DNA of 35,208 nucleotides from the NCBI GenBank assembly GCA_025357995.1, contig JANYLF010000068.1, positions 1-35,208 of the forward strand, read 5' to 3'. Source of the stretch: Acidimicrobiia bacterium (lineage in GTDB: Bacteria; Actinomycetota; Acidimicrobiia; IMCC26256; JAENVU01). The notes under the pieces are model-generated. The model did not search any database, was not told where the DNA came from, and was given only the letters and a program-made list of their open reading frames with translations. Below are positions 1-35,208 of the stretch, piece by piece. The first letter of the stretch is position 1. Each line of letters starts with the position of its first letter. Both the position numbers and the translations under genes were made by a program.

Positions 1-324
1 TTCGCCAAACCCGAGCCGACGAAAGCACCGACCGTGTCGCTCGACCAGACGTGCTTCCGGCAGGTGGAGTTCGCGGGCGTTTTGCGCGGCGCGGCCCACC
101 CCGAGGCCGCCCGCCGGCTCATCGATTTCATGCTGAGCCAACAGTTCCAACGAGACATGCCCCTCACCATGTTTGTGGACCCTGCAGTTCCGAATACTCC
201 GCTTCCGCCGGAGTTCACCAAGTTCGCGGTGGTGCCCGCGAAGCCGTTCACGTTGTCGCCGGCGCGCATCGGGAGTGAGCGCGCCACGTGGATCGATCAG
301 TGGACCGCACACGTCCTGCGATGA
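1..324 (+). CDS. ABC transporter substrate-binding protein, C-terminal fragment (5' end off-window); thiamine (TbpA/ThiB)- or Fe3+-type family
   Basis: Frame 1 is open from base 1 to TGA at 322-324. The tail ...FRQVEFAGVLRGAAHPEAARRLIDFM...ATWIDQWTAHVLR resembles the C-terminus of thiamine/iron-type binding proteins (from memory). The stop overlaps the next start (ATGA at 321-324). Confidence 0.6.
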   Translation, partial: FAKPEPTKAPTVSLDQTCFRQVEFAGVLRGAAHPEAARRLIDFMLSQQFQRDMPLTMFVDPAVPNTPLPPEFTKFAVVPAKPFTLSPARIGSERATWIDQWTAHVLR

Positions 325-1916
325 CGGTGCAACCTCCGTACCGACCACGACTCGGACGGGTGCTCCTCACGCTCGTGCCACTCGCGTTCCTGTGCGTGTT
401 CTTCGTATGGCCGGTCGGCGCGATTCTCGGGCGCGGCCTCACGTCCCACGGCTCACTGGACCTCAGTCCTCTCGGGGACATCCTGGGCGACACCGGCTTA
501 CGCCACGTCGCCGTCTTCACTGTGTGGCAGGCCGCACTCTCCACCGTCGCGACGTTGTGTATTGCATTGCCGGCGACCGCGGTGCTGAGCCGGTACCAAT
601 TCCGCGGGCGGGGACTGATCGTGGCGTTTCTGACGGTGCCATTCGTCCTGCCGACCGTCGTCGTCGCGACAGCCTTCCGGTCGCTCGGGATCGACGGAAC
701 GCTCCTTGCCATCGTGCTCGCGCACACCTTCTTCAATGCGGCGATCATCGTGCGAGTCGTGGGCGTGTCGTGGCGCGCGCTCGATCGCCGCGAAGAGGAG
801 GCGGCGCGGTTGCTCGGCGCGGGACCGCTCCGCACGTTCACGTCGGTCACCCTGCCCGCGCTCCGTCCGGCCATCGTGGCCGCGAGTTCGGTGGTCTTCC
901 TCTTCTGCTTCACCTCGTTCGGCGTCATTCTCATTCTCGGTGGACCGCGTTTTGCCACGCTCGAAACCGAGATCTACCGGCAAACCGCGCAGTTGCTGGA
1001 CCTGCGCACTGCCGCGGCGCTCTCGATCGTCCAGCTCGTCGCGGTGGTCGCCGCGCTGTCGGTCGCAGGGGTGATGGGTGGACGCCTCGGCCGAGTGACC
1101 CGTCGACCACCCGCACCGTCAGCCGTGCCAAATCTGCCCGCGCGGATCCTGGCGGGAGCGGCACTCGCGCCCGTTGTCCTGCTCGTCGCCATCCCATTGC
1201 TCGAACTCGTCGGACGATCGTTGGCACACGGCGCGTACGGATACGCGCACCTCACGGAAACACCGCTCGGCGCCCCGAGCTCCTCATTGCACGCCCTCGG
1301 GACGTCGCTCCAGATCGCGTGCGTGGCTACCGTGATCGCGGTCGGGCTCGGCGTGTGCCTGGCGAGCGCGGTGACCCGGCGCGGACGGCCGAGCCGCGTG
1401 GCCCGCGCCACCGAACTCGTGGTGGTGCTTCCGCTCGGCGTCTCGGCGGTCACCGTCGGCTTCGGCTTTCTCATCGTGTTCGACACGCCGCCGCTCGACC
1501 TGCGGACCTCGTGGTGGATCATCCCGATCGCCCACGCGCTCGTCGCGCTTCCATTCGTGGTGCGCGCCACGGTTCCCGCGCTGCGCGCGATTGACCCTCG
1601 TCAACGCGAGGCCGCCGCGCTCCTCGGCGCCCGGCCGATCCAGGTCTGGCGCGAGATCGACATGCGCGTCCTCGCCCGCGCCGCCGCAGTCGCCGCCGGG
1701 TTCGCGTTCGCGATCTCGCTCGGCGAGTTCGGCGCCACCCTCTTCATCGTGCGCCCCGAAACCACCACCGTGCCCGTCGCGATCTTCCGTTTCCTGAGCC
1801 GACCGGGCGCCACGAACGTGGACCAAGCGATGGCCCTCGCCACGATCCTCATGGTCGTGACCGCGCTCGTGGCGCTGATCGGTGAGCGCACCCATCGGAT
1901 GGGGGTACGCGCCTGA
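321..1916 (+). CDS. ABC transporter permease, fused double membrane domain (ThiP/FbpB-like)
   Basis: About 530 aa and hydrophobic. Two EAA-type loops: EEAARLLGAGPLRTFTSVTLPALRP and REAAALLGARPIQVWREIDMRVL. ATG at 321 chosen over the track start at 288 because it overlaps the upstream stop. Confidence 0.85.
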   Translation: MTVQPPYRPRLGRVLLTLVPLAFLCVFFVWPVGAILGRGLTSHGSLDLSPLGDILGDTGLRHVAVFTVWQAALSTVATLCIALPATAVLSRYQFRGRGLIVAFLTVPFVLPTVVVATAFRSLGIDGTLLAIVLAHTFFNAAIIVRVVGVSWRALDRREEEAARLLGAGPLRTFTSVTLPALRPAIVAASSVVFLFCFTSFGVILILGGPRFATLETEIYRQTAQLLDLRTAAALSIVQLVAVVAALSVAGVMGGRLGRVTRRPPAPSAVPNLPARILAGAALAPVVLLVAIPLLELVGRSLAHGAYGYAHLTETPLGAPSSSLHALGTSLQIACVATVIAVGLGVCLASAVTRRGRPSRVARATELVVVLPLGVSAVTVGFGFLIVFDTPPLDLRTSWWIIPIAHALVALPFVVRATVPALRAIDPRQREAAALLGARPIQVWREIDMRVLARAAAVAAGFAFAISLGEFGATLFIVRPETTTVPVAIFRFLSRPGATNVDQAMALATILMVVTALVALIGERTHRMGVRA

Positions 1917-2947
1917 TGCTGGCCGTCGAGGGTCTCTCGGTTCGGTACGGCGCGACCACGGCGGTCGACGCCGTCGACCTCACGGTGCCCGACGGCAGCA
2001 TCGTGGCGGTCCTCGGCCCGAGCGGGAGCGGGAAGACGAGCCTCCTGCGCGCGATCGCCGGACTCGAACCGGTCGCGGGCGGGTCCGTGCACTGGGACGG
2101 CGCGGACATCACCGGCCTGGCGCCGCACCGTCGCGACTTCGGGTTGATGTTCCAAGACCACGCGCTGTTCTCGCATCACACCGTGCTCGGGAACGTCGCG
2201 TTCGGCCTGCGCATGCACCACCACCCGCGCGTCGACACCGCGCGACGCGTCGCGGAAGTGCTCGAGCTGGTGGGACTCTCGGGGTACGAACCCCGATCCG
2301 TCGACCAGCTGTCCGGAGGTGAACAGCAGCGCGTCGCACTCGCGCGCGCCCTCGCACCGTCACCGCGACTCTTGATGCTCGACGAGCCGCTTGCGTCCGT
2401 CGACCGCGAACGGCGAGAGCAGCTCGCGATCGAGCTGCATCGCATCATCCGCGCGAGCCGCAAGCCCACACTGCTCGTCACTCACGACCTCGACGAGGCA
2501 TTCACCCTCGCCGACACCGTCGTGATTCTCGACCACGGCCGCGTCGCCCAGGCGGGCGCGGCGCGCGACGTCTGGCGCGCGCCCAGCACTGCGACGGTTG
2601 CGCGATTTCTCGGCGTTGCCACGGAGTTCGACCTCCCCATCGAGGACGGCGCGGTGCACACGCCGTGGGGATCGGTGGCCGCATCGACCTCGCCGCGCGC
2701 GTGGGTCGGCTTTCGCCCGGCCGACCTGGACGTCCGATCGAATGGTCCGGTCGAAGGCACCGTCCGGGCAGTCTGGTTCCGGCGGGACCACTTTCTGCTC
2801 GAGGTCGACACCGCCCACGGATCGCTGACCGCCGTGAACTCACAGTCCGAGCCGATCGGCGCGGTCGTGCACATCGCCGCCGACCTCGAGGCCGCCGTGA
2901 TCGTCGGTATCGATGAGGCACCAGACGGCCTGATGCCCGACGCGTAG
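1916..2947 (+). CDS. ABC transporter ATP-binding protein with C-terminal regulatory/TOBE-like extension (FbpC/PotA-like)
   Basis: Walker A GPSGSGKTS, signature LSGGEQQRVALARAL, Walker B LLMLDEP, H-loop THD. TGATG overlap with the permease stop at 1914-1918. Confidence 0.9.
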   Translation: MLAVEGLSVRYGATTAVDAVDLTVPDGSIVAVLGPSGSGKTSLLRAIAGLEPVAGGSVHWDGADITGLAPHRRDFGLMFQDHALFSHHTVLGNVAFGLRMHHHPRVDTARRVAEVLELVGLSGYEPRSVDQLSGGEQQRVALARALAPSPRLLMLDEPLASVDRERREQLAIELHRIIRASRKPTLLVTHDLDEAFTLADTVVILDHGRVAQAGAARDVWRAPSTATVARFLGVATEFDLPIEDGAVHTPWGSVAASTSPRAWVGFRPADLDVRSNGPVEGTVRAVWFRRDHFLLEVDTAHGSLTAVNSQSEPIGAVVHIAADLEAAVIVGIDEAPDGLMPDA

Positions 2948-4647
2948 TGTCGCTCGGCATGCCCGCGCCTCGCTTCGACCATTTGCACACGTACGACGAG
3001 CTGACCGCGGCGCTCGACACGCTCGCGACTGCCCACCCGGAGCTCATGACCCTCGAACCCGTAGGGATGTCGCACGAGGGCCGCACGATCTGGCTTGCCA
3101 CGGTCACGAATCCCGCCACCGGATCGCACGACGAGAAGCCCGCGGTCTTCGTGGAAGCCAACATCCACGCGACCGAGATCACCGCGTCGACTGCGGCACT
3201 CCACCTGTTGCACCACCTCACGACCGCGTACGGCACCGATCCGGCCGTGACGCGCGCGCTGGATACGCGCACGTTCTATGTGATTCCACGCGTGAACCCG
3301 GACGGCGTGGAGCTCGCGCTCGCCGACGATCCGATCCACCTCCGATCGTCTACCCGCATCTATCCCCGCCCCGATCAACAGCCCGGGCTCGTCGAGCGCG
3401 ACGCCGACGGCGACGGCCGGGTGCTCTGGATGCGGATCAAGGATCCCGACGGCGCGTGGATCGTGCACCCCGACGAGCCGCGGCTGATGATCCCGTGCCC
3501 GTTCGACGACGTGGGCGACGGTCCGTACTACCGGTTGGTACCCGAAGGCGTGGTCCACGAGTTCGACGCCGATCGAGTCCCGATCGCCCGTCGGCACCAG
3601 GGCCTCGACCTCAATCGCAACTTCCCCCAGGAGTGGCTTCCAGAGGGCAGCCAACGCGGCGCGGGCGAGTACCCGACCTCGGAGCCCGAGGTCCGCGCGG
3701 TCGTGGAGGCCGTGAGCGCGCGACCCAACATCGGCGTCTACTTCGCGCACCACACCTTCGCGGGTGTGATCCTGCGTCCCTACGGTGGCCACGCCGACGA
3801 TCACTTCCCCACCACGGACCTCGTCATGTACAAGACCATGGGGCGGCGCGCCACCGAGATCACCGGCTACGAGACCGCATCGGTCTTCCACGAATTCAAG
3901 TACGACCCGAAGTCTTCGATCACCGGCTGCGGTGACGAGTGGGCGTACGACTATCTCGGCATCTTCGGGTGGACCACCGAGTTCTGGAGCCCGCTGCGCG
4001 CCGCGGGCATCGAGCACAAGTACATCGAGTGGTACGACGACCACCCGGTGGCCGATGACCTCGCTCTCCTTGCATGGAACGACGACGTGCTCGACGGCGA
4101 GGGCTTCGTGGACTGGTACGAGTTCGATCATCCCCAGCTCGGACCGGTCGAGCTCGGTGGTTGGGACACGTTCCGCACGTGGACCAATCCGCCCGCCGCG
4201 CTCATGGAGGCCGAGATCGCGCCGCACAGCACATGGGCCGTCGCGCAGGCACTCGCGCTGCCTGAGCTCGCAATGCACGACCTGCGGTGTACTCGCCTCG
4301 GAGACGACGCGTACCTCATTCGCGCGGTGGTGAAGAACGTGGGCTGGCTCCCGACCAACGTGACCAAGAAAGCGCTCGAACGCAAAGCCGTCCGGCCCGT
4401 CGAAGTCACGATCGAATGCGGAGACGGCGTCGAGCTCGTCGGCGGGCGCGCCACGATCGAGCTCACCCAGCTACCCGGACGTGCGCGGGCGCGCACGATG
4501 ATGGCAGTGCACGACGGCGTGGTGGATCCGAGCACAGAGCGAGCGTTCGCCGAGTGGGTCGTCCGCGGGCCGAACGGTGCCACAGTGAGTGTCGTGGCCC
4601 GCCACAGCCGAGCCGGCGTCGCGCGCGCCAAGGTCGAACTCGCATGA
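2947..4647 (+). CDS. M14 family zinc carboxypeptidase, no signal peptide (predicted cytosolic)
   Basis: HxxE zinc motif (NIHATEI), RVNPDG, GLDLNRNFP, and AHHTF as candidate third zinc ligand. GTG at 2947 overlaps the TAG of the ATPase; alternative ATG at 2959. Confidence 0.8.
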   Translation: MSLGMPAPRFDHLHTYDELTAALDTLATAHPELMTLEPVGMSHEGRTIWLATVTNPATGSHDEKPAVFVEANIHATEITASTAALHLLHHLTTAYGTDPAVTRALDTRTFYVIPRVNPDGVELALADDPIHLRSSTRIYPRPDQQPGLVERDADGDGRVLWMRIKDPDGAWIVHPDEPRLMIPCPFDDVGDGPYYRLVPEGVVHEFDADRVPIARRHQGLDLNRNFPQEWLPEGSQRGAGEYPTSEPEVRAVVEAVSARPNIGVYFAHHTFAGVILRPYGGHADDHFPTTDLVMYKTMGRRATEITGYETASVFHEFKYDPKSSITGCGDEWAYDYLGIFGWTTEFWSPLRAAGIEHKYIEWYDDHPVADDLALLAWNDDVLDGEGFVDWYEFDHPQLGPVELGGWDTFRTWTNPPAALMEAEIAPHSTWAVAQALALPELAMHDLRCTRLGDDAYLIRAVVKNVGWLPTNVTKKALERKAVRPVEVTIECGDGVELVGGRATIELTQLPGRARARTMMAVHDGVVDPSTERAFAEWVVRGPNGATVSVVARHSRAGVARAKVELA

Positions 4648-5522
4648 CCGCGCCGGTACGCGTGGGGCTCGCAGGCGCCGGTCCATGGGCACGCATGGTG
4701 CACGCGCCGCTGCTCGCCGCGGGGCCCGAAACCGAGCTGGTCGGTGTGTGGTCGCGCACTCCAGAGCACGCGGCGGCACTGGCCGCCGAACACAACGTTG
4801 TTGCGTTCGCGTCGTTCGACGCGTTGCTCGAGGCGGTTGATGCGGTGGCGCTCGCCGTCGTCCCCGCAGCCCAGCCCGACCTCGCGGTGCGGGCGGCCAA
4901 TGCCGGAAAGGCGTTGCTGCTCGAGAAGCCGCTGAGTGTCGACGTGGACGGCGCGCGCCGCATCGCGGACGCCGTTGCGGTCAACCGGGTCGGTTCCCTC
5001 ATGCTGCTCACGTATCGCTTCGCCGACGTCGTGCGCGACTTTCTCGCTGAGGCCGCGGCCATGCAGCCGACCGGCGGCCGCGCGTGCTTCATCTCCGGCG
5101 CGTTCCTCGGCGGCGCGTTCGCGGGCGGGTGGCGCCTCGAACTCGGCGCACTGCTCGATGTCGGTCCGCACATTCTCGATCTCGTAGAGGCCGCGCTCGG
5201 GCCGGTCGTCGAGATCCAGGGCCACGGCGATCCGCGCGCGTGGGTCGGCCTGCTCCTCACTCACGAGAACGGCGCCTGCAGCGAGGTCACGCTGTCGTGT
5301 GCGAGCGCAATCGAACCGAGTCGCACCGAGGTCGAGGTGTACGGACGCGAGAAGTCCTTGTTCGTCGATGCACGCTCCGGCGCCCGCGCGGAGTCGTTCG
5401 CGCGAGTGCGCGCCGAGTTCGCACAGATCGCGCGCACCGGCGGGCCGCACCCGTGCGACGCCGCGCGTGGCCTCGTACTCCAGGAACTGATCGCGCGCGC
5501 CGAACGCGCCCTCGAGGCCTGA
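4644..5522 (+). CDS. Gfo/Idh/MocA family oxidoreductase
   Basis: N-terminal Rossmann VGLAGAGPWARMVHAPLL and the EKP motif (LLLEKPLS). ATGA overlap with the M14 stop at 4644-4647. The 411-aa track ORF is an N-terminal over-extension. Confidence 0.75.
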   Translation: MTAPVRVGLAGAGPWARMVHAPLLAAGPETELVGVWSRTPEHAAALAAEHNVVAFASFDALLEAVDAVALAVVPAAQPDLAVRAANAGKALLLEKPLSVDVDGARRIADAVAVNRVGSLMLLTYRFADVVRDFLAEAAAMQPTGGRACFISGAFLGGAFAGGWRLELGALLDVGPHILDLVEAALGPVVEIQGHGDPRAWVGLLLTHENGACSEVTLSCASAIEPSRTEVEVYGREKSLFVDARSGARAESFARVRAEFAQIARTGGPHPCDAARGLVLQELIARAERALEA

Positions 5523-5534
5523 GGTATCGGGCCG

Positions 5535-5942
5535 ATGGGCGCGGTCGTCATCGCGGCGCTCGTGATCCTCACGACGATCGGACTCCTGCTCGGTGGGCGA
5601 CACCTCTATCTGCGCCTCGACCGTCCCGGAGGGTTCGAGTGTTCGCTCCGAGTCGTGAGCGGCAACGTTCCCGGACTGGGGGCGAAGTTCTGCGCAGGCT
5701 ACGCCGGTCCCGAGGTGGCGCGTCTGTACTGGCGACGGATCGCGCGTCCCGGCGCGAAGGTGCGGTTCGCTCTCGAGACCGTGCGCATCGATCAAGGCCG
5801 TCGACCCCGGATGGGAGAGCGCCTCGCGATCCCGGCCACGTTTACGATCATCCCTGTCGAAATCGGCGACGACACGCAGCTCGAACTCGCGCTACCGAGT
5901 CGCCACCTCAAACGTCTCATCGCCCTCCTCGCGAACTCCTAA
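5535..5942 (+). CDS. DUF2550-like small membrane-anchored protein
   Basis: 135 aa. N-terminal TM helix (VVIAALVILTTIGLLLGG) followed by a soluble domain. Layout and C-terminal ELALPSRHLKRLIALL resemble actinobacterial DUF2550 proteins (from memory). Confidence 0.5.
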   Translation: MGAVVIAALVILTTIGLLLGGRHLYLRLDRPGGFECSLRVVSGNVPGLGAKFCAGYAGPEVARLYWRRIARPGAKVRFALETVRIDQGRRPRMGERLAIPATFTIIPVEIGDDTQLELALPSRHLKRLIALLANS

Positions 5943-5968
5943 GCCGCGCGCCGGTAGTGTGCGCGGGC

Positions 5969-7669
5969 ATGCCGAGCGAGCCGTTTGACGTCGTCGTGAT
6001 TGGGGGCGGGCACAACGGGCTCGTCGCCGCGGGACTGCTCGCAAAACGCGGCGCGCGCGTCACCGTGCTGGAACGACGCGACCAAGTGGGCGGCGCGGCC
6101 ATCACGGAACAGCCGTGGGGCCCCGACTTCAAGATGACGGCGTTGTCGTACGTGGTCAGCCTGATGCCACCGACGATCCTGCGCGAACTCCAACTCGAGC
6201 GCCACGGCTATCGCATCCTCCCTCAGGGTCCGTACTTCGCGCCGCGCCCCGACGGCCCGGCCCTGCGCCTGCCCGACGAGCCTGCGGCACGTCACGCGGC
6301 GATCTCGCAATTCTCGACGCACGACGCCGACGCCTACGAACGCTGGGAAGCCTGGCTCGGCGGTCTCGCGGACGTACTCGCGCCGCTGCTGACCGAGACG
6401 CCGCCCCGGCTCGGCTCGCATCGACCGACCGACCTGCTTGCACAAGGTCGGTTCGCGTGGATGGCGCGTGAGTGGGATCAACGCGCCGTCGCCGACATCA
6501 CGCGCCTCTTCACGATGAGCATCGCGGATCTCGTCGAGGAAGAATTCGAATCCGACGCGATGCGGGGCGTGCTCTCGGTCAGCGGTGTGATCGGTACCTG
6601 GGCCGGTCCGCGTTCGGCGGGCACGGCCTACGTAATGGCCCACCACAAGGTGGGTGACGTGGGCGACGGCCAGCTCGGCGCGTGGGGATTCCCGGAAGGT
6701 GGCATGGGTTCGGTCACCCGCGCGCTTCGGGACGCGGCGATGTCGTTCGGTGCGGATGTTCGCACGAACACGTCGGTGGCGCGGATCCTCGTACGCGACG
6801 GCGCGACGTACGGCGTCGTGACCGAGAAGGGCGACGAGATACTCGCCGACTGTGTGATCGCGGCCACGCATCCCCAGATCACGTTCCTCCATCAGCTCGA
6901 CGCGGCCGACCTCCCCTCCGACTTCGTCGATGACATCCGGCGCTGGAAGACGCGCAGTGGAACCGTCAAGGTGAACCTCGCGCTCGATCGTCTTCCCGAG
7001 TTCAGCTCGGCGCCCGGTTTCGATCCCGACGTGCACGGCGGCACCATCGTGCTCGCGCCGAGCCTCGACCACGTGGAGAACGCATTTCAGGATGCGGTCG
7101 CGGGTCGACCAGCGGCCGCGCCGTTCGCCGACATCTGCATCCCGTCGGTGTTCGACCGCACGCTCGCACCCGAAGGCAAGCACGTGATGTCGATGTTCAC
7201 GCAGTGGGTGCCGTGCGCGTGGTCCGACGCCAAAATGGGCACGATCGGCGCGTCTACTGCGGATCGCGTGGGGGTGGTGCCGATCGCCGCCGATCCACAT
7301 CGCGAAGAGCTCGACGCCTACGCGGATCGCGTCATCGCGCAGGTCGAGGCGGTCGCGCCCGGGTTCACCAGCTCGATCCTGCACCGCCAGGTGATCGGCC
7401 CGTACGACATGGAAAACACCTACGGCTTGATCGGCGGCAACATCTTCCACGGCGAACTCTCACCCGCGCAGCTCTTCCACATGCGCCCCGCGCCCGGCTA
7501 CGCCGACTACCGCACACCCATCCGAGGGTTGTACCAAGCGTCGAGCGCAACCCACGGCGGCGGCGGTGTGACGGGAATCCCGGGCCTCAAGGTCGTCGAG
7601 CAAATCACCCACGACCGCGCCACGCTTCGGGATCGACTGCGTCACACCGCGATCCGCAAACGCGGGTGA
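5969..7669 (+). CDS. NAD(P)/FAD-dependent oxidoreductase, phytoene desaturase (CrtI) family
   Basis: Dinucleotide fold DVVVIGGGHNGLVAAGLLAKRGARVTVLERRDQVGG, about 566 aa. ATG at 5969 is in frame within the 861-aa track ORF, whose upstream part overlaps other genes. Confidence 0.8.
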   Translation: MPSEPFDVVVIGGGHNGLVAAGLLAKRGARVTVLERRDQVGGAAITEQPWGPDFKMTALSYVVSLMPPTILRELQLERHGYRILPQGPYFAPRPDGPALRLPDEPAARHAAISQFSTHDADAYERWEAWLGGLADVLAPLLTETPPRLGSHRPTDLLAQGRFAWMAREWDQRAVADITRLFTMSIADLVEEEFESDAMRGVLSVSGVIGTWAGPRSAGTAYVMAHHKVGDVGDGQLGAWGFPEGGMGSVTRALRDAAMSFGADVRTNTSVARILVRDGATYGVVTEKGDEILADCVIAATHPQITFLHQLDAADLPSDFVDDIRRWKTRSGTVKVNLALDRLPEFSSAPGFDPDVHGGTIVLAPSLDHVENAFQDAVAGRPAAAPFADICIPSVFDRTLAPEGKHVMSMFTQWVPCAWSDAKMGTIGASTADRVGVVPIAADPHREELDAYADRVIAQVEAVAPGFTSSILHRQVIGPYDMENTYGLIGGNIFHGELSPAQLFHMRPAPGYADYRTPIRGLYQASSATHGGGGVTGIPGLKVVEQITHDRATLRDRLRHTAIRKRG

Positions 7670-7689
7670 TCGGTTTGGCCGGCGATGCG

Positions 7690-8412
7690 CTAACGGGGCG
7701 TCAACACGCAGAACTCGTTCCCATCGGGATCGGCCATCACGACCCAACTGACCGCGCCCTGGCCGATGTCGATTCGCGTCGCGCCGAGGGAAAGGAGGCG
7801 GTCGACCTCCGCTTGCTGGTCAACGTCGACGGGCGGAGCGATATCAAGATGGAGTCGGTTCTTCGCGAGCTTCGGAGCAACCGGCGGGCCACCCCAGGTG
7901 ATCAACGGACCGGTGCCGTCTGGCGGGCGGATTGCGGTCTCTCCGTCCTGATCCCAGACCAACGGCCAGTCGAGCGCGGCGCTCCAGAAGTACCCGACCG
8001 CACGCGTACCGTCGTACGTGATCGAGCCGAGGCGTTCGCAGCCGGCGAGGAAGTTGTTGTCCGGCTCGATGACGCATAACTCGTTGCCTTCCGGGTCGGC
8101 GAGCACGACGTGACCCTCATCCGGGCTCTGACCGATATCGATGTGGCGAGCGCCGAGCTCGACCAACCTCACGACCGTCTCCTTCTGGTCGTCGACGGAC
8201 GTGGTCGTGAGATCGAGATGCAGTCGGTTCGGGCCCGTCTTCGGCTCGGGGACCGGCTCGAACAGAATGTCGAACCTGGTGGCGTCCGTCGGCACGAGCC
8301 CGAACTCACCCTCGGTCTCGTCGATTTCCCACCCGAGCGCGTCACTCCAAAAGCGCGCGAGCCGGATGGGATCGTTCGCGTCGATACAGAGCGAGACAAG
8401 TCGAGAGGTCAT
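7690..8412 (-). CDS. VOC (glyoxalase/bleomycin-resistance fold) protein with two tandem glyoxalase-like domains
   Basis: Two homologous halves, each ending ...NRLHLD...LGA..IDIGQ....VV.ADP.GNE.CV. SD-like GGAGGAAGG (reverse complement of 8420-8428) lies 7 nt upstream of the start. Confidence 0.75.
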   Translation of the reverse strand: MTSRLVSLCIDANDPIRLARFWSDALGWEIDETEGEFGLVPTDATRFDILFEPVPEPKTGPNRLHLDLTTTSVDDQKETVVRLVELGARHIDIGQSPDEGHVVLADPEGNELCVIEPDNNFLAGCERLGSITYDGTRAVGYFWSAALDWPLVWDQDGETAIRPPDGTGPLITWGGPPVAPKLAKNRLHLDIAPPVDVDQQAEVDRLLSLGATRIDIGQGAVSWVVMADPDGNEFCVLTPR

Positions 8413-8466
8413 CGCTCGTCCTTCCTCCAGTTCGCCGAATTGGTCATGACCGCGTCCCTCACGCCA

Positions 8467-9723
8467 TCAGGAAGTGGCCACGAGCGCGGCTTCGAACGCG
8501 GCGAGGGCTTGGTCGATCTCGGCTTCCGAGACGATCAGTGGCGGCATCCAGCGCACCACGTTGCCGCCGGAACCGGCGTTCATGAGCAACAAGTGACCCT
8601 CGTCGCGACAATGCGCGGTCACGGCGGCCACCCGCGCCGCATTCGGCGCGCCGTTCGCATCGACCAACTCGCACCCGACCATCAGACCCGGTCCGCGCAC
8701 GTCGATGATCTCGGGGTGCGCGACCGCGAGCGAGCGCAAACCGGAACGAAGTTGCTCGCCGCGCGCGTTGACGTTCTCCATGAAGCCGGGGGCGGTCAGC
8801 ACGTCAATGGTGGCCAGCGCGGCTGCGCACCCGATCGGATTTCCCCCGTAGGTGCCCCCGTGCGCGCCCGTCGCCCACCGGCGCACCAGTTCGGCCGACG
8901 CGCCGATGGCGGAGATCGGGAACCCGGACGCGATTCCCTTCGCCATGATCACGACGTCGGGCACCACGCCGAGCGCGTCGATCGCAAACATCGCGCCGGT
9001 GCGGCCGAAGCCTGATTGCACTTCGTCGGCCACGTACAAGAACCCGTGCTGCTCGCAGCGCGCTTTGATGCCTTGAGCGAACGCGGCCGGTGCCGGCAGG
9101 TACCCACCTTCACCGAGGACCGGTTCCATGACGATCGCCGCCGTCTCACTGGGCGCGGTCTGCGTGGCGAGCAACAGATCGAACGCGTCGAGCGCGCGAC
9201 CAACCGCTTCGTCCTCTGCCAGACCGTCGCGCACCGCGTGCGGGAACGGGGTGACGAAAACACCACTCGGCAGCGGTTGATATCCGGCGCGGTATCCGGT
9301 CTTCGACGTGGTCATTGCCATCGTGAGATGCGACCGACCGTGGAAGGAACCTTGGAACACGACGATGTTCGGTCGACCGGTCGCGTGTTTCGCCAACTTC
9401 ACCGCAGCCTCGGTCGCTTCGGCGCCCGAGTTCGCGAAAAAGAACGTGTCGATCCCGCTCGGCGAGATACCTGCCAGCCGCTCGGCCAGCTGTTCGAGTA
9501 ACGGATGGCGATAACAGTTCACCTGCGCGTGAATGAACCGCGCGGCCTGGGCCTGGATCGCCGCCACCACGGTCGGGTGACAATGCCCGGTGCTCGTGAC
9601 CGCAATCCCACTCGTGAAGTCGAGATATTCGGTGCCGTCGGCGGTGGTAACGATGCACCCCGACCCCGACACCACCGGGAGATCGGTGACCTGAAACCAC
9701 ACGTCGGCGAGATGTGAACCCAT
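8467..9723 (-). CDS. Class III PLP-dependent aminotransferase (4-aminobutyrate/omega-amino acid type)
   Basis: ADEVQSGFGRTG motif, candidate PLP-lysine in VVIMAKGIASGFP, 418 aa. Confidence 0.88.
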   Translation of the reverse strand: MGSHLADVWFQVTDLPVVSGSGCIVTTADGTEYLDFTSGIAVTSTGHCHPTVVAAIQAQAARFIHAQVNCYRHPLLEQLAERLAGISPSGIDTFFFANSGAEATEAAVKLAKHATGRPNIVVFQGSFHGRSHLTMAMTTSKTGYRAGYQPLPSGVFVTPFPHAVRDGLAEDEAVGRALDAFDLLLATQTAPSETAAIVMEPVLGEGGYLPAPAAFAQGIKARCEQHGFLYVADEVQSGFGRTGAMFAIDALGVVPDVVIMAKGIASGFPISAIGASAELVRRWATGAHGGTYGGNPIGCAAALATIDVLTAPGFMENVNARGEQLRSGLRSLAVAHPEIIDVRGPGLMVGCELVDANGAPNAARVAAVTAHCRDEGHLLLMNAGSGGNVVRWMPPLIVSEAEIDQALAAFEAALVATS

Positions 9724-9770
9724 CCGCCGAGGCTATGCCGCCGAACCCACTCGAGCGACGGCTGACCGAA

Positions 9771-10337
9771 CTACGGCTCTTCGGCCGCGGCCTCCGCGGC
9801 CCAGGCGGCGTTGGCCGCGGCAAAGAGTCGCATGGTCCCTTCGACGTCGCGCGGCCTCTCCTCGAGCGTCGCGGCGTCCCATTCGGACCGTCGGCGATCG
9901 CCGAAGAAATCGCCGCCGTACACGTGGAGCGCGACCGCGTACTCGCGTCGTGGGTTGGCGACAGCGTGGATCGCGTCATCCCCCATCACCAGCACATCCC
10001 CCTGGGTGAGCTCACGTCCACCGCTCGGCTCGAGACCGTGCTCGGCCCGACGGAAGAACGCGTTGTCCTCCTGGCCGCCGTACATCCCGACCACCGCGAA
10101 CATCGCGTGCTCGTGCGGGTTCAACTGCATGCCGGGCGTCCACGCGATGTGGAGCACCGTGAGATCCGGCGCACGGTGCAACAGCTTGATGCCACCTTCG
10201 GTGATAGGACCGATCGCCGCACTCAACGCGCCCGGGTCGCTCACCAACTCGGTGACGGCGTCGCGCACCGCCAGCGGCGGGGTGTGCTCCCCGATCGCTT
10301 GGCGACAGCGAATCACAATCTCGTCGATGTCGAGCAT
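9771..10337 (-). CDS. Cupin / double-stranded beta-helix metal-dependent protein (cysteine-dioxygenase-like fold)
   Basis: 188 aa. HxH-type motif LNPHEHAMFAVVGMYGG and later IHAV. Sits tightly between the dehydrogenase and the aminotransferase. Confidence 0.5.
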   Translation of the reverse strand: MLDIDEIVIRCRQAIGEHTPPLAVRDAVTELVSDPGALSAAIGPITEGGIKLLHRAPDLTVLHIAWTPGMQLNPHEHAMFAVVGMYGGQEDNAFFRRAEHGLEPSGGRELTQGDVLVMGDDAIHAVANPRREYAVALHVYGGDFFGDRRRSEWDAATLEERPRDVEGTMRLFAAANAAWAAEAAAEEP

Positions 10338-10346
10338 GTGGCGAGG

Positions 10347-11456
10347 TTAGGACCCGGGCCGCACGCCAGTCATGGGGCGGCCGTCGGTCCACGGAGCGGG
10401 ATCGCCCGGCTCCCACCGACCGCGGCCGAACGGCTCGCGCTCGATGCGCTCGCGCGCCATCCGTTCCGCGGCCCGACCGGGAGGAAGCGACCACTCGCGG
10501 CCGAGCGCAAACACCCGAGCCGTCGTGTCCTCGATGCGCGCGGTCGCGGCCAACGCTCGGTCGTGCGAATATCCGACGAACTCCTCGGCGATGTTCAGGA
10601 TCCCACCCGCGTTCACCACAAAGTCGGGCGCGTAGAGAATCCCTCGGGCCGCGAGTGCATCGTCCATGTCGTCCGACGCGAGTTGGTTGTTCGCACCGCC
10701 GCAGATGATTTCGCACCGCAACGAACCCACCGTCGACGGATTCACCACCTCACCCAGCGCGCACGGCGCCAGGATGTCGCACTCGGCGATCACTGCATCC
10801 TCCGGCGCGACGACTGCGACGCCCAGCTCCGCGACCAATGCCGACACGCGGGCCGGGTCCACATCGGACACCGATACCCGGGCACCGTCCGCGAGCAACG
10901 ACCGCGCGAGCCCGGACCCGACCTTGCCCGCTCCCTGAATCACCACGTGCCGGTCGGCGAGTGTGGTCGAACCCCACCGTTCCTGTGCGGCGGCGCGCAT
11001 TCCGGCCCAGACTCCGAACGCGGTGGTGGGCGACGGATCGCCCGAGCCGCCCAGCGATTCGCTGACGCCGGTGACCCACGGCGTGACCGCCGCGATCCCG
11101 TCCATGTCGGCGGTCGTCGCGCCTACGTCCTCGGCCGCGAGATACCGACCGCCGAGCTCGTCGATCGCGTGGCCGAGCACCGCCAGCTGCTCCGGCGTGC
11201 GCGGCCGCGTGGGATCGGTCCACTGCACCACGGCCTTCCCGCCTCCTTGACGCAGCCCGGCGGCCGCCGCCTTGAGCGACATCGCTTCCGCCAGCCGCAG
11301 CGCGTCGGCGATCGCCGCGCCGTCGTCGGGGTAGTGCCAGAACCGAATACCACCGAGTGAGGGTCCTAGCGCAGTGGAGTGAATCGCGATGACGGCGCGG
11401 ATCCCCGTGTCCGGATCCGCGACGAATACCACCTGTTCGTGTCCGTGCGCGGCCAT
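10347..11456 (-). CDS. Glu/Leu/Phe/Val dehydrogenase family (leucine/valine dehydrogenase-like)
   Basis: LGGIRFW, catalytic-Lys box GGGKAVV, Rossmann VVIQGAGKVGSGLA. Start trimmed to the ATG at 11456 (MAAHGHEQVVF...). The 473-aa track ORF has an Arg-rich upstream extension. Confidence 0.85.
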   Translation of the reverse strand: MAAHGHEQVVFVADPDTGIRAVIAIHSTALGPSLGGIRFWHYPDDGAAIADALRLAEAMSLKAAAAGLRQGGGKAVVQWTDPTRPRTPEQLAVLGHAIDELGGRYLAAEDVGATTADMDGIAAVTPWVTGVSESLGGSGDPSPTTAFGVWAGMRAAAQERWGSTTLADRHVVIQGAGKVGSGLARSLLADGARVSVSDVDPARVSALVAELGVAVVAPEDAVIAECDILAPCALGEVVNPSTVGSLRCEIICGGANNQLASDDMDDALAARGILYAPDFVVNAGGILNIAEEFVGYSHDRALAATARIEDTTARVFALGREWSLPPGRAAERMARERIEREPFGRGRWEPGDPAPWTDGRPMTGVRPGS

Positions 11457-11509
11457 GACCTCGGAGATCTGCACCTCGGGGACTGTAGGACCACTGATTC
11501 CGAGAGGTC

Positions 11510-11926
11510 CTACGAGGGCGCGTCCGTCGGATCGAGGTCGAGCGCGAGTGAGTTCACGCAGTACCGCATCCCCGTCGGGTTCGGACCGTCGGGAAAGACG
11601 TGGCCCAGATGCCCGCCGCACCGCGCGCACACGATCTCGGTGCGCACCATGCCGTGATCGGAATCGGTGCGTTCCTCGACCGCGCCCGGCTTGGCCGCAG
11701 CCCAGAACGACGGCCAACCGCTCCCGGAGTGAAACTTGGTATCCGACGCAAACAACTCCGCGCCGCATCCCGCGCAGCGATACATGCCGTCGGTTTCCGT
11801 GTCGTTGTACGCACCGGTGAACGCGCGCTCGGTGGCGGCCTCCCGCAACACCGCGTACTGCTCGGAGCTCAGACGGGCGCGCCAGTCGTCGTCGGTCAGG
11901 GCGGTCGGGTCGAGATCTTCAGCCAT
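11510..11926 (-). CDS. msrB: Peptide-methionine (R)-S-oxide reductase
   Basis: Two CxxC zinc motifs (CAGCG, CARCG), catalytic box [19 protein letters not shown]; 138 aa. Confidence 0.9.
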
Positions 11927-12009
11927 CGGACCAGGTTATGGGGCCTCCGACGCTCGATTCTGCACACAATCTCCACAGGTCAAGAGAGTCGTCTTCACCG
12001 ACAGTTCCG

Positions 12010-12015
12010 TATCCT
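12010..12015 (+). promoter_or_regulatory. Candidate -10 hexamer (TATCCT, TANNNT class) for a leaderless response-regulator transcript
   Basis: TATCCT ends 6 nt before the GTG start at 12022. There is no SD-like purine run in between. The surrounding 96-nt divergent gap is AT-enriched. Confidence 0.3.
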
Positions 12016-12021
12016 TGAAGC

Positions 12022-12738
12022 GTGAGCACGCAAGACCACTCGACGGCTCGGGGTCGAACCATTCTCGTCATCGAAGACGAGGCCCCGATCGCCGACGCGA
12101 TCGCCGCCCGACTCCGTTCCGAGGGCTACGCCGTGGAAATCGCAGTCGACGGTCCGGGCGGAGTGAGCCGCTGCGCCGACGTGCACCCCGACGCCGTCGT
12201 CCTCGACCTCATGCTGCCGGGCATGGACGGCCTCGAGGTTTGCGAACAGATCCAGGCCGAACGCGCGGTTCCCGTCTTGATACTCACCGCCCGCGACTCC
12301 GAGCACGATCTCCTCGTGGGCCTCGGCGTCGGCGCCGACGACTACATGACCAAGCCGTTCAGCAGCCGAGAACTCGTCGCCCGGGTGCATGCACTCCTGC
12401 GCCGCGTGGATCGGTCTCGGGCCGCCGGCGCCACGGACAAGGTGCGCGAGATCATTCGCGTTGCCCAGCTCGACATCGATCCGATCACGCGTCGCGTCCA
12501 TCAAGACGGCGAGCCGGTGCACCTCACCCCGACCGAGTTCGACCTCGTGCTCTTCCTCGCGGAAACGCCCGGCGCGGTCTTCACCCGCGAGGATCTCCTC
12601 GAAGAGGTGTGGGGCTACGCGGTCGCGTCCGGCGTCCGGACCGTCGACTCGCACATTCGCGCGTTGCGGCGCAAGCTCGGCAACGACGTGATCCGCACCG
12701 TGCACGGCGTGGGCTACGCGTTCGAGGACGCCGCGTGA
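12022..12738 (+). CDS. OmpR/PhoB-family response regulator
   Basis: Receiver domain (ILVIEDE, acceptor Asp in VVLDLMLPGMDG, TKPF) plus a winged-helix output (LTPTEFDLVLFLA...VDSHIRALRRKLG). GTG start. Confidence 0.9.
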   Translation: MSTQDHSTARGRTILVIEDEAPIADAIAARLRSEGYAVEIAVDGPGGVSRCADVHPDAVVLDLMLPGMDGLEVCEQIQAERAVPVLILTARDSEHDLLVGLGVGADDYMTKPFSSRELVARVHALLRRVDRSRAAGATDKVREIIRVAQLDIDPITRRVHQDGEPVHLTPTEFDLVLFLAETPGAVFTREDLLEEVWGYAVASGVRTVDSHIRALRRKLGNDVIRTVHGVGYAFEDAA

Positions 12739-13802
12739 AACACATGCCCCAGGTACCTCACGTGCCCGACCGTCCGCTCGACGCACTGACCTCCATCAAG
12801 GTCAAGCTCGCTACCCTCATCGTGGGCGCGGTGAGCGTGACCGTATTCGTCTTCTGGTTCGGCGTGCGGATTGTCCACGTGTGGCCGAGTGCGGCCGGGA
12901 TCATCGCGGCTGCCGTCGCACTCCTGCTGGTCAGCCGACTCGCGCGCGGGATGACGTCACCGTTGCGCGAGATGGCCGCTGCGGCTCAGGCCATGGCCAA
13001 GGGCGACTACACCCAACACGTGACTGCGACTTCGCACGACGAGGTCGGTCGGCTGGCCACGGCGTTCAACCAGATGGCCGCCGAGCTCGCGGAAACCGAC
13101 CGTGTCCGTCGCGATCTCGTCGCGAACGTGAGCCACGAGTTGCGCACACCGCTGACCGCGCTGCAGGCCACGCTCGAGAATCTGGTCGACGGCGTGGCGA
13201 CGGCCGATCCGCGCACCCTCACAACCATGCTCGGCCAGGTGGAACGACTCGGTCGCCTGGTGACACAACTCCTCGACCTTTCCCGTCTCGAAGCCGGCAC
13301 GGTTCCCCTCGACCGCCATGCATTCGCGGTTGAACCGGTCCTCGCACACGCGGTGCGCGAACAGGAGCTCAACGACGCCGGCATCGCCATCGAGATGCGC
13401 GTCGACGACCACGCGCTCTCGGCCGACGGCGACCCCGAACGTGTCCATCAGGTAGTCGCCAACCTGCTCGAGAACGCAGTGCGCCATTCACCGAACGGTG
13501 GTTCGGTGATCGTCCGCGCCCGTCGCACCGCCGAAAGTGTGGTCATCGAAGTGCTTGACGAAGGGCCGGGAATCGCCGCGGCCGACGCCGAACGCGTCTT
13601 CGAGCGCTTCTATCGCGCCGACACCGCACGCTCGTCGTCCGACGGCGGCGCGGGGCTCGGCCTCGCAATCGCCCGCTGGATCGTCGACCTCCACGGTGGC
13701 GAGATCCACTCGGAACCCCGCGAACCCCACGGCTGTCGCATGGTCGTCACGCTGCCCGGAGCCCACCCGCAACCCCGCCAATCCGAGGAGATCACCCAAT
13801 GA
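12735..13802 (+). CDS. Sensor histidine kinase (two TM helices with a minimal loop, then HAMP, HisKA, HATPase_c)
   Basis: H-box SHELRTPLTAL, N-box NLLENAVRHSP, G1 DEGPGI, G2 GGAGLGLAIA. GTGA overlap with the regulator stop at 12735-12738; alternative ATG at 12744. Confidence 0.85.
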   Translation: MKHMPQVPHVPDRPLDALTSIKVKLATLIVGAVSVTVFVFWFGVRIVHVWPSAAGIIAAAVALLLVSRLARGMTSPLREMAAAAQAMAKGDYTQHVTATSHDEVGRLATAFNQMAAELAETDRVRRDLVANVSHELRTPLTALQATLENLVDGVATADPRTLTTMLGQVERLGRLVTQLLDLSRLEAGTVPLDRHAFAVEPVLAHAVREQELNDAGIAIEMRVDDHALSADGDPERVHQVVANLLENAVRHSPNGGSVIVRARRTAESVVIEVLDEGPGIAAADAERVFERFYRADTARSSSDGGAGLGLAIARWIVDLHGGEIHSEPREPHGCRMVVTLPGAHPQPRQSEEITQ

Positions 13803-14461
13803 GCTTCGCAACCATCGACGAGGCCCTCCGCCGCATCCGCCGCGGCGAAATGGTCCTCGTGGCCGACGACGAAGATCGTGAGAACGAAGGCGATCTCACG
13901 ATGGCCGCGGAGTGGGTCACACCTGAGGCCGTGAACTTCATGCTCCGGTGGGCGCGTGGACTCGTGTGCATGCCGACCGATCCCTCGTATCTCGACCGAC
14001 TCGAGATCCCACCGATGGTCCCGCCCGACGCGGCCGGGAACGACACGCCGTTCAGTATCTCGATCGATCACCGGGACGCCGGGAGCGGTATCGGCGCGGC
14101 GGATCGTGCTCACACCGTGCGGCGGTTCCTGGACCCGAACGCGACCCCGGGAGAGTTTCTGCGCCCCGGTCACGTGTTCCCCTTACGCGCGCGTACGCGC
14201 GGTGTACTCGAACGTCGCGGTCACACCGAGGCCGCGGTCGACCTCGCGCGCCTCGCGGGTCTGGCTCCGGTGGCCGTGATCTGCGAAGTGCTGCACGACG
14301 ACGGCTCACCCGCGCGCATGCCGTTCCTTCAACTCTTCGCCGAGGAACACCGCATCGCGATCATCACCGTCGCGCAGATTGTCGAACACATCGAAGCAAC
14401 CGGCGCGAGTGCCGCCGACGGCCAACTCGCCGGAGCCGGCCGCGCCCCCCTGCTCCTCTGA
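13799..14461 (+). CDS. ribB: 3,4-dihydroxy-2-butanone-4-phosphate synthase, stand-alone (not a RibBA fusion)
   Basis: DDEDRENEGDL, MLRWARGLVCMP, RRGHTEAAVDLARLAGL; 220 aa. ATGA overlap with the kinase stop at 13799-13802. Confidence 0.85.
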   Translation: MSFATIDEALRRIRRGEMVLVADDEDRENEGDLTMAAEWVTPEAVNFMLRWARGLVCMPTDPSYLDRLEIPPMVPPDAAGNDTPFSISIDHRDAGSGIGAADRAHTVRRFLDPNATPGEFLRPGHVFPLRARTRGVLERRGHTEAAVDLARLAGLAPVAVICEVLHDDGSPARMPFLQLFAEEHRIAIITVAQIVEHIEATGASAADGQLAGAGRAPLLL

Positions 14462-14468
14462 CGAGACC

Positions 14469-14723
14469 TCAGGTACCCGGGTCTTCGCCGACTTCTCGAA
14501 GCGCAGCCGCCACGGCGGCGCGTAAGCGTCGGGCGGTCGCGGGCGCGAGGTGCGCCACCAGTCCGTAGCCCGCGCCGCCACGCTCCTCCAGCGTGAGACT
14601 CACCCTCGGCTCCCCGTCATCGGACGCGCCCGGGTCGTCGGTCAGCCCGACCATCCAGGAAATCGCCGGGAATTCTTCGTCGGCGGGGTGGTCGTCGAGG
14701 GCATCGTCGATCGAGCGGCGCAT
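14469..14723 (-). CDS. Hypothetical small acidic protein (84 aa from internal ATG)
   Basis: Hand count over 85 triplets gives GC of about 80/55/79% by position, which fits a coding phase. The minus-frame product looks protein-like. The same-phase plus ORF (14550-14750) is Arg-rich. No recognisable family. Confidence 0.4.
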   Translation of the reverse strand: MRRSIDDALDDHPADEEFPAISWMVGLTDDPGASDDGEPRVSLTLEERGGAGYGLVAHLAPATARRLRAAVAAALREVGEDPGT

Positions 14724-14757
14724 ACCCGCGGACGTTACTGCCGCGCGTAGGTCAGAG

Positions 14758-15312
14758 TTATGGCCGCCGGCCCATGAATGCGACGAAGGCTTCCGTCGGT
14801 GTCGCTGCGGCGCCAACCTCGACTGCCGCGGCGATCCCGGCAAAGTTCCGAATGTCGTCGCTCACGAACCCTTGGGCGAGGATCAACATTGAGGCCGCGA
14901 GCTCCGGGGGAAGATCCTCCGCCTGCCCGGTCGCCCGCGCGATGTCCCACGCGTGCGACGCGGTATCGACGACGTTGATCGACGCGCCGAGGCTCGCGGG
15001 CATCGGCCCCGCGCCGATGTTGACCTCACCGTCGAATCCCGCGCTCCGCCACGCGGCGAGCGTGCCATCGGCGGCCGTCCGGAATTGGCGGGCGAAGTCG
15101 GCGTCAAGCGCGATCGCGTTCACATCGGGGATCAGTGCATCGCCACGCACGCCGCATCCCACGTTCGTGACGACACCGATCGTGTGGGTCAGCAAGGCGC
15201 GCACGTCCCATTCGGTGCACGGTGTCGGCGCGGTCATCTGCTCGGGCCGTACGCCGCCGATCACCGCCGCCGCGTGATCGAAGGTCTGAGCAAGTGCGTC
15301 GAGGGTCTCCAT
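14758..15312 (-). CDS. DinB/mycothiol-maleylpyruvate-isomerase N-terminal-domain family protein (TIGR03086-like)
   Basis: METLDAL...PTPCTEWDVRALLTHTIG. 184 aa from the ATG at 15312. The upstream part of the 325-aa track ORF is an extension across the promoter region. Confidence 0.65.
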   Translation of the reverse strand: METLDALAQTFDHAAAVIGGVRPEQMTAPTPCTEWDVRALLTHTIGVVTNVGCGVRGDALIPDVNAIALDADFARQFRTAADGTLAAWRSAGFDGEVNIGAGPMPASLGASINVVDTASHAWDIARATGQAEDLPPELAASMLILAQGFVSDDIRNFAGIAAAVEVGAAATPTEAFVAFMGRRP

Positions 15313-15351
15313 AAACACTCCAATCGGAAAGGGCTTGCATTGTACGGATCT

Positions 15352-15371
15352 ATGTAAGAAGATACTTACAT
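15352..15371. promoter_or_regulatory. Perfect 7-bp inverted repeat ATGTAAG-N6-CTTACAT overlapping the ArsR start codon; candidate ArsR/SmtB operator
   Basis: Read directly at 15352-15358 and 15365-15371. It lies in the most AT-rich patch of the window, in the 57-nt divergent gap between the DinB-like gene and the ArsR gene. Confidence 0.55.
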
Positions 15372-15741
15372 GAATCTCCCGGCCGCGCAACCTGCTCACC
15401 TCGACACCGCCGCGCACGCACTCGCCGATCCGACCCGCCGAAGGATTCTCCGCCTCGTTCGAGACGACGAACGTTCGGCGGGCGAGCTGGCGGCGGAGTT
15501 CACCCACCTCAGTCGGCCGGCCGTCTCGCAGCATCTGCGGGTGCTCAAGCGTGCGGAGCTCGTCGCCGTGCGGCGCGACGGCAATCACCGGATGTACCGA
15601 TGCCGACCGGAGGGACTCGACGATATGCGCACGTTCATCGACGAGATGTGGACCGACCGACTGGCACGCCTCAAGCGCGCCGCAGAGAACGCAGACCGAC
15701 CGGCGCGTCAACCGGCCAAGAAGAAGGGAAAGCATTCATGA
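15370..15741 (+). CDS. ArsR/SmtB family transcriptional regulator
   Basis: LADPTRRRILRLV...ELAAEFTHLSRPAVSQHLRVLKRAELV (wHTH); 123 aa. Confidence 0.85.
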   Translation: MNLPAAQPAHLDTAAHALADPTRRRILRLVRDDERSAGELAAEFTHLSRPAVSQHLRVLKRAELVAVRRDGNHRMYRCRPEGLDDMRTFIDEMWTDRLARLKRAAENADRPARQPAKKKGKHS

Positions 15742-16175
15742 CCGATGCAACCACCCAGCTGGAGACGATCGAACAGACCGTCCATATCGAGGCGAGTCCG
15801 GAGACGGTCTGGACGTTCTGGACCGACCCGGCACGCATCTGCCAATGGATGGGGATCGAGGCCGAGTTGGACCCCGAGACCGGTGGCCTGTTTCGCGTCG
15901 TACTGGCAGAGGGCCCCGTGATGCTCGGAGAGTTCGTCGAGCTCGACCCACCCCGTCGACTGGTGTTCACGTTCGGCTGGGAAGGTGGGGGTCCCGGTGG
16001 TCCCATGGCGCCCGGATCATCTCGGGTCGAGGTCACGCTGGAACCCGACGGGAGCAACACCGTGCTGACCCTCCGTCACGAGCTGCCGTCGACCCACGCC
16101 GCCGACCACGCGAAGGGATGGGCGTACTTCGTCGGCGAACGGCTGGTGGCCTACGCAAACGAGGTGCAGTCGTGA
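15738..16175 (+). CDS. SRPBCC/AHSA1-domain protein
   Basis: IEASPETVWTFWTDPARICQWMG...VEVTLEPDGSNTVLTLRH. ATGA overlap with the ArsR stop (15738-15741), matching the common ArsR+SRPBCC pair. Confidence 0.8.
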   Translation: MTDATTQLETIEQTVHIEASPETVWTFWTDPARICQWMGIEAELDPETGGLFRVVLAEGPVMLGEFVELDPPRRLVFTFGWEGGGPGGPMAPGSSRVEVTLEPDGSNTVLTLRHELPSTHAADHAKGWAYFVGERLVAYANEVQS

Positions 16176-16217
16176 CTCCGGCGATGCCCAGAGACCTCAC
16201 GCACCTGGAGCCTGCAA

Positions 16218-16847
16218 TTACGTCGTGAGCGAGATCACAAGCAGTGCTTGCGCGACGTGATAGGTCACGATGATCGCGAGTGGTTGCCACCTTCGTGAGC
16301 GGACGAAGCGGTCCTCGCCGATCAGCGCGTCCGATGTCATGAAGAGCAGCGCGCCGACGGCTGCGACCGGGTTGCCACACGCGACCGCGCTGCTCACCAT
16401 GATCAGGATCGTGACCACGTAGGCGATGACCGGAGCGATCAACTCGGGGTGCCGTGACGCGCGGATACCGCGGACGAGTCGCATGCCCAGTACGGCCGCA
16501 ATCAGCACTACCGGGATCGCGAACAACCAGGTCCCGTCGCTCGCCTGGTTCAAGCCCACGACGTACGCGATGTGCCCGAGCAGGAACGACGCGAGACCCG
16601 CTACGAACGCGTCCGAGGGCAACATCAGGAAAACATCACCCGCGAGCGACAGGACCAGCGCGATCACGAACCACGTGCGCGTGCTCGACGATGCCGGGTC
16701 GAGCGTGATCGCGGCACCGATCATCAAGACCAAGGTGAGCGGCTTGCACACGTAGATGCCGGTCCGGCGATCCCACCCGACCGAGACCCAGTTGCCGATC
16801 GCCGCGGCTCCCGCCGCGATCAACAATCCGACGGCGAGCGCGTTCAT
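16218..16847 (-). CDS. YhhN/lysoplasmalogenase family membrane protein
   Basis: Multi-TM. LSLAGDVFLML and FLLGHIAYVVGL motifs. Start trimmed to the ATG at 16847 (MNALAVGLL...). Confidence 0.75.
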   Translation of the reverse strand: MNALAVGLLIAAGAAAIGNWVSVGWDRRTGIYVCKPLTLVLMIGAAITLDPASSSTRTWFVIALVLSLAGDVFLMLPSDAFVAGLASFLLGHIAYVVGLNQASDGTWLFAIPVVLIAAVLGMRLVRGIRASRHPELIAPVIAYVVTILIMVSSAVACGNPVAAVGALLFMTSDALIGEDRFVRSRRWQPLAIIVTYHVAQALLVISLTT

Positions 16848-16885
16848 CGACGGTCTCGGGTCGCCATCGTGGCACGATAGGCCAC

Positions 16886-17695
16886 GTGCAGATCCGCGCC
16901 CGTCTCGACCGTGCGCGCCGCGACGGCTGGGAAGTCCAACGCCGGTTCGGGGCAATCCGCGGCGGGAACCTCTCGGCCGCAATCAGTATGCGCGCATTCC
17001 TCGCGTTGTTTCCGATCGCTCTCCTCGCCATCGCGTTTGTCGGGTTCGCGGGCGGCGACGCCCACACCGTGGCACGCAACATCGCCAACGCGCTCGGGCT
17101 GGGCGACGACCTCAGCACGTCGTTGACCAAGGTGGTCCTGAGCGCGCAGCATCGGAGCGTGGAGTCCAGCATCGTCGGCGTGATCGGCCTGGTGTGGACC
17201 GGTACCGGGCTTAGCGCGGCGGTGAACGCCGCGTGGGACGACGCGTGGGACGTCAAAGGAGGCGCCTGGCGCGGCCGGACCGCGGGCGTGCTCTGGCTGC
17301 TGGGCGGGCTCGGCTTCCTCACCCTGATCGTGGGCACGGCGGTGTTGTTGCGCCAGGCGAACATCCTGTTGGAGTTCGGCATCATCGGCGGAGTCGCCGC
17401 CAACTCACTCTTCTTCTATTGGACCGCGATCGTCCTTCCGGCGCGCGACATCCCTCGGCGGGCGATGCGATTCCCGGCGATATGCGCCGGCGCCGCATTG
17501 GAGATCCTCAAGGTGATCGGCTCGACCATCGTGCCCGAGCTCGTCCTGCGCTCCTCCGCGCTGTACGGCGCGATCGGCGCGGTCTTCGCGATTCTGGTCT
17601 GGCTGCTCGTGCTGGGCCGACTGGTCGTGTACACCGCGCTCCTCGAACGCGTGCGCTGGGACGCGAGTCGGGTCACGGACTCAACCGCTGGATGA
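16886..17695 (+). CDS. YihY/BrkB family membrane protein
   Basis: GGNLSAAISMRAFLALFPIALL N-terminal signature. About 6 hydrophobic segments. C-terminal VFAILVWLLVLGRLVVYTALL. GTG start. Confidence 0.6.
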   Translation: MQIRARLDRARRDGWEVQRRFGAIRGGNLSAAISMRAFLALFPIALLAIAFVGFAGGDAHTVARNIANALGLGDDLSTSLTKVVLSAQHRSVESSIVGVIGLVWTGTGLSAAVNAAWDDAWDVKGGAWRGRTAGVLWLLGGLGFLTLIVGTAVLLRQANILLEFGIIGGVAANSLFFYWTAIVLPARDIPRRAMRFPAICAGAALEILKVIGSTIVPELVLRSSALYGAIGAVFAILVWLLVLGRLVVYTALLERVRWDASRVTDSTAG

Positions 17696-18278
17696 CCCAC
17701 GTCTCGCCGCGTCGCGTGTACACGACCCGGTCGTGCACGCGATCGGCGCCGCTCTTCCAGAACTCGATCGACGTCGGTTCGATGCGGTAGCCACCCCAAT
17801 ATGGCGGCAACGGCACGTCGCCGGGGTAGCGCAGCTCCGCCTCGCGTACCTGAGCCTCCAGCGTGACGCGGTCCGCGACCGGCATGCTCTGCTGCGACGC
17901 CCACGCGCCGATCTGATGGCCGCGCGGCCGGCCCGCAAAGTACGCAGCGGACTCCGTTCGAGTCACGCGCATCGCGATCCCCTCGATCCGCACCTGCGCG
18001 TCGAGCTCGGACCAGTAAACGACGGCGGCGACCGCCTCGTTCGACGCGATCTCGCGGCCCTTCCGGCTCTCGTAGTTCGTGTAGAACACGAACCCGCGAG
18101 CGTCGAGACCACGCAACAACACGACGCGCGCGGACGGATGACCGTCATTCCCCACGGTCGCCACGGTCATCGCCGCGGCGCGATCACCGGTTGCCAGCAC
18201 GGCCTCGTCGTACCAATGCGAAAACTGCACGAACGGATCGGCGTCGACGGTTCGTTCGTCGGGTGCGTCGATCGGCAT
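17673..18278 (-). CDS. pdxH: Pyridoxamine 5'-phosphate oxidase
   Basis: RVVLLRGLDARGFVFYTNYESRKG, YWSELDAQVRIEG, RPRGHQIGAWASQQS, IEFWKSGADRVHDR; 201 aa. Confidence 0.9.
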   Translation of the reverse strand: MPIDAPDERTVDADPFVQFSHWYDEAVLATGDRAAAMTVATVGNDGHPSARVVLLRGLDARGFVFYTNYESRKGREIASNEAVAAVVYWSELDAQVRIEGIAMRVTRTESAAYFAGRPRGHQIGAWASQQSMPVADRVTLEAQVREAELRYPGDVPLPPYWGGYRIEPTSIEFWKSGADRVHDRVVYTRRGETWVIQRLSP

Positions 18279-18320
18279 GTTCCTACGCTACGCGGTCATT
18301 GCTCGGTACGCTCCCCACCG

Positions 18321-19064
18321 ATGTTGCCCTCCACCCAACACGATTCGCTCGCGATGCGCGTGCGCGCCATCTATCGCGACGCCCACTCCATGTATCGCGC
18401 GCACTTCGGGTTCATCATCGGAAGTGCCGCGCTGGTACTCGCGCCGTTCGCGATTCTCGACGGATTCGGTCTCATCGGTTCCGACACCTCGAGCACGCGG
18501 CCGTGGGTCATCGCGGCCACCATCTTCGTGGCGATCGCGACGACCGGATTGAGCAGCCTGGCCGGACTCTTCTACTCAGGCCTCCTCGACTACACCGCGG
18601 ACGCCTGGAACGAAGGTGGCGCGTCTCCGAGCCACCGCTCGGTGGCGCACAAACTCCCATGGCTCCAGCTCGTCATCGCGAGCGTCATCGCATTCGTCAT
18701 CGAGATCGTGGGGTTGATGACGCTGGTCCTCCCGGGTCTGGTGCTGTACACGCTCTTTGTCCTCACCGGACCAATGCTGGTGCGCGAGCGATTGACCGCC
18801 GTCGCCGCGCTCAAACGCAGCGCGGGTCTGGTCCGACGCAACCCCACGCTCGTGGTACTGGCCGTGCTCCTCCCGTCGATGGTCGAGAGCTCGATCGCCG
18901 ATTTCGCCGGTCTGATCTTCGGTCATCACCTCGCGATCGAACTCGTCGCGGAGGTAGTGGTGACGTTGTTTGCCGCGTCGTTTGTCGGTGTCCTCGAAGT
19001 GATCACCGCCCAACATCTCCAACGCGCTCATCCGCCGGACCGGCCCACGACGAACTCTGCGTGA
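18321..19064 (+). CDS. Hypothetical integral membrane protein (247 aa)
   Basis: In-frame ATG at 18321 after the pdxH divergent gap. At least 5 hydrophobic helices. No confident family assignment. Confidence 0.5.
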   Translation: MLPSTQHDSLAMRVRAIYRDAHSMYRAHFGFIIGSAALVLAPFAILDGFGLIGSDTSSTRPWVIAATIFVAIATTGLSSLAGLFYSGLLDYTADAWNEGGASPSHRSVAHKLPWLQLVIASVIAFVIEIVGLMTLVLPGLVLYTLFVLTGPMLVRERLTAVAALKRSAGLVRRNPTLVVLAVLLPSMVESSIADFAGLIFGHHLAIELVAEVVVTLFAASFVGVLEVITAQHLQRAHPPDRPTTNSA

Positions 19065-19110
19065 CGCAGCGTGGCGTGACAAACGGTCGAGCATGGGGGA
19101 AACTGGAGAT

Positions 19111-19638
19111 ATGGGCTTTCATCACCTCGCGATCGCAACCCGTGACCTCGAAGCAACGCACGCGTTCTACACCGGCGCGATGGGCTTCACGCTCGAGCGC
19201 GTCAACGCCGCTCCCACGCCGGACAACGGCTGGGCGCGCCACGTGTTCTACGACACCGGCAACGGCGAGATGATCGCGTTCTGGGATATTCACGACGACC
19301 CGACAATCGGCGACTTCGAACCGTCGATCTCCAAAGGACTCGGTCTGCCCCAGTGGACGAACCACATCGCGTTCGACGCGCCGAGCCTCGACGACCTCGC
19401 GGCCGCGCGCCAGCGGTGGCTCGACCACGGCTTCCACGTCTACGAGATCGACCACGGTTGGTGCACGTCGATCTACACGACCGACCCCAACGGCATCATG
19501 GTCGAGTTCTGTACCACCACGGCGGTCGCCACCGACGCCGACCGCGCGAATGCCGCGCGCCTACTCACCGCGACCAAGCCCGAACTCGAAGCCGCTCCCA
19601 GTGGCACGCTCTACAGCCCCGAGGGCGCGCCCGTTTGA
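19111..19638 (+). CDS. VOC/glyoxalase family protein
   Basis: MGFHHLAIATRDLEATHAFYTGAMGF...NHIAFDA. Alternative start at 19093. Confidence 0.75.
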   Translation: MGFHHLAIATRDLEATHAFYTGAMGFTLERVNAAPTPDNGWARHVFYDTGNGEMIAFWDIHDDPTIGDFEPSISKGLGLPQWTNHIAFDAPSLDDLAAARQRWLDHGFHVYEIDHGWCTSIYTTDPNGIMVEFCTTTAVATDADRANAARLLTATKPELEAAPSGTLYSPEGAPV

Positions 19639-19658
19639 CTCGCGGTCTCGGCCGCTCG

Positions 19659-20867
19659 TTACGCGATCACGCCGGCGGCGCGCAGCGCGTCGACCGCGTC
19701 GTCATCGAGACCGAGCAGGTCACGCACCACCGAATCGGTGTGCTCGCCCAGCGCGGGCCCAACTGAGCGCACCGCGCCCGGAGTTCGCGACAACTTCGGA
19801 ACGATGCCGGCCATCGGCACCGCTCGTTCGAATCCGGCCGCGAGTCGCAAGATCATGTCGCGCGCGGCGATGTGCGAGTCGGCCGCGATGTCCGGCGCGG
19901 TGTTGATCAGACCGGCCGGGATCGAATATGCGTCCATCCGCTCGAGAATCTCGTCTGCGCTGAGCGTCGCGGTCCATGCCGCGACCTGCCCGTCGAGCGT
20001 CATCTGATCGGCCGCCCGTGCGGCGTGGGTCGCGTAGGGCGCGTTGAGATCGGGCCGGTCCATGGCCGCCACGAGGCGCGCGAATACGGCATCCGCATTC
20101 GCGGCGATCACTACGTCGCGGCCGTCGGCGGTCGGATACGCGTTCGAAGGCGCGACCCCGGGGAGGTAGCCACCCGTCCGACCCCGCACGACGCCCGCGA
20201 GCTCCGAGTCGGCGACGGTCGATTCCATGAGCGCGAGCACCGCCTCGTAGATCGCGACGTCGACCTCCTGACCGCGACCCGAGCCTTCCCGCTCGTGCAC
20301 CGCGGCCAACGTGCCGATCACCGCGAACAGCGCAGCCAACGCGTCACCGAGTGAGATCCCGGCGCGAGCGGGTGGCCGATCGGCATCCCCGGTCGTATGG
20401 CGGATCCCGCCCATGGCCTCGCCGATCGCACCGAAGCCCGGCTCGTGGGCTCGAGGCCCGTCCTGGCCAAACCCCGACACGTGCACCAAGACGAGCGCCG
20501 GATTCGCGGCCCCCAGCACGTCGTAGCCCAGGCCCCACTTCGCGAGCGTTCCAGGCTTGAAGTTCTCGACGATCACGTCGCAATGAGCCGCGAGGTCACG
20601 CACGATCTCGCGACCGCGGTCGGTCCGCAGATCGATGGCGACCGACTGCTTGTTCCGCGCGATCGCGGGCCACCACAACGAGTGGCCCTCGACGGTCACG
20701 CCCCATCCGCGCATGGGGTCGCCCACACCCGGCGGCTCGACCTTGATCACCTCAGCACCGAGGTCGCCCATGAGCTGGCTCGCGAACGGACCGGCGATGA
20801 ACGATCCGAGCTCGAGCACGCGCAGGCCGGCCAACGGTCCGGCGGAGGGCGGAGTCGCATCGTTCAC
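19659..20867 (-). CDS. Family III CoA-transferase (CaiB/BaiF)
   Basis: GLRVLELGSFIAGPFASQLMGDLGAEVIKVEPP; 402 aa; GTG start. Confidence 0.88.
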   Translation of the reverse strand: MNDATPPSAGPLAGLRVLELGSFIAGPFASQLMGDLGAEVIKVEPPGVGDPMRGWGVTVEGHSLWWPAIARNKQSVAIDLRTDRGREIVRDLAAHCDVIVENFKPGTLAKWGLGYDVLGAANPALVLVHVSGFGQDGPRAHEPGFGAIGEAMGGIRHTTGDADRPPARAGISLGDALAALFAVIGTLAAVHEREGSGRGQEVDVAIYEAVLALMESTVADSELAGVVRGRTGGYLPGVAPSNAYPTADGRDVVIAANADAVFARLVAAMDRPDLNAPYATHAARAADQMTLDGQVAAWTATLSADEILERMDAYSIPAGLINTAPDIAADSHIAARDMILRLAAGFERAVPMAGIVPKLSRTPGAVRSVGPALGEHTDSVVRDLLGLDDDAVDALRAAGVIA

Positions 20868-20874
20868 AGACGCC

Positions 20875-20880
20875 TAGCCT
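20875..20880 (+). promoter_or_regulatory. Candidate -10 hexamer (TAGCCT) 7 nt upstream of the hydrolase ATG; leaderless-style
   Basis: Only 20 nt separate the divergent start codons at 20867 and 20888. A TANNNT hexamer sits at the expected spacing and there is no SD. Confidence 0.3.
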
Positions 20881-20887
20881 GCCAAAG

Positions 20888-22126
20888 ATGGCGCAACCAT
20901 CTCCGACTCGGATCGGCCGCTACGACAACGCGTACCGCGTCGCGGTGTGGCACCGTGATCCACCGGCCGGCACCACGTGCACCCCACTCGTCCTCGATAC
21001 CCAGGACCGGGCGGTATGCCACGGCTGGCTCTATGCCCACGGCGGCGAGTCGACGGTCGCCGTGGTCATGCACCCTCGCGCCGACTTCTCCCACCACTAC
21101 GTGGTCCCGGGCTTGCTCGAAGCCGGGATCGCCGTGTTGGCCGTCAACAGTCGGTGGCTGAATAACGACACGACCCTGATCCACGAACAGGTGTTGCTCG
21201 ACGTGGCAGCGGGTGTCGCTGCAGCCCGAGCGCGCTACGAACGCGTCGTGTTGATCGGCAACAGCGGTGGCGCGTCGCTGTTCACGTTCTACCTGCACCA
21301 AGTGCTCGCACCCGACGGTGGCCGCCTGACCCATACTTCCGCCGGAGACGCGTTCGATCTCAACCGGTTCGACCTTCCCGACGCTGATCTCATGGTGTAC
21401 CTCGCGGGTCACGCCGGAGAGGGTCACTACTTGTTGCACGCGATCGATCCTTCGGTCGTCGACGAAGCCGATCCCATCTCGTGCAATCCGGATGTGGACC
21501 TTTACGATCCACGCAACGGATTCGTCGAGCCACCGGACGAGCCGCGGTACACCGCCGAGTTCCTCTCGCGCTACCGCGCCGCCCAACGGGCGCGGGTGGA
21601 ACGCATCGACGCGCGGGCACGCGAACTCGTCGCCGCGAAACGCGCGGCGCGCGGCGCGTGGGCGGGCGGCGATGGCACCACTGCAGACCGGCGGGCCGCA
21701 ATCGCGACGCACTTCATGTACGTGTACCGCACCGACGCCGACCCGCGCGCCGTCGATCGCTCCCTCGATCCTTCCGAACGGGACTACGGCTCGCTCTGGG
21801 GTCGTCGGCCGGACTGGATCAACTACGGCGCGGTCGGGTTCGGTCGCGTGGTCGCGCCCGAGGCGTGGCTCTCCACCTGGTCGGGGCTGTCGTCACAAGC
21901 CGAGATCGCAACCACCGGCGCCCGGATGACCCTCCCCGCATTGCAGGTGATCTACACGGGCGACAACTGCATCTATCCGTCGGACGACGCGCTGATCGCA
22001 TCGTCGCTCGCGACCACCGAGCTGGAACGCGTCACCGTCGCCGGCGACCACTACGGATTTCCGGCCGACCGCGGCCGTGACCCGGCGACGCGAATCGTGG
22101 CGGATTGGATCACGGCGCGCGCGTGA
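20888..22126 (+). CDS. Alpha/beta hydrolase-fold protein with a large lid insertion
   Basis: Nucleophile elbow LIGNSGGAS. Candidate Asp (YTGDN) and His (GDHYG) near the C-terminus. 412 aa. Confidence 0.6.
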   Translation: MAQPSPTRIGRYDNAYRVAVWHRDPPAGTTCTPLVLDTQDRAVCHGWLYAHGGESTVAVVMHPRADFSHHYVVPGLLEAGIAVLAVNSRWLNNDTTLIHEQVLLDVAAGVAAARARYERVVLIGNSGGASLFTFYLHQVLAPDGGRLTHTSAGDAFDLNRFDLPDADLMVYLAGHAGEGHYLLHAIDPSVVDEADPISCNPDVDLYDPRNGFVEPPDEPRYTAEFLSRYRAAQRARVERIDARARELVAAKRAARGAWAGGDGTTADRRAAIATHFMYVYRTDADPRAVDRSLDPSERDYGSLWGRRPDWINYGAVGFGRVVAPEAWLSTWSGLSSQAEIATTGARMTLPALQVIYTGDNCIYPSDDALIASSLATTELERVTVAGDHYGFPADRGRDPATRIVADWITARA

Positions 22127-22820
22127 CCTGCCCTGCTGGCGTGCGGGTCGTGAGCGACGGGAAGAACGCACGGGCGAGGAGCGCCACCCACAGTGCACCG
22201 AGGAGCCACCCGCCAATCACGTCGGTGATCCAGTGCACGCCGAGATACACGCGCGTGAGCCCGACGACGAGCGGCACCAGCGCAGCCAGAGCCCACCCCC
22301 ACCAAGGGATGGCGCGCTTGCGGAGGTGCCACCGCGCGACGAGCAACGCGCCCACGACAACCGTCGTGTTGAACGCGTGGCCCGACGGAAACGCACCATT
22401 GCCGATCACATCCAAATGGAGCGAGACCGGAGGCCGATGACGATCAACCACCGCCTTCGCAATGTCGACGATCAGTTCCGGTCCAACCATCGCGACCACG
22501 AGGAACGCTCCGGTCCAACGGTGGCGACGCAGTGTGAGCAGACCCACCCCGATCCCGCCGATGGCGATGAGCACCCAACCGCGACCGGTGGGTTGCGCAA
22601 CCCGCAAGGCATCCGTCAGGCCGGTCGAACGGCGCGCCACGAACCAATCGGTGACGGCGCGGTCCGGTCCCATCGGCCCCCGCCCGCCGACGAGTCGCAT
22701 GACCCAACCGACACCAACGCTCACGCCCAGCACGATCAGGACCGCGCCGACGACTCGTATCCACACGGCTTGGTGACGCACGCCGGATTCCCCATCGGCC
22801 GGCTGCACCACGTCCCTCAT
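22110..22820 (-). CDS. PAP2 family membrane phosphatase
   Basis: All three PAP2 motifs: K-x6-RP (KAVVDRHRPP), PSGH, and TRVYLGVHWITD (R-x5-H-x3-D). Confidence 0.85.
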   Translation of the reverse strand: MRDVVQPADGESGVRHQAVWIRVVGAVLIVLGVSVGVGWVMRLVGGRGPMGPDRAVTDWFVARRSTGLTDALRVAQPTGRGWVLIAIGGIGVGLLTLRRHRWTGAFLVVAMVGPELIVDIAKAVVDRHRPPVSLHLDVIGNGAFPSGHAFNTTVVVGALLVARWHLRKRAIPWWGWALAALVPLVVGLTRVYLGVHWITDVIGGWLLGALWVALLARAFFPSLTTRTPAGQVTRAP

Positions 22821-22822
22821 CG

Positions 22823-22828
22823 TAGAGT
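22823..22828 (+). promoter_or_regulatory. Candidate -10 hexamer (TAGAGT) 6 nt upstream of the LLM oxidoreductase ATG; leaderless-style
   Basis: The divergent gap is only 14 nt (22821-22834). TAGAGT-N6-ATG is read directly. Confidence 0.35.
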
Positions 22829-22834
22829 CGCCGC

Positions 22835-23728
22835 ATGAAGGTCCGCATCGGCTACGGATTCGGTACTCAGCGCGGCTTCACCGCACCGCGCTACGCGGCG
22901 ATGGTCGACGCGCTCGACGGGCTCGGATTCGATTCGCTGTGGCTCTCGGAACGCATCACCGCCGACGCGCCCGATCCGATCGTCGGACTGGCCGTGGCCG
23001 CCGGTCGTTCGGCGCGGCTCAAGCTCGGCACCAGTGTGCAGGTGCTTCCGGGTCGCAACCCGGCGTTGCTCGCCAAGGAGCTCGCGACCCTCGACGTGCT
23101 GTCCGACGGTCGATTCCTGCCCGCGTTCGGCCTCGGCATCGCGCATCCGGCGGAACAGCAAGCGTTCGGGATCGATCGGAAGGCGCGGGCGGCGTATTTC
23201 GAAGAGGCGCTGCCACTGCTGCGTCGATTTTGGCTCGAGGACGCCGTCGACCACGACGGCGATCGCTTCCACTACGAGGGGCTCACCGTGCGTCCAAAGC
23301 CGGTGCAGCAACCGCCCGACATCTGGCTGGGCGGCCGCGCGCCGGTCGAGCTGCGTCGGGTCGGGCGCCTGGCCGACGGTTGGCTCGCATCGTTCTCGAT
23401 GCCCGCCGAGTGCGCGGAAGGTCGATGCTCGATCGAAGCCACCGCGGCCGAGCACGGCCGGTCGATCGATCCGGAACACTTCGGCGCGATGATCCTCTAC
23501 GCGCCGGACGAACTCCCCGAGCCGGTGCGCGCGCTCATCGCGGGTCGTTCGCCTGAAGTCGATCCTCGTGATCTCGTCCCGAGCAACCTCGACGCATTGG
23601 AACGTCGGATCACCGAGTACGTAGACGTTGGAATCTCCAAGCTTGTGTTGGTCCCACTCCACGACCCCGTCGATTGGGCGACGGAGCTGGAACCGATCGC
23701 CCGACGCGTCCACCCGCTCCAGACCTGA
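22835..23728 (+). CDS. LLM-class (luciferase-like) flavin/F420-dependent oxidoreductase
   Basis: GFDSLWLSERI...LKLGTSVQVLPGRNPALLAKELATLDVLSDGRF; 297 aa. Confidence 0.8.
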   Translation: MKVRIGYGFGTQRGFTAPRYAAMVDALDGLGFDSLWLSERITADAPDPIVGLAVAAGRSARLKLGTSVQVLPGRNPALLAKELATLDVLSDGRFLPAFGLGIAHPAEQQAFGIDRKARAAYFEEALPLLRRFWLEDAVDHDGDRFHYEGLTVRPKPVQQPPDIWLGGRAPVELRRVGRLADGWLASFSMPAECAEGRCSIEATAAEHGRSIDPEHFGAMILYAPDELPEPVRALIAGRSPEVDPRDLVPSNLDALERRITEYVDVGISKLVLVPLHDPVDWATELEPIARRVHPLQT

Positions 23729-23732
23729 CAAC

Positions 23733-24623
23733 TCATGGAGACGCGGGGGTGACGGGCGGATGCCCAATCTGATCCTCGTCGCCGGTGACGAACGGCGAAC
23801 GGGCCAGACGAATCACACCGAGCAGCATCACCACCACCGCCGCAGCAACGATCGCGTGTTGCAGGACTCCGTGCGCCTTCAGGTGCTCCTCGAAGATGTA
23901 GATCCCGAGGAATGACGACAGGATCGGATTGGTGACGGCGAGCGCGGGCAACGAGGCCGCCAAGTGGCCCGCGTTGAAGGCGCTCTGGTTCAGCACAAGC
24001 CCCGTAATCGAGAACACCGCGAGCGCGTAGACCGGCCATCGCATGAAGAGCGTCGCGACGCTGTGGTGCCCGAGGATGTCGACCACCTGTTTCGTGAGGG
24101 CGGCGGTGCACGCGTAGCACGCGCCCGTCGCGACCGCGAGGCCGAGTGCGCGGTTGTGCGGCTGCACCCCGCGGGTGATCAACACCATCAACACCATGAT
24201 CGAGATGCAGAACCCGAAGCCGAAGAACCACTCCCAACCCGTCGCGCTCCCGGACCTCCCGATGGGTTCACCGACCCCGAGGAACACCGCGATTCCGCCG
24301 GCGACCGCCGCGGCCGCGAACCACTCCGAACGGCCCGGGCGTGACGCTCTTCCGATGGCGGACAATGGCAGGGCAAACAACAGGCCGCTCACCAACAACG
24401 TTTGGACGAGGACGATCGAGCCCACCGATAGCGCCAAAGCTTCGAGGAAGTATGCGCCGATGTCGAGGGTGATACCGAACAACCACATCGGATGCTTGAT
24501 GAGTTCGATGATGAGACTCGGTCGGAGTGACATGTGTTCCGGCGCGGCGGCCGCAACCTTGTGCTGGAAGACCGACGCGATCGCGTAACAAAGGCCCGCG
24601 CTGAGCGCGAAGATGACCGCCAT
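23733..24623 (-). CDS. DMT-superfamily (EamA/NIPA-like) membrane transporter
   Basis: 296 aa with about 9-10 TM segments in two similar halves. The start lies 3 nt downstream of the deacetylase stop, consistent with an operon. Confidence 0.6.
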   Translation of the reverse strand: MAVIFALSAGLCYAIASVFQHKVAAAAPEHMSLRPSLIIELIKHPMWLFGITLDIGAYFLEALALSVGSIVLVQTLLVSGLLFALPLSAIGRASRPGRSEWFAAAAVAGGIAVFLGVGEPIGRSGSATGWEWFFGFGFCISIMVLMVLITRGVQPHNRALGLAVATGACYACTAALTKQVVDILGHHSVATLFMRWPVYALAVFSITGLVLNQSAFNAGHLAASLPALAVTNPILSSFLGIYIFEEHLKAHGVLQHAIVAAAVVVMLLGVIRLARSPFVTGDEDQIGHPPVTPASP

Positions 24624-24626
24624 CGG

Positions 24627-25382
24627 TTACGCCGCGACAGGATCCGGGATGAGGATCCCGTGTTCGCCCACCGGCCCCACGCGCAAGCCGCGTCCACGCA
24701 GCTCGTCGGCCAGGATCGGCAGTGCCTCGAGCGCGGAGTACCAACACTCGGGTGCCGACGTGCAGTCCGAATCGTGCAACAGCACCGTCCCGCCGTCGAC
24801 GTAACCGTGCAACACGTCGGCCACGACCGATCTTGGTGTTGCCTCGGCCCGCCAATCGCGGCCCCACGCCGTCCACAACACACTGCGCAGCCCGGCCCGA
24901 CGCGCGCCGCGAACGCCGCCGAGCGACAACGTTCCGTAGGGCGGTCGGAACCACACTGGTTCGACACCCGACGCAGACGCGACCGCGTCGCGCGCACGGC
25001 TGATGTCGTCCGCGACCGCGCGAGGCGACAAGCGGAGCTGCGACCTATGGGTGTCGCCGTGGACGCCGATCTCGTGGCCCGCGGCGGCAACTTCGGCCGC
25101 GAGGCTGGGCGCGCGCCGCGCCATGTCGCCCAACATGAAGAAGGTCGCGTGCACGTCGAGGGCGTCGAGCACCCGAAGAAAGTGCGGCGTCGAGGTGGGA
25201 TCCGGACCATCGTCGAACGTCAACGCGACGTGGCCACGAAGTCCCACACCGGCGAGGCGGGGAGAGATCCGTCGTCCGACGCTCGAGAGCGCGACCAACG
25301 ACGGAGCGACGTGCGCGGCAACCCCGACCGTGCCGACCACACCCAGTCCCACGCCGACGACGACCGCCGGGCGCACGGTCAC
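24627..25382 (-). CDS. Polysaccharide deacetylase (NodB homology domain) with N-terminal TM anchor
   Basis: VALTFDDGPDP, ATFFMLG, GHEIGVHGDTHRS, and LLHD at the end of the domain. GTG at 25382 overlaps the upstream TGA (GTGA). The 456-aa track ORF is over-extended. Confidence 0.85.
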   Translation of the reverse strand: MTVRPAVVVGVGLGVVGTVGVAAHVAPSLVALSSVGRRISPRLAGVGLRGHVALTFDDGPDPTSTPHFLRVLDALDVHATFFMLGDMARRAPSLAAEVAAAGHEIGVHGDTHRSQLRLSPRAVADDISRARDAVASASGVEPVWFRPPYGTLSLGGVRGARRAGLRSVLWTAWGRDWRAEATPRSVVADVLHGYVDGGTVLLHDSDCTSAPECWYSALEALPILADELRGRGLRVGPVGEHGILIPDPVAA

Positions 25383-27154
25383 CGGAGCTCGGAGAGTGGT
25401 GACGACCGGAGGCTCTCGGCGGCCAGCTGGTGTTGGATCTCTGCGAGCGCGATCCGCGTTGCGTCTGGTGTCGCGCCTCGCCCGTCGAGGACGTACACCG
25501 CTCGATCCCGCAAGGACTTCGGGAGGTTCGCCGGGCGAATGAGATAGTCGGGGAGCACGAGCCGCTGACCCCTGCGCCGGGCAAAGATCTGGTCGAACGC
25601 GTCGAACCGGCGGCCCGGGACGAACTCGAGCACCTTGGCACCCGTGACATTCTTCGTAATCGCGTCCGTCGACGTCACGACGTCGGTCTCGGCCCGCAAC
25701 GGTCGGAACGGCCGACCTTGGCCCCAACCGCCGTTGCCGAGATCGACCCGTCGATCCACCAGCGCCTGCATTGCCGAACCGTCGACCGTTTGGACCGTCT
25801 GACCATCGACGATCGCAGTGACGTTCATCTGGTCGAGCATGCGCCGAATCGCCGGCTGCTCCACCTCGGCCTTCGACAAACGCACACCGAGGAACACTTT
25901 GTCGTGGGCCGAGCGCGGTGGTGCGGCCACGCCCACACCAAAGGCCGCGATGCCCTGGGCGCCAAGGGTGAGCATTCCGTAAACCGCGAGCGTGCAAAAG
26001 GTCGCCACCCGCACGCGGTGCGGGAGCTTCGGCATCTGGACCGGGTTCTCGACGCCGTCACGCCCGCGACGCGTGGCCTCACCGAGCACGTCGTCGGTGG
26101 CATCACCCGCGAACAGCGCGTGGGCACGCGCGATCTGCTCTTGGCGCGGCGCACTCGGCCGACTCAACACCGTCAAGGCGTCGGCCAGCTCGGCACCGTC
26201 GCGTGCGTACCGGGTGACTCCGAGCTGCGACATCCCCTCGGCGTTGTCCTTACCGTGACCCGCGATCGGCAAGAACGTGACCACCGGAAGCCCGACCGCA
26301 AACGCCTCATTTGCGGTAAGTCCGCCGGCGTTTTCCACCATGACGTCGCACGCGGCCATGAGTCGCGGCATGTCGTTGGTCCAGCCGAGGATCGAGCCGC
26401 GCCCGCGCGCTTCGAGCTCGACCTTGAGTTTCTCGTCACGCGCGCACACGACGACGGGATGGAAATCTCCGGCCGCGCAGATCGCGTCGAAGGTGCCGGT
26501 GATATCGCCGACGCCCCATGATCCGGCCACGACCAACACCGCACGTTCGCTGTCGGTGAGACCGAACTCGGCACGCGCCTCGCTGCGCCCCGCGCCGACT
26601 GCGGTACGGAACCGATCCGCGACCAAAGGACCAGGAGCGCGAGCGTCTTCGCCGCCGCGGGTCCGCGCGGTGGCGGCCGCGAACTCACTCGTCGCGAGAT
26701 GCACGTCCACGTGCGGATGCACCCACAGCGGATGCACCGCGAAATCGGTGAGGTACGTGATGACGGGAACCTTGAGCCATCGCTTCTTGCGCATGTTCCC
26801 GAGTACGAGCGACGACAGGGGATACGTGGACACCACGACATCCGCGTCCGTCTCGGTGATGGCCCGGCGCAGACGCTTGCCGGCGACGAACGTATCGAGG
26901 CGAACGATGAATCCCCAGGTGGAGGGGAGCTTGTACCAAAGCCGGTACGTGAGCTCGTAGCTCCACGGCGCGACCCGGAGCTGCACCAGGTAGCTCCACT
27001 TGATGAACCACCCAATGCCGAACGGGCAGCAGTGGAGGAAGTCCACGATGCGGACGGTGTGGCCCTGGGCTTCGAGGCGCTTGCGGAGCTCGTGCGCCGC
27101 GCCGTCGTGGCCCGCGCCCATCGACGCCGAAACGATCAGAATCCGCCGAGCCAT
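25379..27154 (-). CDS. GT28 / MGDG-synthase-family glycosyltransferase fused to a TM helix and a ~175-aa C-terminal domain (degenerate NodB-like)
   Basis: RILIVSASMGAGHDGAAHEL, VVVSTYPL, ITYLTDFAVHPLW, VMVENAGGLTANEAFAVGLPVV. TM helix VATFCTLAVYGMLTLGAQGIAAFGVGV at aa ~381-408. 591 aa from the ATG at 27154. Confidence 0.8.
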   Translation of the reverse strand: MARRILIVSASMGAGHDGAAHELRKRLEAQGHTVRIVDFLHCCPFGIGWFIKWSYLVQLRVAPWSYELTYRLWYKLPSTWGFIVRLDTFVAGKRLRRAITETDADVVVSTYPLSSLVLGNMRKKRWLKVPVITYLTDFAVHPLWVHPHVDVHLATSEFAAATARTRGGEDARAPGPLVADRFRTAVGAGRSEARAEFGLTDSERAVLVVAGSWGVGDITGTFDAICAAGDFHPVVVCARDEKLKVELEARGRGSILGWTNDMPRLMAACDVMVENAGGLTANEAFAVGLPVVTFLPIAGHGKDNAEGMSQLGVTRYARDGAELADALTVLSRPSAPRQEQIARAHALFAGDATDDVLGEATRRGRDGVENPVQMPKLPHRVRVATFCTLAVYGMLTLGAQGIAAFGVGVAAPPRSAHDKVFLGVRLSKAEVEQPAIRRMLDQMNVTAIVDGQTVQTVDGSAMQALVDRRVDLGNGGWGQGRPFRPLRAETDVVTSTDAITKNVTGAKVLEFVPGRRFDAFDQIFARRRGQRLVLPDYLIRPANLPKSLRDRAVYVLDGRGATPDATRIALAEIQHQLAAESLRSSPLSELR

Positions 27155-27228
27155 GGAAAGCTGAGCGTACTGCGAGAAGGCTGAGAACGCCTGGTTTTGA
27201 GGGCGAGCGCGAGAGAGGGAGCCCGCCG

Positions 27229-28245
27229 CTACCAGCCGAGGATCGCGCCGGCAATCATCCCCAGGATGAGCAGGCCACCGGCGCGGCGGGTCAGCAGGAA
27301 CGAATGCGGGGCGAACCACAGCGGCCAGACCGGATTCGGCATGGGCGATTCAGCCGGTTTGGGCGACCCGTAAACCTTCCACACCCTGGCCAGCAGCGGG
27401 AGCGACGCGAACACGAGCAGCGTGCCGATCGGGAGTATCCGGGCGACGACCAGACCCGCGACGAGCGCGTAGAACACCACGAACATGCCGCGGGTCACCT
27501 GACGTGCGGGACCGTCACCGAGGATCACCGGCAGCGTGCGCGTGCCCGCGGGTCCGTCCCACGGTGCCTTGTCGATGTGCTTGCCCATCAGGACCGTCGT
27601 GCACAACACCGCGTACGGCAACGACGCAAGGAGAACCGCGCCGGGGATGGTTCCCGTGGCCGCGTAGTACACGCCGCCGACCATGAGCGGACCCCACACC
27701 GCGACGACCGTCGGCTCACCGAGGCCATGCTTCTTCAAGCGAATCGGCGGCGCGGTGTACGCGGCCGACAGCGCGAAGCCGCCGAGCGCGAAGCCGATGA
27801 TCGCGGGACCGCGTGCCACGGTGAGAGAAATCATGATGCCGAGGCACATCACGTTCACGATGAGCGCGTACATCGCGAGCCGGCCACGGGTGACCACACC
27901 GGAGATCACCGGGTGCGGCGAGTAGAGGTTGCGCGGGTAATCCTTGGTGTCGGTACCGACTTCGAGGTCGAACAGGTCGTTCATGATGTTGTTCGCCATA
28001 TGTGCGAGCACGAGGCCGACCGCGGCAACGACGAAGTACACCCAGTTCACGCTCGCATCACGGAAGACCGCGAGCAGACCGCCCAGCCCCGCGGCCACGA
28101 GCGTCATCGGCAGCACGCCCGCGCGCGTGAGCCACAACCACTTGGACACCGGATCCAGCGTGCCCTTCGGCGGGTTGGTGGTGGCCAGGACGTACAGCCA
28201 CTTCTTCGGGAGGCTCTCCCGCTGGCCAACCACGGCGTCAGTCAT
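27229..28245 (-). CDS. UbiA-superfamily prenyltransferase (MenA-like motifs)
   Basis: Asp-rich motif NNIMNDLFDLEVGTD and second motif GKHIDKAPWDGPAGTRTLPVILG. 8-9 TM. 338 aa from the ATG at 28245. Confidence 0.8.
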   Translation of the reverse strand: MTDAVVGQRESLPKKWLYVLATTNPPKGTLDPVSKWLWLTRAGVLPMTLVAAGLGGLLAVFRDASVNWVYFVVAAVGLVLAHMANNIMNDLFDLEVGTDTKDYPRNLYSPHPVISGVVTRGRLAMYALIVNVMCLGIMISLTVARGPAIIGFALGGFALSAAYTAPPIRLKKHGLGEPTVVAVWGPLMVGGVYYAATGTIPGAVLLASLPYAVLCTTVLMGKHIDKAPWDGPAGTRTLPVILGDGPARQVTRGMFVVFYALVAGLVVARILPIGTLLVFASLPLLARVWKVYGSPKPAESPMPNPVWPLWFAPHSFLLTRRAGGLLILGMIAGAILGW

Positions 28246-28287
28246 GCCATCGAGGCTACACACGTCACTTTTGGTCGGCCACCCTGG

Positions 28288-28367
28288 CGCGGAACTGTCG
28301 TACAAGGTGTTCACTTCTTCTGCAACGATCCGGCCGACCGCGAGACAACACGCGGAACGATCGTCAG
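28288..28367. promoter_or_regulatory. Two copies of CGCGGAAC-NN-TCGT spaced 63 bp apart in the divergent UbiA / Rieske-fusion control region
   Basis: 28288-28301 (cgcggaactgtcgt) and 28351-28364 (cgcggaacgatcgt), 12/14 identical. Read directly. Confidence 0.3.
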
Positions 28368-28387
28368 AACGGCGGGCAGACCGCGCC

Positions 28388-28394
28388 GAGGAGG
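28388..28394 (+). promoter_or_regulatory. Shine-Dalgarno GAGGAGG for the Rieske-GltS-like gene
   Basis: GAGGAGG followed by a 6-nt spacer and the ATG at 28401. Confidence 0.6.
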
Positions 28395-28400
28395 CACCCG

Positions 28401-30011
28401 ATGGAAATGGTGAAGATCGCAACCTGGAGTGAGATTCCGGACCGCGAACCGGTGGGCGTCATGCTCGAAGGGATCGACCTCGTCATCGTTCGCCAAGGCG
28501 ACGAGCACTCAGTGCTCTACGGACGCTGTCTTCACCGCGGCGCGCTGCTCGCCGACGGCCACATTCAAGGTGAAGACTTGATCTGCGGCGTGCACGGGTG
28601 GGACTACCGCATCGAGAGCGGTGTGAGTGCGTACAACAACGCCGAGGCGCTCGAGAAGTTCACCAGCGCGGTCGCGGGCGACGACCTGCTCGTCGACCGC
28701 ACCGAGGTATTGCATTTCTCGATGCGCCACCCGCAACCGTTCGATGCCGACGTGTACCAGGGTTACTACCAAGACCCGCACATGGTGCCCGAGGAGCCGT
28801 TCGTCGCGTACATCCACGAACTCGCCGCGAACGGTCTCACCAAGACCGGCCATCATGGTCCTCTCGGCGCAATGGGCGTGCCGCGTGACGACCTCCCGAA
28901 GTGGGATCACATCCAATTCGTCACCGCGCAGTTGGCGCGCCTCCCCAAGCTCGACGAGGAGCCCGTCGGCACCGACGTCTGTATCGGCCCGAACGCCGAC
29001 AAGCCGTTGTGGCTCGACATCCCACTGTTCGTCTCCGACATGAGCTTTGGCGCGTTGTCGCAAGAGGCGAAGACCGCGCTCGCGCGTGGCGCGGAACTCG
29101 CGGGCACCGGCATCTGCTCGGGCGAGGGCGGCATGTTGCCCGAGGAGCAGGCCGAGAACAGTCGGTACTTCTATGAGCTCGCGTCGGCGCGGTTCGGGTG
29201 GAACATCGACGTGCTCAAGAAGGTGCAGGCGTTCCACTTCAAGGGTGGCCAGGGCGCGAAGACGGGCACTGGTGGCCACCTGCCCGGCGACAAGGTCGTG
29301 GGCAGGATCGCGTCGGTCCGCAACCTTCCGGAAGGCACCGCGGCCATCTCCCCCGCACGCTTTCCGGACTGGAGGTCGATCGACGATTTCCGACGCTTCG
29401 CCGACGTCGTGCGTGAGGAGTCCGGCGGGATCCCGATCGGGTTCAAGCTCTCCGCGCAGCACATCGAGGAAGACCTCGACGCCGCGTTGGCCATCGGAGT
29501 CGACTACGTGATCCTCGACGGTCGCGGCGGCGGTACCGGCGCGGCACCCTTGTTGTTCCGCGACAACATCAGCGTGCCGACCATCCCCGCGTTAGCGCGA
29601 GCACGGCGCCACCTCGACCGTCGGAACCGGCGCGACATCACGCTCGTTGCGACCGGTGGGCTCCGTCACGCACCGGACTTCGCAAAGGCACTTGCCTTGG
29701 GTGCCGACGCGGTCGCAGTCGCGAACTCCGCGATCCAAGCGATCGGCTGTCTCGGGATGCGGGCATGCAACACGAACAACTGTCCCGTCGGCATCGCCAC
29801 CCAGAAGCCCCACTTGCGCGCCCGGCTGCCGGTGGACGAAGCCGCCGAACGATTGAATCGATTCCTGCGCGCGACCGTCGAGCTGATGCAGATCCTTGCC
29901 CGCGCGTGCGGGCACGACCACGTCCGCGAGTTCTCCGCCGACGATCTCACCACGTTCGACCGCGACATGGCGCACCTCACCGGCATTGCCTACGGCGGAG
30001 TCGCGCTCTGA
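28401..30011 (+). CDS. Rieske [2Fe-2S] domain fused to a glutamate-synthase-type FMN/[3Fe-4S] domain (no amidotransferase domain)
   Basis: CLH-x16-CGVH (aa 43-65). FVSDMSFGALS, KGGQGAKTGTGGHLPG, ILDGRGGGTGAAP. C-x5-C-x4-CP (CLGMRACNTNNCPVGIATQ, aa 450-462). 536 aa. Confidence 0.85.
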   Translation: MEMVKIATWSEIPDREPVGVMLEGIDLVIVRQGDEHSVLYGRCLHRGALLADGHIQGEDLICGVHGWDYRIESGVSAYNNAEALEKFTSAVAGDDLLVDRTEVLHFSMRHPQPFDADVYQGYYQDPHMVPEEPFVAYIHELAANGLTKTGHHGPLGAMGVPRDDLPKWDHIQFVTAQLARLPKLDEEPVGTDVCIGPNADKPLWLDIPLFVSDMSFGALSQEAKTALARGAELAGTGICSGEGGMLPEEQAENSRYFYELASARFGWNIDVLKKVQAFHFKGGQGAKTGTGGHLPGDKVVGRIASVRNLPEGTAAISPARFPDWRSIDDFRRFADVVREESGGIPIGFKLSAQHIEEDLDAALAIGVDYVILDGRGGGTGAAPLLFRDNISVPTIPALARARRHLDRRNRRDITLVATGGLRHAPDFAKALALGADAVAVANSAIQAIGCLGMRACNTNNCPVGIATQKPHLRARLPVDEAAERLNRFLRATVELMQILARACGHDHVREFSADDLTTFDRDMAHLTGIAYGGVAL

Positions 30012-31981
30012 TGGTCGCAACCCAGATGACACAGGACCCCAACGGATCCGTCTGGCACAAGGTGGCAGAGCTCGACGATGTCCCCGACGGGCGCGTACGG
30101 ACGGTACTGGCCGGGAAGCATTCGATCGCGCTCACGCGCGTCGGCGACCAGTACGGCGCGCTCGACAACCACTGTCCGCACCAAGGCGGTCCCCTCGGTG
30201 AAGGGTCTATCGAGAAGGGCCTGTTGCGGTGTCCGTGGCACGGGTACGACTACGACCCGCTCACCGGAACGCCGCCGTCGGGCTTCTCCGATGCACCGAA
30301 GTGCTTCCCGCTCGAGGTGCGCGCCGACGGCATCTACGTCGCGGTTGCTGTCGATGCGCCCCACGAACGCACCGTCTCGGACGTGATGGTCGAGACCATG
30401 GTCGAGTGGGGCGTCACCCATGTGTTCGGCATGGTCGGCCATTCCAACCTCGGATTCGCCGACGCAATGCGGCGCCAAGAGGTGGCCGGCAATCTCACGT
30501 TCGTCGGTATCCGCCACGAAGGTGCGGCCGCGTTTGCGGCGTCGGCGTACGGCAAGCTCACCGGCCGTCCCGCGGCGTGTTTCGCGATCGCCGGTCCGGG
30601 CTCCACCAACCTGCTCACCGGTTTGTACGACGCCAAGGTCGACCGCGCGCCAGTGCTCGCGATCTCCGGCCAAGTGCCGTCGAAGGTGCTGGGCCGCGGC
30701 GCCTTCCAAGACGTCGATCTCAACGCCGCGTTCGCCGCGGTGGCCAGCTACTCCAAGACCGTGCTCCCAAACTCGGACCACGCAGAGCTCATGACGCTGG
30801 CGTTGAAGCACGCGACGGTGCAGCGCGACGTCGCCCATCTCGTCTTCCCCGACGAAGTCCAGGAGAAGGTAGTGGGCGACGCGCCGCTGGCGTCGTCACC
30901 CGTCGGCCGAATCGGCGATGCGCGCATCGCGCCGCCTGACGCCGCGTTGGACGACGCGTTGGCGTTGATCGAAGGTGCCCGGCGGCCGGTCATCGTCGTG
31001 GGTCACGGCGTCCGCTTCGAGATGGACGCGGTGATGGAGCTGGCGGAGACGCTGCACGCGCCCGTGCTCACCACGTTCAAGGCGAAGGGCCAGGTCTCGG
31101 ACCACCATCCGCTCGGCGCCGGAGTACTCGGGCGAAGCGGCACGCCCGTCGCCAGCTGGCTCATGAACGAGTCGGACCTCTTGATCGTGCTGGGCGCGTC
31201 GTTCTCGAACCACACGGGGATCGCGTCGTACAAGCCGATCGTGCAGGTTGACTTCGACCCGATGGCGCTGGGTCGGTTCCATCCCGTGACGGTTCCCGTC
31301 CAGGGTCACGCGGGCGTGACCGCGCGGCTGATGGTCGAGCGGCTCGCGCCCGGTGGCGACCGGGCGGACCAACGTCCCGACGTGGCCGCGCGTTGGGCGA
31401 TCTGGCGCGCCGAGAAGGCGCGGCGCGTGCTCGACGATCGCGGCGAGGGCGTCTCTTCCGCCGCGGTGTTCGACGCGATGAACCGTCACGTACCGAATGA
31501 CGCGGTCATCACCGTCGACGTCGGGAACCAGGCGTACTCATTCGGCCGCTACTTCGAATGTCACGAACAGTCGATCCTGATGTCGGGGTACCTCGGCTCC
31601 ATCGGCTTCGGTTATCCCGCGGCCATGGGGGCATGGGCCGCCGTCGGCGACACCCGCAAGATCGTCGCGGTCACCGGCGACGGCGGCTTCGGTCAGTACC
31701 TCGCGGAGATCACGACCGCGGTGAAATACCACATGCCGATCACGCACGTGCTGCTCGATAACGCCTCCCTGGGCAAGATCACCAAAGAACAACGCGCCGC
31801 CGAATACGAGGTGTGGCAAACGTCGTTACACAATCCCGACTTCGCGGCATACGCGGAGCTGTGCGGTGCGATGGGGATCCGAGTCGACGCGGCTTCCGAA
31901 CTCGACGATGCATTGGACCGCGCCATCACGCACGACGGCCCGGCGCTCGTCGCCGTCCAAGCCGATGCCGAGCTCGTGTAG
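30011..31981 (+). CDS. Rieske [2Fe-2S] domain fused to a pyruvate-oxidase/acetolactate-synthase-type thiamine-diphosphate enzyme
   Basis: CPH-x16-CPWH (aa 55-77). Pyr domain GIRHEGAAAFAASAYGKLTG and AGPGSTNLLTGLYDA. ThDP/Mg motif GDGGFGQY...LLDN. The ATG at 30011 shares one base with the upstream TGA. 656 aa. Confidence 0.85.
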   Translation: MVATQMTQDPNGSVWHKVAELDDVPDGRVRTVLAGKHSIALTRVGDQYGALDNHCPHQGGPLGEGSIEKGLLRCPWHGYDYDPLTGTPPSGFSDAPKCFPLEVRADGIYVAVAVDAPHERTVSDVMVETMVEWGVTHVFGMVGHSNLGFADAMRRQEVAGNLTFVGIRHEGAAAFAASAYGKLTGRPAACFAIAGPGSTNLLTGLYDAKVDRAPVLAISGQVPSKVLGRGAFQDVDLNAAFAAVASYSKTVLPNSDHAELMTLALKHATVQRDVAHLVFPDEVQEKVVGDAPLASSPVGRIGDARIAPPDAALDDALALIEGARRPVIVVGHGVRFEMDAVMELAETLHAPVLTTFKAKGQVSDHHPLGAGVLGRSGTPVASWLMNESDLLIVLGASFSNHTGIASYKPIVQVDFDPMALGRFHPVTVPVQGHAGVTARLMVERLAPGGDRADQRPDVAARWAIWRAEKARRVLDDRGEGVSSAAVFDAMNRHVPNDAVITVDVGNQAYSFGRYFECHEQSILMSGYLGSIGFGYPAAMGAWAAVGDTRKIVAVTGDGGFGQYLAEITTAVKYHMPITHVLLDNASLGKITKEQRAAEYEVWQTSLHNPDFAAYAELCGAMGIRVDAASELDDALDRAITHDGPALVAVQADAELV

Positions 31982-31987
31982 CACCGT

Positions 31988-32380
31988 TCAACCTCGGGGC
32001 GCGTAGGCGTCGACTTCGATCTCGACGAGATGGTTCGGGTCGATCAGGCGGGACACCTCGACCATCGTCGCGACGGGCCTCACGTCGGCGAAGAACTCGC
32101 CGTGCACCCTCCCGATCAACTCCGAGTCGGCGATGTTCCGCACGAACATGCGCGTGCGCACGACATCGGTCATGGCCGCACCGGCTCGGCTGAGCGCGTC
32201 GGCGACGAGCTCCAACGCGACGCGCGTCTGTGCGGCGGCATCGCCGATGCCGATGACCACGCCGTCGACCGTCGCGGTGGTCCCGGCGACGTGCACGTGG
32301 TCACCCGCGCGGACCGCGCGGCAGTAGCCGACGGTCGCCTCCCACAGATTGTCGCTCCCGAATCGCTCGATCTCGGTCAT
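31988..32380 (-). CDS. RidA/YjgF family protein
   Basis: 130 aa; VRAGDHVHVAGTTA...VRTRMFV...ATMVEVSRLIDPNHLVEIEVDA. Confidence 0.8.
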   Translation of the reverse strand: MTEIERFGSDNLWEATVGYCRAVRAGDHVHVAGTTATVDGVVIGIGDAAAQTRVALELVADALSRAGAAMTDVVRTRMFVRNIADSELIGRVHGEFFADVRPVATMVEVSRLIDPNHLVEIEVDAYAPRG

Positions 32381-32435
32381 GACCCGAACCTAGATCCACC
32401 GACACCGCCACCCGTCGCCCTTTGCGCAGGTGCTT

Positions 32436-33041
32436 TCAGCCCTCGTTCGACGCCCGCCAGGTATCGACAGCCTCGCGGAAGCAGGCCGCGGCGACGAGCA
32501 GCGCGGCGCCCGGATCAGCCCACCAGAGTCCGGCCGCGGCGTTGAGCACGAGCGCGGTGAGAATGCCGGTTGCGAGACAGCCGTCGAGGAACGTCATCGA
32601 CGCTTCGGCGCGGAGAGGCGCGCTATTCGACGCGAGCGCCATCACGCGCTTGACCCGCGCGAGCCCGAACATCACGCTCGCGGTAACCACGAGGTACGCG
32701 ATTCCGAAGGGCGACGACTCCGCTTTCGCTCCCGTCGCAATCGAGTACGTGCTGGCGACGAGCAGATAGACACCGAGCACCACGAACGAGGCCGCGACGA
32801 GACGCAGCGCGCGCAGCGATCGCCGATCGGCGTGGTGGTCCTTGATGTACCAGATCGCGACCACCGACGCGAAGACCTCCACGATCGAGTCGAGTCCGAA
32901 CGCGACGAGCGCGAGCGAACCGGCCGCGACCCCCAACCCGATCGTGACGAAGACCTCCATGAGGTTCCACGCAATGGTCCAGAGCTGCAGCCGGCGGCCG
33001 CGCGCGAGTAGCGCATCGTGGTCGTCGCTGAGGTCGGTCAC
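32436..33041 (-). CDS. Cation diffusion facilitator-like transporter, transmembrane domain only
   Basis: 201 aa with about 6 TM. GSLALVAFGLDSIVEVFAS (TM2 D/E site). No C-terminal cytoplasmic domain. GTG start. Confidence 0.65.
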   Translation of the reverse strand: MTDLSDDHDALLARGRRLQLWTIAWNLMEVFVTIGLGVAAGSLALVAFGLDSIVEVFASVVAIWYIKDHHADRRSLRALRLVAASFVVLGVYLLVASTYSIATGAKAESSPFGIAYLVVTASVMFGLARVKRVMALASNSAPLRAEASMTFLDGCLATGILTALVLNAAAGLWWADPGAALLVAAACFREAVDTWRASNEG

Positions 33042-33074
33042 CTCGCGAGTCTCGCCGCTGCGACGCGCGCCGGT

Positions 33075-33680
33075 TCAGTCGAGTGGGGCGATGCGATGCC
33101 CATCGATCCCCGCGGCCCTGACGACGCCTCCCACGACATCGAGCCTCGCTCGCGCCACGAGCGTCGGAATGTCCATCATGGACCGGGCGAACGCCTCGAG
33201 CACGACGACGGTCGCGGGATCAGTGATGCGGCCATCGGCGTCCGACTTCGATTTCGGTGCATCGACGCCGAGACTCGCGACGATGTGCGCGCCCTGCCAC
33301 GTGAGGGTCTGCACGAGTGCACGTCGCGCGTGGTGACCACCCGACGTACCTACACTCACGAGCCCGACCGGCTTCGTGTACAACTCGCCCGAGCCGACGA
33401 TCCAGTCCAGCGCGTTCTTCACCACACCCGCGAGTGAGCCCGCGTACTCCGGTGACGCTATGACCACGGCCTTGACCCGGGCAATCCGTGCTCGCCAATC
33501 GTCGACGATCTCGCCCGCGTCGTCGACGTGATCCGGGTTGAACGGCGGGATGCGCGCAAGGAGGTCGTACTCGTCGACCGTGGCACCCGCGTCTCGCATG
33601 ACCGCGTGCACCACGTCGAGCGCAGCCCGATTCGACGACCGCGCCTGCAAGCTCCTACACACACTCAAGACGTGAGCCAC
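33075..33680 (-). CDS. NAD(P)H-dependent FMN reductase family flavoprotein
   Basis: VVIASPEYAGSLAGVVKNALDW. The N-terminal phosphate loop is only partly conserved (CRSLQARSSN). GTG start. Confidence 0.7.
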   Translation of the reverse strand: MAHVLSVCRSLQARSSNRAALDVVHAVMRDAGATVDEYDLLARIPPFNPDHVDDAGEIVDDWRARIARVKAVVIASPEYAGSLAGVVKNALDWIVGSGELYTKPVGLVSVGTSGGHHARRALVQTLTWQGAHIVASLGVDAPKSKSDADGRITDPATVVVLEAFARSMMDIPTLVARARLDVVGGVVRAAGIDGHRIAPLD

Positions 33681-33686
33681 GATGCG

Positions 33687-34022
33687 CTACCGACTACCGG
33701 CGAGCCGTTGAGCGAACGGTGCTTCCGTCTCATTCACCGATCGTCGGATCAGCGTCGAGATCGACCAACGAGGATCGGAACGGAGCGCGGTCTCGATGCG
33801 CTTCTCGACCTCCTTCCGATCGGCGGCCGGGACGACCACAATCGTCCGCATCCGCGACGGAACCGATTCGTCGTCGAGCGCGTTGTTGTGCGGCCAGCGA
33901 CACGGTCCGTCGTTCTCCCAATGACCGCAGAGCGCCGTCGTGACGGCACCACCCAGCGCACGCGGATCCTCTCCCTCGCGCAACGTGAGCTCCACCTCGA
34001 ACACCATCGCCTCGTCCACCAT
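33687..34022 (-). CDS. Hypothetical small protein with a C-x-H-x6-C-x3-H motif
   Basis: 111 aa from the ATG at 34022, which shares one base with the upstream TGA (TGATG). Motif ALCGHWENDGPCRWPHN at 33888-33929. Confidence 0.5.
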   Translation of the reverse strand: MVDEAMVFEVELTLREGEDPRALGGAVTTALCGHWENDGPCRWPHNNALDDESVPSRMRTIVVVPAADRKEVEKRIETALRSDPRWSISTLIRRSVNETEAPFAQRLAGSR

Positions 34023-34471
34023 CAGGACGAGACGAACTGTCGGTACGCAGTCCACGCCGGATCGGTTTTGGCACTGATCTGAACTTCGTGGCCGACGACG
34101 AGTTCGTGAATCCTCGTATCAAAGTCCGCGATCCAATCCGGCGTGGGTGTGTAGAGAAGGAATTCGCGCATTGACTGCGTCGTGATCACACCAACGAGCG
34201 CGGCATGATCGACGATCGCCGTCAAGATCAGCTCTTCAATCGCCGCCAACTCATCCAGCTCCTCCGCGCTCGGCAGTCCACGATCGTCGGGATCGTTGAG
34301 CGGGACTGCAACCCCGACCCGGATCGCATACCGCGTGCGATCGTTCGCGTCTCCAATCGCAATGTTGAACCGTGTGTACATCGGATGACCATCGTGGACG
34401 CCCTCGTAGACGTGCCACGCGGATTCGACAGCTGCCTGCATCACTGTCTGGGGGTTCCGCCTCCGAAACAT
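34022..34471 (-). CDS. DUF695-like protein
   Basis: 149 aa. Pattern HVYEGVHDGHPMYTRFN...VGVAVPLNDPDDRGLPSAEELDELAAIEELI...VGVITTQSMREFLLY resembles DUF695 (from memory). Confidence 0.5.
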   Translation of the reverse strand: MFRRRNPQTVMQAAVESAWHVYEGVHDGHPMYTRFNIAIGDANDRTRYAIRVGVAVPLNDPDDRGLPSAEELDELAAIEELILTAIVDHAALVGVITTQSMREFLLYTPTPDWIADFDTRIHELVVGHEVQISAKTDPAWTAYRQFVSS

Positions 34472-34527
34472 GGAAGAATACTGGCATCAGAACCGCTGGG
34501 TCGATGCCGATCGAGCCGCGCGAGTTT

Positions 34528-34563
34528 CTCGGCTGGCGGTTCTCACAAGGAATGCCAGCCGAG
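34528..34563 (-). terminator. Perfect 10-bp inverted repeat (CTCGGCTGGC / GCCAGCCGAG, 16-nt loop) just downstream of the methyltransferase stop; possible intrinsic terminator or attenuator, no U-tract
   Basis: Arms at 34528-34537 and 34554-34563, read directly. The methyltransferase stop codon is at 34572-34574 (minus strand). Confidence 0.35.
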
Positions 34564-34571
34564 GAGCTACG

Positions 34572-35198
34572 TCAGAGCGCCCGAGCGAGCACATAGAGAC
34601 GGTCGCCTTGATGCTCATGTTCGAGGGGCGCGCGATCGTGAACGGCTTCGACGAGCAACGACGCGCCCAGGCAGTACTGCTCCAGCTCCGTGGCCGCGTA
34701 ACGGGTGGCTCGTATCTCAGGCGCAGGCTGAAACTCACCCTCACCCGCGTGCACTGCAAGCAGTAGGACACCTCCGGGCGCGAGCACGCGTCGGAACTCC
34801 TCCATGACGGCGCACAGCTCGGATCGTGGCAGATGCTGCAACACGTAGAAGACCACGATCCCGGCAATCGAGCCCGTACGCATCGCGAGATATCGAATGT
34901 CCGACGCGGCCAACGGCAGATTTGGCATCCGCCTTCGGGCTACTGCGAGCATTGCTGGTGCGAAGTCGATGCCGACGCAATCAACGCCGCGCTCCACGAG
35001 GTACTCGGAAAGCTGCGCTGGTCCACAACCGAGGTCGAGCACCAATCCGCGACCGGCGCAACGATCGGCGATGACATCCAGCAGCACGCGATCCAGCTCG
35101 AGCTCCGCGAGATCGTCACCGAACTTTGCCGCGTAGTCCTTCGCGGCCAATTCATAGGCCGTCCGGATCGTCTGAGGGTCGAACCCCTGCCCGGCCAC
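34572..35198 (-). CDS. Class I SAM-dependent methyltransferase
   Basis: Motif I VLDLGCGPAQ, post-I VGIDFAPAML, motif II-like IAGIVVFYVLQHL; 208 aa; GTG start. Confidence 0.8.
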   Translation of the reverse strand: MAGQGFDPQTIRTAYELAAKDYAAKFGDDLAELELDRVLLDVIADRCAGRGLVLDLGCGPAQLSEYLVERGVDCVGIDFAPAMLAVARRRMPNLPLAASDIRYLAMRTGSIAGIVVFYVLQHLPRSELCAVMEEFRRVLAPGGVLLLAVHAGEGEFQPAPEIRATRYAATELEQYCLGASLLVEAVHDRAPLEHEHQGDRLYVLARAL

Positions 35199-35208
35199 GC
35201 CATGAGAT

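Follow-up and report, generated by a model that had tools for sequence, protein, structure and literature searches.

A conserved three-gene module in an Acidimicrobiia genome, predicted to make a cationic amino-sugar membrane lipid

Four co-directional minus-strand genes lie side by side in the 35,208-nt stretch of Acidimicrobiia DNA that we analysed (the window), and they raise the question of which of them act together and what they make. A sequence-only reading had assigned a UbiA prenyltransferase, a glycosyltransferase (GT) fusion, a NodB-type deacetylase and a DMT transporter to a single pathway that builds, de-N-acetylates and translocates an amino-sugar lipid, with a nearby PAP2 phosphatase as a possible helper. 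Our analysis reduces the functional unit to three genes, GT, NodB and DMT (23733-27154). With a probability of roughly 0.6, this module, which probably has its own promoter, makes a cationic hexosamine-bearing membrane lipid.

In the order of transcription, the genes encode UbiA (27229-28245, MenA-like, PF01040), the GT fusion (25379-27154, 591 aa, PF06925 MGDG_synth), the NodB/CE4 de-N-acetylase (24627-25382, 251 aa, PF01522) and the DMT protein (23733-24623, 296 aa, NCBIfam NF038012 'DMT family transporter'). The coordinates, overlap and gaps first reported for them are borne out by the raw sequence. The UbiA TAG (27231-27229) and the GT ATG (27154) are 74 nt apart, the GTG start of NodB (25382-25380) overlaps the TGA stop of the GT gene (25381-25379) as GTGA, and the NodB TAA stop is separated by 3 nt from the DMT ATG at 24623. 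From the GTGA overlap, NodB is predicted to be translationally coupled to GT, and the 3-nt gap counts as further evidence of coupling in the module. At third codon positions, the GC fraction is 0.80-0.88 for these genes and 0.64-0.75 for overlapping alternative reading frames. Hydropathy agrees with the view that every product is membrane-embedded or membrane-anchored, giving about ten spans for DMT, 8-9 for UbiA, one for NodB and a single helix for the GT fusion. Rfam and tRNA scans across the whole window returned no matches.

The N-terminal part of the fusion (residues 1-366; 26057..27154, minus strand) is a GT-B domain of the MGDG-synthase/UgtP/GT28 type. It matches PF06925 with E 5e-19 (69.4 bits, cutoff 25), and among NCBIfam models it fits diglucosyl-DAG synthase (7e-37) far better than murG (9e-6). 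A PDB sequence search returned UgtP (9wde, 9e-25) and MGD1 (6.6e-17) and no other proteins. The AF2 model (pLDDT 89) has MGD1 (4x1t) as its best Foldseek match, with E 4e-16 and TMt 0.76; MurG (E 1.8e-10) and, among GT-B folds, BshA are matched as well. Residues 40-100 form an aromatic-rich interfacial segment with 5 W, 4 F and 4 Y. At the level of family and fold, the domain thus belongs to the MGDG-synthase/UgtP glycosyltransferases that act on lipids at the membrane interface; since GT28 also includes MurG, whose acceptor is polyprenyl-linked, more than one acceptor class is conceivable. A single transmembrane helix in the AF2 model (residues 379-404; 25943..26020, minus strand), the sole hydrophobic span of the fusion, joins the cytoplasmic GT to the C-terminal domain. 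Its N-side flank (KLPHRVR) is more positive than its C-side flank, and Y392, T396, G398, G406 and G408, in or near the helix, are invariant.

The C-terminal domain (residues 419-585; 25400..25900, minus strand) is predicted to face outward. The full-length AF2 model gave only GT-B matches in Foldseek, and this domain was modelled separately. Alone, it reached a pLDDT of 95.5, and its best match was the CE4 pseudoenzyme BA3943 (7bkf/6hpa, TMq 0.79-0.80), with the top 34 matches all CE4 proteins. PF01522 is matched by 4 of 24 members of the domain family (best E 1.7e-6). An hhalign alignment with the NodB partner places G, Q, V and L at the positions of His108, His112, Arg146 and His203, and the Asp-Asp of motif 1, aligned by eye, is replaced by Arg-Leu. 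The losses in motifs 1 and 2 recur in 37 divergent family members, and the family has invariant motifs of its own (GVRL, NGGWG, RxxRAxxD, FxPxRRxDAFDQ and YxxDGR). According to the model and these alignments, the domain is a pseudo-deacetylase, a CE4 fold that lacks the catalytic and metal residues of motifs 1, 2, 3 and 5. The 'GT28 fusion' of the sequence-only reading therefore stands as to the GT and the fusion itself, and the fusion partner is refined to a catalytically dead CE4-fold domain. Matches were confined to 198 representative clusters in 1.84e9 proteins, which makes the fused pseudo-CE4 a small, well-defined family for which no dedicated model exists. BA3943 and BA0330/BA0331 of Bacillus anthracis also have a NodB fold minus catalytic or metal residues, but they are free-standing secreted proteins or lipoproteins that act on the cell wall and share just 14% sequence identity with the domain here, which is covalently fused to a cytoplasmic GT and paired with an active CE4 gene.

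That partner, NodB, matches PF01522 with E 4.7e-32 (111 bits) and CE4 enzymes in the PDB with E down to 7e-30; its closest solved relatives include peptidoglycan GlcNAc/MurNAc deacetylases. All five CE4 motifs (TFDD57/58G, H108xxxH112, R146PPYG, D176W and LLH203D) are kept in 33 orthologues, and at the motif level the enzyme is catalytically competent. A Gly/Ala-rich hydrophobic anchor spans about residues 5-33 at its N-terminus. Across the 33 orthologues, the flanks of this anchor carry about +1 on the N side and about +1 to +3 on the C side, a charge bias that is ambiguous for orientation. The Catenulispora NodB has no clear membrane helix. In Pfam, the NodB of the window matches PF01522 only, and the Catenulispora orthologue shows a sub-threshold match (20 bits, cutoff 26) to PF10096/DUF2334, which we take to correspond to COG3233. 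An apparent absence of NodB in three loci (L016, L020 and L028) was rejected as an artefact of frameshifts in long-read assemblies, in which fragmented matches are found.

The DMT protein is assigned from NCBIfam alone (NF038012, 163 bits, cutoff 50), with no match in Pfam, EamA included, or in the PDB; in its paralogues, the EamA matches are weak. Homologues with 27-85% identity lie beside GT-NodB in nearly all Acidimicrobiia loci, the loci with 37-41% identity included, either downstream or divergently upstream. In one locus (L049), GT and NodB have been lost and UbiA-DMT-LLM retained, so that DMT can occur by itself. Since the four most distant loci (L117-L120) carry both a DMT gene and an MprF-type gene, DMT cannot be viewed as a simple replacement for the latter. 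The protein is a candidate flippase or exporter of the module.

How far the genes travel together was asked across relatives. The GT-NodB pair is present in every locus found, adjoining in about 30 Acidimicrobiia loci (33-96% identity) and in the five Catenulispora-group loci whose downstream sequence is long enough; the Catenulispora-group GT has no fusion. About 17 close relatives share the gene order of the window, and within Acidimicrobiia GT, NodB and DMT remain neighbours at identities as low as 37%. Such recurrence argues that the arrangement is not due to chance. In all four of L117-L120, a flippase gene of the MprF type (PF03706) follows the module at a distance of 1-3 kb; in the window and in L001-L116, tblastn found no PF03706 homologue. 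Two-component systems adjoin the module in Catenulispora, L116 and L119.

Comparison of spacers between loci also points to a promoter of the module, and it was only in this comparison that the signal was detected. A -10-like hexamer, TACGCT (27164..27169, minus strand), precedes the GT ATG by 9 nt, and no Shine-Dalgarno sequence is present. When 17 UbiA-GT spacers were aligned, all 17 had TAC[GC][CA]T at a fixed distance to the ATG, and the remainder of the spacer was unconserved. The only other GTACGCTC in the window, at 18306-18313 on the plus strand, likewise lies 8 nt before an ATG. A sigma-70 and terminator scan of 23500-28500 stayed at background level. The box may serve as the promoter of a GT-NodB-DMT transcript with a short leader or none, and the module is probably transcribed from its own promoter in this spacer.

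Two recently described systems show what such a gene set can do. HexSDF of Clostridioides difficile, described in 2023, synthesizes aminohexosyl-hexosyl-diradylglycerol (PMC10128005), and GpgSDF of Pseudomonas aeruginosa, described in 2025, makes glucosaminyl-phosphatidylglycerol (PMC12713373). A system of the HexSDF type would be expected to yield a hexosamine-bearing glycerolipid and, when the deacetylase is missing, to accumulate its N-acetyl form. HexSDF has an MGDG-synthase-family GT (HexS), then a CE4 deacetylase (HexD) and a translocator in one operon, and the same logic is found here, a likeness of family and gene order. The window holds the PF06925 GT and an intact adjacent PF01522 CE4; it lacks the PF03706/UPF0104 MprF-type flippase, the family of HexF and GpgF, which appears near the module in L117-L120, and the adjacent translocator candidate is instead a 10-helix DMT protein. 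The HexRK two-component system beside hexSDF has counterparts only in Catenulispora, L116 and L119. In addition, the GT here is fused through a membrane helix to a predicted outward-facing dead CE4, and the host is an uncultured member of the Acidimicrobiia (Actinomycetota), not a Firmicute. GpgSDF shares the three-gene logic, in which GlcNAc is placed on a membrane lipid, its acetyl group is removed and a putative flippase takes part, with a cationic amino-sugar lipid as the product predicted here. Its enzymes differ, as GpgS is a GT4 (NF053787 gives 15.8 bits for our GT against a cutoff of 480), GpgD is COG3233 and not PF01522, and GpgF is UPF0104.

Both systems are much closer to the module than the Arn and PNAG pathways named in the sequence-only reading. 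Arn (ArnC/ArnD/ArnE-F) also combines a lipid-linked amino sugar with NodB-fold de-acylation and DMT-superfamily flipping. However, ArnC, a GT2 (GT-A) enzyme, acts on undecaprenyl phosphate, and the GT of the module is instead an MGDG/UgtP-type GT-B; in place of ArnE and ArnF, which are small and have four helices each, there is a single 296-aa protein with about ten; and no other Arn genes are present. PNAG systems (PgaC/PgaB, IcaA/IcaB) use a processive GT2 with a membrane channel, and here there is no GT2 match but a single-helix GT-B. The two analogies thus fail on GT class (GT-B/GT28-like, not GT2). The core logic behind them, in which a GT, a NodB de-N-acetylase and a small transporter yield an amino-sugar lipid, is supported by synteny and by the HexSDF and GpgSDF analogues.

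The same enzymes could serve other products. A MurG-like GT might add GlcNAc to a polyprenyl-diphosphate-linked wall precursor, with the DMT protein flipping the intermediate, the CE4 enzyme deacetylating the polymer or peptidoglycan outside and the pseudo-CE4 binding the polymer. The membership of MurG in GT28 and its Foldseek match, the peptidoglycan deacetylases among the closest solved relatives of NodB and the wall-acting CE4 pseudoenzymes of B. anthracis all fit this route. We nevertheless regard it as unlikely, given the preference of the GT for UgtP/MGDG synthase over MurG in NCBIfam, the PDB search that returned only UgtP and MGD1, a locus without polymerase, ligase or other wall-polymer genes, and the link of module relatives to an MprF-type lipid flippase, as in HexSDF. 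Alternatively, GT and deacetylase could make a soluble GlcN-containing metabolite for export by the DMT/EamA protein, following the order of GlcNAc transfer and then deacetylation common to MshA/MshB in mycothiol and BshA/BshB in bacillithiol synthesis. Ten-helix DMT/EamA proteins are known more for exporting small metabolites than for flipping lipids, and BshA is among the fold matches of the GT. Yet MshB and BshB belong to the LmbE family, not CE4, the GT comes from MGDG_synth, a family that acts on lipids, and has a membrane anchor, a predicted ectodomain and an aromatic interfacial segment, NodB carries a hydrophobic anchor, and the MprF-type lipid flippase in relatives also speaks for a lipid, which leaves a soluble product very unlikely.

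The third alternative is the four-gene pathway first proposed, in which UbiA would provide or alter a prenyl or polyprenyl lipid as the substrate for Arn-like glycosylation, de-N-acetylation and flipping, with PAP2 (22110-22820) recycling the lipid phosphate. UbiA is co-directional and close to GT, and it lies 0.1-6.3 kb upstream of GT in all window-clade Acidimicrobiia loci with enough flank. Nevertheless, among the 61 loci with at least 8 kb of downstream flank, 35 have UbiA without GT/NodB and 26 have a GT within 8 kb; wherever the locus UbiA is at most 76% identical to that of the window, no GT is found within this distance. The UbiA...LLM backbone survives without the module in seven loci (L067, L072, L073, L077, L101, L104 and L105), and L116-L120 and Catenulispora carry the module without UbiA. 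In related loci, 2-6 kb of variable genes separate UbiA from GT, the commonest partner of UbiA is an upstream flavin reductase gene, and the conserved -10-like box lies in the spacer. UbiA itself (PF01040, E 1.7e-23) resembles an aromatic (MenA-type) prenyltransferase, not a sugar-phosphate transferase; its first Asp-rich motif, of the NDxxDxxxGxD type, is presumably MenA-like. It falls below all NCBIfam equivalog cutoffs (TIGR00751, 54.7 against 102; NF004749, 81 against 277), the best model being PRK05951 (109 against 239). A role as the MenA of a men cluster was rejected, as the gene that commonly follows UbiA encodes a long-chain fatty-acid CoA ligase (PRK06187, above cutoff), not MenE. 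PAP2 is limited to the window and its 96%-identical relatives; in every other relative, the LLM gene is immediately next to hyp412. A pathway that includes UbiA and PAP2 is therefore highly improbable. We judge UbiA, better conserved (68-96% identity) than GT, to be a backbone gene, and UbiA and PAP2 to be neighbours, not members of the module. Of the four-gene neighbourhood, the GT-NodB-DMT part is syntenic in relatives, and UbiA often occurs without it.

In the preferred reading, a three-gene module for a cationic hexosamine-bearing lipid, the GT would use a UDP-sugar to place N-acetylhexosamine on a glycerolipid, which could be diacylglycerol, a glycolipid or a phospholipid. We infer the N-acetylhexosamine because the GT is obligately paired with an intact CE4, and from HexS and GpgS. 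NodB would then de-N-acetylate the lipid head group to give a free amine, and DMT may carry this lipid, or a precursor of it, over to the outer leaflet. The pseudo-CE4, with its strongly conserved, Arg-rich remodelled groove, may bind the sugar head group or the active deacetylase outside, and such binding would couple synthesis inside to processing or display outside. More speculatively, the GT-helix-pseudoCE4 protein and the active CE4 could form one trans-membrane machine, in which the dead ectodomain, with its groove invariant across the family, docks the deacetylase or senses the completed head group at the outer leaflet and so gates glycosylation at the inner leaflet. If this tentative idea is true, it would be a previously undescribed coupling of synthesis, flipping and maturation of a surface-charge lipid, and genes of this kind could underlie glucosamine-containing lipids of Actinomycetota that are so far uncharacterised.

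The surface charge of a membrane is altered by cationic amino-sugar lipids, which make C. difficile more resistant to daptomycin and bacitracin. The genes behind them came to light only in 2023 and 2025, in one Firmicute and one Pseudomonas, and we found no literature on an actinobacterial or Acidimicrobiia version. The architecture here differs from theirs: a GT is fused to a predicted extracellular pseudo-deacetylase and accompanied by a DMT protein. Catenulispora has a simpler version, with GT and NodB beside a two-component system, and it occurs in cultured strains, which makes the prediction directly testable. Acidimicrobiia are an abundant, mostly uncultured class of soil and freshwater Actinomycetota, and the module would extend the amino-sugar lipid principle to them.

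Four minus-strand genes proposed by a sequence-only reading of the window as a single UbiA-GT-NodB-DMT pathway were recovered at the same coordinates: a UbiA-family prenyltransferase (27229-28245; PF01040, E 1.7e-23), a 591-aa glycosyltransferase (GT) fusion (25379-27154; PF06925 MGDG_synth, E 5e-19), a CE4/NodB deacetylase (24627-25382; PF01522, E 4.7e-32), and a DMT-type membrane protein (23733-24623; NCBIfam NF038012, 163 bits against a cutoff of 50) that has no match to Pfam. GC content is 61-71% in 1-kb windows, mainly 65-70%, codon-position GC favours the four annotated frames over overlapping ORFs, and the nearest relatives are uncultured Acidimicrobiia MAGs. The raw sequence bears out the proposed packing, with a GTGA at 25382-25379 in which the GT stop overlaps the NodB start, a 3-nt gap ahead of the DMT ATG at 24623, and a 74-nt spacer between the GT gene and UbiA, whose ATG lies at 28245. 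Hydropathy supports the claim that every product is membrane-embedded or anchored, giving ~10 spans for DMT, 8-9 for UbiA, one N-terminal hydrophobic segment for NodB, and one helix for the GT.

Used as query against genomes, the GT fusion picked out 35 loci, which were mapped by tblastn. The order UbiA-GT-NodB-DMT, followed by a minus-strand LLM oxidoreductase gene, is identical to the window in ~17 close loci (GT ≥ 72% identity). In ~12 more distant loci (GT 47-63% identity, plus L025 and L027 at 73-74% and the fragmented L028), UbiA lies 2-4 kb upstream, and the intervening genes are variable (BrkB, acyl-CoA ligase) and include an opposite-strand DMT paralogue. Where the GT is 52% identical, UbiA is 2.9-6.3 kb off and the sole remaining DMT is the upstream paralogue. 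One of these loci, L037, carries GT2/Glyco_transf_21 and CrtO-like acyltransferase (PF18927, a carotenoid-glycoside acylation family) genes (13354-14639) ~4 kb downstream of GT-NodB; the region possibly has a second glycolipid or carotenoid-glycoside function. Catenulispora retains just a fusion-less GT and NodB, adjoining a HisKA_3/LuxR two-component system. In the five farthest fusion loci, one of them from an Acidimicrobiaceae MAG, the GT is 37-41% identical where measured, and NodB and a DMT homologue both adjoin it in all five. A gene for an MprF-type flippase (PF03706 LPG_synthase_TM) lies 1-3 kb downstream in four of the five, and an OmpR-type two-component system adjoins the module in two (L116, L119). 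Three of these loci (L117-L119) also keep an opposite-strand AI-2E/PerM-family transporter gene (PF01594) between NodB and the PF03706 gene. The synteny thus defines a conserved core of GT-pseudoCE4, CE4 and DMT. Of the four-gene arrangement, the GT, NodB and DMT genes stay together in Acidimicrobiia down to 37-41% identity, whereas UbiA is spaced away or absent in the more distant loci.

UbiA shows higher conservation than the GT (68-96% identity over 88 distinct loci). Of the 61 loci whose flank is long enough, just 26 have GT/NodB within 8 kb downstream, and none of the loci with a UbiA at most 76% identical to that of the window does. Several genomes, the complete IMCC26256 among them, have a UbiA...LLM(-) backbone but no module, and L049, a UbiA-DMT-LLM locus in which GT and NodB are missing, shows that the DMT gene can persist alone. 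The gene most often paired with UbiA is a same-strand upstream flavin reductase (PF01613), seen in most of the 88 loci and no more than 1.5 kb away in 47 of 83. What follows UbiA in other lineages is a long-chain fatty-acid CoA ligase and a NUDIX gene rather than MenE. We take this to mean that UbiA belongs to the backbone and forms a unit of its own beside the module, which one subclade either gained or kept between UbiA and LLM. The trio (23733-27154) is very probably a unit separate from UbiA.

Between the starts of UbiA (28245) and the first Rieske gene (28401), 58 bp of the window (~28260-28317) replace a 628-bp stretch of the 96%-identical relative L125 that carries the flavin reductase gene (PF01613), so the window genome has lost the most conserved neighbour of UbiA. 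Divergent from UbiA are two adjacent plus-strand genes, both with a Rieske [2Fe-2S] domain at the start: in the one at 28401-30011 it is joined to a glutamate-synthase-type FMN domain (PF01645), and in the one at ~30011-31981 to a pyruvate-oxidase/acetolactate-synthase-type TPP enzyme. The pair is conserved in the close clade only (87-95% identity).

The spacer upstream of the GT gene carries a candidate promoter box. Across 17 aligned UbiA-GT spacers nearly all positions vary except TAC[GC][CA]T, which is fixed 9-10 nt ahead of the GT ATG, and no Shine-Dalgarno sequence is present. Actinobacterial -10 elements have the form TANNNT, and leaderless transcripts are known in this group; the placement of the box without a Shine-Dalgarno sequence fits both. 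The sole other GTACGCTC in the window, within 18306-18324 (+), precedes an ATG at 18322 by 8 nt and matches the TACGCT-N9-ATG layout ahead of the GT gene, a hint that the organism uses leaderless-type promoters of this layout more than once.

On the downstream side, the PAP2 phosphatase gene (22110-22820, minus strand) had been suggested as a lipid-phosphate recycling partner, but outside the window it occurs just in L125 and L126, relatives with 96% identity. It sits between LLM and a gene for a 412-aa protein and shares 17 nt with the end of that gene. In all other relatives these two flanking genes are directly adjacent; therefore, PAP2 is a recent insertion. The 412-aa protein (20888-22126, plus strand), which has no Pfam or NCBIfam match, is encoded beside LLM in many Acidimicrobiia loci (64-84% identity).

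In the AF2 model of the GT fusion, built from 37 homologues (mean pLDDT 89), residues 1-366 form a GT-B domain, 379-404 a membrane helix, and 419-585 an alpha/beta C-terminal domain. The best fold match of the GT-B domain is Arabidopsis MGD1 (Foldseek E 4e-16, TMt 0.76), followed by MurG (1.8e-10). The nearest PDB sequences are UgtP (9wde, 9e-25) and MGD1 (6.6e-17), and among NCBIfam models diglucosyl-diacylglycerol synthase (7e-37) is far ahead of murG (9e-6). Together with PF06925, these matches uphold the assignment to the MGDG-synthase family. In addition, residues 40-100 are rich in aromatics (5 W, 4 F, 4 Y), as fits an interfacial enzyme working on lipids.

The C-terminal domain, modelled separately at pLDDT 95.5, has the fold of a CE4 deacetylase: all 34 top Foldseek matches are CE4 proteins, the first of them BA3943, a CE4 pseudoenzyme of Bacillus anthracis (TMq 0.79-0.80). 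In profile alignment with NodB, the two metal-binding His are replaced by Gly and Gln, the motif-3 Arg by Val, the motif-5 His by Leu, and, as judged by eye, the motif-1 Asp-Asp by Arg-Leu. The motif-1 and motif-2 losses are common to 37 divergent family members, which makes the dead state an ancestral one. The domain has invariant motifs of its own (GVRL, NGGWG, RxxRAxxD, FxPxRRxDAFDQ, YxxDGR), located at the C-terminal strand ends where the CE4 groove lies, and we infer a conserved, Arg-rich ligand-binding groove. Its profile finds only 198 representative clusters at E ≤ 1e-3 among 1.84 billion proteins. Most full-length-sized matches are ~556-690 aa with the domain C-terminal, and PF06925 is present in 7/7 whose locus was inspected, identifying these as GT fusions. 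Given the single helix, its more positive N-side flank and the need of the GT for cytoplasmic nucleotide sugar, the pseudo-CE4 domain is predicted to face outward.

NodB itself, by its motifs, looks catalytically competent. The five CE4 motifs (TFDD57/58G, H108xxxH112, R146PPYG, D176W, LLH203D) are intact in the window and kept across 33 orthologues. Acidimicrobiia orthologues begin with a ~18-residue Gly/Ala-rich hydrophobic stretch followed by a near-invariant H[ST]APSL[IV]ALS; Catenulispora orthologues have no convincing membrane helix. The charge bias flanking the anchor is weak and gives no call on membrane side.

Known systems suggest how the trio might function. In C. difficile, aminohexosyl-hexosyl-diradylglycerol requires HexSDF, whose genes lie beside a two-component system and encode a GT of the MGDG-synthase family, a polysaccharide deacetylase and a flippase resembling MprF; without HexD the N-acetyl intermediate builds up (PMC10128005). 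GpgSDF of P. aeruginosa makes GlcNAc-PG and then GlcN-PG (PMC12713373). For the trio, the observations cover family and fold, the state of the motifs, and coupling and synteny. By analogy it is best read as an amino-sugar lipid module of the S-D-F type, and we put the probability that it makes a hexosamine lipid at about 60%. At the inner leaflet the GT domain would attach N-acetylhexosamine to a glycerolipid, NodB would strip the acetyl group, and the DMT protein, with an MprF-type protein in some lineages, would translocate the lipid. The dead CE4 ectodomain may bind the head group or dock the active deacetylase.

A MurG-like wall-glycan route is an unlikely alternative, as the GT is much nearer UgtP and MGD1, other wall genes are absent from the locus, and the module is linked to an MprF-type gene in relatives. 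Export by DMT of a soluble mycothiol- or bacillithiol-like metabolite is highly improbable: the GT is of lipid type, the proteins are membrane-anchored, and the deacetylase is CE4, not LmbE. A four-gene pathway including UbiA is the least probable, being contradicted by both the UbiA-side synteny and the spacer box. The amino-sugar lipid logic of the sequence-only reading thus survives for the GT/NodB/DMT trio, but not for UbiA and PAP2.

The S-D-F logic is shared with HexSDF and GpgSDF, HexS and HexD being compared by description rather than sequence. The dead CE4 ectodomain on the GT sets the window module apart from both. Our literature search turned up no account of such a module from actinobacteria. 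The gene logic is already known; what is new is the fusion of the GT to a predicted extracellular pseudo-CE4 domain with a DMT partner, and the class of the host.

Follow-up and report, generated by a model that had tools for sequence, protein, structure and literature searches.

A widely conserved gene pair joins Rieske modules to a glutamate-synthase-type FMN/[3Fe-4S] core and to a PoxB-like ThDP enzyme

Within the 35,208-nucleotide stretch of Acidimicrobiia DNA that we analyzed (i.e., the window), two adjacent genes form a translationally coupled operon. The encoded flavoenzymes are cytoplasmic, and both carry a ferredoxin-type Rieske [2Fe-2S] module of their own at the N terminus. Many bacterial phyla have retained the two genes as a unit, and haloarchaea have both on one megaplasmid. 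On the basis of sequence comparisons, we tentatively favor a closed redox couple, in which the oxidation of a 2-oxoacid would drive an FMN-dependent reduction without NAD(P)H. We found no published characterization of the pair in the literature. The features of the locus are listed below.

28322..28346, + strand: candidate promoter GCAACGATCCGGCCGACCGCGAGAC (motif GYAACG-N14-15-GRGAC), 79 nt 5' of the gene-1 ATG
28388..28394, + strand: Shine-Dalgarno sequence GAGGAGG, read from the sequence, 6 nt 5' of the gene-1 ATG at 28401
28401..30011, + strand: gene 1 (536 aa; ORF and profile matches), Rieske module plus glutamate-synthase-type FMN/[3Fe-4S] core
28410..28631, + strand: gene-1 Rieske [2Fe-2S] module, aa 4-77 (PF00355, E = 6e-13)
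28995..29912, + strand: Glu_synthase (PF01645) TIM-barrel FMN domain, aa 199-504 (E = 2e-86)
29748..29786, + strand: [3Fe-4S] ligand motif C450-x5-C456-x4-C461-P462 (Cx5Cx4CP in 101/101 full-length homologues)
30009..30013, + strand: TGATG, gene-1 stop (TGA, 30009-30011) and gene-2 start (ATG, 30011-30013) with common base 30011
30011..31981, + strand: gene 2 (656 aa), Rieske module plus PoxB/pyruvate-oxidase-like ThDP enzyme, predicted to bind FAD
30053..30271, + strand: gene-2 Rieske module, aa 15-87 (PF00355, E = 5e-15)
30371..30721, + strand: TPP_enzyme_N, aa 121-237 (PF02776, E = 6.5e-36), which holds RHEGAA
30950..31324, + strand: TPP_enzyme_M central domain, aa 314-438 (PF00205, E = 8.7e-32)
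31517..31957, + strand: TPP_enzyme_C, aa 503-649 (PF02775, E = 8.7e-34)

The sequence bears out an earlier note on this DNA, which described two overlapping Rieske-bearing genes that share one base, the first of them preceded by a strong Shine-Dalgarno sequence. The gene-2 reading frame is open over 29765..31981; ATG 30011 is the annotated and homologue-supported start, and it is backed by a protein (P0121) that is 100% identical to gene 2 and likewise 656 aa long.

The Rieske ligands of gene 1 (C43-L-H45, 28527-28535; C62-G-V-H65, 28584-28595) are invariant in alignment A1, and their pattern occurs in 100 of 101 full-length homologues; since the extra Cys pair is absent, the module is of the ferredoxin type. 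The core most closely resembles Fd-GltS and the GltS alpha subunit (PF01645; 1LLW/1OFD, 1EA0/2VDC, 7MFM). Its TIM-barrel FMN domain aligns with that of the GltS large subunits 7MFM, 2VDC, 1EA0, and 1LLW, and it keeps the Cx5Cx4C motif, SGEGG, QGAK-G-GG-LPG-KV, and a downstream Arg. Column for column, C450, C456, and C461 match Cys1102, Cys1108, and Cys1113 of Azospirillum GltS (residue numbers counted by hand), which we take to be the [3Fe-4S] ligands of that enzyme. Thus, the profile matches and the near-universal ligand motifs uphold the Rieske and GltS-domain assignments that had been made from the sequence. Fd-GltS takes its electrons from a one-electron Fe-S carrier, as gene 1 may also do, but in gene 1 the carrier is fused and holds a Rieske cluster rather than a plant-type ferredoxin. 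Gene 1 also differs from GltS in lacking the amidotransferase domain, the central domain, and the GXGXG beta-helix, and its score of 131 bits is below the equivalog cutoff of 1047. The missing amidotransferase and the lack of a GltD-like reductase in the window had both been noted before. The former agrees with the Pfam and NCBIfam matches of gene 1; as to the latter, tblastn with the GltD-like and GXGXG-domain parts of P0346 found no such sequence in the window (E <= 0.01). An AlphaFold2 model of gene 1 was of poor quality (pLDDT 63.5; cluster loops <50).

Gene 2 carries the Rieske ligands C55-P-H57 (30173-30181) and C74-P-W-H77 (30230-30241), a pattern found in 107 of 107 homologues. By sequence, its catalytic part is nearest to the pyruvate oxidase/PoxB group. 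The NCBIfam scores were 394 bits for pyruvate oxidase PRK08611 and 296 bits for biosynthetic acetolactate synthase TIGR00118, with all equivalog cutoffs lying higher (394 vs 742), and the match to the PoxB structures (PDB 3EY9/3EYA) had an E value of 2e-66. The best sequence matches are PoxB, CidC, and Lactobacillus pyruvate oxidase (1POX), with which gene 2 shares the three-domain ThDP/FAD fold, the activating Glu, the GDG...N motif, and a Val opposite PoxB Val380 (hand-counted position). The cofactor-activating Glu170 of RHEGAA (30518-30520) faces the first Glu of PoxB's RHEE, presumably Glu50, and the ThDP/Mg motif G556-D-G-G-F ... D583-N584 (31676-31762) aligns with GDGGF...NN. The earlier Rieske and ThDP-enzyme assignment of gene 2 is therefore supported by four Pfam matches as well as by these motifs. 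The central domain corresponds to the FAD-binding domain of POX, PoxB, and AHAS, from which we infer that gene 2 binds FAD. In contrast to PoxB, gene 2 has the extra N-terminal Rieske module and about 40 to 45 fewer C-terminal residues, ending opposite PoxB residue ~526-533 of 572, so that the C-terminal tail, which in PoxB is lipid binding and autoinhibitory, is missing. It also has a Lys opposite PoxB Phe465 (position counted by hand), a residue that we take to sit between ThDP and FAD.

That Lys would suit a gene 2 that acts as a non-redox, acetolactate-synthase-like carboligase or lyase with a vestigial FAD, both Rieske domains serving in regulation or sensing. Such a role would also agree with the good acetolactate synthase score and with the fact that ThDP enzymes of this family often retain a non-catalytic FAD. 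We nevertheless regard it as very improbable, given that the best family and structure matches are oxidase and dehydrogenase members, that the Rieske ligand sets are complete and invariant in the gene-2 homologues, and that gene 2 has gained a redox module along with losing the PoxB tail.

Both Rieske modules resemble Rieske-type ferredoxins and NirD-like proteins (T4moC 1VM9, AndAb, HcaC; PF00355, PF13806, PF22543) in length (~100 aa), in the CxH-x16-CxxH pattern, and in the absence of the disulfide Cys pair of the high-potential bc1/b6f type. Unlike those ferredoxins, they are fused to flavoenzymes rather than shuttling freely between a reductase and an oxygenase, and neither type of partner is encoded in the neighborhood of the two genes. 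The modules are only 29% identical to each other and thus give no sign of being a matched pair, a point against the proposed couple.

Both fusion architectures are common, and their sequences are strongly conserved (66% identity or more between phyla); gene-1 homologues of 66 to 95% identity occur in 543 or more stretches of species-representative genomes. The synteny that the earlier note had proposed to survey holds in part: the genes adjoin each other in 36 of the 61 species genomes that could be evaluated (at least eight phyla; paired and unpaired cases are intermingled in the tree) and in 33 of the 54 evaluable metagenome contigs, but about 40 to 50% of the copies of each gene are unaccompanied by the other within the sequence available. 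Adjacent pairs occur in Acidimicrobiia, Nitrospirota, Planctomycetota, Acidobacteriota, Alpha- and Gammaproteobacteria, Gemmatimonadota, and Chloroflexota. Gene 1 precedes gene 2 in the same orientation in 59 of 69 paired loci, usually with an overlap or a gap of at most 100 nt (-36 to +101 nt by estimate for most pairs; the genes of L161 and L162 overlap by 4 bases). Three cultured haloarchaea carry both genes on the same megaplasmid, 1.4 to 17 kb apart, and all three PLSDB plasmids with a full-length gene 1 also carry gene 2 (one pair 17 kb apart). Pairwise identities of the two genes are correlated (r = 0.875 over 53 pairs). Flanking genes vary between loci; hence, the only widely conserved redox-enzyme-domain neighbor of each gene is the other gene. 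The frequent lack of linkage weighs against a dedicated couple: the partner is missing nearby from about 25 of 61 gene-1 loci and from 12 to 21 of 54 gene-2 loci, and the Poribacteria loci are all unpaired (7/7).

In the proposed couple, gene 2 would use ThDP to decarboxylate a small 2-oxoacid, probably pyruvate, and pass two electrons to FAD, from which they would leave singly through the fused Rieske cluster; this module may replace the membrane/quinone-docking tail of PoxB. Gene 1 would be the electron-accepting half of a ferredoxin-dependent glutamate synthase with its Rieske module as a built-in ferredoxin, and electrons may flow from Rieske to [3Fe-4S] to FMN, which would reduce a 2-imino or 2-oxo dicarboxylate. 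The likeliest substrate would be 2-iminoglutarate, formed from 2-oxoglutarate and free ammonia and yielding glutamate. Direct Rieske-to-Rieske wiring is the most economical, if speculative, reading. The couple may be an oxygen-tolerant functional analogue of the route from pyruvate:ferredoxin oxidoreductase (PFOR) through ferredoxin to Fd-GOGAT, in which 2-oxoacid oxidation likewise supplies low-potential single electrons to [3Fe-4S]/FMN without pyridine nucleotides, although the donor here would be of the ThDP/FAD POX type rather than the ThDP/[4Fe-4S] PFOR type and the carriers would be fused Rieske clusters. In favor of the couple, both proteins have intact domains, ligands, and catalytic motifs, and these are conserved almost universally. 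Against it, an FMN domain standing alone, with no amidotransferase, would depend on free ammonia or a different substrate. The potential of Rieske ferredoxins is usually near -150 mV. The [3Fe-4S] cluster of GltS lies lower, at -280 mV (PMC8097209), so one step would be uphill, which also counts against the couple.

Relatives regularly have the GltS core joined to small electron carriers (i.e., 4Fe-4S ferredoxin, rubredoxin, CDGSH, and Fer4_19), and these fusions fit an enzyme that, like Fd-GltS, would exchange single electrons with a partner (PMC8097209). Clostridioides difficile CD0828 is a rubredoxin plus the core, encoded in an rbr-sor operon, and its deletion causes sensitivity to H2O2 and air (PMC11980386); type-5 CISD proteins consist of two CDGSH domains plus the core (PMC3174974). 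Both resemble gene 1 in joining a one-electron module through a linker to an FMN/[3Fe-4S] core of ~400 aa, and the link of CD0828 to oxidative-stress operons is matched by stress-type regulatory neighbors at the locus studied here. They differ from gene 1 in their tag and partner: the cores of CDGSH-tagged relatives are 60 to 66% identical to gene 1, yet none of their seven loci has a ThDP-enzyme neighbor, compared with 36 of 61 loci of the Rieske-tagged form (p = 0.0035), which indicates that the ThDP partner goes with the Rieske tag.

Another relative, P0260, has the core fused to rubrerythrin and a rubredoxin-like domain. Since P0260 and CD0828 make sense as electron donors, the core may run oxidatively, and the two genes could instead be a sequential catabolic pair. 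Gene 1 would then be a dehydrogenase of glutamate or another amino acid (substrate to FMN to [3Fe-4S] to Rieske), gene 2 would decarboxylate the 2-oxoacid product, and both would feed a shared third-party acceptor encoded elsewhere (e.g., a reductase, a respiratory component, or a peroxidase-type sink). The ferredoxin type of both Rieske modules agrees with this scheme, as do the redox-rich surroundings of unlinked gene 2 (DoxX, FMN_red, flavodoxin, dihydrolipoyl dehydrogenase) and the occurrence of each gene singly, as expected if each uses a common external partner. We consider the scheme possible but on the unlikely side: no candidate acceptor is conserved beside either gene, a four-electron output lacking a dedicated sink is hard to square with a cassette that recurs in varied contexts, and a generic acceptor leaves the tie between the ThDP partner and the Rieske-tagged core unexplained. 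Moreover, electron transfer from CD0828 to Rbr and Sor is very slow (PMC11980386).

Upstream of gene 1, GYAACG-N14-15-GRGAC is the only part of the intergenic region to be conserved in alignments A4 and A5, the rest having diverged, and it occurs once in the window. Of the 48 matches across 3.8 Mb of locus sequence, 16 precede gene 1 or gene 2 on the right strand, compared with 0.87 expected; 15 of these are 61 to 83 nt before the gene-1 start, and the other is 7 nt before the extrapolated gene-2 start in the gene-2-only locus L107, where the motif also precedes a divergent DUF5996 gene. No Rfam family matched 28322..28346, and the block is a putative ECF-type promoter. An ECF sigma factor with a short RsrA/ChrR-like zf-HC2 (zinc-finger) anti-sigma factor adjoins gene 2 at 31 of 116 loci, whereas the 44 gene-1-only loci all lack this pair. 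Together, motif and association hint at regulation by stress, and given the apparent promoter, the Acidimicrobiia operon would probably be switched on under redox or envelope stress.

Such control would also be expected of mechanistically independent stress enzymes that are neighbors only because they share one ECF-sigma regulon (thiol, oxidative, or metal stress), each acting on an unrelated substrate with the cell's general-purpose ferredoxins or reductases. The promoter-like motifs at gene 1 and in L107, the sigma/anti-sigma association, and the thiol, sulfur, and metal stress genes that fill the haloarchaeal and mycobacterial plasmid surroundings favor this explanation, but we find it doubtful, as a stop codon that overlaps the next start codon and a gene order that stays the same across phyla typify subunits or pathway partners rather than regulon co-members, and ECF-sigma control is compatible with a coupled redox pair as well.

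No nitrogen-assimilation genes are among the conserved neighbors, which also speaks against the proposed couple. The UbiA and RidA genes, which had been suggested as functionally related, do not appear to be so: conservation of UbiA is confined to L002-L007, the closest relatives, and that of RidA to L003 and L004, in which it does not adjoin the pair. Neither the promoter-like motif nor the association with ECF sigma and anti-sigma factors was part of the earlier observation.

The Rieske-tagged gene pair lies on a chromosomal fragment with a G+C content of 67% and comprises the following two genes:

28401-30011, + strand: gene 1, 536 aa, a Rieske module on a glutamate-synthase-type FMN/[3Fe-4S] core, with GAGGAGG 5' of its start at 28388-28394
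30011-31981, + strand: gene 2, 656 aa, a Rieske module on a PoxB-like ThDP enzyme; the A of its ATG is the A of the gene 1 TGA

The coordinates, the Shine-Dalgarno sequence, and the one-base overlap were all as the earlier note had described them. Among the matches listed, the nearest relatives of the pair are Acidimicrobiia MAGs, and one database protein (P0121) is identical to the gene 2 product.

Pfam searches of gene 1 detected a Rieske domain (PF00355; 48.9 bits, gathering cutoff 20.3) and a Glu_synthase domain (PF01645; 290.8 bits, cutoff 20.4) only, i.e., no Ntn amidotransferase, central, or GXGXG domain. The Rieske ligands (C43/H45/C62/H65) are kept in 100 of 101 homologs. Residues 212 to 501 align to the FMN domains of solved GltS structures (7MFM, E = 1e-36; 2VDC, E = 4e-31), and C450-x5-C456-x4-C461 lies opposite the [3Fe-4S] cysteines Cys1102/1108/1113 of Azospirillum GltS (2VDC; residue numbers obtained by manual counting in the alignment). 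This Cx5Cx4C motif is present in all 101 homologs. The FMN-site motifs of GltS (SGEGG, QGAK-G-GG-LPG-KV, and a downstream Arg) are retained in the structure-sequence alignment; the residues opposite the GltS substrate-site motifs are conserved as well, but family-wide. Unlike a canonical GltB/Fd-GOGAT large subunit, gene 1 lacks three of the four domains and scores far below the cutoff (NF008730; 131 bits, cutoff 1047; profile positions 865 to 1155 of 1490). Judged by these profiles, gene 1 belongs to the PF01645 FMN-domain family and does not qualify as a canonical GltS large subunit. A search of the window for GltD-like or GXGXG sequences was negative. Pfam, the alignment, and the window search thus bear out what had been read from the bases, namely, complete Rieske ligands and C-x5-C-x4-CP in gene 1, no glutamine amidotransferase domain in that gene, and no GltD-like reductase in the window.

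The corresponding reading of gene 2 as a Rieske module fused to a PoxB/acetolactate-synthase-type ThDP enzyme also held: Pfam found the Rieske domain (PF00355; 55.6 bits, cutoff 20.3) and the TPP_enzyme_N, _M, and _C domains (central domain PF00205, E = 8.7e-32), and alignment to PoxB recovered the activating Glu and the GDGGF...DN motif. The Rieske ligands (C55/H57/C74/H77) are kept in 107 of 107 homologs. The PoxB structures (PDB 3EY9/3EYA) match at E = 2e-66. Since all scores fall under the curated cutoffs of pyruvate-oxidase-type profiles (PRK08611, 394.6 bits versus an equivalog cutoff of 742; PRK09124, 304.5 versus 792; TIGR02720, 295.6 versus 638), the sequence places gene 2 as the nearest relative of the PoxB/pyruvate-oxidase group and not as an equivalog. 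Its C terminus falls at PoxB residue 526 to 533 of 572 (profile position 531 of 576), and the C-terminal tail of PoxB, its lipid-binding and activation peptide, is therefore missing. Phe465 of PoxB is replaced by Lys; the Val aligned with PoxB Val380 is retained, which would be compatible with pyruvate as the substrate. That gene 2 is instead a non-redox carboligase, with the Rieske domains serving as sensors, strikes us as very improbable.

Two variants of gene 2 were seen. In seven alphaproteobacterial loci (L037, L044, L049, L059, L065, L068, and L075; L numbers denote the loci of relatives), 4 to 5 residues are inserted between the ligand pairs (CPH-x20/21-CPWH), with an extra cysteine (..DDKCW..) inside the insertion. 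The haloarchaeal versions have SDGGF in place of GDGGF in the ThDP motif.

The Rieske modules of gene 1 and gene 2 share only 29% identity. Neither has the extra Cys pair of high-potential Rieske proteins, so both are of the ferredoxin type, and their complete ligand sets predict a [2Fe-2S] cluster in each.

Both architectures are abundant. A search of 5.8 billion proteins returned at least 8000 matches for each, with thousands of metagenome proteins, and the best 120 matches per architecture all have the identical domain set. Scanning one genome per GTDB species gave at least 543 stretches related to gene 1; the best 80 of these all encode a near-full-length Rieske module plus core (66 to 95% identity). 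The hosts of these 80 are Acidimicrobiia, Poribacteria, Nitrospirota, Nitrospinota, Planctomycetota, Alpha- and Gammaproteobacteria, Gemmatimonadota, Chloroflexota, and Acidobacteriota. Between phyla, identity stays at 66 to 71%, an unusually high value for an enzyme of 536 aa. The range reaches the Archaea, for which a plasmid search revealed full-length homologs on megaplasmids of cultured haloarchaea (gene 1, about 61% identity; gene 2, 57 to 60%).

We examined the pairing in 80 genome loci anchored on gene 1, calling a locus unpaired when at least 3 kb of sequence on each side contained no Rieske-ThDP gene. Of these loci, 36 had such a gene (≥58% identity) in the vicinity, 25 had none, and 19 were too short to judge. 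Among metagenome contigs anchored on gene 2, 33 were paired, 12 were unpaired, 9 had no gene 1 upstream, and 26 were undetermined. The expectation that the two architectures adjoin each other in other genomes thus stood in part: adjacency is common in many phyla, and 59 of 69 pairs have gene 1 followed by gene 2 on one strand with a gap of <300 nt (in most cases an overlap or a spacing of up to about 100 nt), but about 40 to 50% of the copies of each gene are unlinked to the other. The other pairs have an intervening gene (6 pairs), opposite strands (3 pairs), or the reversed order (1 pair). Gene calls on two genome-size contigs gave 4-base overlaps between gene 1 and gene 2. The pairwise identities of gene 1 correlate with those of gene 2 (r = 0.875; 53 pairs). 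In the gene 1 tree, paired and unpaired cases are intermingled, and all 7 of the Poribacteria cases are unpaired. The PLSDB data indicate that at least one apparently unpaired case is merely unlinked, since a full-length gene 1 was found on three plasmids and gene 2 accompanies it on every one of them, 1.4 kb, 4 kb, or 17 kb away. Both genes occur on megaplasmids of Salinirubellus sp. SYNS196 (L172), Halorubrum salinarum (pHAR01; L173/L177), and Halorarius halobius (L174); gene 2 occurs alone on a Haloferax larsenii plasmid (L176) and on plasmid 1 of M. abscessus subsp. bolletii 50594 (L175). On the latter, a mobilizable Mycobacteroides abscessus plasmid, gene 2 sits beside flavodoxin-family, TetR, and antiporter genes.

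Flanking genes vary between loci. Among 140 flanking ORFs surveyed at 25 loci with an unpaired gene 1, every Pfam family was limited to 4 ORFs or fewer, which argues against an alternative partner replacing gene 2. The partners proposed in the earlier note were dropped: conservation of UbiA does not extend beyond the closest relatives (L002 to L007), and RidA is shared by L003 and L004 alone, in which it does not adjoin the pair. A ThDP gene of Poribacteria was likewise set aside, being most likely an ordinary AHAS because small-subunit and KARI domains occur in the same set of flanking ORFs, pooled over the 25 loci. The only candidate for a Rosetta-stone fusion, a protein with fragments of both enzymes (P0369), resembles a frameshifted gene call and was discounted as evidence.

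An exhaustive profile search showed that the gene 1 core (residues ~125 to 534; window positions 28773 to 30008) is a module carrying interchangeable electron-carrier tags.

Tags found on the gene 1 core.
Two CDGSH domains: P0243 and P0244, 63 to 66% identical to gene 1 over the core
CDGSH combinations: Fer4_19 + CDGSH; CDGSH + Fer4_19 + Rieske (all three in P0259)
Rubredoxin: with an additional CCG domain
4Fe-4S ferredoxin: with or without GXGXG (archaeal-type GltS arrangement)
Rubrerythrin: C-terminal
Possibly untagged: P0247, 417 aa, judged by length and matched region only
Further tagged relatives recorded: P0245, P0260 (rubrerythrin-fused), P0272, P0299, P0314

The literature found on the CDGSH fusion consists of bioinformatic notes, which class it as a type-5 CISD and assign it no function (PMC3174974, PMC5859297). 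Around CDGSH-tagged genes, including those of Nitrosococcus oceani, Alkalilimnicola, and Nitrospira, no ThDP enzyme was found within 7 kb in any of 7 loci (six distinct proteins), compared with 36 of 61 Rieske-tagged loci (P = 0.0035). The ThDP partner therefore goes with the Rieske tag in this small sample (n = 7 CDGSH loci), which provides indirect support for a specific Rieske-Rieske coupling. The only experimentally studied cousin that we found is the partly characterized, rubredoxin-tagged CD0828 of C. difficile; it is encoded in the PerR-controlled rbr-sor operon, and its deletion causes sensitivity to H2O2 and air (PMC11980386). The rubredoxin- and rubrerythrin-tagged relatives favor the direction of electron flow in the main alternative scheme, in which both enzymes are sequential dehydrogenases (amino acid to 2-oxoacid to acid plus CO2) that deliver electrons to an unlinked acceptor. 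However, no acceptor is conserved nearby, and we consider this scheme rather doubtful.

Among close relatives, the 155 nt separating gene 1 from the probable UbiA start have diverged, with the exception of a single block (TGCAACGAT-N12-GAGAC). A sister clade (L008 to L011 and L015) carries GTGTAACG...G(G/A)GAC at an equal distance from gene 1. In the window, the following element is the sole copy:

28322-28346, + strand: promoter-like motif GYAACG-N14-15-GRGAC

We scanned both strands of 160 loci (3.8 Mb) for GYAACG-N12-19-GRGAC and obtained 48 matches, 16 of which lie upstream of a gene 1 or gene 2 start on the correct strand (0.87 expected; ~18-fold). These are in L001 to L011, L015, L081, L090, L107, and L109; 15 are 61 to 83 nt before the gene 1 start, and the sixteenth is 7 nt before the extrapolated gene 2 start of a gene 2-only locus (L107). 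A second copy in L107 faces a divergent DUF5996 gene. Promoters of ECF sigma factors have an AAC-containing -35 element, a spacer of ~15 to 17 nt, and a short GC-rich -10 element. We take the AAC-containing element of the motif to resemble such a -35 element, and the motif is accordingly a candidate ECF-sigma promoter by resemblance. A SigR/SigH-type promoter (GGAAT-N18-GTT), found in only 4 of 97 upstream regions, was set aside in favor of this motif. A riboswitch or known RNA 5' of gene 1 was rejected, as no Rfam family matched the 5' region at the gathering score or at E ≤ 1. No sigma-70 consensus promoter or intrinsic terminator above chance was found inside the operon. Motif copies also occur within sigma genes (L006:16541, L007:17689, L082:4644, and L086:369), in region-4 coding sequence (..NALEISET..) just 5' of the anti-sigma gene; these are probably one coincidental homologous match, although they may alternatively mark an internal promoter.

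Consistent with an ECF-like motif, a gene for an ECF sigma factor and one for an 88- to 130-aa zf-HC2 anti-sigma factor lie beside gene 2 in 31 of 116 gene 2-containing loci (e.g., L009:13728-14546, L171:10097-11013, L170:10525-10797, L059:7447-8447, and 27 further loci), versus 0 of 44 gene 1-only loci (P = 2e-5). In L009 to L011, L015, and L109, the sigma/anti-sigma pair is directly downstream of gene 2. The anti-sigma factor is soluble, with an HxxxCxxC motif and weak RsrA/ChrR-like similarity. It is unlikely, in our judgment, that gene 1 and gene 2 are merely co-regulated. Within the window, no DUF5996, ECF sigma, or anti-sigma gene was found.

Annotated gene 2-only loci have DoxX, FMN_red, MOSC, and DinB_2/MST neighbors, and the surroundings on haloarchaeal plasmids are rich in DsrE, rhodanese, TauE/SafE, MerA, GST-N, TlpA, and thioredoxin genes. 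Taken together, the promoter-like motif, the ECF association, the neighboring genes, and CD0828 point to a stress-induced redox function and not to housekeeping nitrogen assimilation.

Several further neighbors recur. The haloarchaeal pairs are embedded in islands of genes for sulfur, thiol, and metal stress. A DUF5996 gene (PF19459; about 275 to 290 aa), which is not mentioned in the literature searched, lies beside or between gene 1 and gene 2 in 25 loci (e.g., L041:11740-12612, L059:13611-14489, L021:11630-12505, and L055:151-975); in Nitrospirales it lies between them. An Na+/H+ (cation:proton) antiporter gene directly precedes gene 1 in Alpha- and Gammaproteobacteria (L059:8725-9987 plus 9 more proteobacterial loci). 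It also lies between gene 1 and gene 2 in Halorarius (L174:1992-3224), near gene 2 on the M. abscessus plasmid (L175:2295-3914), and near the CDGSH-tagged relative in Nitrosococcus (L163:10471-12177).

Starting from the observed anatomy, conservation, operon structure, and tag-specific pairing, we find direct Rieske-to-Rieske wiring, as first proposed in the earlier note, to be the most economical reading and adopt it tentatively. Gene 2 would oxidatively decarboxylate a small 2-oxoacid and pass the electrons from ThDP through FAD to its Rieske cluster, which would stand in for the missing quinone-docking tail. The gene 1 Rieske module would act as a built-in ferredoxin feeding the [3Fe-4S] cluster and then FMN, as in Fd-GltS, whose potentials are -280 mV (cluster) and -240 mV (FMN) (PMC8097209). 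The two modules would thereby join both enzymes in a redox loop closed without NAD(P)H, and such a loop would explain why the two-gene cassette recurs in unrelated genomic contexts. Against direct wiring stand the unlinked share of each gene (some 40 to 50%), one electron-transfer step that is probably uphill, and the lack of an amidotransferase domain, which implies a need for free ammonia. The AlphaFold2 model of gene 1 (mean pLDDT, 63.5; cluster loops, <50) was unusable for the Rieske-[3Fe-4S] distance.

Direct wiring can be extended to an O2-tolerant, pyridine-nucleotide-independent two-protein oxidoreductase, a speculative combination that we think unlikely to hold as a whole. The PoxB-like ThDP/FAD enzyme would oxidize pyruvate (or 2-oxoglutarate), the electrons would pass from Rieske to Rieske, and the minimal gene 1 core would combine a 2-oxoacid with free ammonia to make glutamate (or a different amino acid); an ECF sigma/ZAS anti-sigma switch that senses redox state would turn the system on when NAD(P)H is scarce. 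By analogy, the pair would be an aerobic counterpart, across bacteria and haloarchaea, of the route from PFOR through ferredoxin to Fd-GOGAT.

The superfamilies of both proteins are well studied, yet no function has been described for either fusion or for the pair, and our full-text literature search turned up no account of the Rieske forms or their pairing. The module is widespread and strongly conserved, and it can be tested in cultured hosts (i.e., Salinirubellus sp. SYNS196, Halorarius halobius ZY10, Halorubrum salinarum RHB-C, and Acidobacteria bacterium Mor1), while its mechanism is still inferential. If the proposal is true, it would show how aerobes could supply a GltS-type site with low-potential single electrons drawn from a 2-oxoacid, with no need for ferredoxin pools or NAD(P)H, and a whole class of tagged short GltS-like proteins would gain a function. 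Demonstrated coupling would define a new kind of two-protein oxidoreductase.

Elsewhere in the window, four genes have an amino-acid/amine catabolism flavor and are not conserved beside gene 1 or gene 2 in other genomes (5084-11768):

5084-7669, + strand: amine-oxidase-like flavoprotein
7690-8412, - strand: double glyoxalase-domain protein
8467-9723, - strand: class-III aminotransferase
10347-11768, - strand: Glu/Leu/Phe/Val-dehydrogenase-family protein

At 24627-27319 (- strand), a 646-aa MGDG-synthase-like glycosyltransferase ORF overlaps a 456-aa polysaccharide deacetylase ORF on the same strand by about 600 nt. These two genes and UbiA are syntenic in the closest relatives only, and the listed starts of the overlapping ORFs are probably too far upstream.
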